Positions 1 to 64,000 of a DNA stretch of 64,000 nucleotides are shown in pieces; within the stretch, counting starts at the first letter, position 1; each line of letters begins with the position of its first letter. The DNA comes from Leucoraja erinacea (Eukaryota). Below the pieces are notes generated by a model that was given only the letters and a program-made list of their open reading frames with translations, was not told the origin of the DNA and ran no database searches. The position numbers and the translations under genes are program-made. The stretch covers positions 21,886,001-21,950,000 of the forward strand of contig NC_073379.1 of NCBI RefSeq assembly GCF_028641065.1, read 5' to 3'.

Positions 1-985
1 ATTTGAGAATTGTAATTAAAAAAAACACATGTGGTTAAAGTTCACATTGTCAGATTTTAATAAAGGCCATTTTGATAGTTTGGTTTCACCATGTAGAAAT
101 TACAGCTGTGTTTATACATAGTCCCCCCATTTCAAGACACCATAATGTTTGGAACACAGCAATGTCATGTAAATGAAAGTAGACAGGTTTAGTATTTTGC
201 TGCATATCCTTTGTATGCAATGACTGCTTGAAGTCTGTGATTCATGGACATCACCAGTTGCTGGGTGTCTTCTCTGGTGATGCTCTGCCAGGCCTGTATT
301 GCAGCCATCTTTAGCTTCAGCTTGTTTTGGGGGCTAGTCCTCTCCAGTTTTCTCTTCAGCATATAAAAGGCATGCTCAATTGGGTTCAGATTGGGTGATT
401 GCCTTGGCCGCACAAGAATTGACCATTTCTTAGCTTTGAAAAACTCCTTTGTTGCTTGAGCAGTACGTTTGGGCTCATTGGCTTGCTGTAGAGTTAATCG
501 CCAGCCAATGTTTTAAGGCATTTGTTTGAACTTGAGCAGATAGGATGTGTCTATACACTTCAGAATTCATTATACTACTACCATCAGCAGTTGTATCATC
601 AATGACAATAAGCAAGTTCCTTCAGCAGCTATACAAGCCCAGGCCATACCACCCCCACCACTGGGTTTCACAGATCAGGTGGTATGCTTTGGATCCTTCT
701 CTCCTCCATACTTTGCTCTTGCCATCACTCTGATATAAGTTAATCTTCATCTCATCAGTTCACAAAATCTTTTTCCAAAACTATGATTGCTCTTTTACAT
801 ACTTCTTGGCAAACTGTAACTTGGCCATCCTATTTTTGCAGCTAACCAGCAGTTTGCATCTTGCAGTGTAGCCTCTGTATTTCTGTTCATGAAGTCTTCT
901 GCGGACAGTGGCCATTGACAAATCCGCACCTGACCCCTGAAGAATGTTTCTGATCTGTCGGACAGGTGTTTGGGGATTTACTTTT
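1..985 (-). mobile_element. Decayed Tc1/mariner DNA transposon (partial; transposase pseudogene)
   Basis: ORF 189-413(-) has the Tc1 C-terminus SPNLNPIEH...LQAVIAYKGYAAKY. Upstream sequence is broken transposase; the element runs off the window start. Confidence 0.85.
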
Positions 986-1259
986 TTTTTTAGAGAGAAC
1001 TGTCCTTCAGGAGATCTTCCTCCCTACCTGATTTTTGTTGGGGGTTGAGTGTCTTCCTTGGTGTTTTGCAGTCGGAGAGGCTCAGCTCTCTTTCTCCGGG
1101 ATGTTCCAGCTTTGGTACCCGGTCCTCTGATGTCCTACCAGCGGGTTTCTGGAGTCGGCGTTCATTGGCACTGTCGGGGATAAACAGCCCAACGTATCAC
1201 GGCTGAGAGCTCTCTTAAGAGAACCAGCGGCGGCACAGCGAGTATCGCGGTGTGCGTCA

Positions 1260-1850
1260 TGGCGAAATAGGCTTTATAAACACAGGTCGCCACGCTGGAA
1301 CCAGCTGGGACCGGCGATAAAAAACATCGCGGAGCTGCGGGTCTGAGGAGTGGCCAGCTGCGGGCGGTGGCGCTGACTTTACATCGGGAGCCTGGGATCT
1401 CTCGACGAGATCACCAGTTGTGGAGCTCCATCCGGCGCAGCCTTGTTGGCTTCGGATGCCGCAGTCTCCAGTACGGAAGCGGCCGTTCCAGGATTCACAT
1501 GCCGCTGAGAGGATTCTCCCGACGCCATCACCCGGCGAGAACGGCCTGGAACATCGGGCCTCCGTGGAGGCAACTGTGGAGGCCTGAATGGGCCCGACCA
1601 TGGGTGAACTGGGGATGGGGACTGGACTTTGTGCCTTCCCTCATAATGGGAACCATTGTGGGAGGATGTTTTTATGTTTAAATGTCTTTTTTATTGTTAT
1701 GTCTGTATTCTTTCTTCATGTGCTGCACGGAGAGGACGCTATCGCTGTTTGTTCGCCGCTTCTCCGTTTGCTATTGTCTGTTACTATTGTAAAGCGACTT
1801 TGAGTCTTAGAAAAGTGCTATAAAAATTAAATTTATTATTATTATTATTA
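1260..1850 (+). mobile_element. GC-rich non-autonomous retroposon-like repeat with L2-like 3' tail (AAAGCGACTTTGAG...(TTA)n)
   Basis: Homologous to 15470-15760(-); internal GCCTTCCCTCA..TGTGGGAGG hairpin; ends in (TTA)n. Confidence 0.5.
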
Positions 1851-3286
1851 TCTTGCCACATGCTTCAGAAATGCTCCTATCCCATTGAGTTAATCCACCA
1901 CTTTATGTTTTGCTCATGTTTTCAGCAATTGCAGTTCCTTGTTTCTCAACAGGATTAATGCTTCATGCTGAATACTCTACTCCCAAACTGTGGAAGAGAA
2001 AAAAACAATTACAGAGAGTGTGGGGAGGGAAGGACAAATCAAAGAGAATATTTATCAGAGAGTGTGGCAATAATTGATGGAATACCTGTGATCTGTGCTA
2101 CCTGTGTTTGCCACATTCATTCCCCATCTCATTGCCACTCTGACCCATTTGTCGATGGATTCCTGCAATGTCATGAAATGGCCCAATGAAAGCTTCAGGA
2201 ACAGCATCTTATCGTTCACCAGGGGAAGTTCTAACCTTCCAGGCTCAATATCCGATTCCAATATCTTATGTAACTACCTTTTACGGAATCAGAGGCATTG
2301 GCGCATTAAAGCAGGGAAACATGCTTTTCGGCTCACCTTGCCCATGCCAACCGTTAACATTGCAGACTAGTCCTATTTGTCTGCATTTGGCCAATAGACC
2401 ACTAAAACCTTTGTATCCATATTTCTGTTGAAATGTTTTTTTAAAGGTCGTAACCGTGTCCTCTGGCAGCTCATTCCAGATACGGACCACCCTGAGTAAA
2501 AACCGAGCGGAGGTCCCATCTCTCTCGGCTCACCTTAAGCCTATGCCCTTTAATTTTAGAATCCTCTACCCTGGAAAAAAGACTGCGAGCGTTCACTTTA
2601 TCCATGCACTCATGGTCTTCTACACTCTAAAGAAAACAGTCCCAGCCGATCTAACTCCCCATTACCAAAGCCTGTTTTCCTCTTGGTTATTTACCTAGTT
2701 TACTGCTTCAGAAGTACTCCCTCCATTATCTGAAAGTGACCTGCTGGATGTTTCCTTTAGCTCGGCATTTTACAGATTAAATATATCTCTATCTCAATTT
2801 AACCCACTCCCCACCCCCTCCTCTCCCCCTTGCTTCATTTCATGGTGTTTATGTTCCTTTCTCTCTGATGCCCTCATTAATCTGTCAACTGAAGAATTCC
2901 ATATCCATAGCTCATCACCATGGCAACCCTACTCTATAAAAACAGATTTAGTCTACAACTAAATCTGACTATCAGAGTTTCCAGCATTTTTGTCCTTTGA
3001 ATTTCGACATCAGAATAATCTATGGTGCAAATGCTGCAACCTTTTCACTACAACACATACTGCACTATTCTACAGGTTGATAATGTATAATATTTAAGAC
3101 TAGTTTATCCAATCCACAAAACTGTTTAATACTATCCACAGAATATTTTGAAATTCATACAATTCAACTAATAGAGTCATAGCGCCACATAGCACGTAGC
3201 AGACCTTTCAACCCAACTCATCATGCAAACAAAATGCCCCATCTCAGCTTGTTGCATTTACTCACATTGGCCCCTTATCCCTCTTA

Positions 3287-3601
3287 TGGGGCTGTCCCAC
3301 TACAAGCTAATTCAAGAGCTTTCCCAAGTTTAAAAAAAAAATCAAACTCATGGTAAGCACGTATAATGTACGTTGCAGGTACGTCGGAGCCCGGGACATC
3401 TCTTAGCGGCTCGTAACGCTAACGGCAGGTACTCTGGAAACGCGGTAAGCTCGGGAAGACTCGTGAAGATTTTTTCAACATGTTGGAAAATGTCCATGAG
3501 AGCCCCGAGTACCTACGAGCAGCTATTACCGTAATTCTCCGAGTTCGAATCAGGGGAAACTTGGGAGAACTTGAATTAGCTCGTACAGTGGGACAGCCCC
3601 A
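3287..3601. mobile_element. PIF/Harbinger-type MITE
   Basis: Terminal inverted repeats TGGGGCTGTCCCACT...AGTGGGACAGCCCCA with TTA/TAA flanks. Confidence 0.75.
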
Positions 3602-4139
3602 TAAGCCTTTCCATTCAATATATCTGTCCAAATATCTTTTGAATGGTCTTATTTAACGTGCTTCAACTATTTCCTCTGGTAGCTTATACCATATACCCAC
3701 CACTCTGTGTGAAAACGTTGCCCCACACGCTCCTATTAATTATTTCCCCTTTGACCTTAAACTTATGCCCTTTTGTCCTCTTTATTGTCCTACCATGCAA
3801 AAAAGAGGATGTTCATATCTATTCCCCTCATAATTTTATGAACCTCTTCTCAGCCTCATGTAATGCAAGGAATTAAATCTAGCCTGTGCAATCTCTTATT
3901 TAGTTTAGTGATGGGGTCAAGGAAAGAGTGTTCATGTCGCGGTCCTGTTTCCACCAAGCTTTCCACCACCACGCACAAGAAGCGCAAGACGCAACTGCAT
4001 GCATTTGCCAAGAAGTGTGTTCAGCTCTGGCTGAACAATTTCTAATCTTGTGATGTGGACTCTAAGAAATTTAGTGATACAGCATAGAAACAGGCTCTTC
4101 AGCTCATTGTGTCCACGTCGCCCATCAATCACCCATATA

Positions 4140-4360
4140 CCATGTTATCCCACTTTGAATTCCTACACTCTAGGGTGAATTTGTAGAAGCCAATTAACCT
4201 ACAAACTTTCACATCTTTCGAATGTTTGAGGAAAATGGAGCACCCAAAGACCCACGCGGTCACAGGGAGAATGTACAAACTCCACAGAGATAGCACCCTT
4301 AGTCAGGATCGAACTCGGGTCTCTGGTGCTGTAGGCAGCAGCTCCACCGCTGCGCCACTT
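4140..4360 (-). mobile_element. tRNA-derived V-SINE (HE1-like)
   Basis: Reverse complement of GGCGCAGCGG...GGTTCGATCC head plus the V-domain-like core. Further copies at ~7195-7300, 34310-34815, 38438-38705 and 63850-64000. Confidence 0.7.
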
Positions 4361-4540
4361 CATTTAACTTGGGCCCTTGTATCCTGACAATATAAAACTT
4401 ATCTTCACTCTTTTCAGCTAAATCGCACCTTTCCTACTGCTGATAATTTGCATAACCTGCAACATCTTGGAAAATGGATCTGGGTGCCAACTAACATTCA
4501 TGTCACACAAGTCTCAGCCAGTGATCATCTCCAACAAGAG

Positions 4541-4687
4541 GTTGGAGAATATCAGTCTGAAGAAGGGTCTCGACCCAAAACGTCACCCATTCATTTGCTC
4601 CATAGATGCTGCCTCACCCGCTGAGTTTCTCCAGATTTTCGTCCTTCGTACCTTCGATTTTTCCAGCATCTGCAGTTCTCTCTTAAA
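4541..4687 (+). mobile_element. Short Penelope-derived insert carrying a hammerhead-like motif
   Basis: CTGAAGA-A-GGGTCTCGACCC-AAAACGTC; 15-bp TSD CATCTCCAACAAGAG at 4526-4540 and 4688-4702. Confidence 0.75.
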
Positions 4688-5281
4688 CATCTCCAACAAG
4701 AGAGTGCCTAACAATATTTCCATATTTAGGATTAGAGATACAGCGTGGACACAGGCCCTTTGGCCCAACGAGGTCCACGTCGACCAGCCAGCCCCGTAGA
4801 TGTTCCATATTCAACAGCATTAGCATCTCCAAGATTCCTATCAGCAACATCCTGGTGGTCACTATTGACTAGAAACTCAACTGAGCTAGACACAGAGGTT
4901 CTATGGCTACAAGAACAAGTCAGAAGTTAGGCATCTTGCAGCAAGTGATTCACCACCATTTTCTTCTCCCATCAAAAAGCATGTGAAAAGTGCACCTCCA
5001 ACATAAAGTGAAGGGGGAAAAGATTCAATAGGAATCGGAGGGGTAACTTTTTCACTAAAAGGGTAGTGGGTGCATGGAACAAGCTGTCAGAGGCAGGGAC
5101 TATCCCAATGTTTAGGAAATAATTAAACAGGTACATGGATAGGACAGGTTTGGAGGGATACGAGCCAAATGCAGGCATGTGGGACTGGTGTAGCTGGGAC
5201 ATATTGGCCAGTGTGGGCAAGTTGGGCCGACGGGCCTATTTCCAGGCTGTATGAATTCTACGATTCTATAACTCAAGAAAT

Positions 5282-5335
5282 GGGGTGGGAGATTGCAACC
5301 TTCACATGGTCCACCCTGTTTCGACTAATGACATC
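5282..5335 (+). ncRNA. Minimal HDV/CPEB3-like self-cleaving ribozyme fold (copy 1)
   Basis: P1 GGGGTGG/CCACCCT (G1.U wobble), P2 GATTGCA/TGACATC (2 mismatches in this copy), P3 ACC/GGT, L3 TTCACAT, tiny P4 TTTCGA, putative catalytic C5325. Confidence 0.75.
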
Positions 5336-5415
5336 AACCCAACATGCACAAACAAATAGATCAAATAGAACAAGTTGACCTACAACTTTAGGCTGTGCAC
5401 GCCATACGCTAGAAG
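5282..5415 (+). mobile_element. ~135-bp SINE-like retroposon headed by an HDV-like ribozyme, copy 1
   Basis: 13-bp TSD AACTCAAGAAATG (5270-5282 / 5416-5428), (GAA)n tail, homologous to 23845-23983 and 55111-55241. Confidence 0.85.
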
Positions 5416-5996
5416 AACTCAAGAAATGCAATAGCATCCAAAACAGAGCAGACTAATTAGACTGGCGTCCACAAAACATCACTTCAGCACAGGCATGCGG
5501 TTGCCACCACATGTTGCATCTACCACATGTTGCATCTACCTCATGCACAAGTTACTCATCCACACTAGCTCAACAAATAACCAACACCTAACCCCACCCT
5601 CCAAATCCAAGAACTCTTACATCCAAGGAGGGCCACATTAATATGGAAAAACAACTAGCTGCAGATCCCCAACTAAATTATATATCATTTAGAAATGCAT
5701 CAACGATCTGCTGCTTTTAAATCCTAGAACTCGAGACATTAGTGGAACAGAAATATATTTACCAAAGGCTCACAGTGAGTGCCAATCATTGTGGGAAATT
5801 GGTTATGGCCGATAAATGGGTCTTGCTACCCATCAAATGAATGAATTAGAAGAAGTCAATGACCAGTAAGCTATACATGGGCAGCCAAGAACTGCAATTT
5901 TCAGATGTAGTAGAAAAAGCTGGCTTATCTTGATATAAACATTTTGAAATTAAGCTTCCAATATATATTTTTTTAATCCATCAAAATGTTACTTAC

Positions 5997-6091
5997 CAAT
6001 CTCAATGCCTAGTCCACCAATACCACTTAGGAAAACATAAGACTGAGCCATCTGACACATTGCATGGTCTCCGAGGACATAGCGTTGACGA
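5997..6091 (-). CDS. UBA6: UBA6 coding exon (ubiquitin/FAT10-activating E1 enzyme)
   Basis: 95-nt exon between a ttttattgcAG acceptor and a GTAAGT donor; translates (S)RQRYVLGDHAMCQMAQSYVFLSGIGGLGIEI, matching the UBA6 N-terminal RQRYVLGD..GxGGLGxEI segment. Confidence 0.95.
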
Positions 6092-6419
6092 CTGCAATAA
6101 AAAGGAAGAACATAAGAAACAGGCCCAGGCCATAAAGATCCTTGTCACTTGATAAAATGCTGCATTGAAATTAAATTTCCTACTCAATTCCCATGTTCCC
6201 TGATCTTCCTCAAGTCCAAAGTCTATGATATGTACAATAAAACTAAATGACTGAACATCCACCGACCACTAGGGCAGAGAATTCTTAAGATTCCTCACCT
6301 ACCTTAGAGAAGACATTTTTCATTTTAGTATCATTTGGCAGATTCTTAAACTGCAAATATGTTTGTCTAGTTAAGACTTTCCAGGGAAAACAGCTCTCAA
6401 CATAGTTTAGTTTAGTTTA

Positions 6420-7190
6420 TTGTCACGTGTACCAAGGTACAGTGAAAAGCTTTTTGTTGTTGTGTGCTATCCAATCAGTGGAAAGACTATACATGATTAC
6501 TATCAAGCCACCCACAGTGAACAGATACAGGATAAAGGGAATAACGTTCAGTGCAAGATAAAGACCAGAAAAGTCTGAATGAAGATATTCAGAGGGTCTA
6601 CAATTGGGTAGCTGGTAGGTCAGAACCACTCAGTAGTTGGTGATAGAATGGTTCAGTCTGCTGATAACAGCTGGGAAGAAACTGTCCCTGAATCTGGAGG
6701 TAAGCATTTGTACACTTCTGTACCTCTTGCCTGATTGGAGTGGGGAGAAGAGGGAATGGCCAGGGTTGAGACTTGTCCTTGATTATGCTGATGGCAGCAT
6801 GAAGTGTAGATGAGTCAATGGAAGGGAGGTTGGTTTGTGTGATGCTCTGGGTTGCATTCACAATTCGCTGCAAATTCTTCCTGTCTTAGATGGAGCTGTT
6901 CCCAAACCATGCTGTGATGCATCCTGATAAAATGCTTTCTACGATGCATCTGTCAAAGTTGATGCGAGTTGTTTGGGACATGTCGAACTTCGTAAGCCTT
7001 CTAAGGAAGTAGAGGCATTGATGGGTTTTCTTGGCCATTGCTTCGATATGGCTAGACCAGGACAGGTTGCGGGTGATATTTGCTGCTAGGAACTTGAAGC
7101 TTTCACCCATCTCTACTTCGGCACTGTAAACGTCTACCACTTCGCTTCCTTAAGTCAATCACTTTTCCCTTTGTCTTGCTGACATTGAGA
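6420..7190 (-). mobile_element. Rex1/Babar-like LINE 3' fragment
   Basis: ORFs 6886-7140 and 6598-6873 (FKFL..I...LSWSSHI..LYFLRRL..ESILSGCITAWFGN). Related 3' fragments at ~8230-8670(-), 40955-41370(+) and 60845-61230(+). Confidence 0.75.
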
Positions 7191-7697
7191 AAAGGGTCAC
7201 AGGGAGAACGTGAAAACTCCCTACAGACAAGTACCCATTGTCAGGATCGAACTCAAAACCCTGGTGCTGCAAGGCAGCAACTTTACCGCTGCGCCACTGT
7301 ACCTGCTGATGATCAGGTTAAAGCATTGATTGGAGGTGTGGATCTGACAGAGCATGAACTGGAGTTGATGGAGATGAGCGAGGCCCAGATGTGCAGGAGC
7401 CTCTGGGTAATAGCCAGAAGGTGAAGGGTATCCCCACACTCTCTCTCCCTGTGTCCCTCACCTCAATGCATACCCATTTCTCCTACAATCTCACCCCACC
7501 TTTCCTCTCCCATGAAATATTGCCTAACCATGTCCTTCAAAGATGCTGTCTGACCCACTAAGTTCCTCCTGCATTTTGAGTTCCTCTGTTTAATTGGAGG
7601 AACCAGAATCACAATATACCTAGTGGGAAAATACCCATTACTAATTCACCAAATCAGGAATATTTTGCTTCCTCAGTGTCGAATGTTCAAGATTTAC

Positions 7698-7738
7698 CTG
7701 TATAAGGAATCATCAATTTCCATATTGTCAGTTGCCAT
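7698..7738 (-). CDS. UBA6: UBA6 first AUG-containing coding segment (exon 7698-7761)
   Basis: ATG at 7738 gives MATDNMEIDDSLYS; acceptor ttttgcAG before 7761, donor GTAAAT after 7698; the phase-2 junction joins the 6091 exon in frame. Confidence 0.93.
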
Positions 7739-10700
7739 TTTCTGTTGATGTTTATCAAAATCTGCAAAATAAGAAATTTAAAAATAATTAATCCCTATTT
7801 TCTGCTCTTTTAAAATAATCTACTTCCCTAGCTTAGTCTCCCCAGCCTTTAAATTTTCAGAACTTAGAACAAATATTCTCAAATAACACACTCAGTTCAG
7901 AGAAAAGGAAATAAGAACTGCAAACAAAAACAAAAATTAAAATAGAAAAGCATGTCAATTTTATATTTCACACGGTTATAGAATTATGAGCTCTTTTAGA
8001 AAGGATAGTAAGAAACATTTTTTTCCCCCAGAGCAGAGGTGTCGATAATTAGAGGCCATAGGCTCATGTTAAGGGACATGATATTTAGAGGGTATCAATG
8101 GAAGAGATGGGAATGGTATGCATGGACTCCTCTGCTGCAAGACAAACATTCAAACCTCAAAACTGAAACATTCTATCCCAGGCAGCATCCAAGTAAATCT
8201 CCTTTACACCATTTCCAATGCAATCAAGATTTAAAGAGTTTATTGTCATGTGTCCCTGATAGGACAATTAAATTATTGCTTTGCTTCAGCACAACAGAAC
8301 ATAGTAGGCATGACTACAGAAGAGATCAGTGTGGCCATATACCATTATATAAATATATATACACATGAATAAATAAACTGATAAAGTGCAAATAAACAGA
8401 TAATGGGTTATTAATGTTCAGAGTTTTGTCCGAACCAAAGTTAATAGCCTGATGGCTGAGGGGAAGTAGCTATTCCTGACCCTGGTTGTTGCAGTTTTCA
8501 GGCTCCTGTACCTTCTACCTGAAGGTAGCGGGGAGATGAGTGTATGGCCAGGATGGTGTGGGTCCTTGATGATACTGCTAGCCTTTTTGAGACAGCGACT
8601 GCGATAGATCCCCTCGATGGAAGGGAGGTCAGAGCCGATGATGGACTGGGCAGTGTTTACTACTTTTTGTAGTAATCATGTCCTTCCGATCCTGTGCCAA
8701 CCGGAACTGCACACAATACTCCATTGGTGGCTTAACCAAAGATTTATGACATGCACGTTTCTACCAGTAATCACTCTTTGAAGGGATATCCTTGGACAAA
8801 TAGTCAAAAACTAAAAGTTACAGTGTGCGAGTGAGAGGGGAAAGACAAAAGTGTTGGGAGGAGATTTTCAAATTTGTCCCTGGGCTGCCAAAGGCATATA
8901 TACCACTGGGTGTATGTAACGAGCTGCCATGGGGGTAGTTGAGCCAGGGACTATTGCAATGTTTAAGAAACAATTAACCAGGTACATGAATAGGGCAGGT
9001 TTGCAGAGATGTGGGCCAAACGCAGGCATGCGGGACTAGTGTAGATGGGACAAGTTAACGGATATGGGCAAGTTGGGCCAAAGGGCCTGTTTCCATGCTG
9101 TATGACTATGACTCTCATCTTGAAAGCTATGCCATAGAGTTTTTCAACTACTTCCTCCGGCAGCTCATTCCATACACCTACCACCCTTTACATGAAAAAG
9201 TGACTCCTCAGATTGCTATAAAATCTTTCCCCTCTCACTTTAAACCTATGTCGTCTGGTTCTCGATTACCCTACTATGGGTAAGAGACTCTGTGCGTCTA
9301 CTCAATCTATTCCTCTCATGATTTTATACACCCTTCATCCTCCTACACTCCAAGGAATAGCCCGAGCCTGCCAAGCCTCTCCCTATAGCTCAGGTCCTCG
9401 AGTCCTGGCAACATCCTCATAAATCTTAGCCAAACCCTTTCCAGCTTGACAACATCTTTCCTATAAAATGATGCCCAAACCTGAACACAATACTCTAAAT
9501 GCAGCCTCACCAACGTCTTATACAACTGCAACACGACCTCCCAACCTCTATGCTCTGTCTGATAAAGGCCAATATGCAAAAAGCCTTTTTGACTACCCTA
9601 TCTACCTGTGATGCCACTTTCAACTAACTATATACCTATAATCCTAGGAGTACAATGGCGGTATATGGGTTATGTGCAGGCAGATAAGAGTTGTCTTGGC
9701 ATCATGTTCGGCCCAGTGATTATGGGCCAAAAAGTCTGTTCTTGTGCAATACTGTTCTATGTTCAACAGAAAATATTTGTATGGTTAGCAATAACATTTA
9801 ACAAAAGGATTCACCATTGAGCTGAAAATAAAATTCAGAGTAACTGTTGAATTGAAAGATGCAGGATGGAAATAGGTCCCTCGGTCCACCGAATCGACAC
9901 CAACCATCACTAGTTCATACTAGTTCTATGTTATTCCAATTTCTCATCCACTCCTGACACACTAGGGGCAATTTACACAGGCCAATCAACTTACATACCA
10001 TCTTAAAGAAGCACATAGGATTGCTGCTGAGGATTATTATTGAAAATATGCTATGTCCTATAATCTTTTAGTTCTCTATGCGCCTCTATCTGACCTTTCA
10101 AAGGAGAACCTTTGCAACTGACTCCACAGAATAACTCACGCACAACTCTCGTAACCTGGGTTCAATCCAGACCTCTGGTGATTGTAGTTTATACATTTTT
10201 GCTGTGGGTGTGCGGGCTTCCTCATGGTGTACTGGTTTGTCCCATATCCCAAAGATGCAATTTCACTGACACCAGTGATGTCAATGGCAAGGAACTGCAG
10301 ATACTGGGTTATACCAAAGATGGACACAATGTTGGAGTAACTCAGCAGATCAGGCAGCATCTCTGGAGAGAAGGAATGGTGTTTTTTTCAGACTGAGTCA
10401 GAGAAGGGGAAAACTGGAGATATGGAAGGGTACAAAGTGAATGTAAGGTGTGAAAAGAACAGATCAAAGCAGACGACGATCTAGGAAATGTATTGTTGGC
10501 CGAGAGGAAGGTGACAACCAGGTATACAAACAGTAAAAATAATCAGGAAGACAGTGAAACTGGGAAGAGAACTAGGATGGAGGAGGGACAGAGGGAGAGG
10601 TGATGTAGGGAGGGTTACTTGAAGTTAAAGAAACCATGTCATATCGCTGGGTTGTAAACTGAAATGAAATACGAGGTACCGTTCCTCCAATTTGCGTTTG

Positions 10701-10999
10701 GCCTCACTCGTTCGCCGGCATTGACGCCGCCAACCGTTCAACCTTATGATAACGGCGAGACCACACGGAAATCTGTCACGTCCGTGGGTGGGTTTGCACC
10801 AAAATGACGGGACCGAGCAACACCAGGGATATTGATGTGAATGAGTCTGCACTCTCCATCTACCCTTCTGAGTGTGCACCTGACGACATGCCTCTGTCTC
10901 TGCGTCTGTCTCCTTGTCCCCAAGTGTATGGACACACAATTACTCAAAGTGCTGGAGTGATTCAGCAGGTTATTCAGCATCTCTGGAGAGCGTGGATCT

Positions 11000-11235
11000 T
11001 CCCTCTCCTCCCTCTAGTCTCCTTCCTTCCTCCTCTCCCTCCTTTCCTCATTTTCTCCCTCCCTCCTCTCCTTTCCCCTTCCCCCACTCCCTCTCCTTCT
11101 TTTCCCCCTCCCTCCTCTCCTTTCCTTCCCCCTCTCCTTCCAGTCTTCCTCCTCCTCTTCTTTCCTTCCCCCTCTCCTTCCAGTTTCCTCCCTCCCCTCC
11201 TCTCCTCTCCCCTGCCATCTCTCCTTTCCTCTCCA
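11000..11235. repeat. Polypyrimidine/polypurine low-complexity tract in UBA6 intron 1
   Basis: Almost purely C/T on the + strand. Confidence 0.9.
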
Positions 11236-11272
11236 TTCCGGGCCCACTCGTGCTCCACCAACCCCAACTCAC

Positions 11273-11640
11273 CGGACGACGGTGACACCACGAAGGAGCC
11301 CAGCGACAGTGTAGTCGCCGCCCGCAGAGGCGAGGCCCGGCCCGGCCCGGCCTGTCGTGTGGTGTGGTGTCCCGCCGCTTGTTGCTGCTGCTGTTGCTGC
11401 TGCAGCCGGTCCGGTCCGGTCCTGGTCTGTCCTGTCCGAAGATTACAGAGGAGCCGGATAATCTTTGGTCCTGTCCTGTCCTGTCGTGTCGTGCCCCGCA
11501 CTGCTGCAGCCGAGCCGGTCTTCTCCTCTCCTGTCGTGCCGTGCCTGTCCCGCCCCCTCCGCCATTGACCCGGACGTGTTACGAGGCCGGGGTGACCAAA
11601 GGGTGAGCGACGTTCAATGGCGGCGGGGAGCGGGGCCTGA
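11273..11640 (-). promoter_or_regulatory. UBA6: CpG-rich promoter and probable first (5'UTR) exon of UBA6
   Basis: CpG-dense island; GTGAGT donor at 11272-11267(-); inverted CCGCCATTG/CAATGGCGG YY1-like motifs (~11559, ~11615). The TSS cannot be determined from sequence. Confidence 0.7.
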
Positions 11641-12469
11641 AGCAAATATACTAGAGATGCTCCTTTATAATCTTTGGCCTGAAGTGGCGACACTTTGACC
11701 TGCTGGTGTTCCCTGTCTTGCAGACAGTCTGCAGAAGATAGACACAAAATGCCGGACCAACATCCGCAGTTCCTTCCTACACATTTAGTCTGAAGAAGGG
11801 TCTCGACCCCAGAAACGTCGGTCCTTCTCTCCAGAGATGCTGCCTGGCCCAGAGTTACTCCAGCATTTTGTGTCTGTCTTAATAGACAATAGGGGCAGGA
11901 GTAGGCCATTCGGCCCTTCGAGCCAGCACCGCCATTCACTGTGATCATCCCCTTCAGTACCCTGTTCCTGCCTTCTCCCCATATCCCCTGACTCCGCTAT
12001 CTTTAAGAGCTATAAAACTCTCTCTTGAAAGCATCCAGAGAATCGGCCTCCGCTGCCTTCTGAGACAGAGAATTTCACAGATTCCCAACTCTGGGTGAAA
12101 ATGTGTCCTTCCTATACATTTTGTCTGCGTCTCTCCTCAGGGCAAACCTATTTCAAAGAGGTTCTCCTCCTCTCTCAGTCCAGACTTCTGCAACTCCCTC
12201 TCTCGCTGCTTCCCCTCTGTGATTCCTCCTGTTCTTAAGCTCCACCACCACGTTTTAACCTAGGAGTCTGAAGAAGGGTGTTGACCCAAAACATCACCCA
12301 CTCCTTCGCTCCAGAGATGCTATCTGTCCCGTTGAGTTACTCCAGTATTTTGTGTGTATGGTGTAAACCAGCATTTGCAGTTCATTCCTACACAACTCTG
12401 GTCTTTCAAACTACTTTTCCTCGGGCTCACCTCAAGGATGGGAGGAGGCCTTGGCAGATAGAGCACAAG

Positions 12470-13850
12470 TATTCATCCAAACAGTGGCCTAAGGTAAGCT
12501 TGGTCTTGCCAATGTAAAATAGGCCACTTTGAGAGCATCTAATGCACTAGATGTGTAAGAAGAGCCACTTGTGAACTTCTGTCTCACCTGGAAGGGCTGC
12601 TGGGGTACATGGATGGATGTGAGGGAGGTGGGTAAGAACAGGTGGTAGGTCTCCTCCAGTTGCATGGGAAAGTACCTGCGAGAGAGTGCTTTGGGTGGGA
12701 AGGGATGAGTGAACCAAGGAGTGGCGGAGTAAATGGTCTCTGTGGGAAGCGGAAACGTATGGTGATGGGAAGATGTAACTGGTAGTGGGATCACATTGAA
12801 GGTGGTGAAAATAACAGAATGATGTAGGATGCAGAAGCTGGTGGGGGTAAATGAAAGCTTTATCCTTGTTCTGTCTGGGGGAGGGGGAGCGAGAGCTGAG
12901 CTACAAGATACAGAAGACATGTGAATGAGGGATCCATCTTCAACAGCAGAGGGGAATTCATGTTTGCTAAAGAAACATCTCAGATGTCCTCGAGGTGAAA
13001 GGGTCACCTTGGGAGCAAATGCAGAAGAGACCTAGAACTGAGAGTAGGGAATGGCATCTTTGCAAGAGGTAGGTTGGGAGAAGGTATAGTCCAGATAATT
13101 GTAGGATTCAGTGGATTTATGGTAGACGTCAGTTGATATTCTGTCCCCAGTGTCAGAGATAGCCCAAGTGAATCTGAGGACTGGGTGGAAGTTTGTGGTA
13201 AAGTTAATGAAATAAACTAGTTCTGCCCGGATGAGCCCCAACGCAATCATTAAACTAGCGGAGAAATAGGAAGGGGGTGGTGTCAGATAATGCTATCTGT
13301 GGGAGTCAGTGGGATTACAGTGGACGTCCATCAATAGTCTGTCCCCTTTGTTGGAGAGAGAGAAAAAAATGGGAGAGATGTGCCAAGGATGCTCCAAGAG
13401 AATTTGAAGGCAGGGTAAAAATTAGTGAAAATGTGAATGAATTCTGCATGGGTACAGGAGGCAGCCCTGATGCAGCCATTGACATAGTTGATTTGGGGGT
13501 GGTGCTCGTTTACATTTGGAACATGGACTGCCACGTAACCAACAAAAAGGCATAGCTGTGACCCATGCCCATGGCTACTTCCATGGTATAGATGAATCAA
13601 TGGGGGCCTAAGAATTGAAAGATATTAAATTGTTGAAGACATGTGAGGTGTCTCGAATGTAGGTCGGAAGATTCTGGACATGGGGAACAAGATGGAATCA
13701 AGCTATTTGGATACGAGTTCTATGGGACAGGAGCAAGCAGAAAGAATGTATCTATTTTGTCTGTAGGGTCATAGTCCAGTAGTAGTTATGAAGAGATGTC
13801 TGACAGTTGGCATCTGGCCTCTAATGGTCAGCCTGCCATATTAAAATGAT
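12470..13850 (-). mobile_element. Penelope-like element remnant (RT and GIY-YIG region)
   Basis: ORF 13032-13250(-) has STDVYHKSTESYNYLDYT...CKDAIPYSQF, typical of PLE RT. Other PLE pieces at ~10285-10710, 16615-16960, 17200-17260 (IYWIRCSKCGLLYIVETK) and 36830-37190. Confidence 0.75.
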
Positions 13851-13884
13851 ACTTGTCCACAAGTTTGGATTGTTACTGAGTGAG

Positions 13885-14850
13885 GGCTTTTCCTGGATGG
13901 CTGCCAGTGACTAGCGGTGTTCTGCAACGGGTCGGTTCTGAGGCCACTACTCTTCACGTTATATATCAGTGATTTGAATGAGGGAATTGAAGGCTTTGTG
14001 GCCATGTTTATGGATTATACAAAGATAGGGGGAGGGCGAGTAGTGTAGCGAAAGCAGGGACTCTGCAGAAGAACTTGGACAGGTTGGGAGAATGGGCTAA
14101 GAAGTGGCAGATGGAATATAATCTAGCAAAGTGTGGAGTTGTGCGTTTTGGTAGTAGGACTAAAGGCATAGACTTTTTAAAATGGGGAGAGGATTCAGAA
14201 ATCGGAGGTGCAAAGGGACTTGAGAGTGCTGGTGCAGGATTACCAAAAGGTTAATTTGCAAGATGAATCGGTAGTAAGGAAGGCAAATGCAATGTTAATA
14301 TTTATTTCGAGAGGACAGAGTATAAAAACAGGGATGTGATGCTGAGCCTCTACAAGGTGCTGGTCAGGCCACATCTGGAGTATGGTGAGCTGTTTTGGTC
14401 CCCATATCTGAGGAAGGATGTGCTGGTGTTGGAGAGGGTCCAGGTATGGTTTATGAGAATGATCCCGAGGATAATTGGGTTAACATATGATGAGCTTTTG
14501 ACTGCACTGGGCCTGTACTTGCTGACGTTTAGAAGGATAAGGGGGGGGGGGAGACCTCATTGAAACGTACTGAATCGTGAAATGCCTGGATTGAGTGGTT
14601 GCTGAGAGGATTTTTCTACTAGCGGGAGAGTCTAGGACCAGAGGACATAGCCTCAGAATAAAAGGACGTGCCTTTAGAAAAGAGATGAGGAAGAATTTAT
14701 TTTGGCAGAGGGTGGTGTATCTGTGGAATCCATTGCCACAGACAGCTGTGGAGCCCAAATCATTAGGTATTTTTAGGCTGAAGAATAACGGATTCTTCAT
14801 TAGTAAGGGTGTCAAGGGTTATGGAGAGAAGGCTGGAGAGTGGGATTTGA
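13885..14850 (+). mobile_element. CR1 (HER1-like) LINE 3' fragment
   Basis: LYKVLVRPHLEYG..WSPYLRKDV..LERVQ and SRTRGHSLRIKG..QRVV.LWN.LP motifs. Confidence 0.85.
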
Positions 14851-17819
14851 TGGGGCGAATGGCCTATAAAGGTGCATTCAAGTCTTCCTGGCTCTTATAC
14901 TCGATGCCCAGACCTTTAAAAGCAAGCATAACATCTGCCTTGGTTTCATCACTATACCTGGGTTGGCACCTTCATGGAGTAATGGACTTGGGACCCAAGA
15001 TCCCTCTGTACATCAATGCTGCTGTCAAAGAACTTACCATTAATTGTATATTTTCCCCCTGCATTCGACCTTCCAAAGTGCAACACCTCACATTTGCTCG
15101 GATTAAACTCCCATCTGCCATTTCTCCACCCGTTTCGGTAGCTGATCATTATCCCACTGTACATTTTTGTCAGCATTTTTCACAATTCTCAACCCCGACA
15201 ATATTGGTGCCGTTTGCAAACTTTCTAACTAACCCATCCACGTTAAGACCTTCAGCCGAATTATTCCCCTTCCACCACATTATTATGATGCCCTACTGAA
15301 ATAATCAAAGGTATTTTTTTTAATAGTCACATTCACATACTAGGACCAGAGGACATAGCCTCAGAATAAAAGGACGCGCCTTTAGAAAAGAGATGAGGAG
15401 GAATTTATTTTGGCAGAGGGTGGTGAATCTGTGGAATCCATTGCCACAGACAGCTGTGGAGCCCAGGAGTAGTGAAGTGAAATGCTTTTTGCCATTTTGC
15501 AGCACACACAAAAAGAATACAGACATAACACCAATGGGAGTCTTAAACACATAGAACATCCCCCCACAATGGCTCCCACCATGAGGGAAGGCACAAAGTC
15601 CAGTCCCCAACCCCAGTTCACCCATGGTCGGGCCTATTGAGGCCTCCACAGTTGCCTCTACGGAGGCCCGATGTTCCTGGCCGTTCTCGCCGGGTGATGT
15701 TGCTCCGGCATCGGAAGAGTCCTCCCAGCGGCCTGGGAACCCTGGAACGGCCGCTGGGACTATTGAATGTGACAAAGACACTCTATATTGGCAATGCCTG
15801 CATAGACTTCTTGCAGTAAGTAAAACATTTTTCCATACGGTTGGCAATCATTTTTCCAAGGAAGCTTACCTTAAATGTTACAAATAAATGTTACCAATCG
15901 ACTCAGCACGATGAATTACATCAACTACAATTGTTTGCAACAGGGTATTGTGAAAGTCTGCTGAAATAAGGTGATTGAATGTGACGCAGCTACTGCCTAT
16001 TGGAAATGCCTAAACTGCTTGGACCGAGTAGAACGCTTTTCCATACGGTATAGCAATAACTTTTCCTTGGAAGGTTGTACACCAAATCAGCCATGATCAC
16101 ATTGAATGGCGGTGGTGTCTTGAAGGGCCGAATGGCCTACTACTGCACCTATTGTCTATTGTCTAAATAAATAATACCATTTGATTAAGGATCATGAATG
16201 ACATCAAGTAAACATGTTTGCAACAGATTATTGTGAAGGTCTGATTAAATAAAGGCAATTGAATGTGAAATATTACACTGTATGGGGAAATACCTAACTG
16301 CTTGCACTAAATAGAAAACTTTTCCATACAGTTGGCAATAACTTTTTCTAGGAAGGTTGTACTATACAAGTTACAATTCAATTCGGAACCATGAATTACA
16401 CCAGGCAGGTAAGTTGCAGAGTTTTTTGTGAAAGTCTGCTGAAATAAAGGCAATTGAATGTGACATAGCTTCACAGTTTTGGAAATGGCTGACTAGACTG
16501 CTTGCACTAAGTAGAAAATGTTTCCATACGGCAGGCAATAACCATACAACCAAATACATGTTAGGAGTCGAATACGCAGCATGGGCGACATCAAATAGAC
16601 ATGTTTGCAAGAGGTAGATGCAAAATGCTAGAGTAACTCAGGCAGCATCTCTGGAAAAAAGGAATAGGTGACGTTTTGGGTCGCCACCCTTCATCAGACT
16701 GAGAGGGAAACTAGAGGTATGAAAAGGTACATGAATAGGTCAGAGGCGGCACCGATGACCAAAGAGCCCATAATGGTCCTTTGTTGGCTGCGGAAGAGGT
16801 GATAATGAGGGGACATGAGCAGTTAAATTAGCAGGACAACTAGGACGGGGGAGGGACTGAGAGAGCGTGAATGCAATCAGAGAAATCAATATTCACACCA
16901 CTGGGTTGTAAGCTACCCAAGCGAAATATGAGGTGCTGTTCCTCCAATTTGAGTGTGGCATCTAGAAGGGTTTCGGCCCGAAACGTTGCCTATTTCCTTC
17001 GCTCCATAGATGCTGCTGCACCCGCTGAGTTTCTCCAGCTTTTTTGTGTAACCTTCGATTCTCCAGCATCTGCAGTTCCCTCTTAAAAACTGAGGGTGGC
17101 ATCTCTCTGTGGAGGAGGCCCAGGACAGAAAGGTCACTATAGAAAAGGGAAAGGAAGTTAAAAAAAAGCAACAGGGAGATGGCGTAGGCCAAGGCGGACT
17201 GAGCATCTACTGGATCCGTTGTTCCAAGTGTGGACTCCTATATATTGTTGAGACTAAGGGCAGAATGGTGTACAATCAAATAAATGTTACAATCCATTCT
17301 GCACCATGCATTACATCAACTAAACTTGTTTGCAAGAGGTTATTTAGAAGGTCTAATGAAATAAAGCCAATTGCATGTGGTATAGCTACTTTGTATTGCT
17401 ATGACTAACCAGTCTGCATGCACTAAGTGTAGACAAGGATAGACAAAGGAGAGTCGGTGGATGTGCTTTACCTAGATTTTCATGCCTTTAATAAGGTGCT
17501 GCACGTGAGGCAGCTAAAGAAGATGAGAGCCCGTGGTATGAGAGGGAAGGTACTAGTATGGATAGCAGGTTGGCTGAATGGCAGAAGGCAAAGATTGGCA
17601 ATAAAGGGGGCTTTTTCCTTGTTGGCTGCCAGTTACTAGTGGTGTTCTGCAAGGGTTAGTGTTGGTTCAGCTACTCTTCACATTGTCTATCAATAATTTG
17701 AAATATAACAGCTTTGGAAACACTGACTTACTCTGTTTACAGCAAGCAGCGTTCACTTCCATGAATCTTCCAATAACTTTTCAGGGCAATGTGCTGCAAT
17801 CAAATAAACGACTCCATAT

Positions 17820-18580
17820 AACCATATTAACAATTACAGCACGGAAACAGGCCATCTCGACCCTTCTATTCCGTGCCGAACACGTATTCTCCCCTAGTCC
17901 CATATACCTGCGCTCAGACCATAACCCTCCATTCCTTTCCCGTCCATATAACTATCCAATTTATTTTTAAATGATAAAAACGAACCTGCCTCCACCACCT
18001 TCACTGGAAGCTCATTCCACACAGCCACCACTCTCTGAGTAAAGAAGTTCCCCCTCATGTTACCCCTAAACTTCTGTCCCTTAATTCTCAAGTCATATCC
18101 CCTTGTTTGAATCTTCCCTACTCTCAGTGGGAAAAGCTTATCCACGTCAACTCAGTCTATCCCTTTCATCATTTTAAAGACCTCTATCAAGTCCCCCTTA
18201 ACCTTCTGCGCTCCAAAGAATAAAGCCCTAACTTGTTCAACCTTTCTCTGTAACTTAGTTGCTGAAACCCAGGCAACATTCTAGTAAAAAGGTACACAAA
18301 TTTGCTGAAGAAACTCAGCGGGTGCAGCAGCATCTATGGAGCGAAGGAAATAGGCGACGTTTTGGGCCGAAACCCTTCTTCAGACTGTTGCATCATCAAC
18401 ACGTCAGTCTGAAGAAGGGTTTTGGCCCAAAACGCCGTCTATTTCCTTCGCTCCATAGATGCTGCTGCACCCGCTGAGTTTCTCCAGCAATTTTGTGTAC
18501 CTTCGATCTTCCAGCATCTGCAGTTCCTTCTTGAACACAACATTCTAGTAAATCTCCTCTGTACTCTCTCTATTTTGTTG
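17820..18580 (-). mobile_element. CR1 3' fragment with a nested hammerhead insert
   Basis: ORF 17894-18145(-) has TRGYDLRIKGQKFRGNMRGNFFTQRVVAVWNELP. Confidence 0.8.
18289..18537. mobile_element. Inverted-dimer Penelope-derived hammerhead unit
   Basis: Two oppositely oriented CTGAAGAAGGGTTT(C/T)GGCCCAAAACG units; 15-bp TSD CAACATTCTAGTAAA (18274-18288 / 18538-18552). Confidence 0.8.
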
Positions 18581-19825
18581 ACTCCAATCGATTCAGCTTC
18601 ATGAGATACATCAGAATGGTTAGTTTACAACACGTTATTACTAACTACATGGTAATCCAAGGCCAATGTATGAAAAATAACACTACTGCTTAGAAATCAC
18701 TGAATTAGTCTGTTTGCAGCAAGTAGCATTCACTTCTTTGAATCTTGCAATCACTTTTCAGGGCAAGGTGCTATAATAAAATAGATGAATCCAATGATTC
18801 GGCTTCATGAGTTCTCTGAAAATTTAGTTTACAACCCAGTATTACTGACAGCATGTGCGATAGAGGATGATGTATGGAAAATAATACAGCTTTGGAAAAT
18901 CTGAATTAGTCTGTTTGCAACAAGCAACGTTCACTTCCATGAATCTTGCAACAACTTTTCAGTGCAAGGTGCTACAATCAAATAAATGACTCCAATCTAT
19001 TCAGCTGCCTAAGATACATCAGAAAAGTTAGTTCACACCACGTTATTACTAACTACATGTTAGTTAGAGGTCGATATATGGAAAAGCACTCTATAGCTTT
19101 GGCAACACTGCCTCAGTCTATTTGCAAGAAGCAGCATTCGCTTCCATGCCAGCAGCGGGCCGGGACACCAGCCGCAGTCAGACTGTAGAGGAGGATTCGC
19201 CCCACAGGGCGCCGCTGCCGACAGAGAAGCTGGCGCAGAGCGAGTGGTCGAAGTGAGATCGTCAAGACGGAGCCTCGAGGTTGAGGCGGAGTCCCCGCAG
19301 TCGAGATCGGGTCGGATCCTGGAGGTCGGGACATATCGCCGAGAACAAAGGGGGTCCCGACCTGGGTGGACCGGAGACATATGTAAATAACTACAGCTTT
19401 GGAAATACTGGATTTGTCTGTTTGCAGATAACGCATTCGCTACCATTACTCCTGAAATAACTTTTCAGGGCAAAGAGCGACAATAACTAAATGACCAATC
19501 AATTCAGCCTCATGAGATACATTAGAAAGGTTGGTTTACAACATGTTATTACTAACTACATTTCAGTTAGAAACCGATTAATGGAAAATACCTCTGCAGC
19601 TTTGGAAAGACTGAATTAGTCTGTTTGTGGAAAGCAGCATTGACTTCCAATAACCTTGGGCAAGGAGTTACAATCAAATAAATGTCACCGATCAATTCAG
19701 CTTCATTTGAAAAGTAAGATTACAATATGTTATTACTAACTACATTTTAGTTAGAGGCCGATATATGGAAAATAACTACAGCTTTGGAAATACTGAATTA
19801 GTCTGCAGAAAACAACACTCACTTC

Positions 19826-19919
19826 AAGTCTGAAGAAGGGTTTCTGCCCGAAACGTTGCCTATTTCCTTCGCTCCATAGATGCTGCTGCACCCGCTGAGT
19901 TTCTCCAGCATTTTTGTGT
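19826..19919 (+). mobile_element. 94-bp Penelope-derived hammerhead insert in the satellite
   Basis: CTGAAGAAGGGTTTCTGCCCGAAACG; 11-bp TSD ACACTCACTTC (19815-19825 / 19920-19930). Confidence 0.75.
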
Positions 19920-21464
19920 ACACTCACTTCTATGAACCTTGCAGTTCAAGGGAAGGAGCTACAATCAAAGAAATAACACCAGTCGAGTCAGCTTCATGAG
20001 ATACATCAGAAAGATTAGTTTACGACAGGTTATTACTAACTACGTTTTAGTTAGCGGGCGATATATGGAAAATACTTCTACGGCGTTGGAAACACCGAAT
20101 TAGTCTGTTAGCAGAAAGCAGCATTCACTTCCATGAATCATGCAGTAACCTTGCAGGGCAAGGGGCTACCATCAAATGAATAACACCATTCAATGTAGCT
20201 TCACGAGATATATCGGAAAACTAAGATTACAAGATGTTGTTACTAACTAAATTTTTATTTAGAAGCCGATTGAGTTGTGTGTGGAATTCTCTGCCTCAGA
20301 GGAGGTGGAGGCCAGTTCTCTGGATACTTTCAAGAGAGAGCTAGATGGGGCTGTTAAATATAGTGGAGTCGGGGATATGGGGAGAAGGCAGGAAAGGGGT
20401 ACTGATTGGGGATGATCAGCCATTGAATGGCAGTGCTGGCTCGAAGGGCCGAATGGCCCACTACTGCGCCTATTGTCTATTGTCTAAATACTTCTAGAGC
20501 TTTGCAAACACTGAATTAGTCTTGGGCAATAACAAGCAGGTTGTTACAATCAAATAAATGACACCAATCAGTTCAGCTTCATGACATACATTAAAAAAAA
20601 GGTTACTTTACAACGTTATAACTAACTATGCTTGTTCAAGCAGATATATGGGAAATAACTGCTGCTTTAGAAACTGAATTAGTCTGCAGGAAGCAACATT
20701 CTCTTCATTATACCAGCAATAACCAAGTAAGGTGCTACAATTAAAGAACTTACTCCAATCAATTCAGCCTCATGAGATACATTAGAAAAGTTAGTTTACA
20801 ACATTATTACTAACTATATTTTATTTTGAGGCAGATATATAGAAAACTAGGCCAAGTGGGGCCTATTGGGTCCCGTCCTGTCAACGCGCAGTTGCAGGGG
20901 GGGGGCAGCCTGTTGGAGCATACACACACACTAACCACCCCCAACACACACACACACACACTAACCCCCCTCCCCCCCACCTCCTTGATATTATATCAAT
21001 ATTATAATTAATGCTTAATTAAGAGAGAGACAGAAGGAACTGCAGATTCTGGTTTACCAAAAAAGACACGCTCTACAGCAAGCAATGTTCACTTCCATAA
21101 ATCCTGCAATACCTTTTCAAGGCAATGTGCTACAATCAAATAAATTACACTAATAAATTCAGCCTCATCAGATACATTAAAAAAAGTTAGTTTACAACAT
21201 GTTATTACTAACTTAATTTTAGTTAGAAGCTGATATATATGGAAAATAAGTCTACAGCTTTGTAAATACTGAATGTGTCTGTTTGCTGAAGTAGTATTCA
21301 CTTCCATGAATCTGGCAATAACTTTTCAAGGCAAGTTGCTGCAATCAAAGAAATAACACCAATCGAGTCAGCTTGATGAGATACGTCAGAAACGTTAAGG
21401 TACAACATGTTATTACTAATTGCATTTTATGTCGAAGCCTATATATGGAAAATAACAACAGCAT

Positions 21465-22390
21465 TGGTTGGTGGCGGCGCCTAACGGCAGCGGCTCGACT
21501 ACAGTCGTCCATCTTTTTTTTATTTTTGTCTTGTTAAATGGATGTTTTGAGCTTAATAAAAACTAAGCTCAAAACATACATTTAGCTGTGTATATGTGAG
21601 TGGGGTGAGGTGGGGCGGAAGGGGGGGATGTGGGGGAAACCGTTTAATCTCTTCCCTGTACGGGGACCTGACTTTTCCCTGTCGGGTCTCCGGTGTCGTT
21701 GGGCCTAACACTGAGGAGCCGTCGGCGGACTCCGGCCGGGACCAACCGGGGGATCCAGTCGCGGAGCCTGTGGACCAGACAACGCAAAGCTGGCCAACTT
21801 CAGAGCGGGGAGAGCTGTGGTGATGCGTGGTTGCGACCCGACTTTGGAGCGTCGGAAGCTCCGGCTGCAGGCCCGATGGACAGGAACATCGGGAGCTCCA
21901 GGTCCCTGGGGGGAGACGGCTTTTCGGAGCTCCCGCAACGGCAGCTTCTCCCGCTGGAATCGCGGGGTTGAAAGGACACGAAGCGTGGCCTAACATCGCC
22001 CGGTGCTGATTAGTGGCCACGGGACTTACCATCACCCGCCGGTTCTCCTAGACGCTACAGTTGGACTGCTGGACTGGTTGGTCTGCTTGATCCGCGGGGT
22101 TTAAAGGACACGAGGCTGGGGCCTAACATCGCCTGGCGTGGCTAAATGGCCACAGGACTTGCCATCGTCTTTAACATCGGAGCCCCAGTTCGCCTAGACA
22201 CTGCAGTTAGACCGCGGGTGAAGAATAAAGGGAAGAGATAAGGCTTTGCCTTCCATCACAGTGAGGAGGTGTTGGAGACTCACTGTGATGGATGTTTATG
22301 TAACCTGTGTTAAGTGTGGGCCTTGGGTTTTTTTGTAATGTAAAAAACTAGTAAATGTAATTTCGTTCAAACCTAGGTTTCGCATTCCAT
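21465..22390 (+). mobile_element. GC-rich non-autonomous repeat family with a 3' CCATCACAG hairpin
   Basis: Homologous to ~25400-26300(-), 46790-47625(+) and 55965-56765(+). Confidence 0.65.
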
Positions 22391-23844
22391 TCGAAACACT
22401 GAATGAGTCTATTTTCAGCAGGCAGCATTAATTTCTATGAATCCTGCAATAAATTTACAAGTTGCTACTATAACTAAATGCCACCAATCGATTCAGCCTC
22501 ATGAGATACATTAAAAATGTTGGTTTACAACATGGTATGACTAACTATTTAGTTAGCAGTTGATATATGGAAAATATCTCTTGAGCGTTGGAAACGCTGA
22601 ATGAATCTCTTTGCAGAAAGCAGCATTCACTTCCATGAATTTAGTAGTGACTTTTCAAGGCAAGGTGCGACAATCAAAGAAATGACTCCAATCGATTCAC
22701 CTTCATTTGATACATTAGAAAAGTTTGTTTTCAACAGGTTATTACTAACTATATAACTTTAATATATCTCTAACTAGAGGTCTAAATATGGAACATAACT
22801 ACAGTTTTGGAAACACTAAATAAGTCTGTTTGCAGTAAACAACATTCACTTCCATAAATCTTGCAATAACTTTTCAGGGCAAGGTAGTACAATCAAATAA
22901 ATTAATCCAATTGATTCAACTTCATGAGATACATTAAATAAGTGAGTTTACATCATGTAAACTGCAACACCTCTCCCTTTTCTGTAATAAATTCTATTAA
23001 CCATTCCTCAGCCCATCCGATCAAGATCTTGCTGTAATTTTTGACAACCATTTTTATTATCTACATTTCCACCCACTTTTGTGCCATCAGCAAACTTGCT
23101 GATCATGCCTTGTACGTTCTCATCCAAATAATTGGTATAGAAGACAAGCAGTAATGGGCCCAACATTGAACCGTGAGGAACACCACTAGTCACAGGCCCC
23201 TGAAAAGCAACCTTCCACCATTCCTTCCATTAAGCCAATTTTCTATCCATTCAGCTAACTCTGTTTTGATCCCATGCGATCTAACCTTTCGGGACAGCCA
23301 ACCATGCAGAACTTTTTTGAATGCTTGTACTTGTATATGGCTTGATTGAACGCATGTATGGTGTGATTAGATGTAAACAAAGCTATTCACTGTATCTTGC
23401 CATACCTGACAGCTATAAACCAATGTCAATATGTATTACGAAGACTGCCTTCTACACCGCCACCGCCCCTCTCGATCCCCTACGATACTGAGCCTACGTA
23501 TGAAGCCCCACATTTTATTTACCCATTCTTCAGGACCTTGGCATCATCACAAAGCCTGGCAAATATTGTCCCTTCCTTATTGCTCTCCAAGAGGGAATTG
23601 CTAGTCAGTCATATGGTATTTAACAGTCAACAGCATTGGTGTAGAAACAAAGAACTGTAGATTGTGGTTTATACCAGATATAGACACAGTGTAGGAGTAA
23701 CTCACTGGGTTAGGCGGCATCTCTCAAGAAAAAGAAGAGATGACGTTTCAGGTTGGGACATTTCTTCTTTCTCCAGAGATGCTGCCTGATGTGTTAAATT
23801 ATTCCGGCACGTTGTGCCTTTCAACAGCATTGAGTAGGTTTGGA

Positions 23845-23898
23845 GGGTTGGGAGATTGCAACCTTCACGTGGTCCACCCTGTTTCAATGAATGCAATC
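23845..23898 (+). ncRNA. HDV/CPEB3-like ribozyme fold (copy 2; catalytic C mutated to T)
   Basis: GGGTTGG-GA-GATTGCA-ACC-TTCACGT-GGT-CCACCCT-G-TTTCAA-T-GAA-TGCAATC; perfect P2 and P3, L3 identical to the CPEB3 loop as recalled. Confidence 0.75.
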
Positions 23899-23983
23899 AG
23901 CCTGGTGTGCACAATCAAATAAGATCAAATAGAACAAGTTGTCCTACAACTTTAGTCTGTGCACGCCATACGCAAGAAGAAGA
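23845..23983 (+). mobile_element. HDV-ribozyme-headed retroposon, copy 2
   Basis: 13-bp TSD AGTAGGTTTGGAG (23833-23845 / 23984-23996); tail GCCATACGCAAGAAGAAGAA. Confidence 0.85.
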
Positions 23984-24580
23984 AGTAGGTTTGGAGACAC
24001 AAGAACCTCTGCCCGGGTTCATAAGTTCTAGGAGCAGACTTAAGCCATTCAGCCCATCAAGTCTACTACTCCATCATTAAATCATGGCTGATCTATCTTT
24101 CCCTCTCAACCCCATTCTTTCGTCTTTTCCTCATAACCTCTGACACTCATACTAATAAAAAATCTGTCAGTCCACCTTAAAAATATCCATTGACTTGGCC
24201 TCCACAGCCTTTTGTGGCAATGAATCACCACCCTATGACTAAATAAATTCTACCCCATTAGGTAATGCTGGGCAGATGTCCTCTACTGAAGGTGTTAAGT
24301 GAACCAGATGGATTTTACAACAAACATTTCTTGAAGTTATCAATGCTGTTGACTAGTAAATTCAAGTTAATTAACTGAATGCAAATTTTGCAGCTGCTGT
24401 GGTGTAAGTCAGATTCAGTTCTCTATTTTAGTCCAGGCCACTGTATTACCATTTCCATAAGGCACCAGCGCACGACTACCTTTTGTGGGCAGGGACTTCC
24501 CAAATCAGTGCTAGCACTAAAGATAGACACAAAATACTGGAGTAACTCAGCGGGTCAGGCAGCATCTCTGGAGAAAAGGA

Positions 24581-24620
24581 ATAGGTGACGTTTCGGGTCG
24601 AGACCCTTCATCAGACTGAG
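24581..24620 (-). ncRNA. Minimal type I hammerhead ribozyme motif (Penelope pLTR-type), best-preserved copy
   Basis: Minus strand reads CTGATGA-A-GGGTC-TC-GACCC-GAAA-CG-TC^ACC. It is part of an inverted arrangement spanning 24520-24895. Confidence 0.65.
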
Positions 24621-25506
24621 AGTCAGGGAGGGGGGAGCTAGAGGTATGGAGGAGGTAACTTCACATACCTCATTTCCCCCTCCCTGACTCTCAGTCTGAT
24701 GAAGGGTCTCGACCCAAAACAGGTTCTGTACCTTCCCATACCTCTAGTTTCACCCTCCCTGACCATGTCTAATGAAGGCTCTCGATCTGAAACGTTTCAC
24801 CTTTTCATTTTCTCCTTTTGCTTGACCGGCTGAGTTACTCCAGCATTTTGTGTCTATCTTCAGTATAAACCAGCATCTGTGGTTCCTTCTTACACAGTGG
24901 TAGAACTTCCCGCTTTGGTACTGATGCAGTTCTAGGTTGAGCAAATTCCCTCATTGTCATGATGTGACACATAAAACATGGAACAGTGCAGCACAGTACA
25001 CACATAATGTCCAATAACGGACTTGAGTAGTTAAACTAATTCCCTCTGCCTGCACGTATTTCACATTCTTCCATTCCCTGCATATCCTTGTGCCTATGTG
25101 AAAACTTCACAAACGCCACTATATGCCTCAACCACCACCCTTGGCAATGTGTTCCAGGCACTCACCACCCTCTGCGGTGTTAAAAAAAACTTGCCCTGTA
25201 CATCACGTTTGAACTTTGCCCCTTTCATCTGTTACATGAGCTCATTGTGAAATTTATAAATCTATAAACAATTCCTCCACAGACAGTTAATTCCTTTAGG
25301 TATTAGTCCGTGAGTCATTACATTTCAGGAAGTTCCCTGCGCTTGCATGAACTTCCCCCACATTTAACCTCAAATTTAAAACTAGTTTTGCTAGTTTCCA
25401 AACAAGTATGTAACATACAAGGAATTTCATTGGCCAGGTCAGTCATACAATTAAAAGCAACAGATCACTCAAAAACACATTTTAACATGAACATCAACCA
25501 CAGTGA

Positions 25507-25693
25507 AGGGCCTGTCCCACTTGGGCGTAATTTGCGCGTCACGACACACAACGCGTGCATTACACGTGCATGGTGTGTGGTGACGTAAGCAGTGACGTGC
25601 GGTCACGCGTGCTGCCCCAGGATTTTGGGATGTACAAAATCTTTGCGCGACATCTGCGTAACGCGCAAATGACGCCCAAGTGGGACAGGCCCT
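25507..25693. mobile_element. PIF/Harbinger-type MITE nested in a GC-rich repeat
   Basis: TIR AGGGCCTGTCCCACTTGGGCG / CGCCCAAGTGGGACAGGCCCT; 3-bp TSD TGA. Confidence 0.85.
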
Positions 25694-27081
25694 TGACTCC
25701 TCACATTCCTCACTGTGATGGAAGGCGAAATAAAGTTCAAGTCCTTCCCTTAGTTCTTCCTCGGTCGTGGGCCTCGAGCCCCCATTGACGGGACGATCTT
25801 GACTCCCATAGCCGGCGGCGTTCGGGCCCTCCACATCGAGGCAATCAGCTCCCGCATCGGGGGGATGTCAGCTCCCCGCGCCGGGCGATCAAACCTCGCC
25901 TCAAGACTGGTCGAACCTTCCGCAACGTTGGAGCTTCCCGACTAGCCTCTCCCAACTGAGATGGTAAAGTCTGCGGTGGCCGCGGTGGGAGTGATCCCAG
26001 GCAAGGGATCAGCTCCGATGTTAAGTCCACACCCCACGATAGGGCTCAAAGTCAGTCGGAGGAGGCTTCCAGCTCCATCGATGGTAGGCCGCAGAGCGCC
26101 CGGAGAATGTGATCCGAAAATTAATCACAACTCCGGCAAGGTAAGAACTTGAAAAAAAGTTTCCCCCGATCCCCTCCCTCTCCCCCCCACATAAAACAAA
26201 CCGAAGAACATTAAAACAAACTTTTAACACACTAAAAAATAACAAGAAGAATGAAAAAACAAACAGACTGCCGGCAAGGCAGCCATCGCCCCGGCACCCC
26301 TGATGAATAGATATTAGGTGAATCGAGGACCAAGTAAGTGACTCTGGGACCAGATGACATAGGTTTAAGGTGAAGGGGAAAAGATTTAATAGGAATCTGA
26401 GGGGTAACCTTTTCACACAAAGGGTGGTGGATGTATGGAATGAGCTGCCAGAGGAGGTAGTTGAGGCTGAGTCTATTGCAATGTTTAAGAAACAGACAGG
26501 TACATGGATAGGACAGGATTGGAGGGATTTGGACCAAACTCAGGCAGGTGGGAATAGTGTAGCTGGGACATGTTGGCCGATGTGGGCAAGTTGGCCGAAG
26601 GGCCTGTTTCTACACTGTATCACTCTATGACTCAACAACTTTCAGAAAAAATAAGCAGATGGTGACCACAGCAATTATGTTGCCAGAAGCTGAAATCTCC
26701 AGGTTACAATTAGTTGACCGAGGTGAACTAGACGTGGACTAAAAGCCCTAGCTCTGTTGCATCCTTCCTATCTTTATTCACAGAGCAAAGCACAAAATGC
26801 AGGAGGAACTCAGCGGGTCAGACAGCATCTGTGGAGGGATGGACAGACGATGTTTCGGGGCTGTAAAGACAAGGAACTGCAGATGCTGGTTTACAAAAAG
26901 AAGCCACAAAGTGCTGAAGTAATAATGCGGGTCAGGCAGCATCCCTGCGGTGCATGGATATGTGGCATTTCGGGCCAGGACCCGTCATCAAACAGCCTAT
27001 TCAGAAGTCCCAATCCCAAATGTCACATATTCACGTTCTCCAGAGATGCTGCTTCCGCTGAATTACTCCAGCGCTTTGTGA

Positions 27082-27119
27082 CAAAGATCCTATAGCAAAG
27101 CTTTGCTATAGGATCTTTG
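27082..27119. mobile_element. 38-bp perfectly palindromic hAT-type micro-MITE
   Basis: CAAAGATCCTATAGCAAAGCTTTGCTATAGGATCTTTG flanked by 8-bp TSD CTTTGTGA. Confidence 0.75.
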
Positions 27120-27137
27120 CTTTGTGATGTTTGGCAG

Positions 27138-27161
27138 CAAAGATCTTAGAGCGGATCTTTG
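27138..27161. mobile_element. 24-bp hAT-type micro-MITE
   Basis: CAAAGATC-TTAGAGCG-GATCTTTG flanked by 8-bp TSD TTTGGCAG. Confidence 0.75.
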
Positions 27162-28584
27162 TTTGGCAGGGCGGGGATTGCACGCAGCTCAGCTTCCTGG
27201 AGCCCGCGGAGAACGGAATTCCCCTCTGGGGATTCGGCCAAAGTGCCCGAGTCACAGCACACGCGTCTGATTCTGCTTTCCAACGCCAAGCGATAATAGA
27301 CGGGAATCTGCTGACCAAACTTAACACGTCCACGTCTCCTGATAACGCGGAATGCCATTATCCCCATTACCTTAATATTTTGCCCTGAGGGGTGGACTGT
27401 GGGCGTCCATGTTATGTATACCCCTCATGATTTTATAAACCTCCATTAGGTCACCCCTCAGCCTCCCATGTAGAAAACCCCAGCCTATCTATCCAGTCTC
27501 CAATGACACAAAAATGCCCTTCCTCCAACATTCACTATCTTCCGAGGGATTCTCCCCACGACACCAAGTTCCACAGAACAAAGTGAGCGAATATTACCGG
27601 GGATATGTTTCTCCATTCCTCTGCTAACGCTTGTTGGCCTCGTGTCTTTGAAGAATATTATTCCCTGGGAGTTGCCGAGGGGACAGATGAAATGGGGATC
27701 ACATTGACTCTCGGTCTGGCTAGATGACGATACCATACGATAGAACTTTATTTATCCCAGGAGGGAAATTGATCTGCCAACAGTCATTAAAACACAAGAT
27801 ACACGAAACATGAAATTAAAGTGACGATTGGAAAGGCTTGGGGGATGTGCAAAGATTGGAAGGGGGGGGGGGGGGGGGGGTCAGTCTCAGTCTACCCCAC
27901 GACATAAGGGGGAGGAGATGTAAAGTTTGATAGCCACAGGGAAGAAGGATCTTCCACTCGGATTTACCACTCGTGGGAGATAGGGTATATTTCCCATCAG
28001 AAGGGGTAGATAGCTGAGGCGAGCTAGTCTGAAGAAGGGTTTCGACACAAAAACGTCACCCATTCTTTCTCTCCAGAGATGCTGCCTGACCCGCTCAGAT
28101 ACTCTGGCATTTTGTGTCTATAGACGGCCAGATTACCCCGTCGAGCCGAAAGAAGTATAAAATTATGAGAGGCATAAATAGAGTCTGAACTTTGTTTCCC
28201 CAGTCGGGTAATGTCAATTGGATGCGGTGTGGGGGGTGGGGGGTAAACAGATGTGCAGGGCGAGATTTTGTTTTGTTTTTGCAAAGAGAGTGGTGCGTGC
28301 GTTGAAGGGGTGGTGGTGAAGCCAAATACGATATTGACAATGAAGGGGCTTTTAGATGGCACATGAATATACAGGGAATGGTGTGATATGAATCACGTGC
28401 GGACAGAGTAGTTTCCGTTATCTTGGTATCTTGAATGGGACAGGTATCAGAGGTTAAGGGGAGAAAGCAGGATAATGGGGTTAGGAGGGAGAGATAGATG
28501 GGCCGAATGGCCTAAGTACCCTTATTCCTCATGACTTTATGTATCATTTTCAGAGCAGACATTGTGGGCCGAAGGTCACTGTCC

Positions 28585-30415
28585 CCTCTGCCCTTCTGAT
28601 GGATATCATTGCAATAGCCGGTCCCAGCATCCTCGCCATCATCAACAATTCTCTGGCCACTGGCACTGTTCCTACCTGCTTCAAGCATGCGGTGGTCCAG
28701 CCTCTCCTGAAAAAACCTAACCTAGACCCCACCTTGCCCAGCAACTACAGACCTATTTCCAAACTGCATTTTTTTCAAAAAGTCCTTGAAAAGACAATTT
28801 TGTCAACATGCCTTATCTTCACCAAAATACCATCCTTGAAACTTTCCAATCAGGTTTCAGGGCCCACCACAGCACAGAGTCTACCTTGTTGAAGGTACAT
28901 AATGAACTACTTCCCACCATTGACTCCGGCTCCTTATCGACCTCAGCACAGCATTTGATAAAGTGGACCACACCATCCTAATTGGCCTTCTCCGGTACGG
29001 GATTGGTATTGATGGCATTGCCCTGAGCTGGTTCGTCTCCTACCTCAAAGATAGGAGTTTCTGTACAAACATAGGCAACTCTTTCTCCTCCCTAGCTAGC
29101 CTTTGCTGTGGGGTTCCACAAGGCTCCATCCTAGGCCCCATTCTCTTCTCTCTGTATATGTTCCCCTTCGGCCAAGTCATTCAAAGGCACAGCATTTCTT
29201 TCCACTGCTATGCAGACGATACCCAACTCTATCTCCCCCTGAAGCCCAACAACCGTTCTAATCTACTCAGCCTTATCCACTGCCTCGAGGATATAAAGTG
29301 TTGGATGGCTCAGAACTTCCTCCAACTAAACGAGAGTAAGTCTGAGGTCATCCTACTCGGCCCCTCTGACTCAATCAAAACGATAGCAGGCAGCCTTGGA
29401 AGCCTTACCCCATTACTCAAACCTCATGTCGAAAACCTTGGCGTGGTATTTGACTCCGTGATGAAATTTGACAAACAAGTCAATGCTGTGGTAAAAGCTA
29501 GCTTCTTCCAGCTTTCGACGATAGCTAAAATAAAACAATTTCTCCAATTTGATGACCTCAAAAAGATCATGGAATCTCTGGAATTCTCTGCCACAGAAGG
29601 TAGTTGCAGCCAGTTCATTGGCTATATTTAAGAGGGAGTTAGATGTGGCCCTTGTGGCTAAATGGATCAGGGGGTATGGAGAGAAGGCAGGTACAGGATA
29701 CTGAGTTGGATGATCAGCCATGATCATATTGAATGGTGGTACAGGCTCGAAGGGCCGAATGGCCTACTCCTGCACCTATTTTCTATGTTTCTATGTTTGT
29801 ATCATCCTCACATTTATCTCCTCCCACCTTGATTACTGCAATTCCCATTACACTGGCATCAGCCAATCTTCCCTGCAATGGTCCAAAACGCCGCAGCAAA
29901 ACTCCTGACGGGCACCCGAAAAAGGGACCACATCACACCGATTCTGGCCTCTCTCCACTGGCTCCCTGTGCGGTTCCGAATCAATTTCAAGCTCCTTCTA
30001 TGTAAACAAAGCCCTCAACGGGCTTGCCCCCACCTACATGAAAAATCTGCTAACCCACCACACCACCTCCAGGTCCCTCAGATCGGCCGACTTGGGGTTA
30101 CTGTCCATCCCAGGTCCAGACATAAGCTCAGGGCGACCGCGCTTTTGCGGTTGCAGCTCCTAAATTACGGAACAGCATCCCTCTTCCCATCAGAACTGCC
30201 CCCTCCATCGACTCTTTTAAGTCTAGACTTAAAACTTATTTCTACTCTCAAGCCTTTCTTGAGGTCCTCTTAGGGAGCGGTGTATGTATGTATCTATGTA
30301 TGTATTGTTGATCCATGTACCGCTGTTTGTAGCACGTTAGTGTCTGCACCAATGTAAAGCACTTTGGTCAACGAGAGTTGTTTTAAACGTGCTATGGAAA
30401 TAAAATTGACTTGAC
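28585..30415 (+). mobile_element. L2-clade LINE, 5'-truncated and frameshifted RT, with a CR1 fragment inserted at ~29569-29797
   Basis: NYRPISKL, GVPQGSILGPILF, YADDTQLY, WMAQNFLQLN and QNAAAKLL..HITPILASLHWLPV motifs. Confidence 0.88.
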
Positions 30416-30754
30416 AGCTTGACCCGTTCTAGTGCTGTGCTGTTCTATGCTGAACACAACGTAACTCAGCGGGCCAGGCAGCATCTCTGGGCGACATGGA
30501 TAAGGTGACGTTTCGGGTCGGGACCCTTCCTCAGTCAGTACTGTTCTGTGTCCAATGAAAGTGACTGCACACCACCCCCTGGGTATTATAATATAACTAC
30601 AACGAGCCGCGGACCGGGAAGAGGCGCCGATCCTCCGCCAGTGGCGAATGTGGAGGGAGATTGTATCTAGGCGATCTCTGAGGAGAAGGCTCGGCACTCA
30701 CCTCCCTCCCTCCACCCTCGGCCCTCACCTCCAGCTCCCCCCCGGAACCAGTGC

Positions 30755-30848
30755 GGGGCGGAGCCTTCTATGGTTCCCCGAGATTTGGTACTGCTGGCGC
30801 GGAAAGTACAACAGTCTCACTTTCACTTCTGCGACTAAGGAGGAAGCG
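30755..30848 (+). promoter_or_regulatory. Proximal promoter/5'UTR of the Siglec-15-like gene: GC box, IRF-E/ISRE-like element, GAGGAA ETS core
   Basis: GGGGCGGAG at 30755-30763; CTCACTTTCACTTCT at 30816-30830 (reverse complement AGAAGTGAAAGTGAG); GAGGAAG at ~30840. Confidence 0.5.
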
Positions 30849-30899
30849 ATGCGTTTTTCTGCTCGATCCGGCCTTCGAGGCAGCGTGCCCGGCGTGAGG

Positions 30900-30957
30900 A
30901 TGGTGTCCCGCTCCCTCTTGGTCTTCTTGTTGCTGTTATCGGCGGTCGCTGTCTCCG
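30900..30957 (+). CDS. Siglec-15-like exon 1 (signal peptide)
   Basis: MVSRSLLVFLLLLSAVAVS with a phase-1 donor GTAATG; an alternative in-frame ATG lies at 30849. Confidence 0.85.
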
Positions 30958-32670
30958 GTAATGTCCCGTTCCCTTCTCTCCATCGCAGGCTAACGGCTGG
31001 GCTCGGTCCGGGTTAGGTCAACCGACCCACAAGACTAGGGGATCCTTGGCTAGCTACCTCTCTCTCTCTCTCTCTCTCAGACGCTCAACCATTTTACAAT
31101 CCTGTCATATCGTTTTCCATTTAGAGGACTGTACCGAGTTCAATGTATTAGTAAACGCTGCAAACTTTCGGCGGCTTAAAAAGTGTGCCATGGGTCTGAA
31201 GAAGGGTCTCTACCCGAAACCTCACCTATTCATGTTCTCCAGAGATGCTGTCTGGCCTGCTGAGTTATTCCAGCACTTGGTGTCTTTTTTAAGAATTGTT
31301 ATTGCTCCAGTGTCAGTCCCGTGGCAATTAAACACTGCATCACTCATCTCTTACTACCATCAGTCTGAACAAGGGCCCTGACCCGAAATGTCACCTATCC
31401 ACGTCTGCCAGCGATGCTGCCTGAACCGCTGAGTTATACTACTTTAAACTCCTTTAAGATCTCACCTCACCGCGTTTCCTGTTCCTTCTGAGACAGGAAG
31501 GTAGACAGCGAGAAATTATGTATCCTCTGGCTTTGGAGAGGTGAAAAAGTAAGTTCAGTTGAGAAACAAGAATTCCAAAATTATGCATTGAAGGGATCAG
31601 ACAGTCAGAACGTGTTTTTTTCCCCCAGGGTGGAAATATCAAAGACTAGAGGTGAGAGGAGCAAAGTTTAAAGGAGATGTGTGGGGCAAGTTTTTTTTTA
31701 TACTGAGGGTGATGAGTGCCTGGATCACACTGCTGGGGGTGGTGGTGGAGGTAGATGCGGTAGTGGTGGTTAAGATACTTTTTTTTTTGACAGGATAGAC
31801 ACATGGAGAGGCAGGGAGTGGAGGGATATGAATGATGTGCAGACAGAGGAGATTAATTTAACAGCAACATGTTCACCACAGACATTGTGAATATAAGGGT
31901 CCGTTTCTGTGCCCTTCTGTTCTCTGTTAAAAGTGTTGCAAAATTCGAAGTCTCTTCCCTCTGTCATCTCCCTCTGTATCTCTCTCTGCTTTTTGCTCAT
32001 TATTGTCTTCCCTTTATGTCTCTCTTTTCTTTCTCTCTCCCGCTGTCTCCCCGTCATTCTCTCGTTTTTTCTCTGTCTCTGTTTATCCCCCTGTTTCTGT
32101 TTTTTTGTTTCTTTCTCTCTCTCTCTCTGTTTCTTTCCCCCGCTGTGCTGAAATGGGGCTCAGTGGTGCTGTGCTGTTCCAGTGTTCTGTGTTCTAAGAT
32201 CTAAATGGTTTGTGAGGGGAATTATGGTGAGAGCCGGAGGGAAAATCCTTTCCTCAAGAGAGTCGCTGGCCGAATGATTTCAGTCCCCCCGGGTGGGCGG
32301 TGATGATGTGGATTGGAATTTGTGGGGGGTTCCCGCCTGTACATACCTTGTGATAACTGACTCCCAGTCATTCACCGGGGCTGGCTGATGAGTAAAGTGC
32401 ACTACATGTGGCGTCAGCTGTCCATCATGAGATCATCACAACTTCCCTTTGATTCATTCTTTCACTGTGTCGTTTATGACTCGTGTACAATGCGACAGCC
32501 CAGAAACAGACCCATTGACCTACCGAGTCCATGTTGTCCACATTGCCTATCTACACTCAATCCTTTGCCGCCGAGAACAAACAGGGTCAACCGGGACTCT
32601 AATTAGTACTTTGTAACCTTGTTGGCACTGGATACGTGGTGACTATTTGCGCGCTATGTGTATTGTAGCA

Positions 32671-34196
32671 ATGTTACAAAATTTTGAGATAAAAAAAATC
32701 AAGTCTTTAAGTTATCCCATCAGATAAAGCATAAAAAGAAGTTTAATTTGACACCTAATTCACTTGCATATGGAGAGTCATGGAGAGTCATGGAGTGACA
32801 CAGTGTGGAAACGGCCCCTTCGGCCCAACTCGCCCACACCGGCCAACAATGTCCCAGCTACACTAGTCTCACTTCCCTGCGCTTAGTCCATAACCCCCCA
32901 AAACTGTCCTATCCATGTAATTGTGTAACTGTTTCTTAAACGATGGGATAGTCCCAGCCTCAACTACCTCATCTGGCAGCTTGTTCCATTCACCCACCAC
33001 TTTTGTGTGAAAAGGTTACCCCTCAGGTTCCTATTAAATCTTTTCCCCTTCACCTTGAACCTTGGTCCTCTGGTCTTCGATTCTCATACGCTGGGCAAAA
33101 GACTCTGTGCATCTATCCGATCTCTTCCTCTCACGATTTTGTATGTCTCTATAAGATCTCCCCTCATCCTCCTGCACTCCATGGAATAGAGACCCAGCCT
33201 CCTCAACCTCTCCCTATAGATCACACCCTCTCGTATATATATATATCTTCTGTATTAAAAAGGTTATGGCCATTTTCATACTCGGAAATAAGCATCTTGT
33301 TCCCTATTGATTTTCCATTGGCTTAACACAAAAGCTGTGATCGAGAACATTTAAAAGCCGATAACTTTCTTAAAATTTAAGAGAACTGAAAGAAATTTTC
33401 AGTTATTGTAGATTGATCCATTCTGAAACAAATATGAAACAATCTTACTTAGATGACTTGAAATTAAAGCATATAATTAGTTAGTTGCCTAATTGTAGCT
33501 AATTACAAAATTCAATTACTAGATCTAAACATCTATCCATTTCTTAAGAATAGATTAACATTTTTAAATAGCCTAAGTGTCCAAATAACATTCACACAAT
33601 AATTCAGAATATAACATAATTTTTAAATCTCATTGTCATGGGTTTATAGGCCAAATGGAAAGAATTTAATGTTTAATACCTGTAAATTAATGGCCATTTA
33701 AATCAGCTTGCGAGTAGGATTTTCTGGAACGGGACCATTTGGAACGTTCAGGATGCGGTGAATTTAGCCCCCATATCGGCAGCAAATACACTGCCAGTTC
33801 TTCGGGGAGAAAAATACCGTTTTGCAACATAAAATGTGAATTAAATACATCTTAAGAAACACTTTTATACATAAAAATAAACTACTTTCTTTTTACCTGG
33901 TCCTCCATAAAATCCGTCCCAGTTGTCGGCATTGATGGCTTCAGAAGCTGATTTTAAAATCATTCCAGCGATTAACTTGTCGGGTGAATTTTTTTTAAAA
34001 AACACACAGAATGGCTGTAGGAACAATTCTTTAGCAACATCTTGCACTCCAACAAAAATGTAATTCAGGACCAGGTCGGAAAAAAACCCCGTTTTAACCC
34101 CGCCCGTCCCCCCCCCCCCCCCCCTTAAACGCGCCCAAATCGCGCACACGGCCAGCGGCAGAATTGCAGCGCCGCTGAAGGTAAGTTTTGTAACAT
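32671..34196. mobile_element. Putative non-autonomous DNA transposon with short TIR, CR1 fragment nested at ~32772-33230
   Basis: ATGTTACAAAA ... TTTTGTAACAT termini; no clear TSD, superfamily not assigned. Confidence 0.45.
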
Positions 34197-34943
34197 ACCT
34201 ATGTATTGTATGCACAAACAAAGAATTTCACTGTACCTTGGTACATGTGACAATAATGCATCATTGATCTTGGTGCATTGGGCTCATACCGTTAAGATAA
34301 AGGGTGATTGTTTAGTTTAGTTTAGTGATACAGTGTGGAAACAGGCCCATTGGTCCACCAAGTCCAACTCCAACGAGCTATCAAAGGTACGCTAGTTTTA
34401 TCCCACATACTAGGGACAATTTACAGAAGGCAATTAACCTACAAGTCTTTTGAATATGCGAGAAACCTGGAGCACCCGGGAAAAACCCACGGGGTCACAG
34501 GTAGAATGTAAAAACTCCACACTGACAGCGTCCATACTCAGGATCAAACTTGCGCTGTAAGGCAGATCCTTCTTCAGACTTTGGCCCGCCAAGTCTGCGT
34601 CGACCCGCGATCACCCCGTACACTAGCACTATCCTACACACCAGGGGCAATTTACAATTTCACCAAAGTGGTACGTCTTTGGAGTGTGGGAGAAAACCGG
34701 AGCACATGGAGAATACCCACGCAGGTCACGGGTAAAACGTACAAACTTCATACAGACAGCACCCGTAGTCAGGATTGAACCCGGGTCTCTGGCACTGCCA
34801 TGCAGCAAATCTACCACCGACCCCTATGTCGCCACTGGCATTGTATTCTCTTTTGCGTTGGAGGCTTTTGATTTCCAGACGGATTTGATACAGTGATGTA
34901 GATTGTCGGATAGACCATTCTTTGACTCTCTCTCTTCCCGCAG

Positions 34944-35351
34944 GAGGCATGGGGGAGCCGGTGGCCGTGTTAGTGCATGTCCGGGACAGGGTGACCAGTA
35001 CTGTCGGAAGCTCCGTGGTATTGCCCTGCAATTTCAAATCCGACTACTCCGACTACACGACCATGGACATTACTGTCATCTGGAAGGTGAAGGTGTTTTA
35101 CACCGGCTCGGTTTTGTTCAACGTGACCAACAGGAGCAATGGCGGCAAGGACTTCGTGGACGAAGTTCACACAAATGTCAATGGCCGCTACAAACTGGCC
35201 GGGGACCCGAGGCAGAGGGTCGCCTCGCTGGAGGTGGAGAATGTTACACTGGGTGACAGCGATCAATACTTCTGCCGCGTCGAAATCAAACGCCAGGGAT
35301 TACGCGCGTTCATGCACGAGTCCAACCCTGGAGTCACCCTGGAAATTATAG
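34944..35351 (+). CDS. Siglec-15-like exon 2 (V-set Ig domain)
   Basis: Acceptor cccgcAG, donor GTAAAA, phase 1/1; VVLPCNF..IW..GRYKLAGDPR..ASLEVENVTLGDSDQYFCRVE with the F-strand Arg. Confidence 0.92.
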
Positions 35352-37513
35352 GTAAAAACCACAAGCACCACTCAGTTTACCACTGTCTCTGTCAGTTTAT
35401 CTCTCCCCTCTATTTATTGCTTTTGTCTCTCCTCTTGTCAGTCTCTCTGTTGGTCCCTCTCTCTATTTCTGTTGTATTGTCCCCATCCTCTTTTCGCTCT
35501 CTCTTACCCTTTCTTATACTGCTCCTATAAGTCTCTCCTGCTTTCAGACTCGCTTTCCCATCTGTGTAAGAAGGAATTGCATAAGACATACAATTAGAAG
35601 TAGGCCATTCGGCCCATCCGGTCTACTGCGCCATTCAATCATAACATTGACCATGTGGGTTTTCTCCGGATGCTCCTACCACACTCCAAAGATGTGCCAC
35701 TTTGGTTAAATTGTAAATTGTCCATGGTATGTTTTTCCCTCTCAACCTCATTCTCCTGCCTTCGCCACAAAACCTCTGATGCCCTTCCTAATCAAGAAGC
35801 TATCAATCAGCTACCCAATAACTTGGCCTCCACAAGCAATGAATTCCACAGATTCACCACCGTCTGGCTAAAGACAGTGGTGCATGTGACAATAAATGTG
35901 AACTTGAACTTGAACTTCAACTTGAAGAAGTTCCTCCTCACCTCCATCCTAAAGGTACCACTTTTTATTCTGAGGCTGTGTCCTCTGGTTCTGGCCTCTC
36001 CCCTTATCGGAAACATCCATTCCATGTCCACTCTATCTAGGAATTTCATTATATGTTAGATATCAATGAGGCACCACCTCACCCTTCTAAAAATCCAGCA
36101 AGTACAGGCCCAAAGTCTTTAAAGGCTCCACATGAGCTCCTCAAAGCTGAGAATGGAAAGAACGCTTCCTCCACCATCAGACATTAGTAATCTAGACTGA
36201 GTTCATCAACAATCCATTTGTTTCATGGTCATAAATGGCTTTTTAGTCCAGATTTAATTAATTAACAATTTCAATTTCTCAGCAGCCAGGGTGATGTTGA
36301 ACTAATGTCAATAGAGCCAGTGAAGACAGGGGGCTGGAGTAGCTCAGCGGGTCAGGCGGCATCTGTGGAGAACATCACAGGAGGGAGCCGTGAGAGAAGG
36401 AATCACAGAACTGTTGGATAGAGGAGGAGAATTTCTTCATAGACATACCCCGAGGAGATTTCACAGTGGAGCAGTGAAATATAGAAATAAGGAGTTGCAG
36501 ATGCTGGTTTACAAAAGAAGACACAGATCACTGGAGTAAATCCCCAGGTCAGATGGTCTGACCCACTGAGCCACTGCAACACTTTGTCTCTCAGTAGAGC
36601 AAGTCTCTGATCCTTTGCTTCTGCATCAGTGATGTCCACCTCACTAACTTCCCCCGTCTTGTATCTAGTCACTCACACAGGAATGTTTGTGGTTCCATAA
36701 CCTTATCAATATATGGAATAGGAATACTTTATTGTTACATGTGACTAGGCACAGTGAGAATCTTTGCTGCATAACCAATGAATGTAAATACACTGACCAA
36801 GTTACAAAGCATGCCGGCTCCTCCAAAAGGATGGGGTGAAAGGTGAGGACTATGGGGACACTGTCCCTGTTGCGACTGGGGGGGGAGGGGGAGCAAGAGT
36901 GGAGCTGCGGGATAATGAAGAGACACATGTGATGGCCTCATCTATGATGGAAGAGGAGAATCCCTGTTCCCTGAAGAATGAGGACCTCGGACGTCCTGGT
37001 ATGGAACACCTCATCTTGGGCACATATGCGACATAGACAGAGGAATTGGATAGAGTCTTTGGAGGAGGCAGGGTGGGAAGAAGTGTAGTTCAGATCGTTG
37101 TGGGAGATGGTGGGTTTATAATAGATGTCAGTCGACTGTCTGGCTCCAGTAATGGAGACGGTGAGATCCAGAAAGGGGAGGGAGGTCAGAGATAACTACC
37201 AGCACGTTCCATACACCCACCTCCCTCTGTGTACATAAGTTGCCCCTCAGGTTCCTATTAAATCGTTCCCCTGTAACCTTAAACTGATGGTGGATGAGGC
37301 ATCAGTTGTATGCTGCATCTGCCACACTTCTGTGCTGAAGTGTCAGCCTCAATAATGAGCTTAATTCTCTTGTGTTCTGTAACTTCCCTTTCTTTGAGCT
37401 CTAGTTTTGGTCACTTGCTTGTTCCCACATCCACGGGTTCCTGTTTAATAAACCAACCCCACCACAGAACATTGCAACTTCCTTTAACCTTTGCTTTGAT
37501 TCTTTGTTCCCAG

Positions 37514-37897
37514 GCTCACCCATCATCCTCCGGGTATCTGTTAAAGCCATTAATACCACGCAGCCTATTGTGCAGTGCCTGGCAGAGGGACAACCCTTCC
37601 CGAAAATCATATGGATTGATCCCCAAAATAACAAGCTTCCTGCGAACAGCAGCGACACCTCAGTAACGTCGGGGCCGGGGAAGTATCAGATCTTGGGAGA
37701 ACTGCGTAACCCAAAGTTTGGGGGGACCTACACATGTGTGGTGGTCAGTGACCAAGGAAACAGCAGCCGATCTATCTATCTGCCCAGCAAGGGGCAAGTC
37801 CGGCATCTGCTGCTTTACATCATTGGGATCCTAGTTGGAAGTGTCATTCTGGTTATCCTGGTTGTTATTCTCTTACTGATGCAGAGGAGAAAGAGAG
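37514..37897 (+). CDS. Siglec-15-like exon 3 (C2-set Ig domain plus transmembrane helix)
   Basis: Acceptor ttcccAG, donor GTGAGT, phase 1/1; PIILRVSV..CLAEGQPFP.I.W..GTYTC..G.S..SIYL followed by a hydrophobic TM and RRKR. Confidence 0.92.
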
Positions 37898-38834
37898 GTG
37901 AGTTTCTTTGTGAGGGAAGAGGGAGGAAGTGGGGGGGGTCACTGGTGGAGTAGATAAATGTTATCAAGTTATATTGCATTTATTACAAAGATACATTTTA
38001 GATGCCACATAAGGTTTAGAAAGGAGAAAATCTCACAACCCCAAGTTACTGTAGTAGTTGAAGTCAAAGTGAAGGTGTGCATCTCTATGTTTATGTTCTG
38101 TGATTAAGGTGAGAGGGGGGGGGTGGGGAGGCTTAATAGGAACGTGAGGGGCAACTTATTCATGCAGAGGGGCATTCGGACAAGTACATTAATGACATTT
38201 AAAAGACACTACAAGGATAGGATAGGTTTAAAGAGGTATATGCCAAATGCGGGCAAATGGACATGTTATGTTGGAGCTTCTTAGTCAGCTTGGATGAGTT
38301 GGGCCGAAGGGCCTGTTTACATGCTGTATGATTCTTTGGTTGGAGGATGTGGAAAGAAGAGACTGGGGAGGAATAGACAAAATGGCGATTGGGAGGAGGA
38401 GATCCAGGGATGAGAGATGGGAGGGAGAGACCAAGTGAGGGCGCAGCGGTAGAGTTGCTGCCTCATAGCGCCAGAGACCCGGATTCAATCCTGACAACAG
38501 GTACTGTCTGTACAGAGTGTGTACGAACTCCCTGTGACTACATGGATTTCCTCCCACATTGCGATGACTTACAGGTTTGTAGGTTAATTGGCTTCTATAA
38601 ATTGTCCCTTGTGTGGAGGAGAGAACTTGTTTACGGGGATCGCTGGTCAGTGGCGACTATGTGGGCTGAAGGGCCTGTTTCCACTCTGTTGCTCTAAAGT
38701 AAACTAAGGAAAGGTCTTGGGATGGTTGGGAACAGAGGCATGAATGGGGATGAGAAATAGTTGACCACCAACAGGAAGAAAGGTGGAGATGAATGTGCAG
38801 GAGTTAGAGGGAGGAATTATCACTAGGTTTCTTA

Positions 38835-39212
38835 TGGAAACTTACAACATTTTTAAGGGGTTGGACAGGCTAGATGCAGGAAGATTGTTCCTGATGTTGG
38901 GAAAGTCCAAAACTAGGGGTCACAGTTTAAGGATAAGAGGGAAGTCTTTTAGGACCTAGATGAGAAAATCATTTTTTACACGGTGAATCTGTGGAATACT
39001 CTGCCACAGAAGGTAGTTGAGGCAAGTTCATTGGCTATATTTAAGAGGGAGTTAGATGCGGCCCTTGTGGCTAAAGGGGTCAGGGGGTATGGAGAGAAGG
39101 AAGGGATGGGATACTGAGTTGGATGATCAGCCATGATCATATTGAATGGCGGTGCAGGCTCGAAGGGCCGAATGGCCTACTCCTGCACCCATTTTCTATG
39201 TTTCTATGTTTC
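38835..39212 (+). mobile_element. CR1 3' fragment with (TTTCTATG)n tail
   Basis: Near-identical family to 57693-58112(-) and 29569-29797. Confidence 0.8.
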
Positions 39213-39515
39213 AAGAACTGGAAAGACCCAGAGGGGGAATAAGTAGGAGACAGAGCCGCAGTGGTGGGCGAAGATCTGGAGGAAATGGGAGATGGCAGTG
39301 GCAGTGATGGAAGGGAGGGATAAAGGGGTAAGGGTGGAGGAGACTATAAAATGATGCTGAGTGATCGATCAGTATGCCTCATAACTTGGATGGAAACTCC
39401 ATCCACCTGAGGCAACTGGAATGCAACTGTTATAGCAGTACTACCTGTGACTGAAATGCCTGATCAACAATGGAACGATTCTCACAATACATCTCTTTTT
39501 TCTTTCTTCTTTTAG

Positions 39516-39546
39516 GAAAGGCAGAGTTTAACCCAACCAGCAAAAG
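39516..39546 (+). CDS. Siglec-15-like exon 4 (31-nt cytoplasmic exon)
   Basis: Long polypyrimidine tract plus tttAG, donor GTATGA; encodes GKAEFNPTSK(R); phase 1 to 2 bridges exons 3 and 5 exactly. Confidence 0.8.
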
Positions 39547-39761
39547 GTATGACGCAACCCTACAGTCTCTCCCATCTCAGCACACCAAACTGATCTTAAT
39601 GCTAAATTAATATACTTTATTATGATTTTGCCAGAATAACCTCTTAAACTACAAGCTTTATGGGAATGGGAAATACTGCCTCGCAGGATCAGGAAAGGGG
39701 CATGTTGGTGGGATCAGCACACTAAGGGAAATGGACAAATCATGTGGAGAATATCTTACAG

Positions 39762-39972
39762 CAGGGGTTCCCAACCTTTTCTGTCCTGTTCACCCCTGGA
39801 ATCTTTAATAGCACATAACAATGTTATTTCATTTATTTATGAACAACTAATGATGAACAGATACCGGTATAACAGAACCAAACACAATCAGTCAATGAGA
39901 AAAAGTATGTACAAATCCAGAATCAACAAATTTATCCCCTGGGGGTAAATTTACCCCAGATTGGGAACCTTG
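39762..39972. mobile_element. hAT (Charlie-like) MITE
   Basis: TIR CAGGGGTTCCCAA / TTGGGAACCTTG; 8-bp TSD TCTTACAG / CCTTACAG. Confidence 0.8.
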
Positions 39973-40664
39973 CCTTACAGGGCAAAATTGGTGGGAATAA
40001 TGGAGAGCATACATAAGTGTGATGAGGCCACACATGACTGCGGGTGGAAAAAATACATTTGGACAGGTACATTGATAGGAAATGGTTAATGGGATATAGG
40101 TCAAACGGTGGCCAATGGGACTAATGCCATTAGTTGGCATGAACAAGTTGGGCTGAAGGGCCTGTTTCCATTCTGAATGGCTCCATGACTCTAACTAGAG
40201 GATAAATGTAGAAGTAGAGACACTAAGTAGAAGCATGGTGAAAGAGCCCTTCGATACTTGCTTGTTCCGTAATAGCGACCAGTTGGGTTGTTAATGGAGC
40301 AATCATCTCCCAATGTCACCATTGGCCTTCCACAGAATCTAAATCACCTTCCTTCGAAATGAGTGCAAATGTTGGGACGTCATGATGCAGATGTACAAAT
40401 CATTAGTGAGACCGCACTTGGGAGCTTTGGTCATCCAACTACTGGAAGGATGTCGTTTTTGGAAAGGGTGGAGAATACATTCATGAAGATGTTCCCCAGA
40501 TTTGCAGGGTTGAGTTATAGGGAAAGATTGGATAGGTTAAGACTGTTTTCTTTGGAGCATAGGAGGCTGAGTGGAAACCTTGTTGAGGTGTAGAAGACCA
40601 TGAGCATGGATGAAGTGAAAGTTGACTGTATTTTCCCCACGGTAGAGGATTCTTAAACTAAATG

Positions 40665-40795
40665 NNNNNNNNNNNNNNNNNNNNNNNNNNNNNNNNNNNN
40701 NNNNNNNNNNNNNNNNNNNNNNNNNNNNNNNNNNNNNNNNNNNNNNNNNNNNNNNNNNNNNNNNNNNNNNNNNNNNNNNNNNNNNNNNNNNNNNN
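40665..40795. other. Assembly gap (131 N)
   Basis: Run of N within a CR1 fragment in intron 4 of the Siglec-like gene. Confidence 1.
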
Positions 40796-41887
40796 CCTTT
40801 CACGTCCCTTTCCTGGGGATAGAGGAAGCTATAAATGCGGATACAAATTGGATTTTTAAAGGACATTTGGGCACATTGGATATGAAAGCTTTGAAGGGCT
40901 ATGGGTCCAATGCAGGCAAATGGGACTAACCCAGAATACCAGCTTGGTATGTAAAGCATTGTATCAGGATGCATCACAGCTTGGTTTGGGAACAGCTCCG
41001 TCCAAGACCTCAGGACATTTCAGCAAATTGTGGACGTAGCCCGGACAATCAAACAAACCTACCTCCTTTCCATTGAATCCATTTATACCTCACGCTGCCT
41101 CAGGAAAGGCAGCAGCATAATCAATGATGATTCACACCCTGACAAAATCTCCCTCTTCTCCCCTTTCCCATCGGGCAAAAGGTAGAGAAGTATGATAATA
41201 GTTCCCAGCTGTTGTCTGGCGACTGACCCATCCTACCACAACTAGAGAGCAGTCCTAAACCACTATCTACCTCAATGGTGACCCTCAGACTATCTTTGAT
41301 CAGACTTTACTGGCTTTATCTTGCACTAAATATCATTCCCTTATCATGTATCTGTACACTGTGAATGGAAACATAGAAAAACAGATGCAGGAGTAGGCCA
41401 TTCGACCCTTCGAGCCAGTACCACCATTCAATAAGATCATGGCTGATCATCTAAAACCAGTACCCGGTTCATGCTTTGTCCCCATATCCCTTGATTCGTG
41501 TAGCCCTAAGAGCTAAATCTAACTCTCGGGAATGGCGTGATCCTTGATGGCTCTTTGGGAATGGTGCGATTGTAATGTATAGCCTTTCCACTGACTGGTC
41601 AGCACGCAACAAAAGCTTTGCACTGTACATCGGTACACCTGCCAATAAATTGAAACTGGTGGTCGGCAAGGATAAGGTGGGCCAAAGGGCTTGTTTCCGT
41701 GCTGTATAGCGCTATGATCCTTCTTATTTAGATGGTTATGTGTCCTCACCACTGACGGGGTGAGAGTTGACCAACTGTGGGTTATATGAGCCCAAATTAG
41801 CACTGGGTTCGGGGTGATGGGTGATGAGTGAGCTGCAGTGTTAGTTATCACAGTTGTCTAACTCAATCTCTTGCTATCCTCCCACAG

Positions 41888-42197
41888 GGCCCAGCGCAGT
41901 TCGCAGCAGTATTCAACAGTTAGCTTGTGCCAGCAGCAGCAAATACCATCAGGTAACTGGGCCATCAATGGAACCACCGGAACTGGGGCAGAAACTACAG
42001 GGGCGGAAACTACAGGGACAATATTTGGCTGGGATGCGTGCGGGCAATTGCGTGGCGAGCGGAGTGCACTCGAGAGATTTCCAAAGAAGGGGCGGATTGC
42101 GGACGGGAGTTCCCGGGTGGGGGGCACAATAAGTCAGGGAGATTTAGGGTGGACTGACCAGGGTTCTTGTTGGTTTTGTGTGTTCCACTGGGAGTAG
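41888..42197 (+). CDS. Siglec-15-like exon 5 (cytoplasmic YSTV motif); 3' end uncertain
   Basis: Acceptor cccacAG, phase 2; RAQRSSQQYSTVSL. It either reads to the stop at 42197 (396-aa protein) or splices at CAG|GTAACT after 41952. Confidence 0.7.
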
Positions 42198-42489
42198 GGT
42201 GGTTGGGACTTTGGGACTCGGTGGCAGAGGTGGGGCCGGAGCTGAGGTTCAGGGGTGTCGGGGGCAAGGGGGAGGGGGGGGGGCGGGGTGTGGTGATCGC
42301 TGCTGGGCTCAAGATGTTGATCTGGAATGAACGCCTCTCTTTCAGTGGTGCCCTGCGCGTCAGTGCAGGACACTGAGGGCAGCGATAAAGTACCAGAGGC
42401 TGGCACCGTGAGTTAACACAGCAGCAGAGAAACACAGCTCGGAACCCACTTCATCGGACAGACTCACTTTCAGAACAAACGGTCTTGTG

Positions 42490-42709
42490 TGAGTCTGAGT
42501 GTGTGTGTGTGTGTGTGGGGCCACTGAGTGTTTGAGTGATGAGCGTACGGGCGAGAGGTTGTGATTGTGTGAATACAACTGAGTGTGTGTCTGTATGTCA
42601 CTGTGTGTATGTGTTAGTGTGTCTAAATGTGTGTGTAGGTGAGGAGTGTGTTTGTGCGGAGTGTGTGTTTTTACCAGCATTTGCGTCAGTATGCGTGAGA
42701 GATGGCAAA

Positions 42710-42761
<52 letters not shown>

Positions 42762-42770
42762 GAGAGTGAA
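42490..42770. repeat. (TG)n-rich and (GA)n microsatellites
   Basis: Direct inspection; (GA)n at ~42713-42765. Confidence 0.95.
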
Positions 42771-44430
42771 AATATTCCAAGGAGTGTGTTTTACCAGTGC
42801 ATGTGTATGTGTAGCAACAAGGAACTGCTGATGCCAGTTTACCAAGGAAAGACACAAAGTGCTGGAGTAACTCAGCAGGCCAGGAAGCATCTGTGGAGAA
42901 TATGGACGGGTGACGTGTGTCTGAGTGAGAGAGTCATTGTGCTTACTGACAAACACCATGTACAGTGTGTGTCAATGTGTATGTCTGTGTATCTGTCAGT
43001 GAAAGTGTTTACTGTGTCAGACTGTGTTAGTCTGTCTGTGCGCAAGTAAGTGTGTGCGTGCCAGTGAGTGTTTACGTGTGTGAATGCTGGTGTGTGTAAG
43101 TTTGAGTGTGTGGAAATGCAGTGAGTGCCCGGGATGAATTGCTGCCTTTAAAGATTCCGCCGATGTGTCCAGCACACAGGGAGGCTTGGAGCGACAACGC
43201 ATGCTCCCGTGTGCTCCGCTCCCCGCTTCAGCCGCCTGCTCTCAGTGTCGCATGGACAAGGAAGCACCAATCTGCAGCGCCGAAAGTCAACGGGATCAGC
43301 AGCCCCTGGTCCCGGTGGGAAGACGCCGGCGAGCCTTCAGACTGTGGGGTCGTGCCCCCTTGTGCAGCGGGGCAGGACTGGAGGTCATGAAGGGCTGTTC
43401 TAATCTATCATGTTCTATGTTTTAATCTAATCAGCCGCTCTAATCTATCAACATATGACAGTCCCGGCATCCTGGGAATTAACCTTGTGAACTCCCTCAA
43501 TAGCAAGAATAGGGCTCAGGGCTTCAGTTCTGAAGATAATAGACTGGGCTGCAGGCAGTCAATGGTTCATTATACCATCACATGGTGTCAAGGTGCAGTG
43601 ACATTCTTTTTTTTTGCATATAGATTAGTAACCATATACCCACACATAAGTAAAATCCCCGATTACTCACATAATGCATGGAATCAGCCCACATAGCCCG
43701 TATGCAAGAGTTGCCAGGTTTTGGCGCTACTTTCAAAGTCCCAGCTGCAGCTGGCCATAAAGGCCTCCATCCAGCTAGTCCAGCAAACCGTCGCCCCTCT
43801 CCTCGCCCAGCCATCTTTAGCCTTTATGGCCCAAGGGGGCATCTCCCGCAGTCGACCTTATGGGCGCGGAAGGTAAGATCCCCCCTCCCCCAGTTCTCTT
43901 ACTGGCCCTTTTTCCAGCATCCGCCACGTCGCCGTCCTTCCACCCACCTCTACGCTTCCCTGTCTTCGGGGGCGAACGGGAGATGAGCCTTCCACTCTAG
44001 GCTGGGTTTCACGATCCCGCGGCAGGCGAACCAGGCCCCGCGGCCTGCTAGGGTACGGCAGCAGAACCATCAAAGCAGCCTTCCAAAGACATGGGAGTTA
44101 GCAGGTTAATCAGCATCTGTAAATTGTCCCTCGTGAACAGGGTGATCGCTGGTCAGTGCTGACTCGGTGGGCCGAAGGGCCTGTTTTCACACTGTATTTC
44201 TAAACTAAACGTAACCACTACATGGGTATCAACGCAGGGCTACACAGGGACCCAATCGCCATGTGATGGCATCGACAGAGCTAGGTTTGGGGGGGATGAG
44301 TTGAGATGCAGGTTCACCATGGTCTGGTCACTCCAACAGCCCAGATTCCCCCAGCCTCGGTGGACATTCCCGCCAGTCGCTGGATGCTTTGCAACCACCA
44401 GTGGAACTGGTGCTTTGGGATTCATATTAA

Positions 44431-45085
44431 AGGCCCTGTCCCACTTAAGTGAAATTGGCAAGCAAATTACACGTTGAGGCACACGGGCAACGTATGGCTG
44501 CGCGGGGCCAGTCCCACTGAGAAGCGCAGAGTGGTATGGAGTTGTGCGCGGTATCGCGAGGCGCTCCGAAATTTTGTGGCAAACAAAATCTTCGCACGCC
44601 ACCGGCCTGATGTGTAACTAACGGCCAAAGTGGGACAGGCCCAAGACCCTGGGGGGATGCAACGTCTCACCTCCAACAGCAGCAGAAGCAGGCAAACGAT
44701 CATCGAACTCAGCCTGCGGCTCACGGCCGTTGCAGATCCGGATCCGCCCCCACTACTACTCCCAGAGCAGGGCCAAGAAAATTGAAGATAGACACAAAAT
44801 GCAGGAGTAACTCAGCAGGACCGGCAGCATCTCTGGAGAGAAGGAATGGGTGACGTTTCGGGTCAGACTGAAGAAGAGTTTCGACACGAAACATCACCCA
44901 TTGCTTTTCTCCAGAGATGCTGCCGGTCCCGCTGAGTTACTCCTGCATTATGTGTCCATCTTCAACTGACGTCATGCGCTCCAGACGGCTGTGTGGGCGC
45001 ATGAAGTCGCGCGGGGCTGTCACGCCTCAACGCGACCACAAGGTCATGTAATTAGCATGCCAAGGACACGTAAGTGGGACGGGAT
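44431..45085. mobile_element. Harbinger-type MITE with a nested inverted hammerhead unit (~44786-44965)
   Basis: AGGCCCTGTCCCACTT...AAGTGGGACGGGAT with TAA TSD; the right subterminal sequence matches 59640-59694. Confidence 0.75.
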
Positions 45086-45734
45086 TAAGACATGGGAGTT
45101 GGCCAGTCGGCCTCTCAAGCCTGGATCACCAGTAAATAAACTCAGCGATGATCCAATATTGGAGTCAACTCCACTGTTACACCCTCTACCCATAAACGTT
45201 ACCTCTCTTGGGTTCTGTCAGTCTGTGGTGAAAATAGAGTCATAGAGGAGTACAGCATGGGAATAGATCCTTGGGACAACCTCGTCCATGCCAAACTAGT
45301 TGGCTTACTGAGCTGCTCACATTTGTCTGCATTTGACACATGGCCCTCCAAATCCTTCTTACCCATGTATCTATCCAAATGTCTTTCGGCAGTCATAACT
45401 GTATCAGCTACGATATTGAAAGATATTGAATTAAATTATTTCCAGCAACCTTTCTTTAATGTTTCTGTTGAATGGCATTTAAGTATTCTGAAGAAGAGTC
45501 TTGACCCAAAACGCCTATTTCCTTCGCTCCATAGATGCTGCCTCACCCGCTGAGTTTTTTATCTACCTTCATGTATTCCAACTGTTGCTTTACTCCAGTA
45601 AGTCAGCATTGAGGATAAAAATCAGAGCGATTTTCAGCTTTTCACAAAAGACTTCCCAAGCAATGCACAATATGGAATCTCTGTTTAGAGGCCTATCCTT
45701 TGTGCAGAATCGAAATTCATATTTCATATGAAAT

Positions 45735-46370
45735 CCAAATTTCATAGCGAGAGGATTTGAATATAGCAGCAAGGAGGTCCTTCTGTAGTTGTACAGGGCC
45801 CTGGTGAGACCGCACCTGGAGTATTGTGTGCAGTTTTGATCTCCTAGTTTGAGGAAGGACATTCTTGCTATTGAGGGAGTGCAGCAAAGGTTCACCAGGT
45901 TAATTCACGGGACGGCGGGACTGGCATATGATGAAAGAATGGATCGATTGGGCTTATATTCACTGGAATTTAGAAGCATGAGAGGGGATCTTATAGAAAC
46001 ATAAAATTCTTAAAGGATTGGACATGCTAGATGCAGGAAAATAAAACCCCGATGTTGGGGGAGTCCAGAACCAGGGGTCACAGTTTAAGAATAAGGGGTT
46101 GGCCATTTAGGATTGAGATGGGGAAAATCTTTTTCATCCAGACCATTGTGAATCTGTGGAATTCTCTGCCACAGAAGGCAGTGGAGGCAAATTCATTAGA
46201 TGTGTTCAAGAGAGAGTTGGATATAGCTCTTTGGGCTAACGGAATCAAGGGATATGGGGGGAAAGCAGGAACAGGGTACTGATACTGGATGATCAGCCAT
46301 GGTCATATTGAATGGTGGTACTGGCTCAAAGGGCCGAATGGCCTACTCCTGCACCTATTTTCTGTTTTTG
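45735..46370 (+). mobile_element. CR1 3' fragment
   Basis: LYRALVRPHLEYCVQF and SRTRGHSLRIRG motifs. Confidence 0.85.
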
Positions 46371-48646
46371 TTTCCTGTCCTGTGATTCACAGTGGATGAT
46401 TTATCCACTACAGTGTAATGCACAGTTGCACTTTAAACTCGTTGCACTCACTGCCCACTTTACTGAGTGAATGCATTGCTGCCGGGAATGGGTCATGCCA
46501 GAGTATCGTTGTTATGTCAACAATCATCGGTTAACATAAATAAAGAATGCTATTGGTTCACACTGTGTAAAACATTAACCGATATGTAAAGGCGAGTTAG
46601 TACTAAAAGACACGTGAAGAGAAGGAAATTACACTTTTTTTTGAGGAATCAGCACACTATGGATGCTGGTTTACTAAAAGAACACAGTGCTGGAGTAAGC
46701 AAGTCAGGCAGCATCTCTGGTGAACACGGATAGATGACGTTTCAGGTTGGGAACCATCTTCAGACTGATTGGTGTGGGTGTGGGTAGACGGTTGGCGGCG
46801 CGACTCTCGTCAGCAGCGGCCTCTGCAACCCGTCTGAATTTTTATTATTTTTTGTCTATGTTTTTATGTAGTTTTTGTTATTTTTTGTTGGGGTATGTGT
46901 GTGGGGGGGTTGGGGTGGGGTGGGAGGGAGGGGGTAACCTTTAATCTCTCCCTTCACGGGAGACCCGACCTTTTCTTTGTCGGGTCTCCGTTGTCGTTGG
47001 GGCTGCAACGAGGAGTGGCCTCCAACAGGAAGACCGGGGGCTCTGGTGCCGACGCGTCGCGGAGCTGGTCGAGTCCAGAGCGGGTGTAGCGGTGGTGGGG
47101 CGCTGCTGCTGCTGCGGCCCGACCTCCGGAGATTCGGAGGCTGCAACTGCGGGTCTGGCGGACGGCAGCACCGGGAGCCCGCGGGTCCCTGGAGGGAGAC
47201 CGCTTTTCAGGGCTCTCGCAACGGCCACTTCTCCCGCCCGAGTTGCGGGGTCGAAGAGCTCCTGGAGCGGGGCCTGACATCACCGCCCCGCGCGGCTTGG
47301 AATGGCCGCGGGACTCTGCGAGCGCACGCCGGGGGCTCTAACATCAAGAACCCGGCGTGCGACCTTGCATCACCCGGCGTGGCTTTAATGGTCGCGGGAC
47401 AATCGCCATCGCCAGCCGGGGGCTTTGTCTTTGACTCTGACATGGGGGGGGAGAGAGTGCAGTGGAGAGATAAGTTTATTTGACCTTCCATCACAGCAAT
47501 GTGATGGATGTTTATGTAAATTATGTTGTGTCTTGGGTCTATTTGTTTGTAATGTTTGGCTGCAGAAACGTCATTTCGTTTGGACCTCAAGGGGTCCAAA
47601 TGACAAACAAATTGTATCTTGTATCTTGTGTGGGTGGGAGAGAAAGCTGGAAGGGCAGGATAAAGAGGCAGGATAAGTATGGTAAGCGAGACAAAGTGCC
47701 GGTGAAACTCAGCAGGTCAGACAGCATCTCTGGAGAACATGGACAGATAATGTTTCAGGTCGGGACATTTTTTTCAGACCGAAACGTCACCTATCCATGA
47801 ATTCCAGCGATACTACCTGACTTACTCCAGTACTTGGGTCCTTTTTGCGTATTCACGAGATTTGCAGTTCTTTGTTTCTACACCTGGTAAATGAGAGGTG
47901 GATACAGGTGAGAGGTCGGGTTCATTGACAGGTGGGTATAAGTGACAATGGCTAGAGAGGAAAAGGAAACAATAGGATGGCAGATGAGGAGAGAAGAAAA
48001 GTGCAACGTGAAGCCAGAGGAAGGGATGTATGTGGAAGGGGACGGTGGGTGGAAATGGGAAATATGTGTGCGCACTGGGATAGGGCAAAGAGAGGGTAAA
48101 AAGAGGGGTGGGGGGGGGGTGTTAGCTAAAATTGGAGAATTCACGATTCATACCTGTGGCAGATTAATTTAGAGGGAAATAAAAGGAAAAACACAAAGTT
48201 ATAGACTTTGCAGGTTTGCTTCAAGAGACCTTATTGCATGATATCATGGAGAGACGGTGGCAGAAATGTCTGACTTCACAGCAGAAATGGCCGACAGTTA
48301 TACTGTGCAATAAACAATGTTTGTATTTTGTTATATTCAGCCATATGAAAATATATTATCTACCTCATGGAGATCAATTATTTCATTAGACATAACATAC
48401 GTTTTGCTTATGTTAATCTTATTCCAACACCAGAAGGTTAATACAAGTCAAGCACGACTTCCGGTGGCGGCATGCTTTGCTAGCAGTCGCAAACCTTTTA
48501 GCTCCGCTGAAAAAATCGCGATTTTTCGCGTTAAATCGGGTCTGGAGGTCGGGACCGATCTTAAAGACTTACCGGAGTTTCATGTCGCGGTGCTGATGAC
48601 GTCATTAGTAAGTGCCGTGGATTTAACGGAGGGAAACCGATTTTAA

Positions 48647-49657
48647 ATGAAAAATACAGCTACAGGTCAGAGCCCTCAGAGGAAAGTGATAAAACAACTT
48701 CTGAAGACTAAGGAACACCAAGAAACTGCAACACTAACCTCTGGAGTGGATTCTGGAATGGCTACACGATCTAAGACTGAGTTGATCACAAAAGAGAAAA
48801 CTGAAATGGAGGAATTAAGGAACTCGGTAAGAGATTTGAAAGAGGATGTGAAAGCTGGAAATTTAAACTTGATTGCTGGTAATGAAAAAATACTCGCGGG
48901 CATTGGCGCTCTGCAAAAAAAAGTTGATGATGTGCAAGAAGAGCTAACGGGGAAAATTACTAAGGTGGCAGAAGAGTCCACAAAGATGTTTGAGGCTGTG
49001 CATGAAACTATTTCCGCAAATGCAAATGCAGTGAAAGATTTGGAAGCTGTTGTGGAAGAGATGGCTGGAGAAATGGAGGCAATGAAGTCAGAATTACACA
49101 GCCTTAAGAGCCAATTTACAAAAATATCTGATAAATGTGTTGAACTAGAAGCTCGCTCAAGACGTCAAAATATACGAATACGTGGAGTGAAAGAGGGAGC
49201 TGAGGGGGAAAACGCTCGTGAGTACACTGCCAATTTAATTAAACATGTACTCAATTTACCTGAAGCACCAGTAATTGAAGAAGCACATCGACTACCTAGA
49301 TTTAAACCAAGATTCCAAGGAGAACAAGCCTACCCACGACAGATTATAGTCAAACTTCGGGATATCCCAACAGTGGAAGCGCTGTTGAAAAAAATTAAAT
49401 ACGGAGAGAAGATGATATATGGAAATGATTCTATTAAACTTCTACGGGACTACCCTTATGAGATTGTGCTAAAGAGAAGAAAGTTCTCACAGACCAGAGA
49501 AGCTCTCTACGGTGTCAAGGGCGTCATATCTGGAGTGTTTTATCCGGCTAGGATGCGTATCACTTTTAAGGGAATCTCAAAAACATTTACTAATCCGGTA
49601 GAATCCCTTAAATACGCTAAAGAAATCGTTGCTAAGGCAGCTGCAGAAGAAGATTGA
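48647..49657 (+). CDS. L1 ORF1p (coiled coil plus RRM), intact 336 aa
   Basis: Heptad-rich N-terminal half; LEARSRRQNIRIRGVKE, AHR, PRQIIVKL and YPARMRI motifs. Confidence 0.92.
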   Translation: MKNTATGQSPQRKVIKQLLKTKEHQETATLTSGVDSGMATRSKTELITKEKTEMEELRNSVRDLKEDVKAGNLNLIAGNEKILAGIGALQKKVDDVQEELTGKITKVAEESTKMFEAVHETISANANAVKDLEAVVEEMAGEMEAMKSELHSLKSQFTKISDKCVELEARSRRQNIRIRGVKEGAEGENAREYTANLIKHVLNLPEAPVIEEAHRLPRFKPRFQGEQAYPRQIIVKLRDIPTVEALLKKIKYGEKMIYGNDSIKLLRDYPYEIVLKRRKFSQTREALYGVKGVISGVFYPARMRITFKGISKTFTNPVESLKYAKEIVAKAAAEED

Positions 49658-50591
49658 TCACCAGACGTCATGAACTAATTAATGTGCTTATTCCCCCAAC
49701 AAGAATATTAGTAGAAAATGTAAAAAGTGAATAACATCAAGATTTAAAAATGGCTATTTGCAACAGATTTTCCATGAGACTTGTCTAGACATTATAATCT
49801 TCTCTCGAATTTAATTCAAGGACATGCGATGTTTAAGCCAGGATAACAGAAGTATGCAGATCTGCCGAAGCTGAGAGAGAGTGAAAAACATCACATGGCC
49901 TACATATTTTCACAGACTGTTACAAAATATAGAGAATTATTACTAATTAATTACTAACAATACTAATACATAATACATAAACTGTTATTGATAAATATGT
50001 GTTATAACGTAGATAACATTGTAATCTCACAGGTTCCGCAGCTCGAGTGGGGAGGGGAAGAAACTCAGACACCTGGCTTAATTCCAGGAGCCTGACTCTG
50101 GTTAACCCTTTCAACGAACAGCTCACTTTTAACAATACTAAAACCAATTACAAATAGTTAAGAGATAAAGAGAGAGGAATATGTGTAACTGAATAATTGA
50201 TTAGATTTGATAAGTCGGAATGAAACATATATATATATATATACTGCAATGGGGTGAAATAGAACTGATTTGGAAACGGTACCTACCCCCTAGGTTATGA
50301 GCAATAAATTCAGCGGGGCTAACCTCATAACAGCTACGCCGGAAGCAATATTGATGTCATATCCCACAGACGAGTGGGCCACTCACTACGGTGTCGGAAA
50401 TCCAGACACCGTACATTTATTTTATATACTTTTTTTTTTTACTACAATATGTCACATTTATGTGTTTTTTTTTCAAGGACAATCGCAGAGGGGAACTACC
50501 AAGAAAGTCTATAATATAAATGCTTCCAAAATAACCAGAGTCCTGAGGTATGGATGCACCATAATAAGTACGGTCATTAAAATTGGTAAAA

Positions 50592-53500
50592 ATGTATGAC
50601 GACAATCAAAGGAAAATGGGAGGAGTCACACTATGTAGTTGGAATATAAGGGGTATTAATGAACCTATTAAAAGGGGCAAGATACTAGCTCAGTTGAAAG
50701 CATACAACACGGACATTTCGTTCCTACAGGAAACTCATCTTAAACATCAAGATCAGACGAGATTGAGGGCTAACTGGATAGGCCAAACATTTCACTCTTC
50801 ATTCACTTCTAAATCTAGAGGTACTGCAATTATTATCCGTAAAGGAATTCCATTTAAATCAAAGAATATTATTTCAGATAAGGAAGGGAGATATCTTATA
50901 GTAGCAGGAGAGATCAATAATATGCCAATTACGCTGGTAAATATATATGCGCCCAACTTTGATAACCCTCAATTTTTTAATAAAATTTTGAATAAAATTG
51001 CCGAATTTAATTATCAAAATGTTATAATCGGAGGAGACTTCAACTGTGTTTTAGACCCTTATTTAGATAAATCGATGCAAAAACAAAAAGGTAATATGAA
51101 ATCTAAAACCAGTGAACTCTTACATACATATATGGAAAACACAAATATAGCAGATGTATGGAGGATTGCAAATCCGACGGGAAGGGACTACTCGTTCTAT
51201 TCAACAGTGCATAAAACATATTCACGGATAGATTATTTTCTTGTGGATACAAAATTAATTACACACACTATGAATCCTAAATACCACATTAATGCGATTT
51301 CAGATCACTCTCCTTTAACCTTTGTTTTAAAATTAGAGGGAATATCTATGAATAAATCGTTCTGGAGGTTTAATTCGCAACTTTTAAAAGACCCACAAGG
51401 GAGTATATATCTAAAAAAACAGATGGACTTATTCTTTGAGATAAATGATACACCAGATATATCCCCCACGCTATTATGGGAATCCTTTAAAGCATTTATT
51501 AGAGGAGTCATTATTTCATTTCAAGCTTACCAAAATAAAAAGAATAAGAAAGAACAAAGACATTTAGAAGAACAAATAAAACAATTAGATACAGATAATG
51601 CTAAAGATCCAACTATGGATAAACATAATAAAATCCTATTATTGAAATTCAAGCTGAATAAATTATTGTCAGAGAAAGTTATAACATTATTCCAAGTTAC
51701 AAAACAAGAACACTTTGAATTCGGGGACAAACCCCACAAACTCTTAGCACGCCAGTTGAAAAAACGGGAAAAAGAGAATGCAATACTAAAGATTAAATCA
51801 GATAGTGGGGAATTATTAACACTACCCAAGGATATCAATAAAAGATTTGCTCAATTCTACGAAAATCTATATACATCTAAAACGTCAATAGATAATAATA
51901 AAATTTCAGAATTTCTGGAAGATTGTAACCTTCCAAAATTAGAATTGAGGGAACAAGAGGAACTGGGAGCAATAATTACTTCTAAGGAGATAGAAGACAC
52001 AATAAAAACACTAAAGAATGGTAAAACACCAGGACCAGACGGATTCAGTAGTGAATTCTATAAAGCCTTTTATGATATAGTTACCCCACGATTACAGAAA
52101 ATGTATACACACGCTTTTAAAGAGCAAAGCTTACCCGAAACATTAGCAGAATCAACGATCACATTAATACTTAAAAAAGATAAAAACATAGAAGAACCAG
52201 GCTCATATAGAGCTATTGCTTTGTTAAATACGGATCAAAAAATAATAGCGAAAACACTAGCCAGTAGATTAAGCAGGTACGTTAGTAGATTAATAAATAG
52301 AGATCAAACAGGATTATACCTAAGAGACACTCATTCAATAATTTGAGACGTTTGCTTAACATAATGTACTCACATAAACCTCACGACCAAGAGTTATCTA
52401 TTATCTCACTGGACGCAGAAAAAGCGTTTGATCAAGTAGAATGGGATTATATGATTAAAGTAGTGCAAAAATTCCAATTGGGAGAAAACTTTATCGCATG
52501 GATAAAACTATTATATAACAAACCTACGGCTAGAATATTAACTAATAATATCTTATCCTCGAAATTTGAACTATCAAGGGGCAATAGACAAGGATGCTCA
52601 TTATCACCGCTGTTATTTGCTTTGGTAATTGAACCCCTTGCTGAAAAAATAAGAACACATCCGGATATTTATGGTTATAATACAAAATACTCAAAGAATA
52701 AAATATCCCTATATGCCGATGATGTACTACTGTACATCACAAAACCACAAATTAGTATACCAAACATATTAAACTTAATTGAGGACTTTGGATCCTTTTC
52801 AGGATATAGAATAAATTGGAACAAAAGTGAAATTATGTCGATAAAACCAAAAGACTCAACACAGCTTCGGAAATTTCCCTTTAAAATAGCTACAGAAAAA
52901 TTCAAATATTTGGGAATTGAAATTACTAGAAATTACCAGGATATGTTTAAAGCCAATTATAATCCTTTACTCAAGAAATTGAATAATCTGATTAAATTCT
53001 GGAAAACACTTCCGATGTCCTTAATAGGCAGAATAAATGCTATTAAAATGGTTTTCTTACCACAAATTCTATACCTATTTCAATCAATACCTATATACCT
53101 CCCAAAAAAGTTTTTCAAAAAATTGGACTCAGACATTACAAATTTTATATGGGATTATAAATCCCATAGAATACAAATAGCACACCTTAATAAACGAAAA
53201 GAGCTGGGGGTCTAGCGCTCCCTAACTTTATGTATTATAACTGGGCAGTAAATATTAAAAATATGATTCACCTGCTGGACAATTCTGCACAGCAGGCGGA
53301 CTGGATGGTAATGGAAAAAGGGGACTGCTCCCCGAGTAATATAGGAGCGACCATCCTCTCACCAACAAATTTGAATAATAAAAATTATAATAAAAATCCA
53401 ATTATACATAACACAATAAGAACATGGAAACAAATAAAACAGACTTTAAAATTAAGAAACCTATCTCTTTTAATACCAATAGTCAATAATCCATCGTTTA

Positions 53501-54381
53501 AACCATCAATCATAGACAAATCATTTATACAATGGGAAAGAATGGGAATTAAAACGCTCGAAGATCTGTATGAATTGGGGAATTTACTATCATTTCAACA
53601 ACTACAACTGAAATATAATTTGAAAAATAACCAATATTTTAAATATCTTCAAATTTGTGATTATCTGAAAAAACACACAAAAGACTATCATAATATGTCT
53701 TCCGACTTATTGGATGAAGCAATGAAGACCAAGGCGGAATCAGCTAATTTAATATCGTACCTATATAATATCATTTTAAACATAGAAATACCCACAACAG
53801 ATGGAATTAGAAAAGATTGGGAACAAGAATTAGCTATAAAAATCTCAAAAGAGACCTGGGATAATCATTTACTACAGGTGCATAAATGTTGGATCAACGT
53901 ACGACATACGCTCATCCAATTTAAAACATTACATAGATTATATTATTCAAAAACTAAATTAAATAAAATCTTCCCTAATGTTTCACCAATCTGTGATAAA
54001 TGCCTATGTCAAGAAGCTACCATAGCGCACTCTTTTGTTTTTTGTACAAAAATCCAAAAATTCTGGTATGAAATATTTGATATTTTTTCAAAATTGATCA
54101 ATATAAAACTGGTACCAAAACCAGAATGGATTATCTTCGGAATATCGGAAGGTAACCCTGAATTAAACGTGTTTCAGAAGAATTTAATTAATTACGGGCT
54201 AATAATGGGAAAAAAGCTTATACTTAAATTCTGGAAAAATGCGCCGACACCAACAATAAAAATGTGAATATCAAATATGTTTGAAACATTACATCTGGAA
54301 GAGATGAGATTCCTCCTAGCAGGTAAAGCAGACCAATTCCAAAAGACGTGGTCTATGTTTCTGGACCTATTACAAGTATGA
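50592..54381 (+). pseudogene. L1 ORF2p (APE endonuclease, RT, CCHC) with two frameshifts and one nonsense codon
   Basis: SWNIRG, LQETH, GGDFN, SRIDY, SDH; RQGCSLSPLLF, YADD; CDKC..H....C. Breaks at ~52315, ~53208 and TGA at 54265-54267. Confidence 0.93.
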
Positions 54382-54811
54382 GGTGCAATAGTAATCTAAA
54401 AAAAACAAATATATAAATAAGCGGAATCAGGACCTGGTAACGGGAGGTAAAATAACAAAAACAGACTTGGTTGGTAGTCCCCTTTCTGCGGAGTTTAATG
54501 TTATAATAGAGCGATTGTTTCTATTTTCTCTTTCTCTCTTTTCTAGGGTCTATTTTCTCACTTTACTTCCTTCTCTAACTTCTTTCCTAAGGGGCTTTTT
54601 TTTCCTTACACTCTTGCACTGCACGACTCTCTTGCACTTTCTTTACTTTCCTTACTTCTACCTTTTTCTTAAAGCTCAAAAAAAAAAAATGAAGCGGTAC
54701 TAAAAATGTATTAAGATATATGTGTTGTGTAGAATTGTAATTTACCGTACTTCTAATAAAAAAAAAATAAAAAAATAAAAAAAAATAAAAATAAAAATAC
54801 AAGTCAAGCAC

Positions 54812-57370
54812 AATACAAGGGCATCTCGACATTATTATATATCACCTGTCAGGTGGCCCACGCCACCATCCCCTCTCGGAGCCAATCATAAGCCTCCCAT
54901 TTACTGCAACATATCTATGCTACTAGCGGTAGGAGGCGCGGGTGATCTACTGTGACTTTTCACAAAAGAAAAGAAACTTCCTTATCTCCTCTACTACTAT
55001 TTCATGTTTACATTTACCGTCCATCCTTCAACACATTCCCAGACAAGAGGTAATACGTCTAATCTTTGCCGATTCCCCCAACCTCTTCCGCACCTGGTTA
55101 AGCGAGACCTGGGGTGGGAGATTGCATTCGTCAGGTTGGACCACGTGAAGGTTGCAATCAACCTAGCGAGCACAAACAGAAGATCAAACAGAACAAGTTG
55201 TCTTACAACTTTAGGCTGTGCACGACATACGCAACAAGAGGAAGCGAGAGCTGCCAATTGTCACATCCAAAATACCCTTCCGTTACCTTTTCAGTTCCAA
55301 TCAAAATTAAGTAAGGAAGGATATTAACTTTTCTTCCACAGTTCCCTCCTTGATCTCTATGATCAACACATAGTAAGAAAGGATTTTAATATTTTCTCTC
55401 ATTAATCAGTTGCAAAAATGGAGGCATACATGTCCGATTATAATTTTGGTTGGAACCCGTCCTTGAGCAAGCAAAGAGATACCTCTTTGTACATGCAAAG
55501 GGATATGAGCACACACCAAACATTCTAATCAGATAAGGAAGCTTGTTTTTCTTATAGCAGCGAGTTCACTGTGTTCTGTGAGTTGTTTGTAGGATTTCAT
55601 ACTGCAACAAACTTTCTACCCTCCTCCTATTTCTTGCAACTATCAGGATGCCTCACTTCTCCGTCATATCCTCTCTGATCCCACACGGTGTTAGTATATT
55701 CATAAGAATTCGATTCTACTAAGATAGTTAATAACACTTTTTTTTATCACTACAAAATATTACGGTTCTTGTGTTTTCTTCTCTTCGAGGGTTCCGTCTG
55801 AGTGATGCAGTTTACATCTGGTGACATGTACCCAATCAGGTTTTTCTTTTACTTTTACTGCTATTCATAATAGCAGCACCAAATATGGTCCTTTCCATCT
55901 AGAGGAGGGAGAATCTTTACTCATTGCTCGCACATAAACCTGATCTCCTGGTTTAAACGGGTGCATATTTCCTTCTGTTTTTATTTTTATTTGTTGTGTA
56001 TGTGTGTGGGTGTGTGTGTGGGGGGCGGGGGGTGGGGGAAACTTTTAAAATCTATCCCCTGCATGGAGAACCCGGCCATTTCCCTGTCGGGTCTCCGTTG
56101 TCATTGGGGCCTAGCACCGTGGAGCGACCTCCAGCAGGAACGACCTGGGGCTGCAGTCGCGGAGCCTGCGGACGTACTCACCATCATGGAGCTGGCCGAG
56201 TTCGGAGCGGGAGGAGCGGTGGTGGCGCGCTGCTGCATTCCGACCCCGGGGATTCAGAGGCTTACCGCAGGTCTGGTGGACGGTGACACCGGAGCCCGCG
56301 GGTCCCTGCTGGGAGACCGCTTTTCGGGGCTTCCGCAACGGCGACTTCACCCGCCCGAGTTGCGGGGTTGAAGAGTACCTGGAGCGGGGCCTTACATCAT
56401 CGCCCGGCGTGGCTTGGAATGTCTGTGGGACTTTGCTAGTGCCCGCCGGGGGCTCCAACAACAAGACCCGGAACGTGGCCTTGCATCGCCCGGCGTGGCT
56501 TTAATGGCCGCGGGAGAATTGCCATCGCCCACCGGGGGCTTTGACTTTGACTCTGACATTGGGAGAGGAATGGGAAGTGCAGGGGAGAGATAGGTTTTTG
56601 CCTTCCATCACAGCGAGGAGGAGATGCGCTGTGATGGATGTCTGTGTAAATTGTGTTGTGTCTTGGTTCTTTCTTGTGTGTATGACTGCAGAAACAACAT
56701 TTTGTTTGAACCTCAATGGGGTTCAAATGACAAATAAATTGCATTGTATTGTATTGTATTGTATTCTGCCGGAAGGACCTGGTGCCTGCTTAACCTTCTC
56801 ATGTATTGTATTCTGCCAGAAGGACCTGCGCCTGCTTAACCTTCTCATAGATTTTACCACCTGTTTCACTCATGGCTTGAGCATATTTTAAGGATTTTTC
56901 ATCATTCCAAATTAGGACTACCTTCTCAGGAGTCATCGAGGGTCGGGTTCCTCTTGTCATAGGTCATCCCATCAAAATCTTGTGAGGTATTAGGCCCGTG
57001 TTTCTATTTTTCTGATTTCTCAGGGCATACATCGCTATGGCATGGTGTCTGGCCACAACAACCTATTTGGCATACTTTAGCCAAAGTTGCTTTTTCCCCT
57101 CCACTTACTCTTTCTACCATCCCTGAGGGCTATGGTTGATATGGTATGTGTAATTTCCACTGGAACCCAAGAGCCTTCGACAAGTTCTGAACCAATTTAC
57201 TGGTGAAATGAGTTCCTCTGTCACTGTTTATTCCCATGGATATCCCGAATCTAGGTATTATTTCTTTCATTTAAAATATTGACTACCGTCCTTACATCAT
57301 CCCTTTTTGTGGGGTATGTAGCGGCAGATTTTTATATTGTTCAAGAGATTGCTCCCTCCAGCCACCAAGG
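54812..57370 (-). mobile_element. Class I (gamma/epsilon-like) endogenous retrovirus remnant: integrase and probable env
   Basis: Minus-strand KEIIPRFGISMGINSDRGTHFT...HIPYQP*PSGMVER (D-x35-E, ~57110-57270); HPFKPGDQVYVR..RWKGPYLVLL..AVKV..WVH (~55810-55965); ECLVCAHIP env-like motif at ~55500. Confidence 0.75.
55111..55241 (+). mobile_element. HDV-ribozyme-headed retroposon, copy 3 (ribozyme core inverted)
   Basis: 12-bp TSD AAGCGAGA(C/G)CTG (55100-55111 / 55242-55253); 55127-55152 is the reverse complement of the P3-L3-P1'-J4/2 core. Confidence 0.8.
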
Positions 57371-57399
57371 AGACTACATGGTTAAGGAGAATGTCATAA

Positions 57400-59694
57400 G
57401 ACGCATGTGAGCTCTCCGAGAAACCTTCAGAGCTTCTTCACTGATCTCTCCTATTTCTTCCGCGTCTCCATGCGTCACACACCACGTGACGTCATTTACA
57501 CATATAAAGGGGGTTGCTGGCTGCTAAATGGAACTTCTTGCACACATGTGGGGCAGTTGATGGGAAGCATGTGGCCATCTGGTGTCCACCCAGGGTGGTT
57601 CTATGTACTTTAACTACACAAAGTTCCATTCCATCGTGCTGTTAGCTGTGGTCCATGCAAACTACAACTTCCTGTTTGTGGATGTGGGCACACATAGAAA
57701 CATAGAAACATAGAAATTAGGTGCAGGAGTAGGCCATTCGGCCCTTCGAGCCTGCACCGTCATTCAATATGATCATGGCTGATCATCCAACTCAGTATCC
57801 CGTACCTGCCTTCTCTCCATACCCTCTGATCCCCTTGGCCACAAGGGCCACATCTAACTCCCTCTTAAATATAGCCAATGAACTGGCCTCAACTACCCTT
57901 TGTGGCAGAGAGTTCCAGAAATTCACAACTCTCTGTGTGAAAAAAGTTCTCCTCATCTCGGTTTTAAAGGATTTCCCCCTTATCCTTAAGCTGTGACCCC
58001 TTGTTCTGGACTTCCCCAACATCGGGAACAATCTTCCTGCATCTAGCCTGTCCAACCCCTTAAGAATTTTGTAAGTTTCTATAAGATCCCCTCTCAATCT
58101 CCTAAATTCTAGAGAGTTGCCGCAGTGCCGCAGATGGAGGGATCTGGAGAGAGACCTCCCTTGGGCAAGCACTGGAAGAAGGGAGAGCAGGCCTTCCTGA
58201 TCCTTCAGTGCAACCTTTTCGTGTAGTGGAAAAAGCAGTACCTCTGCCGGGAGAAGACAACCCTGACATCCCCCACGCACTGGTTGGTGATGATGCCTTC
58301 GAACTCAGGCCATGGACGATGAAGCCATCCCCTCAGAGGCAGATGTCATGGGAGCAAAGGATCTTTAATTACAGGCTGTCCAGGGCTCAGAGGGTCGTGG
58401 AAAATGCCTTTGGTATCTTTGCTAGCAGATTCAGATTTCTGCTGACCACAATGGAGCATGAGCCTCGAGAATGTGCAGACCATTGTCTACATGGCCATGT
58501 GTCCTCCACAACCTGATCTGCAGCAGAGGTGCAGCAGCAGCCATGGTGGAGGGTGGCACAGTGGACAAACAGACAGGAAATGTCACACCGGGTTCATGGC
58601 GAGCTGGAGGACAGGCTGCACCAATGGTGGCACTGGGCACATTGCAAGGAAACACCTGCAACAAAAGAGCCAAGGAGCAGAGAGACCATCTCTGCGCTTA
58701 CTACAACTAGACAGTGTACTCTGGCAGAACGACATGTGCTGAAGATCAGCAGCTGACATCCCACACCACAAACGGAGGACCACCACTACAGGAACTGATC
58801 TAATAAAAGGAGGATCTATGTATGTTAATGGAGGATTTTTGTATGTGAAACTAGTAATACTGTGATAATAATAATACCTCACGCATCGGACTTTCTTTGA
58901 AATGCCATACTTTTAAAAACGGTTAAATGCCTTTGTCTGCTTTATATGGTGTTTCATGACACATTTTGCATTTCAATGCAGTTCAATGTCTGTGTGTGTT
59001 TTATTTATCTAGTAAATCGAGGTTTCTATATGTGAGATGCATTCCATGATTAGACGTGGTTTCCATATGTGAGATCAATGCCATGATTAACAAACTGCTT
59101 TTTCCACTACACGAAAAGGTTACACTGAAGTTAAATAGTCAAGTTGTAGGTGAACTTATTTGACTTTATAAGAATTAAATTATTTAGTGCAAACAATCAA
59201 ATAATGTATTGAAAAACAAGAAACAAATTTTTAATGTGCAACACAAGTGAACAGAATAATAAATGTTGGTTAGAGAGCATCATTCTGGGAAGAAAATCGA
59301 TTCCGTGGCAAGAAACGCGGTGAGTGTGGTCAGGATTTTCAAATCGCGCGCGCTTTTAATGCTAACGCGAAAAAGGCGGGCCGACTGATTTTGGGCGTCA
59401 CACGGTGTCTCGCGGTGACATCATCACGCAACGCCACGCGCTACGTGTACGACATCAAGACGCTTGCGTGCGACCGCAATACGCCTGCGTATGCGCTACG
59501 TCAGGGCGGAGGCGAGCGAAGATTTAATTCGCTTCAAAATCCCGGAGCGCCCAGCAATACCGCGCACAACCCCATACCGCTCCGCGCTTCTCCATGGGAC
59601 CGGCCCCGCGAGGCCACATGATGCTCGTGCGCCTTAACGTGACGACGCGGTCACGTAATTAGCGTGCCAAAGACATGCAAGTGGGACATGGCCT
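57400..59694 (+). mobile_element. PIF/Harbinger transposon remnant (DDE transposase pseudogene), CR1 nested at 57693-58112
   Basis: GAVDGKHV, YFNY.KFHSIVLLAVV, VGDDAF.L, FNYRLSRA.RVVENAFG and CVLHN motifs; right TIR AAGTGGGACATGGCCT followed by TAA. Confidence 0.85.
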
Positions 59695-61529
59695 TAAGAC
59701 GGCTCCCAGTTTGCATAGAGCCTGTCTTCCCAGTTACGTGAGTTTCATTTAACTCGGTACACGGGGCAATGATAAACCTAAATTATTGTGATGTTGCAGG
59801 ATATAGGAGCTCCTTTTTCGTGCAACATCCCACTAGTTTACATTTACTATTGTCAAGTAACCCAGGGACAGTGGAAACCTAGACAGAGAAATAGACAGTG
59901 ATGGCTTTGTTTTGCATGCTACCCATACAGAATATATGTTATACAAAAATGCAATCAAGTCAAGCTGTCAATTTTTTCAGTGACAAATTGAAAGGAGCAG
60001 CAGAAGATGACAGAAGATTTGCCTGGGTAACTCAACTCCCATACTGTAAATATGTCAGAGATTCAAACTTACACCCAATACACAGTATCACATAAAAGGA
60101 AGGTTGATAGTGTTGAGACAACATTCTTCTCGTGTGGTCTTTCTTGTACATCACAAGCATAAGCAAGGCTATTAAAGCATGACCACTGACTGCTCAAACC
60201 CAAGCCAAGTCAGTGGATATATTTAAGGCAGAAATAGATAGATTCTTGATTAGTACAGGTGTCAGAGGTTATGGGGAGAATGCAGAAGAATGTGGTTAGG
60301 AGGGAGAGATACTGTAGATCAGCCATAATTGAATGGTGGAGTAGACTTGATTGACCGATTGGCCTAATTCTACTCCTATCACTTATGACCTGCGCAAGCA
60401 CATTTAACTGCAGACATGAGAGGCATAGATAGGGTAGATAGTCAGAAGCTTTTACCCAGGATGGAAATGTCCAAGTTTAATGGAGATGTGGGGCAAGTTG
60501 TTTTACACAGAGGGCGAGGGGGCCTGGGGCACATTCCCCAGGGTGGTGGTGGAAGCAGATACGATGGTGGAAGCAGTGGTGTTTAAGAAGCTTTCAGGCA
60601 GGCACATGGATAGGCAAAGAATGAACAGATATGGATCAGTTGCAGGCAGATGAGATCAGTTCAGCTGTTTGGCATGTTTGACACAAACATTGTGGGCTGA
60701 AGGGTCCATTCCTGTGCTGTGCTACTTTATGTTCTTCAGAGGTTGGGTTAATTGGCAGGAGGGTTTAAGTGACAAAGGCTAAAGATGAAAAAAGGAGACA
60801 AAAGGGTGTCAGGAGATGAGGAGAGAAGAGAAGTGCAATGTGATCACAGTCGCTGCCTCAAAAAGGCTGGCAGTATCATCAAAGACCCACACCATCCTGA
60901 CCACACATTCATCTCCCTGCTACCTTCAGGTAGAAGGTACAGGAGCCTGAAGACTGCAACAACCAAGTTCAGGAATAGCTACTTCCCCACAGCCATCAGG
61001 CTATTAAACCTGGCTCGGACAAAACTCTGATTATTAATAACCACTTTCTGTTATTTGCACTTTACCAGTTTATTTATTCATGTGTGTATATATTTATATC
61101 ATGGTATATGGACACACTTATCTGTTTTGTAGTAAATGCCTACTATTTTCTGTGTGCTTAAGCAAAGCAAGAATTTCATTGTCCTATACAGGGACACATG
61201 ACAATAAACTCACTTGAACTTGAACTTGAAGCCAGAAAGGGATGGAGTTTGGTGTTGAAATCCCCACAGGTGGAATTAGTTGTGATGTGAATTTATCCTT
61301 CAAGGGCTAATCATATTATAAAAGTTCTTCTAAAAATGCTAACTGATGGTAACCAAATGGTAACACCATCTTAGTTGTTTACAACAATTATCCTTTATCT
61401 TAACTGCATCTTAAAGAAGTTGATGACATTTCCTCATCACCCACAACAAATGTGTGTTGCAACCTCTGCATTGATTAAGATCTTGCTAGTTCCTCCCTGA
61501 AGAAGGAACTTGGCCCTAAATATCATCTA

Positions 61530-62942
61530 CAATGCATTCAGAAAGTATTCAGACCCCTTCACTTTTTCCACATTTTGTTACGTTACAGCCTTATTCTAAA
61601 ATTGATTAAATTCATTTTTTTATCATCAATCTACATAAAATACCCCATAATTAAAAAGCGAAAACAGGTGTTTAGAAATTTTTGCAAAGTAATTAAAAAT
61701 AAATAACTGAAATATCACATAAACATAAGTATTCAGACCCTTTACTCAGTATTTTGTTGAGGCACCTTTGGCAGAGATTACAGCCTCAAGTCTTCTTGGG
61801 TATGATGCTACAAGCTTGGCACACCTGTGTTTGGATAATTTCTCCCATTCTTCTCTGCAGATCCTCTCAAGCTGTCAGGTTGGATGGGTAGCGTCGATTC
61901 ACAGCTATTTTCAGGACCCTCCAGAGATGTTCGATCGGGTTCAAGTCCGGGCTCTGGTAGGGCCACTCAAGGATATTCACAGACTTGTCACAAAGCCACT
62001 CCTGCATTGTCTTGTCTGTGTGCTTAGGGTCATTGTCCTGTTGGAAGGTGAACCTCCGCCCCAGTCTGAGGTCCAGAACGCTCTGGAGCAGGTTTTCATC
62101 AAGGATCACTCTGTACTTTGCTCCGTTCATATTTCTCTCGATCCTGACTAGTCTGCCAGTTCCTGCCACTGAAAAACATCCCCACAGCATGATGCTGCCA
62201 CCACGTTTCACCGCAGGTATGGTATTGGCCAGGTGATGAGCGGTGCCTGGTTTCCTCCAGACGTGGCACCTGGCATTCAGGCCAAAGAGTTCAATCTTGG
62301 TTTCATCAGACCAGAGAATCTTGTTTCTCATGGTCTGAGAGTCCCTTAGGTGCCTTTTGACAAACTCCAAGTGGGCTGTCATGTGCCCTTTACTGAGGAG
62401 TGGCTTCCATCTGGCCACTCTACGATAAAGGCCAGATTGGTACAGTGCTGCAGATATAGTTGTCCTTCTGGAAGGTTCTCCCATCTCCGCAGAGGAACTC
62501 TGGAGCTCTGTCAGGGTGACCATCGGGTTCTCAGTCACCTCCCTGACCAAGGCCCTTCTCCCCCGATTGCTCAGTTTGGCCGAGCGGCCAGTTCTACGAA
62601 GAGTCCTGGTGGTTCCAAAATTCTTCAATTGAAGAATGACAGAGGCCACTGTGCTCTTCGGTACCTGCAATGCTGCAGAAATTGTTTTATACCCTTCCCC
62701 AGATCTGTGTCTCAACACAATCCAGTCTCGGAGGTCTACGGACAATTCCTTCGTCTTCAGGGCTTGGTTTTTGCTCTGACATGCACTGGCAACTGTGGGA
62801 CCTTATATAGACAAGTGTGTGTACCTTTCTATATCATGTCCAATTTAATTTACCACTAGGGGACTCCAATCAAGTTGTAGAATCATCTCATGGATAATCA
62901 TTGGAAACAGGATGAACCTAAACTCAATTTTGAGTGTCATAG
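61530..62942 (-). mobile_element. Tc1 (IR/DR-type) transposon, one end truncated
   Basis: TA then CAATGCATTCAGAAAGTATTCAGACCCC terminus; inner direct repeat AAGTATTCAGACCC at ~61727. Confidence 0.9.
61745..62760 (-). pseudogene. Tc1 DD34E transposase pseudogene
   Basis: ORF 61867-62745 has paired-like HTH, WSDETK, QDNDPKH and SPDLNPIE. The start codon appears to be ATG>CTG at 62760; a frameshift near 61870 cuts off the ...GASTKY end. Confidence 0.88.
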
Positions 62943-63341
62943 GGGATGTCAGGGTTCTGTCAGAGCCGCTGAATTACTCCAGCACTTTGTGTGCTGCACA
63001 AGATCCCAGCATCTGCAATTTATTGTCTGAGAAGCTCTCAGAACTGTTTTTATATGTTTAATCCTTTGTTATATACTGCTTTTGTTATAAACAGGGAACC
63101 ATCTTGCTTGTTCCTTCCTGGTCTACTTTCTGAGAATTTTGCAAAATTAAAAAATGAAGATATCAGTGAAGTACGGTGTTGATTTGAAATGTTGCTGGTG
63201 TATTTTGCAATGCACCAGAAACAGCTCAGCACCCAGAGGAAACCACAACATTCAGAGAAGTGCAGGAAGCAGCAAGGAGTCTTGGTTCCACCGAGCCAAA
63301 GAGAACGCCAGTGGCATCTGAGAGCTCTATGAGAGAGGAGA

Positions 63342-63390
63342 ATGCTGTTCATTCTGCTTTGCACCATTGCCCTGCCTATCTCCGCTGATC
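63342..63390 (+). CDS. Candidate signal-peptide first exon of an unidentified downstream gene
   Basis: agaATG MLFILLCTIALPISAD followed by a perfect GTAAGT phase-1 donor, in non-repetitive sequence, with an in-frame stop just upstream. Confidence 0.45.
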
Positions 63391-64000
63391 GTAAGTTTGC
63401 TTGGGTATGGATATGGTTTAATTGTTGTTAATAAGAACATTTTATTGTTAGAGTTCAGAACGTTTGGGAAAGAGCAAATAAAATGGGCCAGAGGCAAATT
63501 GGAGGCTGGGAAGCAACGTGCAATTGTGGACTCTACAATGCAACACTGAGCAAATGGTCCTCGAGGGGCTGAGAGCAGGTTAATCCTCGGGCTGAAAGTT
63601 CTGTGGGATGGTTGAATAGACTGGGCTTGTGTATTCTTCAGGAGAGAAGGGGGTACTTCATCAAGCAGTTTAAATTGATTTTTACTTGAAAGGGTCAAAT
63701 GAGTGAAAGATTTCCTCTAGACGAGAGTTGAACCGAGGGAGCTGGGAGTACCAAGGAAAAGCGAGACTTGGTGTGCAAGTCTGAGCTATTCTGAAGGTTA
63801 CGGCACAGGTAGATAATATGGTTAGCTGGGGCACAGAATAGAAGAAAAAGGGCGGCACAGTGATGCAGCTGGTGGAGTTGCTGCCTCCCTGCCCCAGACC
63901 TAGGTTCAAATCTGATCTTATGGGGAAGTTTGCGTGGAATCTGCACAATCTACCTGTAACCGAGTGAGTTTCATCTGACATGCCACAGGTGTGTAGGTTT

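Follow-up and report, generated by a model that had tools for sequence, protein, structure and literature searches.

A dispersed retroposon family headed by a predicted minimal HDV-like ribozyme

Does the short repeat at position 5282 of this stretch of Leucoraja erinacea DNA (contig NC_073379.1, positions 21,886,001 to 21,950,000; hereafter the window, 64,000 nucleotides in all) begin with a self-cleaving ribozyme that defines its own 5' end? A first-pass annotation proposed that three copies of a retroposon of about 135 nt start exactly at the cleavage-site G of a minimal HDV/CPEB3-like ribozyme, have (GAA)n tails and individual target-site duplications (TSDs), and lack a tRNA head or pol III boxes. 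We confirmed the repeat. There are three copies on the + strand and no others in the window, and all three align from the same first G, end in GAA-type tails, and have their own TSDs of 11-13 bp (Table 1). A 30-nt head pattern and a 43-nt tail pattern each gave 3 hits, against 0.00 expected in shuffled sequence. A sensitive blastn search of the window found only the copies themselves, and scans of metagenome contigs (with a head pattern and a tail pattern) and of prokaryote genome contigs found no more, so covariation within the family could not be measured.

Table 1. Positions of the retroposon copies and their parts within the window (the ribozyme parts are predicted).
Feature	Position	Strand	Remarks
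Family 1, copy 1	5282-5415	+
Upstream TSD of copy 1	5270-5281		AACTCAAGAAAT
Head of copy 1 (minimal HDV/CPEB3-type fold)	5282-5335	+	nt 1-54
G1	5282	+	first base of the element; predicted cleavage site is 5' of this G
P1	5282-5288 / 5311-5317	+
J1/2	5289-5290	+
P2	5291-5297 / 5329-5335	+
P3	5298-5300 / 5308-5310	+
L3	5301-5307	+
G37-U38 (P1.1 side)	5318-5319	+
P4 remnant	5320-5324	+	5 nt
J4/2	5325-5328	+	C-T-A-A in this copy
Variable linker	5336-5359	+	between the head and the 3' domain
Structured 3' domain	5340-5403	+	long-range helix, consensus GGCGTGCACA / TGTGCACGCC
Hairpin within the 3' domain	5372-5388	+	AAGTTGT-CCT-ACAACTT, 7 bp
3' end and tail	5404-5415	+	ATACGC plus short GAA-type tail
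Downstream TSD of copy 1	5416-5427		AACTCAAGAAAT
Family 1, copy 2	23845-23985	+	(GAA)4 tail; ends ambiguous by 1-2 nt
TSD of copy 2	23833-23845 / 23984-23996		AGTAGGTTTGGAG
Family 1, copy 3	55111-55241	+
Inverted segment of copy 3	55127-55152		between the two P2 arms
TSD of copy 3	55100-55110 / 55242-55252		AAGCGAGA[C/G]CT; 10 of 11 match
Family 2	3913-4069	+	157 nt, tail AAGAAA
Head of family 2	3913-3964	+	P1 GGGGTC/GGTCCT, P2 GGAAAG/CTTTCC, P3 GTG/CGC, L3 TTCATGT, then GT-TTCCA-CCAA
TSD of family 2	3904-3912 / 4070-4078		TTTAGTGAT; perfect, 9 bp
L1-like element	about 48457-54800		TSD ACAAGTCAAGCAC; A-rich tail

All three copies are decayed, which the first-pass annotation did not note. In copy 3, the 26 nt between the P2 arms (GATTGCA...TGCAATC) are the reverse complement of the family sequence, with a 5-nt deletion, so no ribozyme fold remains. 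Neither copy 1 nor copy 2 passes an HDV descriptor as it stands. Copy 1 has two mismatches in the 3' arm of P2 (5331 and 5332) and L3 G25A (5306), and copy 2 has G4T, G42A, and the J4/2 C changed to T (C44T).

Nevertheless, the consensus inferred in the first-pass annotation is right. To obtain majority letters across genomic copies, we aligned reads from one DNA run and three RNA runs to positions 5180-5530 at 85% likeness, which piles reads from all genomic copies onto copy 1. The majority letters were G instead of A at 5306 (about 95%), and C instead of A at 5331 and A instead of C at 5332 (about 97%), which gives CACGTGG at 5306 and restores TGCAATC in P2. The resulting consensus keeps a 7-bp P1 that starts with the G1.U36 wobble, a 7-bp P2, a 3-bp P3, a 7-nt L3, and C-N-A-A before P2', and C22-G37 is present. 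The common polymorphisms of the head lie in unpaired positions (G8/A in J1/2, G42/A in the P4 remnant, and G, T or A at position 45, or 5326, the second base of J4/2) or keep the pair (A32/G opposite U5, so that both U-A and U.G pair). In contrast, the linker has the densest polymorphism and indels in the family and a dip in contig depth, and the 3' domain is again conserved.

To ask whether the fold is more than chance, we wrote an HDV descriptor that requires G1, a 7-bp P1, J1/2 of 0-5 nt, P2 of 5-7 bp, a 3-bp P3, L3 of 7-8 nt, and 6-60 nt before P2'. The strict form also requires G after P1', a C in L3, and C-N-R-A before P2'. The consensus head passes the strict form. In 3 Mb of Markov-random sequence, the lenient form starts 43 times (1.4e-5 per position) and the strict form never does. 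Also, the nested minimum-free-energy fold of the consensus head (ViennaRNA) is exactly P1+P3 (−12.8 kcal/mol), which leaves the 5' strand of P2 free to pair with P2' (7 bp, −7.4 kcal/mol as a duplex). On the other hand, Rfam gave no HDV, CPEB3, or drz hit, either at the gathering score on the window or at E<=10 on copies 1 and 2, where there were only chance hits. We consider this to be weak evidence against the fold, because the copies searched are mutated and lack P4 and because these models probably cannot encode the pseudoknot.

The consensus closely resembles the mammalian CPEB3 intronic ribozyme (Rfam RF00622). An NMR study of CPEB3 (PMC4836649) names U20, U21, C22, A23, G25, and U26 in L3; G37 and U38, with P1.1 made of one G-C and one U-U pair; and a 4-nt J4/2 of C57, G58, A59, and A60. 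Family 1 (the three-copy family) has UUCACGU at positions 20-26, G37-U38, and C44-G45-A46-A47, with no indel in nt 1-38. A published mouse primer that is stated to lie 18 nt from the cleavage site (GTTCACGTCGCGGCC; PMC10919898) confirms TTCACGT. The helices appear to differ from those of CPEB3 while staying paired, and the 18-nt P4 is replaced by UUCGA. P1.1 is weak (one G-C pair plus U-U). Natural HDV-like ribozymes that lack P4 are documented (PMC10879173). As the antigenomic HDV ribozyme seems to have C-U-A-A in J4/2, the CTAA subfamily, which includes copy 1, would be compatible with activity.

Further support for the fold comes from a second, sequence-distinct retroposon in the window (family 2), which we found by a relaxed scan anchored on the L3 motif. 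Its body is unrelated to family 1, but it too starts at G1 directly after its TSD, and its first 52 nt fold in the same way, with a 6-bp P1 and a G1.U34 wobble. (L3 would be TTCACGT but for CpG decay.) Of 17 helix pairs, compared with family 1, 4 are unchanged, 3 are changed on one side but still paired, 8 are changed on both sides and still paired, 1 is broken, and 1 is a gap. These pairs were counted on a hand-made structural register because MAFFT misaligned L3 between the families. L3, the GUUUC after P1', and the C-N-A-A are conserved. Segment 3930-3944 (nt 18-32) is identical to the mouse Cpeb3 primer at 13 of 15 positions, and both differences are C>T. Although family 2 is a single decayed copy, it supplies independent comparative support for the structure. 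Other hits of the relaxed scans, at 42461, 62510, 27426(-), 11829(-), 57508(-), 15263(-), and 9216(-), occur at the chance rate and have no repeat or TSD context. A hit at 48116 lies 340 nt outside the L1-like element, and a 21-nt similarity of family 2 to the 5' UTR of that element (48575-48595, E = 0.18) has no P1 partner.

Are there RNA molecules that begin where the fold would cut? In two single-cell RNA runs of the same species label (X23 and X24), 1405 and 1158 reads, respectively, carry an unaligned part of median 31 nt directly before 5282. Its consensus is the 30-nt template-switch oligo ending in GAATGGG (agreement about 0.8), and the aligned part then begins GGGGT. These reads are about 85% of the sense-strand depth at the head, although this share may be inflated by how the library keeps short cDNAs. 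DNA contigs show only heterogeneous flanks at this place. Strand invasion would need GGG upstream of G1 in the RNA, and the flanks are heterogeneous; a structure-induced stop of reverse transcriptase would fall 3' of the fold, not at G1. So, abundant cellular RNAs really end at, or within a few G's of, nt 1. (As the oligo ends in GGG and the element starts with GGGG, the end is placed to within a few bases only.) Heterogeneous read-through ends are also present (298 at 5281 in X24). On the 3' side, reads continue from the family tail GAAGAAGAA (in unaligned ends at 5417), or from 5409, into A runs, which may be true polyadenylation or internal oligo-dT priming. These data fit self-cleavage but cannot by themselves exclude a transcription start.

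The remainder of family 1 also appears to be structured. With majority letters, nt 55-134 fold into a long-range helix of about 10 bp that encloses the 7-bp hairpin (−22.7 kcal/mol, z = −4.2 against shuffles), and the consensus T at 5378 restores a pair of this hairpin. ATACGC and (GAA)n follow. This layout seems typical of the 3' modules that are recognized by stringent LINE reverse transcriptases; we presume that it is the recognition module for a partner LINE. The first-pass annotation suggested an Ingi/Vingi- or RTE-like partner. The partner is unknown, and no LINE in the 64-kb window shares the head or the tail: the only full-length LINE there, which is L1-like, has an A-rich tail and no such head.

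We propose that these elements, which have no ORF, are promoter-less, non-autonomous non-LTR retroposons with two working modules: a head that is very probably an HDV-like ribozyme of the CPEB3 type, with P1, P2, P3, and P1.1 and with a 5-nt linker in place of P4, and a structured 3' domain that ends in (GAA)n. In this model, a copy in any transcribed region is read through by the host polymerase. The head folds as it is made and cuts the chain immediately 5' of G1, which releases an RNA whose first base is the first base of the element and which still carries the whole ribozyme. The reverse transcriptase of a partner LINE then recognizes the 3' stem-loops and tail and copies the RNA into a new site by target-primed reverse transcription, which makes a TSD of 9-13 bp. 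The shared genomic 5' end, the TSDs, the conserved fold, the conserved head and tail around a variable middle, and the abundant RNA 5' ends are observed, while self-cleavage as the origin of the 5' end and the route of reverse transcription are inferred; we are fairly confident of this explanation. The three copies of family 1 in the window are mutated fossils.

A second possibility, which we consider unlikely, is that the 5' end is a transcription start. The element would carry an internal promoter (pol III as in ordinary SINEs, or a short pol II initiator such as trypanosome Pr77) and the fold would be a vestige that no longer cuts. RNA 5' ends at nt 1 would fit a start as well as a cut, family 1 contains a CACGTG palindrome in L3/P3', and Pr77 of L1Tc/NARTc is both a promoter and a ribozyme. 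Also, copy 3 kept the 5' end although its core is inverted, and if the inversion preceded retroposition, then its end was not made by this fold. However, ARAGORN found no tRNA, there was no tRNA, 5S, 7SL, or snRNA hit at E<=10 for copies 1 and 2, and matches to the A and B boxes (6/9) were no better than in shuffled sequence. CACGTG is absent from family 2. The two families share only the ribozyme core and differ throughout the helices, which is the pattern expected of RNA structure and not of DNA promoter boxes. An internal pol II promoter cannot be excluded.

Third, the head could be an active ribozyme that also serves another role, such as a binding site for the LINE protein or a promoter. 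Reviews describe binding by the R2 protein to, and IRES-like or promoter functions of, HDV-like heads, and in family 1 the head is as conserved as the 3' domain. This seems less likely still, and as the element has no ORF, an IRES role would be pointless. Finally, a chance resemblance in a hairpin-rich repeat, which the lack of Rfam hits and the chance-level hits of the relaxed scans might suggest, is very unlikely given the strict descriptor, the identity to CPEB3 of L3, GU, and CGAA at identical positions, the 8 compensatory changes in family 2, and the RNA ends at the predicted site.

How do these elements compare to known systems? CPEB3 is a single conserved intronic locus in mammals, while family 1 is a dispersed high-copy retroposon; its head presumably works like the CPEB3 ribozyme and may be related to it, but it is not a member of that locus family. 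The minimal HDV-like ribozymes that lack P4 (Riccitelli et al. 2014; theta ribozymes) also keep the double pseudoknot core with P4 absent or vestigial, but they came from metagenomes and phages, with unknown or tRNA-linked roles. The NARTc/SIDER elements of trypanosomatids are non-autonomous non-LTR elements whose first nucleotides (Pr77) form an HDV-like ribozyme that frees the RNA from co-transcripts, but Pr77 is 77 nt and is also an internal promoter, and these elements derive from L1Tc/ingi by deletion; here the head is 54 nt and no promoter was detected. The R2 SIDEs (short internally deleted elements) of Drosophila are ORF-less parasites that keep the 5' HDV-like ribozyme and the 3' RT-binding end of a LINE, but they insert site-specifically in 28S rDNA and have a ribozyme of about 180 nt, while the elements in the window are dispersed, with variable TSDs. 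Hammerhead-bearing SINE-like elements (Schistosoma Sm-alpha) and animal retrozymes are short non-autonomous retroelements that carry a self-cleaving ribozyme, but of another class, with pol III or tandem/circular-RNA life styles and a cut that is not at the first base of the element.

Thus, ribozyme-headed non-autonomous retroposons are already known: reviews state that HDV-like ribozymes head R2, RTE, Baggins, and L1Tc elements and that R2 SIDEs, NARTc, and "some SINEs" use them. HDV-like ribozymes at the 5' end of LINEs and their deletion derivatives are known from insects, nematodes, trypanosomes, and R2 elements. What appears to be new is a P4-less head with the CPEB3 core sequence in a vertebrate. 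We found no paper that describes a high-copy, SINE-sized, promoter-less element in a jawed vertebrate that is built from only a P4-less ribozyme and a LINE-recognition tail, although key primary papers (Webb 2009; Webb and Luptak 2011; Ruminski 2011) were considered only through reviews.

A more speculative idea, which we think is possible but doubtful, is that the mammalian CPEB3 ribozyme is an exapted copy from this old vertebrate lineage of retroposon-borne ribozymes. The heads share its exact L3, P1.1 side, and J4/2 and its spacing over nt 1-38, and the match of family 2 to the mouse sequence lies at almost the same distance from the cut (one base nearer it). If so, the single "memory-linked" human ribozyme would descend from a SINE-like parasite, and the P4-less "minimal" HDV-like ribozymes would have a eukaryotic mobile-element source.

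Read depth relative to the unique flank, which is only a rough proxy for copy number, together with the density of 3 copies in 64 kb, suggests tens of thousands of copies (of the order of 10^4-10^5). If the heads are active, they would make the origin of the mammalian CPEB3 ribozyme testable by comparative genomics, and they would be a natural, very small (about 54 nt) ribozyme of the CPEB3 type, useful for structure and engineering work. Also, thousands of introns in this genome would carry self-cutting sites, which could affect pre-mRNA processing and would yield an abundant class of small RNAs, for which the RNA reads already give a hint.

A repeat that is even more abundant than the family of copy 1 ends about 25 bp upstream of that copy. 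Its summed contig depth is up to 4.2 million, as compared to 21 for unique flank, and in other copies its 3' end continues as a CTATGA-type tail, as seen in the loose ends. Similar ends (of the form ...GGGCCTGTTTCC...CTGTAT) recur elsewhere in the window, including on the minus strand. The positions of this repeat and of the other features discussed here are listed in the table.

Table. Positions in the window of the features discussed here.
Feature	Position	Strand
Abundant repeat upstream of copy 1	5180-5255	
Loose ends with CTATGA-type tail	5244-5254	
Similar ...GGGCCTGTTTCC...CTGTAT ends	9086, 26603, 38674, 40161, 44180; also on the minus strand	
T-rich loose parts of RNA reads (run X24)	just before 5281	
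RNA reads continuing into A	after 5409 and after 5417	
ORFs resembling immunoglobulin-superfamily exons	34922-35530 and 37504-37953	+
Relaxed HDV-motif hit	48116-48170	+
Full-length L1-like LINE	48457-54800	
ORF1 of the LINE	48647-49657	
ORF2 of the LINE, three frame-shifted pieces	50583-54267	
Target-site duplication of the LINE (13 bp, ACAAGTCAAGCAC)	about 48444-48456 and 54800-54812	
Inverted loop in copy 3, with the 7-bp inverted repeat around it	55120-55159	
ORF resembling a Tc1/mariner-type transposase	61867-62745	-

The window also contains a full-length L1-like LINE, which has an A-rich tail and is flanked by a target-site duplication. Outside of the L1, we found a relaxed HDV-motif hit after a run of G's (an L3-like TTCACGA, then ...CCTGT...). 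This hit has no target-site duplication or repeat context, and as 3.6 such hits are expected per window, we count it as chance. Of the other open reading frames, one of 292 amino acids reads like a Tc1/mariner-type transposase, although it was identified by eye only. Two others read like immunoglobulin-superfamily exons followed by a transmembrane stretch. All four ribozyme-headed elements lie on the same strand as these exon-like ORFs, but four of four is not significant.

Next, we consider the RNA reads at the two ends of copy 1. At the 3' end of the element, RNA reads run into pure A (260 reads after 5409 in the single-cell RNA run X23, and GAAGAAGAA followed by A runs after 5417). In contrast, DNA contigs continue into mixed AT-rich flanks. 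This reflects either polyadenylated unit-length RNA or internal oligo-dT priming. Near the 5' end, 298 reads from a second single-cell RNA run (X24) have a T-rich loose part that ends in ...GC (agreement of about 0.39). These reads are unexplained, but they may reflect antisense polyadenylated RNA or a common insertion context.

Finally, copy 3 carries an exact inversion of the loop between the 7-bp inverted repeat GATTGCA/TGCAATC, plus a 5-nt deletion. This is a hairpin-loop inversion. There was no abundant inverted subfamily among the joints listed in the read alignments, so the inversion is probably a private event that occurred after insertion.

What the first reader, a model, noticed from the sequence alone, without database searches (positions are those of the whole stretch)
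24520..24895. Abundant Penelope-derived mini-elements carrying a minimal hammerhead ribozyme
Seen: more than a dozen short inserts contain CTGA(A/T/G)GA-A-[GGGT..loop..(A/G)CCC]-GAAA-CG-TC (e.g. 4557, 11790, 12268, 16670-, 19830, 24581-, 28029, 30501-, 31196, 45488). The stem II loop varies while the GGGT/RCCC pairing is mostly kept. At 16615-16960 the unit lies downstream of a PLE ORF C-terminus (KLEEQHLIFRLGSLQPSG on the minus strand), and 10285-10710 shows the same layout with the core deleted. Known: Penelope-like elements carry minimal type I hammerheads with a tiny palindromic stem III in their pLTRs. Inference: these are non-autonomous retrozyme-like units, a second ribozyme-bearing mobile family in the same window. 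Caveat: stem I is only 2 bp unless the distal CTCAG/CTGAG pairing is used.
Basis: partly seen in the sequence, partly recalled or inferred. Interest (0 to 1): 0.7.

Follow-up and report, generated by a model that had tools for sequence, protein, structure and literature searches.

The report
Penelope retrotransposon stubs bearing minimal hammerheads
These short repeats are the ribozyme-bearing end pieces of a very abundant Penelope-like jumping gene in a cartilaginous-fish genome, likely pasted in as short by-products copied from the uncut front end of the element's RNA rather than spreading as a separate ribozyme-driven element.

Summary
The motif is real. The window holds 34 family copies; 7 keep all core letters and 3 fit a full minimal-hammerhead descriptor. 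Genome-wide there are about 0.75 million copies and 60,645 exact intact motifs. The unit is the pLTR/5' leader of a GIY-YIG Penelope-like element with open RT-EN frames; the core lies 164 nt before the ORF start. This is the minimal PLE hammerhead of Cervera and De la Pena 2014. The retrozyme reading fails: the units are dispersed, 5' ends do not gather at the cut site, stubs share haplotypes with UTR-linked copies, and G12 decays like any CpG. In 61 of 100 young copies the 5' end lies 0-7 nt before the core, with excess G (18 of 32 at -2/-3), which suggests run-off cDNA from a capped, uncut RNA. Against this, 0 of 19 long copies stop there. The focal 377-bp insert is a TSD-flanked inverted plus partial-tandem insertion whose hairpin is predicted to lock its ribozyme. 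The scan has reported this family and this mechanism before, in this and other shark-type genomes.

The parts
24519..24895 (.). Focal insert: one composite PLE insertion (inverted arm plus partial tandem), 377 bp
24507..24518 (+). Left target-site duplication (10 of 12 identical to the right one)
24896..24907 (+). Right target-site duplication
24520..24660 (-). Inverted arm: about 40 nt of pyrimidine-rich upstream UTR plus core, no tail; 2 of 91 differences from its subfamily majority
24585..24616 (-). Intact minimal hammerhead: C3 at 24614, extra A after A9, 4-bp helix II with tetraloop, palindromic 4-nt helix III, predicted cut between 24587 and 24586, 2-bp helix I
24664..24720 (+). Plus piece 1: UTR plus 5' part of the hammerhead (G12 to A), truncated; 98% identical to the inverted arm over 45 nt
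24723..24862 (+). Plus piece 2: UTR plus degenerate core (G5 lost), about 80% to relatives
24863..24895 (+). Optional 30-35-nt PLE tail
   Evidence: PMC3846280 passages
16607..16962 (-). 5'-truncated PLE 3' end: EN C-terminus 16861-16962, UTR, core 16607-16701 (G12 lost)
16964..17086 (+). Inverted core plus tail of a different, young subfamily at the 5' end of that copy
10289..10710 (-). 5'-truncated PLE 3' end with helix II and GAAA box deleted
18283..18534 (.). Head-to-head pair of cores with a perfect 13-bp TSD
19827..19919 (+). Solo stub starting 3-4 nt before C3, intact motif, 11-bp TSD
30447..30536 (-). Solo stub, core letters intact but helix I 5' strand absent
31194..31292 (+). Solo stub, core intact, helix III palindrome lost
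44779..44970 (.). Head-to-head core pair carried inside a TIR element (44430-45083)
4553..4685 (+). Stub with tail, G12 lost (11787, 12265, 28026, 45487, 46767 and others are further copies; 34 in all)

Best explanation
The units are the hammerhead-bearing pLTR/5'-leader end of an autonomous GIY-YIG Penelope-like retrotransposon, and most are likely short, dead-on-arrival insertion products that the element's own protein copied from uncut RNA. Shown: the core lies about 100-250 nt after the ORF stop and 164 nt before the next ORF start; 3' ends fall at two sites either side of a 30-35-nt tail; 5' ends gather at the first letters of helix I; many inserts have TSDs or are joined head to head. 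Inferred: transcription starts at the A or G of an initiator-like TCAGT, 3 or 2 nt before C3; reverse transcription starts internally at the tail borders, as in Anolis PAc; it runs off the capped end after 95-135 nt, often adding a C opposite the cap; the cDNA is then joined by microhomology to the target or to a second cDNA. The ribozyme is under constraint in master lineages, would work only as a dimer or with the PLE protein, and decays neutrally in the stubs. Odds: identity as PLE ends about 0.9; run-off mechanism about 0.55.
For: Anatomy: 23 ORF-linked 3' ends; partial tandems with C3 163-167 nt before ATG in 19 of 30 loci; 68 scored RT matches with open frames of 662-1236 aa; RVT_1 and GIY-YIG hits just under Pfam cut-off; closest proteins from sharks and rays at 57-65%. 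Ratio in 800 kb: 274 cores, 22 ORF C-termini, 5 RT cores. 3' ends bimodal. 5' ends: 61 of 100 young copies end 0-7 nt before C3, 32 at -2/-3 (sample required an exact core); 135 of 274 unbiased copies start in model positions 1-12. G just before -2/-3 ends: 18 of 32, p=0.0006, vs 4 of 29 at other offsets; 16 of 30 without two slippage duplications, p=0.002; independent sample 7 of 11 solos, p=0.01. RNA reads leave the reference at -3, -2, -1 (563, 287, 158 reads in X24; these are passengers, not starts). Core invariant among 6 subfamily majorities (0 of 11 core columns vary; 27 of 91 overall), yet G12 mutated in 45 of 146 copies.
Against: 0 of 19 near-full-length copies that reach the upstream core stop at that point (vs 61 of 100, p=2e-7): a single capped RNA species predicts they should, so two RNA pools or an efficient template jump must be added. 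With inverted junctions included, the independent G test drops to 8 of 17, p=0.053. Of the 15 solo G cases I read by eye, 5 are untemplated, 5 lie in the target and 5 are ambiguous. 13 of 44 older solos keep the whole TCAGT. No TATA-like box is visible upstream in the young subfamily (by eye). Stubs are skewed to one older haplotype (9 vs 1; column p=0.014-0.018 uncorrected, 9 columns tested). No RNA 5' end was mapped (table 6 empty).
Confidence: 0.72

Rival explanations
1. Same identity, but the 5' pile-up is an ordinary truncation hot spot: RT stalls at the C-rich UTR, or integration is resolved at the TCAG-N-CTGA palindrome or at an endonuclease site in the pLTR, with no link to the RNA's 5' end.
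For: The palindrome joins head-to-head pairs with 1-nt spacing. Long copies do not end at the presumed start (0 of 19). PAc cuts its own ORF-pLTR junction in vitro (PMC11167929).
Against: A sequence-intrinsic stall should act on the second pass too, yet 19 of 19 long copies read through. The G excess is confined to -2/-3.
Confidence: 0.17
2. The stubs are a SINE-like non-autonomous family with an internal promoter: each stub is transcribed from its own first base and is recopied in trans by the PLE protein.
For: Stubs outnumber RT-bearing copies about 55 to 1; they have their own TSDs; D. virilis Penelope has an internal promoter (PMC2377424 passages); pLTRs act in trans in Adineta (PMC3846280 passages); haplotype skew.
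Against: The two commonest haplotypes are shared 16/13 and 11/10 between UTR-linked copies and stubs. Head-to-head junctions differ from locus to locus, except one carried by a DNA transposon. Bulk RNA reads over the core are strand-balanced (1296 vs 1288) and 95% run on into unlike sequence (library strandedness not stated).
Confidence: 0.08
3. Retrozyme: the unit is cut out by its hammerhead, circularised and reinserted.
For: Type I hammerhead and PLE ancestry, as for animal retrozymes; one chondrichthyan genome has tandem retrozymes in Li et al. 2026. One long copy (L159) starts at the cut site and L023 holds a 66-nt tandem run of core pieces.
Against: No tandem array in the window; 4 of 185 tandem neighbours; no 5' excess at the cut site; 25 of 274 copies fit the descriptor; helix I predicted at P below 0.02; no joint at the cut site among those listed in three RNA runs.
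Confidence: 0.03

Closest known systems
Minimal type I hammerheads in pLTRs of metazoan PLEs (Cervera and De la Pena 2014, PMC4209133; parts 1-2 of 4 read)
   Same: Core boxes, extra nucleotide between A9 and 10.1, G10.1-C11.1, palindromic 15.2-16.2, pLTR location, most motifs dispersed as single truncated copies, opposite-strand pairs 100-700 bp apart; 2-bp helix I as in D. virilis Penelope.
   Different: Helix II is 4 bp (7-8 bp in Schistosoma). 60,645 exact motifs here vs about 4,000 (coelacanth) and 9,000 (Xenopus). No chondrichthyan is named in the parts read; the supplement was not read.
EN+ Penelope-like elements, Neptune/Nematis type (PMC8557442 passages; PMC3846280 passages)
   Same: RT plus C-terminal GIY-YIG, CX4CxxC linker, partial tandems forming pLTRs, inverted 5' copy, optional 30-40-bp tail, TSDs.
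   Different: Stubs of 95-135 nt dominate and have a focused 5' end; the passages read do not describe this. Clade placement rests on the linker motif only.
Poseidon PAc of Anolis carolinensis (PMC11167929; parts 1-2 of 4 read)
   Same: Hammerhead near the ORF start; two 3' end sites bracketing the tail; uncut RNA as the insertion template.
   Different: In PAc the ORF begins at helix II; here the ATG lies 164 nt downstream. PAc cleavage was shown to need the protein; not tested here.
Animal non-LTR retrozymes (PMC7229834 passages; bioRxiv 10.64898/2026.07.22.740005 parts 1-3 of 5)
   Same: Type I hammerhead, PLE-related sequence, no coding capacity.
   Different: Retrozymes are 150-450-bp tandem repeats with canonical hammerheads that give circular RNA; these units are dispersed, minimal, and begin before the ribozyme rather than at its cut.

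Membership tests
EN+ Penelope-like element | RT plus C-terminal GIY-YIG endonuclease in one ORF linked to the unit | tested here: met
   (Pfam RVT_1 E 1e-6 and GIY-YIG E 3e-4, both just under cut-off; homologues carry both)
EN+ Penelope-like element | Partial-tandem pLTR, inverted 5' copy, optional 30-40-bp tail | tested here: met
Neptune/Nematis clades | CX2-5CxxC linker between RT and EN | tested here: met
   CX4CxxC in translated copies; definition from PMC8557442 passages
Neptune/Nematis clades | RT phylogeny with named references | not tested
   no named PLE reference set was held
Minimal PLE hammerhead | CUGANGA and GAAA boxes, UH site, extra nt after A9, G10.1-C11.1, palindromic helix III | tested here: met
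   all 6 subfamily majorities, the oldest after allowing for CpG decay; 60,645 exact motifs, control 0
Minimal PLE hammerhead | Two-sided covariation in helices | tested here: not met
   only U-A/U.G changes among 6 majorities; distant relatives not alignable
Minimal PLE hammerhead | Self-cleavage as dimer or with protein | not testable with these tools
   folding predicts weak helix I and a -3.1 to -5.7 kcal/mol helix III duplex
Rfam hammerhead families | Covariance-model match | tested here: not met
   no hammerhead family at E up to 1 in the window
Non-LTR retrozyme | Tandem repeats with a hammerhead in each unit | tested here: not met
   4 of 185 tandem neighbours
Non-LTR retrozyme | Unit ends at the cleavage site | tested here: not met
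   8 of 274 5' ends at positions 29-37, no more than neighbouring bins
Non-LTR retrozyme | Circular RNA | tested here: inconclusive
   three RNA runs (one oligo-dT bulk, two single-cell) list no joint at the cut site, but are unsuited to circles
SINE-like non-autonomous family | Own lineage distinct from the autonomous partner | tested here: inconclusive
   main haplotypes shared, mild skew, one subfamily only

The most novel reading that the evidence does not exclude
The several hundred thousand stubs are a genomic record of a Penelope 'strong-stop' DNA: RT starts inside the 5' leader of a capped RNA whose first 2-3 nucleotides are the 5' strand of hammerhead helix I, runs off the cap, and then either inserts, anneals to a second strong-stop DNA at the TCAG-N-CTGA palindrome (head-to-head pairs), or jumps to the 3' pLTR to regenerate the partial tandem. 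This would give PLEs a retrovirus-like first-strand transfer and would keep the leader ribozyme off by design.
Probability: 0.4. Interest if true: 0.65.

Novelty: new member of a known kind. Interest (0 to 1): 0.3.

Why it matters
The element class and its ribozyme are known, so the feature itself is ordinary. What it adds is scale and a test bed: about 28 intact motifs per Mb and cores covering 3.3% of sampled DNA, with young open-frame partners. How PLEs make pLTRs and inverted ends, and what their hammerhead does, are open questions; the stub ends name exact positions (-3/-2 start, two tail borders, uncut template) that one 5'-end mapping experiment and one in vitro RT assay can confirm or reject.

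Tried and rejected
Rfam scan: only miRNA-like hairpin hits at 24596-24714, caused by the inverted arms. Bare core pattern: not significant alone. Distal CTCAG/CTGAG helix I: predicted P below 0.01. Splice acceptor at CAG before the core: rejected for TSD-resolved stubs, since in most the TSD ends within 0-7 nt and no exon is carried. A shared palindrome junction at five loci first looked like a self-propagating family; it is a passenger of a TIR element. DNA search of the own genome with the 85-nt core returned nothing because its words are too common. Run search: no holder on record as RNA; raw reads of three same-species runs showed no sharp start or end on the leader; reads on 23500-38500 fell almost only on repeats, so nothing on transcription of the focal locus. 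Strand of the single-cell reads was not interpretable. Metagenome relatives (11 loci, best EN matches 30-39%): two have CUGAUGA..GAAA after the EN but could not be aligned. Paper searches: Penelope with skate/shark/elasmobranch terms gave nothing relevant among 25 listed of 1,306; 'skate genome' + 'transposable elements' + 'Penelope' gave 0; searches listed no paper on cap run-off stubs by title or abstract. The first solo class (90) held 10 copies with an older UTR; corrected to 80; the TSD count was not redone.

Full report
Observation. All ten cited sites are copies of one repeat. A profile built from 23 ORF-linked copies finds 34 copies in the window and 275 in 80 evenly spaced 10-kb stretches, with 0 in the reversed control. 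That extrapolates to 0.62-0.88 million copies, and cores cover 3.3% of the sample (sample drawn from contigs C1-C33). An exact degenerate motif for the intact ribozyme occurs 60,645 times in G000, control 0. The bare core pattern alone is not above chance in the window and Rfam has no hammerhead hit. Only 7 of 34 window copies keep all core letters and 3 fit a descriptor with helices I and II; in the sample 25 of 274 do.

What it belongs to. The peptide at 16861-16962(-) has 63,309 first-look candidates in G000. Extended copies encode a GIY-YIG domain behind a CX4CxxC linker; the closest proteins are from sharks and rays at 57-65%, so the host is likely a cartilaginous fish. An RT query gives 68 scored matches with open frames of 662-1236 aa. 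In 19 of 30 loci holding the ORF start, the order is: end of an upstream copy, about 100 nt of pyrimidine-rich UTR, hammerhead, core, tail, then ATG 163-167 nt after C3; two of the 19 look like duplicates. The short unit is therefore both the 3' end of the element and the 5' leader of the next ORF, the pLTR arrangement described for EN+ PLEs (PMC8557442 and PMC3846280, passages). In 800 kb there are 274 cores, 22 ORF C-termini and 5 RT cores.

The ribozyme. It has the features that Cervera and De la Pena list for minimal PLE hammerheads (PMC4209133, parts 1-2 of 4): both boxes, an extra nucleotide after A9, G10.1-C11.1, a palindromic 4-nt helix III that can close only in a dimer, and a 2-bp helix I as in D. 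virilis. Six subfamilies, 5-21% from their own majority, differ at 27 of 91 columns but at none of 11 core columns; changes in the motif are in loop II, at N17, and U-A/U.G swaps. Other blocks downstream are as invariant, so the core is not uniquely conserved, and no two-sided covariation was seen. Single copies decay: G12, in a CpG, is mutated in 45 of 146; non-CpG stem II 10.3%, rest 10.0%, non-CpG core 6.1% (the lower core figure may reflect A-richness, ascertainment or unresolved subfamilies). Folding predicts helix I at P below 0.02 and the distal pairing below 0.01. Activity was not tested.

Ends of the stubs. 3' ends are bimodal, at the core end and the tail end, matching the two internal RT starts reported for Anolis PAc, where uncut RNA is the main template (PMC11167929, parts 1-2 of 4). 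TSDs flank 14 of 90 copies first classed solo vs 3 of 435 shuffled pairs. Of 274 sampled copies, 135 start in model positions 1-12, 50 extend into the UTR, and 8 start near the cut site. Among 100 consecutive young copies on C1, chosen for an exact 38-nt core, 34 extend into the UTR, 61 end 0-7 nt before C3, and 32 end at -2 or -3. The base before those ends is G in 18 of 32 (p=0.0006) vs 4 of 29 elsewhere; 16 of 30 after dropping two slippage duplications; an independent set gives 7 of 11 solos (p=0.01) but 8 of 17 with inverted junctions (p=0.053). I had proposed a start-site run-off before looking at earlier notes; the extra-G test came from note e1-8159767. That TCAGT resembles an initiator and that RTs add C opposite a cap are recalled, not from a call.

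Result against this reading. None of 19 long copies that reach the upstream core stops there (p=2e-7). Long copies must come from read-through RNA that starts further upstream, or the cDNA must jump efficiently on that pass. RNA reads leave the reference at -3, -2 and -1, but 95% of them run on into unlike sequence and are strand-balanced, so they reflect genomic stubs inside host transcripts and map no start.

The focal insert. 24519-24895 lies between 12-bp repeats identical at 10 positions. It holds an inverted arm with an intact motif, a truncated plus piece with G12 lost, and a degenerate plus copy with tail. All three carry 30-45 nt of UTR, so it is not itself a start-site stub. A transcript through it is predicted to fold into one hairpin (-219.6 kcal/mol, z=-19) that pairs the whole core; it is unlikely to cut host RNA.

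Retrozyme test. Animal retrozymes are tandem repeats giving circular RNA (PMC7229834 passages; bioRxiv 2026.07.22.740005 parts 1-3 of 5). Here there is no array in the window, 4 of 185 copies have a tandem neighbour, and stubs share their commonest haplotypes with UTR-linked copies. The only palindrome found repeated with the same junction is a passenger in a TIR element. Tandem derivatives exist elsewhere (66-nt run in L023). Supplements of the 2014 paper (not opened) and of the 2026 preprint (closed) may list chondrichthyan motifs.

Verdict. A new member of a known kind: stubs of a Neptune/Nematis-type PLE with the known minimal hammerhead. The scan has 110 notes fitting 'Penelope hammerhead' in this genome, several with the same mechanism; these are not independent evidence. 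Interest 0.3; 0.65 if the strong-stop model holds.

Noticed in passing
window 44430-45083; L044, L057, L111, L116: A 654-bp element with terminal inverted repeats and TAA-like flanks (PIF/Harbinger MITE-like; label recalled) carries a head-to-head pair of PLE cores as passenger; the same composite occurs at 4 of 80 sampled loci, about 10,000 copies if representative.
   Followed up: partly
window 34889-37953 (+): Exons for an Ig V-set domain, a second Ig domain and a likely transmembrane segment (Siglec/CD300-like layout, recalled); almost no reads in two RNA runs.
   Followed up: no
window 48647-54267 (+): Near-full-length LINE-1-type element: ORF1-like frame, endonuclease and RT frames broken by frameshifts.
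   Followed up: no
window 61867-62802 (-) and 58106-58516 (+): Tc1-type transposase frame of 311 aa, and a DDE_Tnp_4 (Harbinger-type) fragment.
   Followed up: no
window 45741-46369: Another very abundant 630-bp repeat, up to about 90 hits in the 800-kb sample.
   Followed up: no
   Followed up: no
L159: One long copy begins at the predicted cleavage site, 1 of 11 that start inside the leader.
   Followed up: no
window 16607-17086: The two arms of this inverted insertion come from different subfamilies, which fits two separate templates rather than fold-back.
   Followed up: partly
window 40665-40795: Run of 131 N.
   Followed up: no
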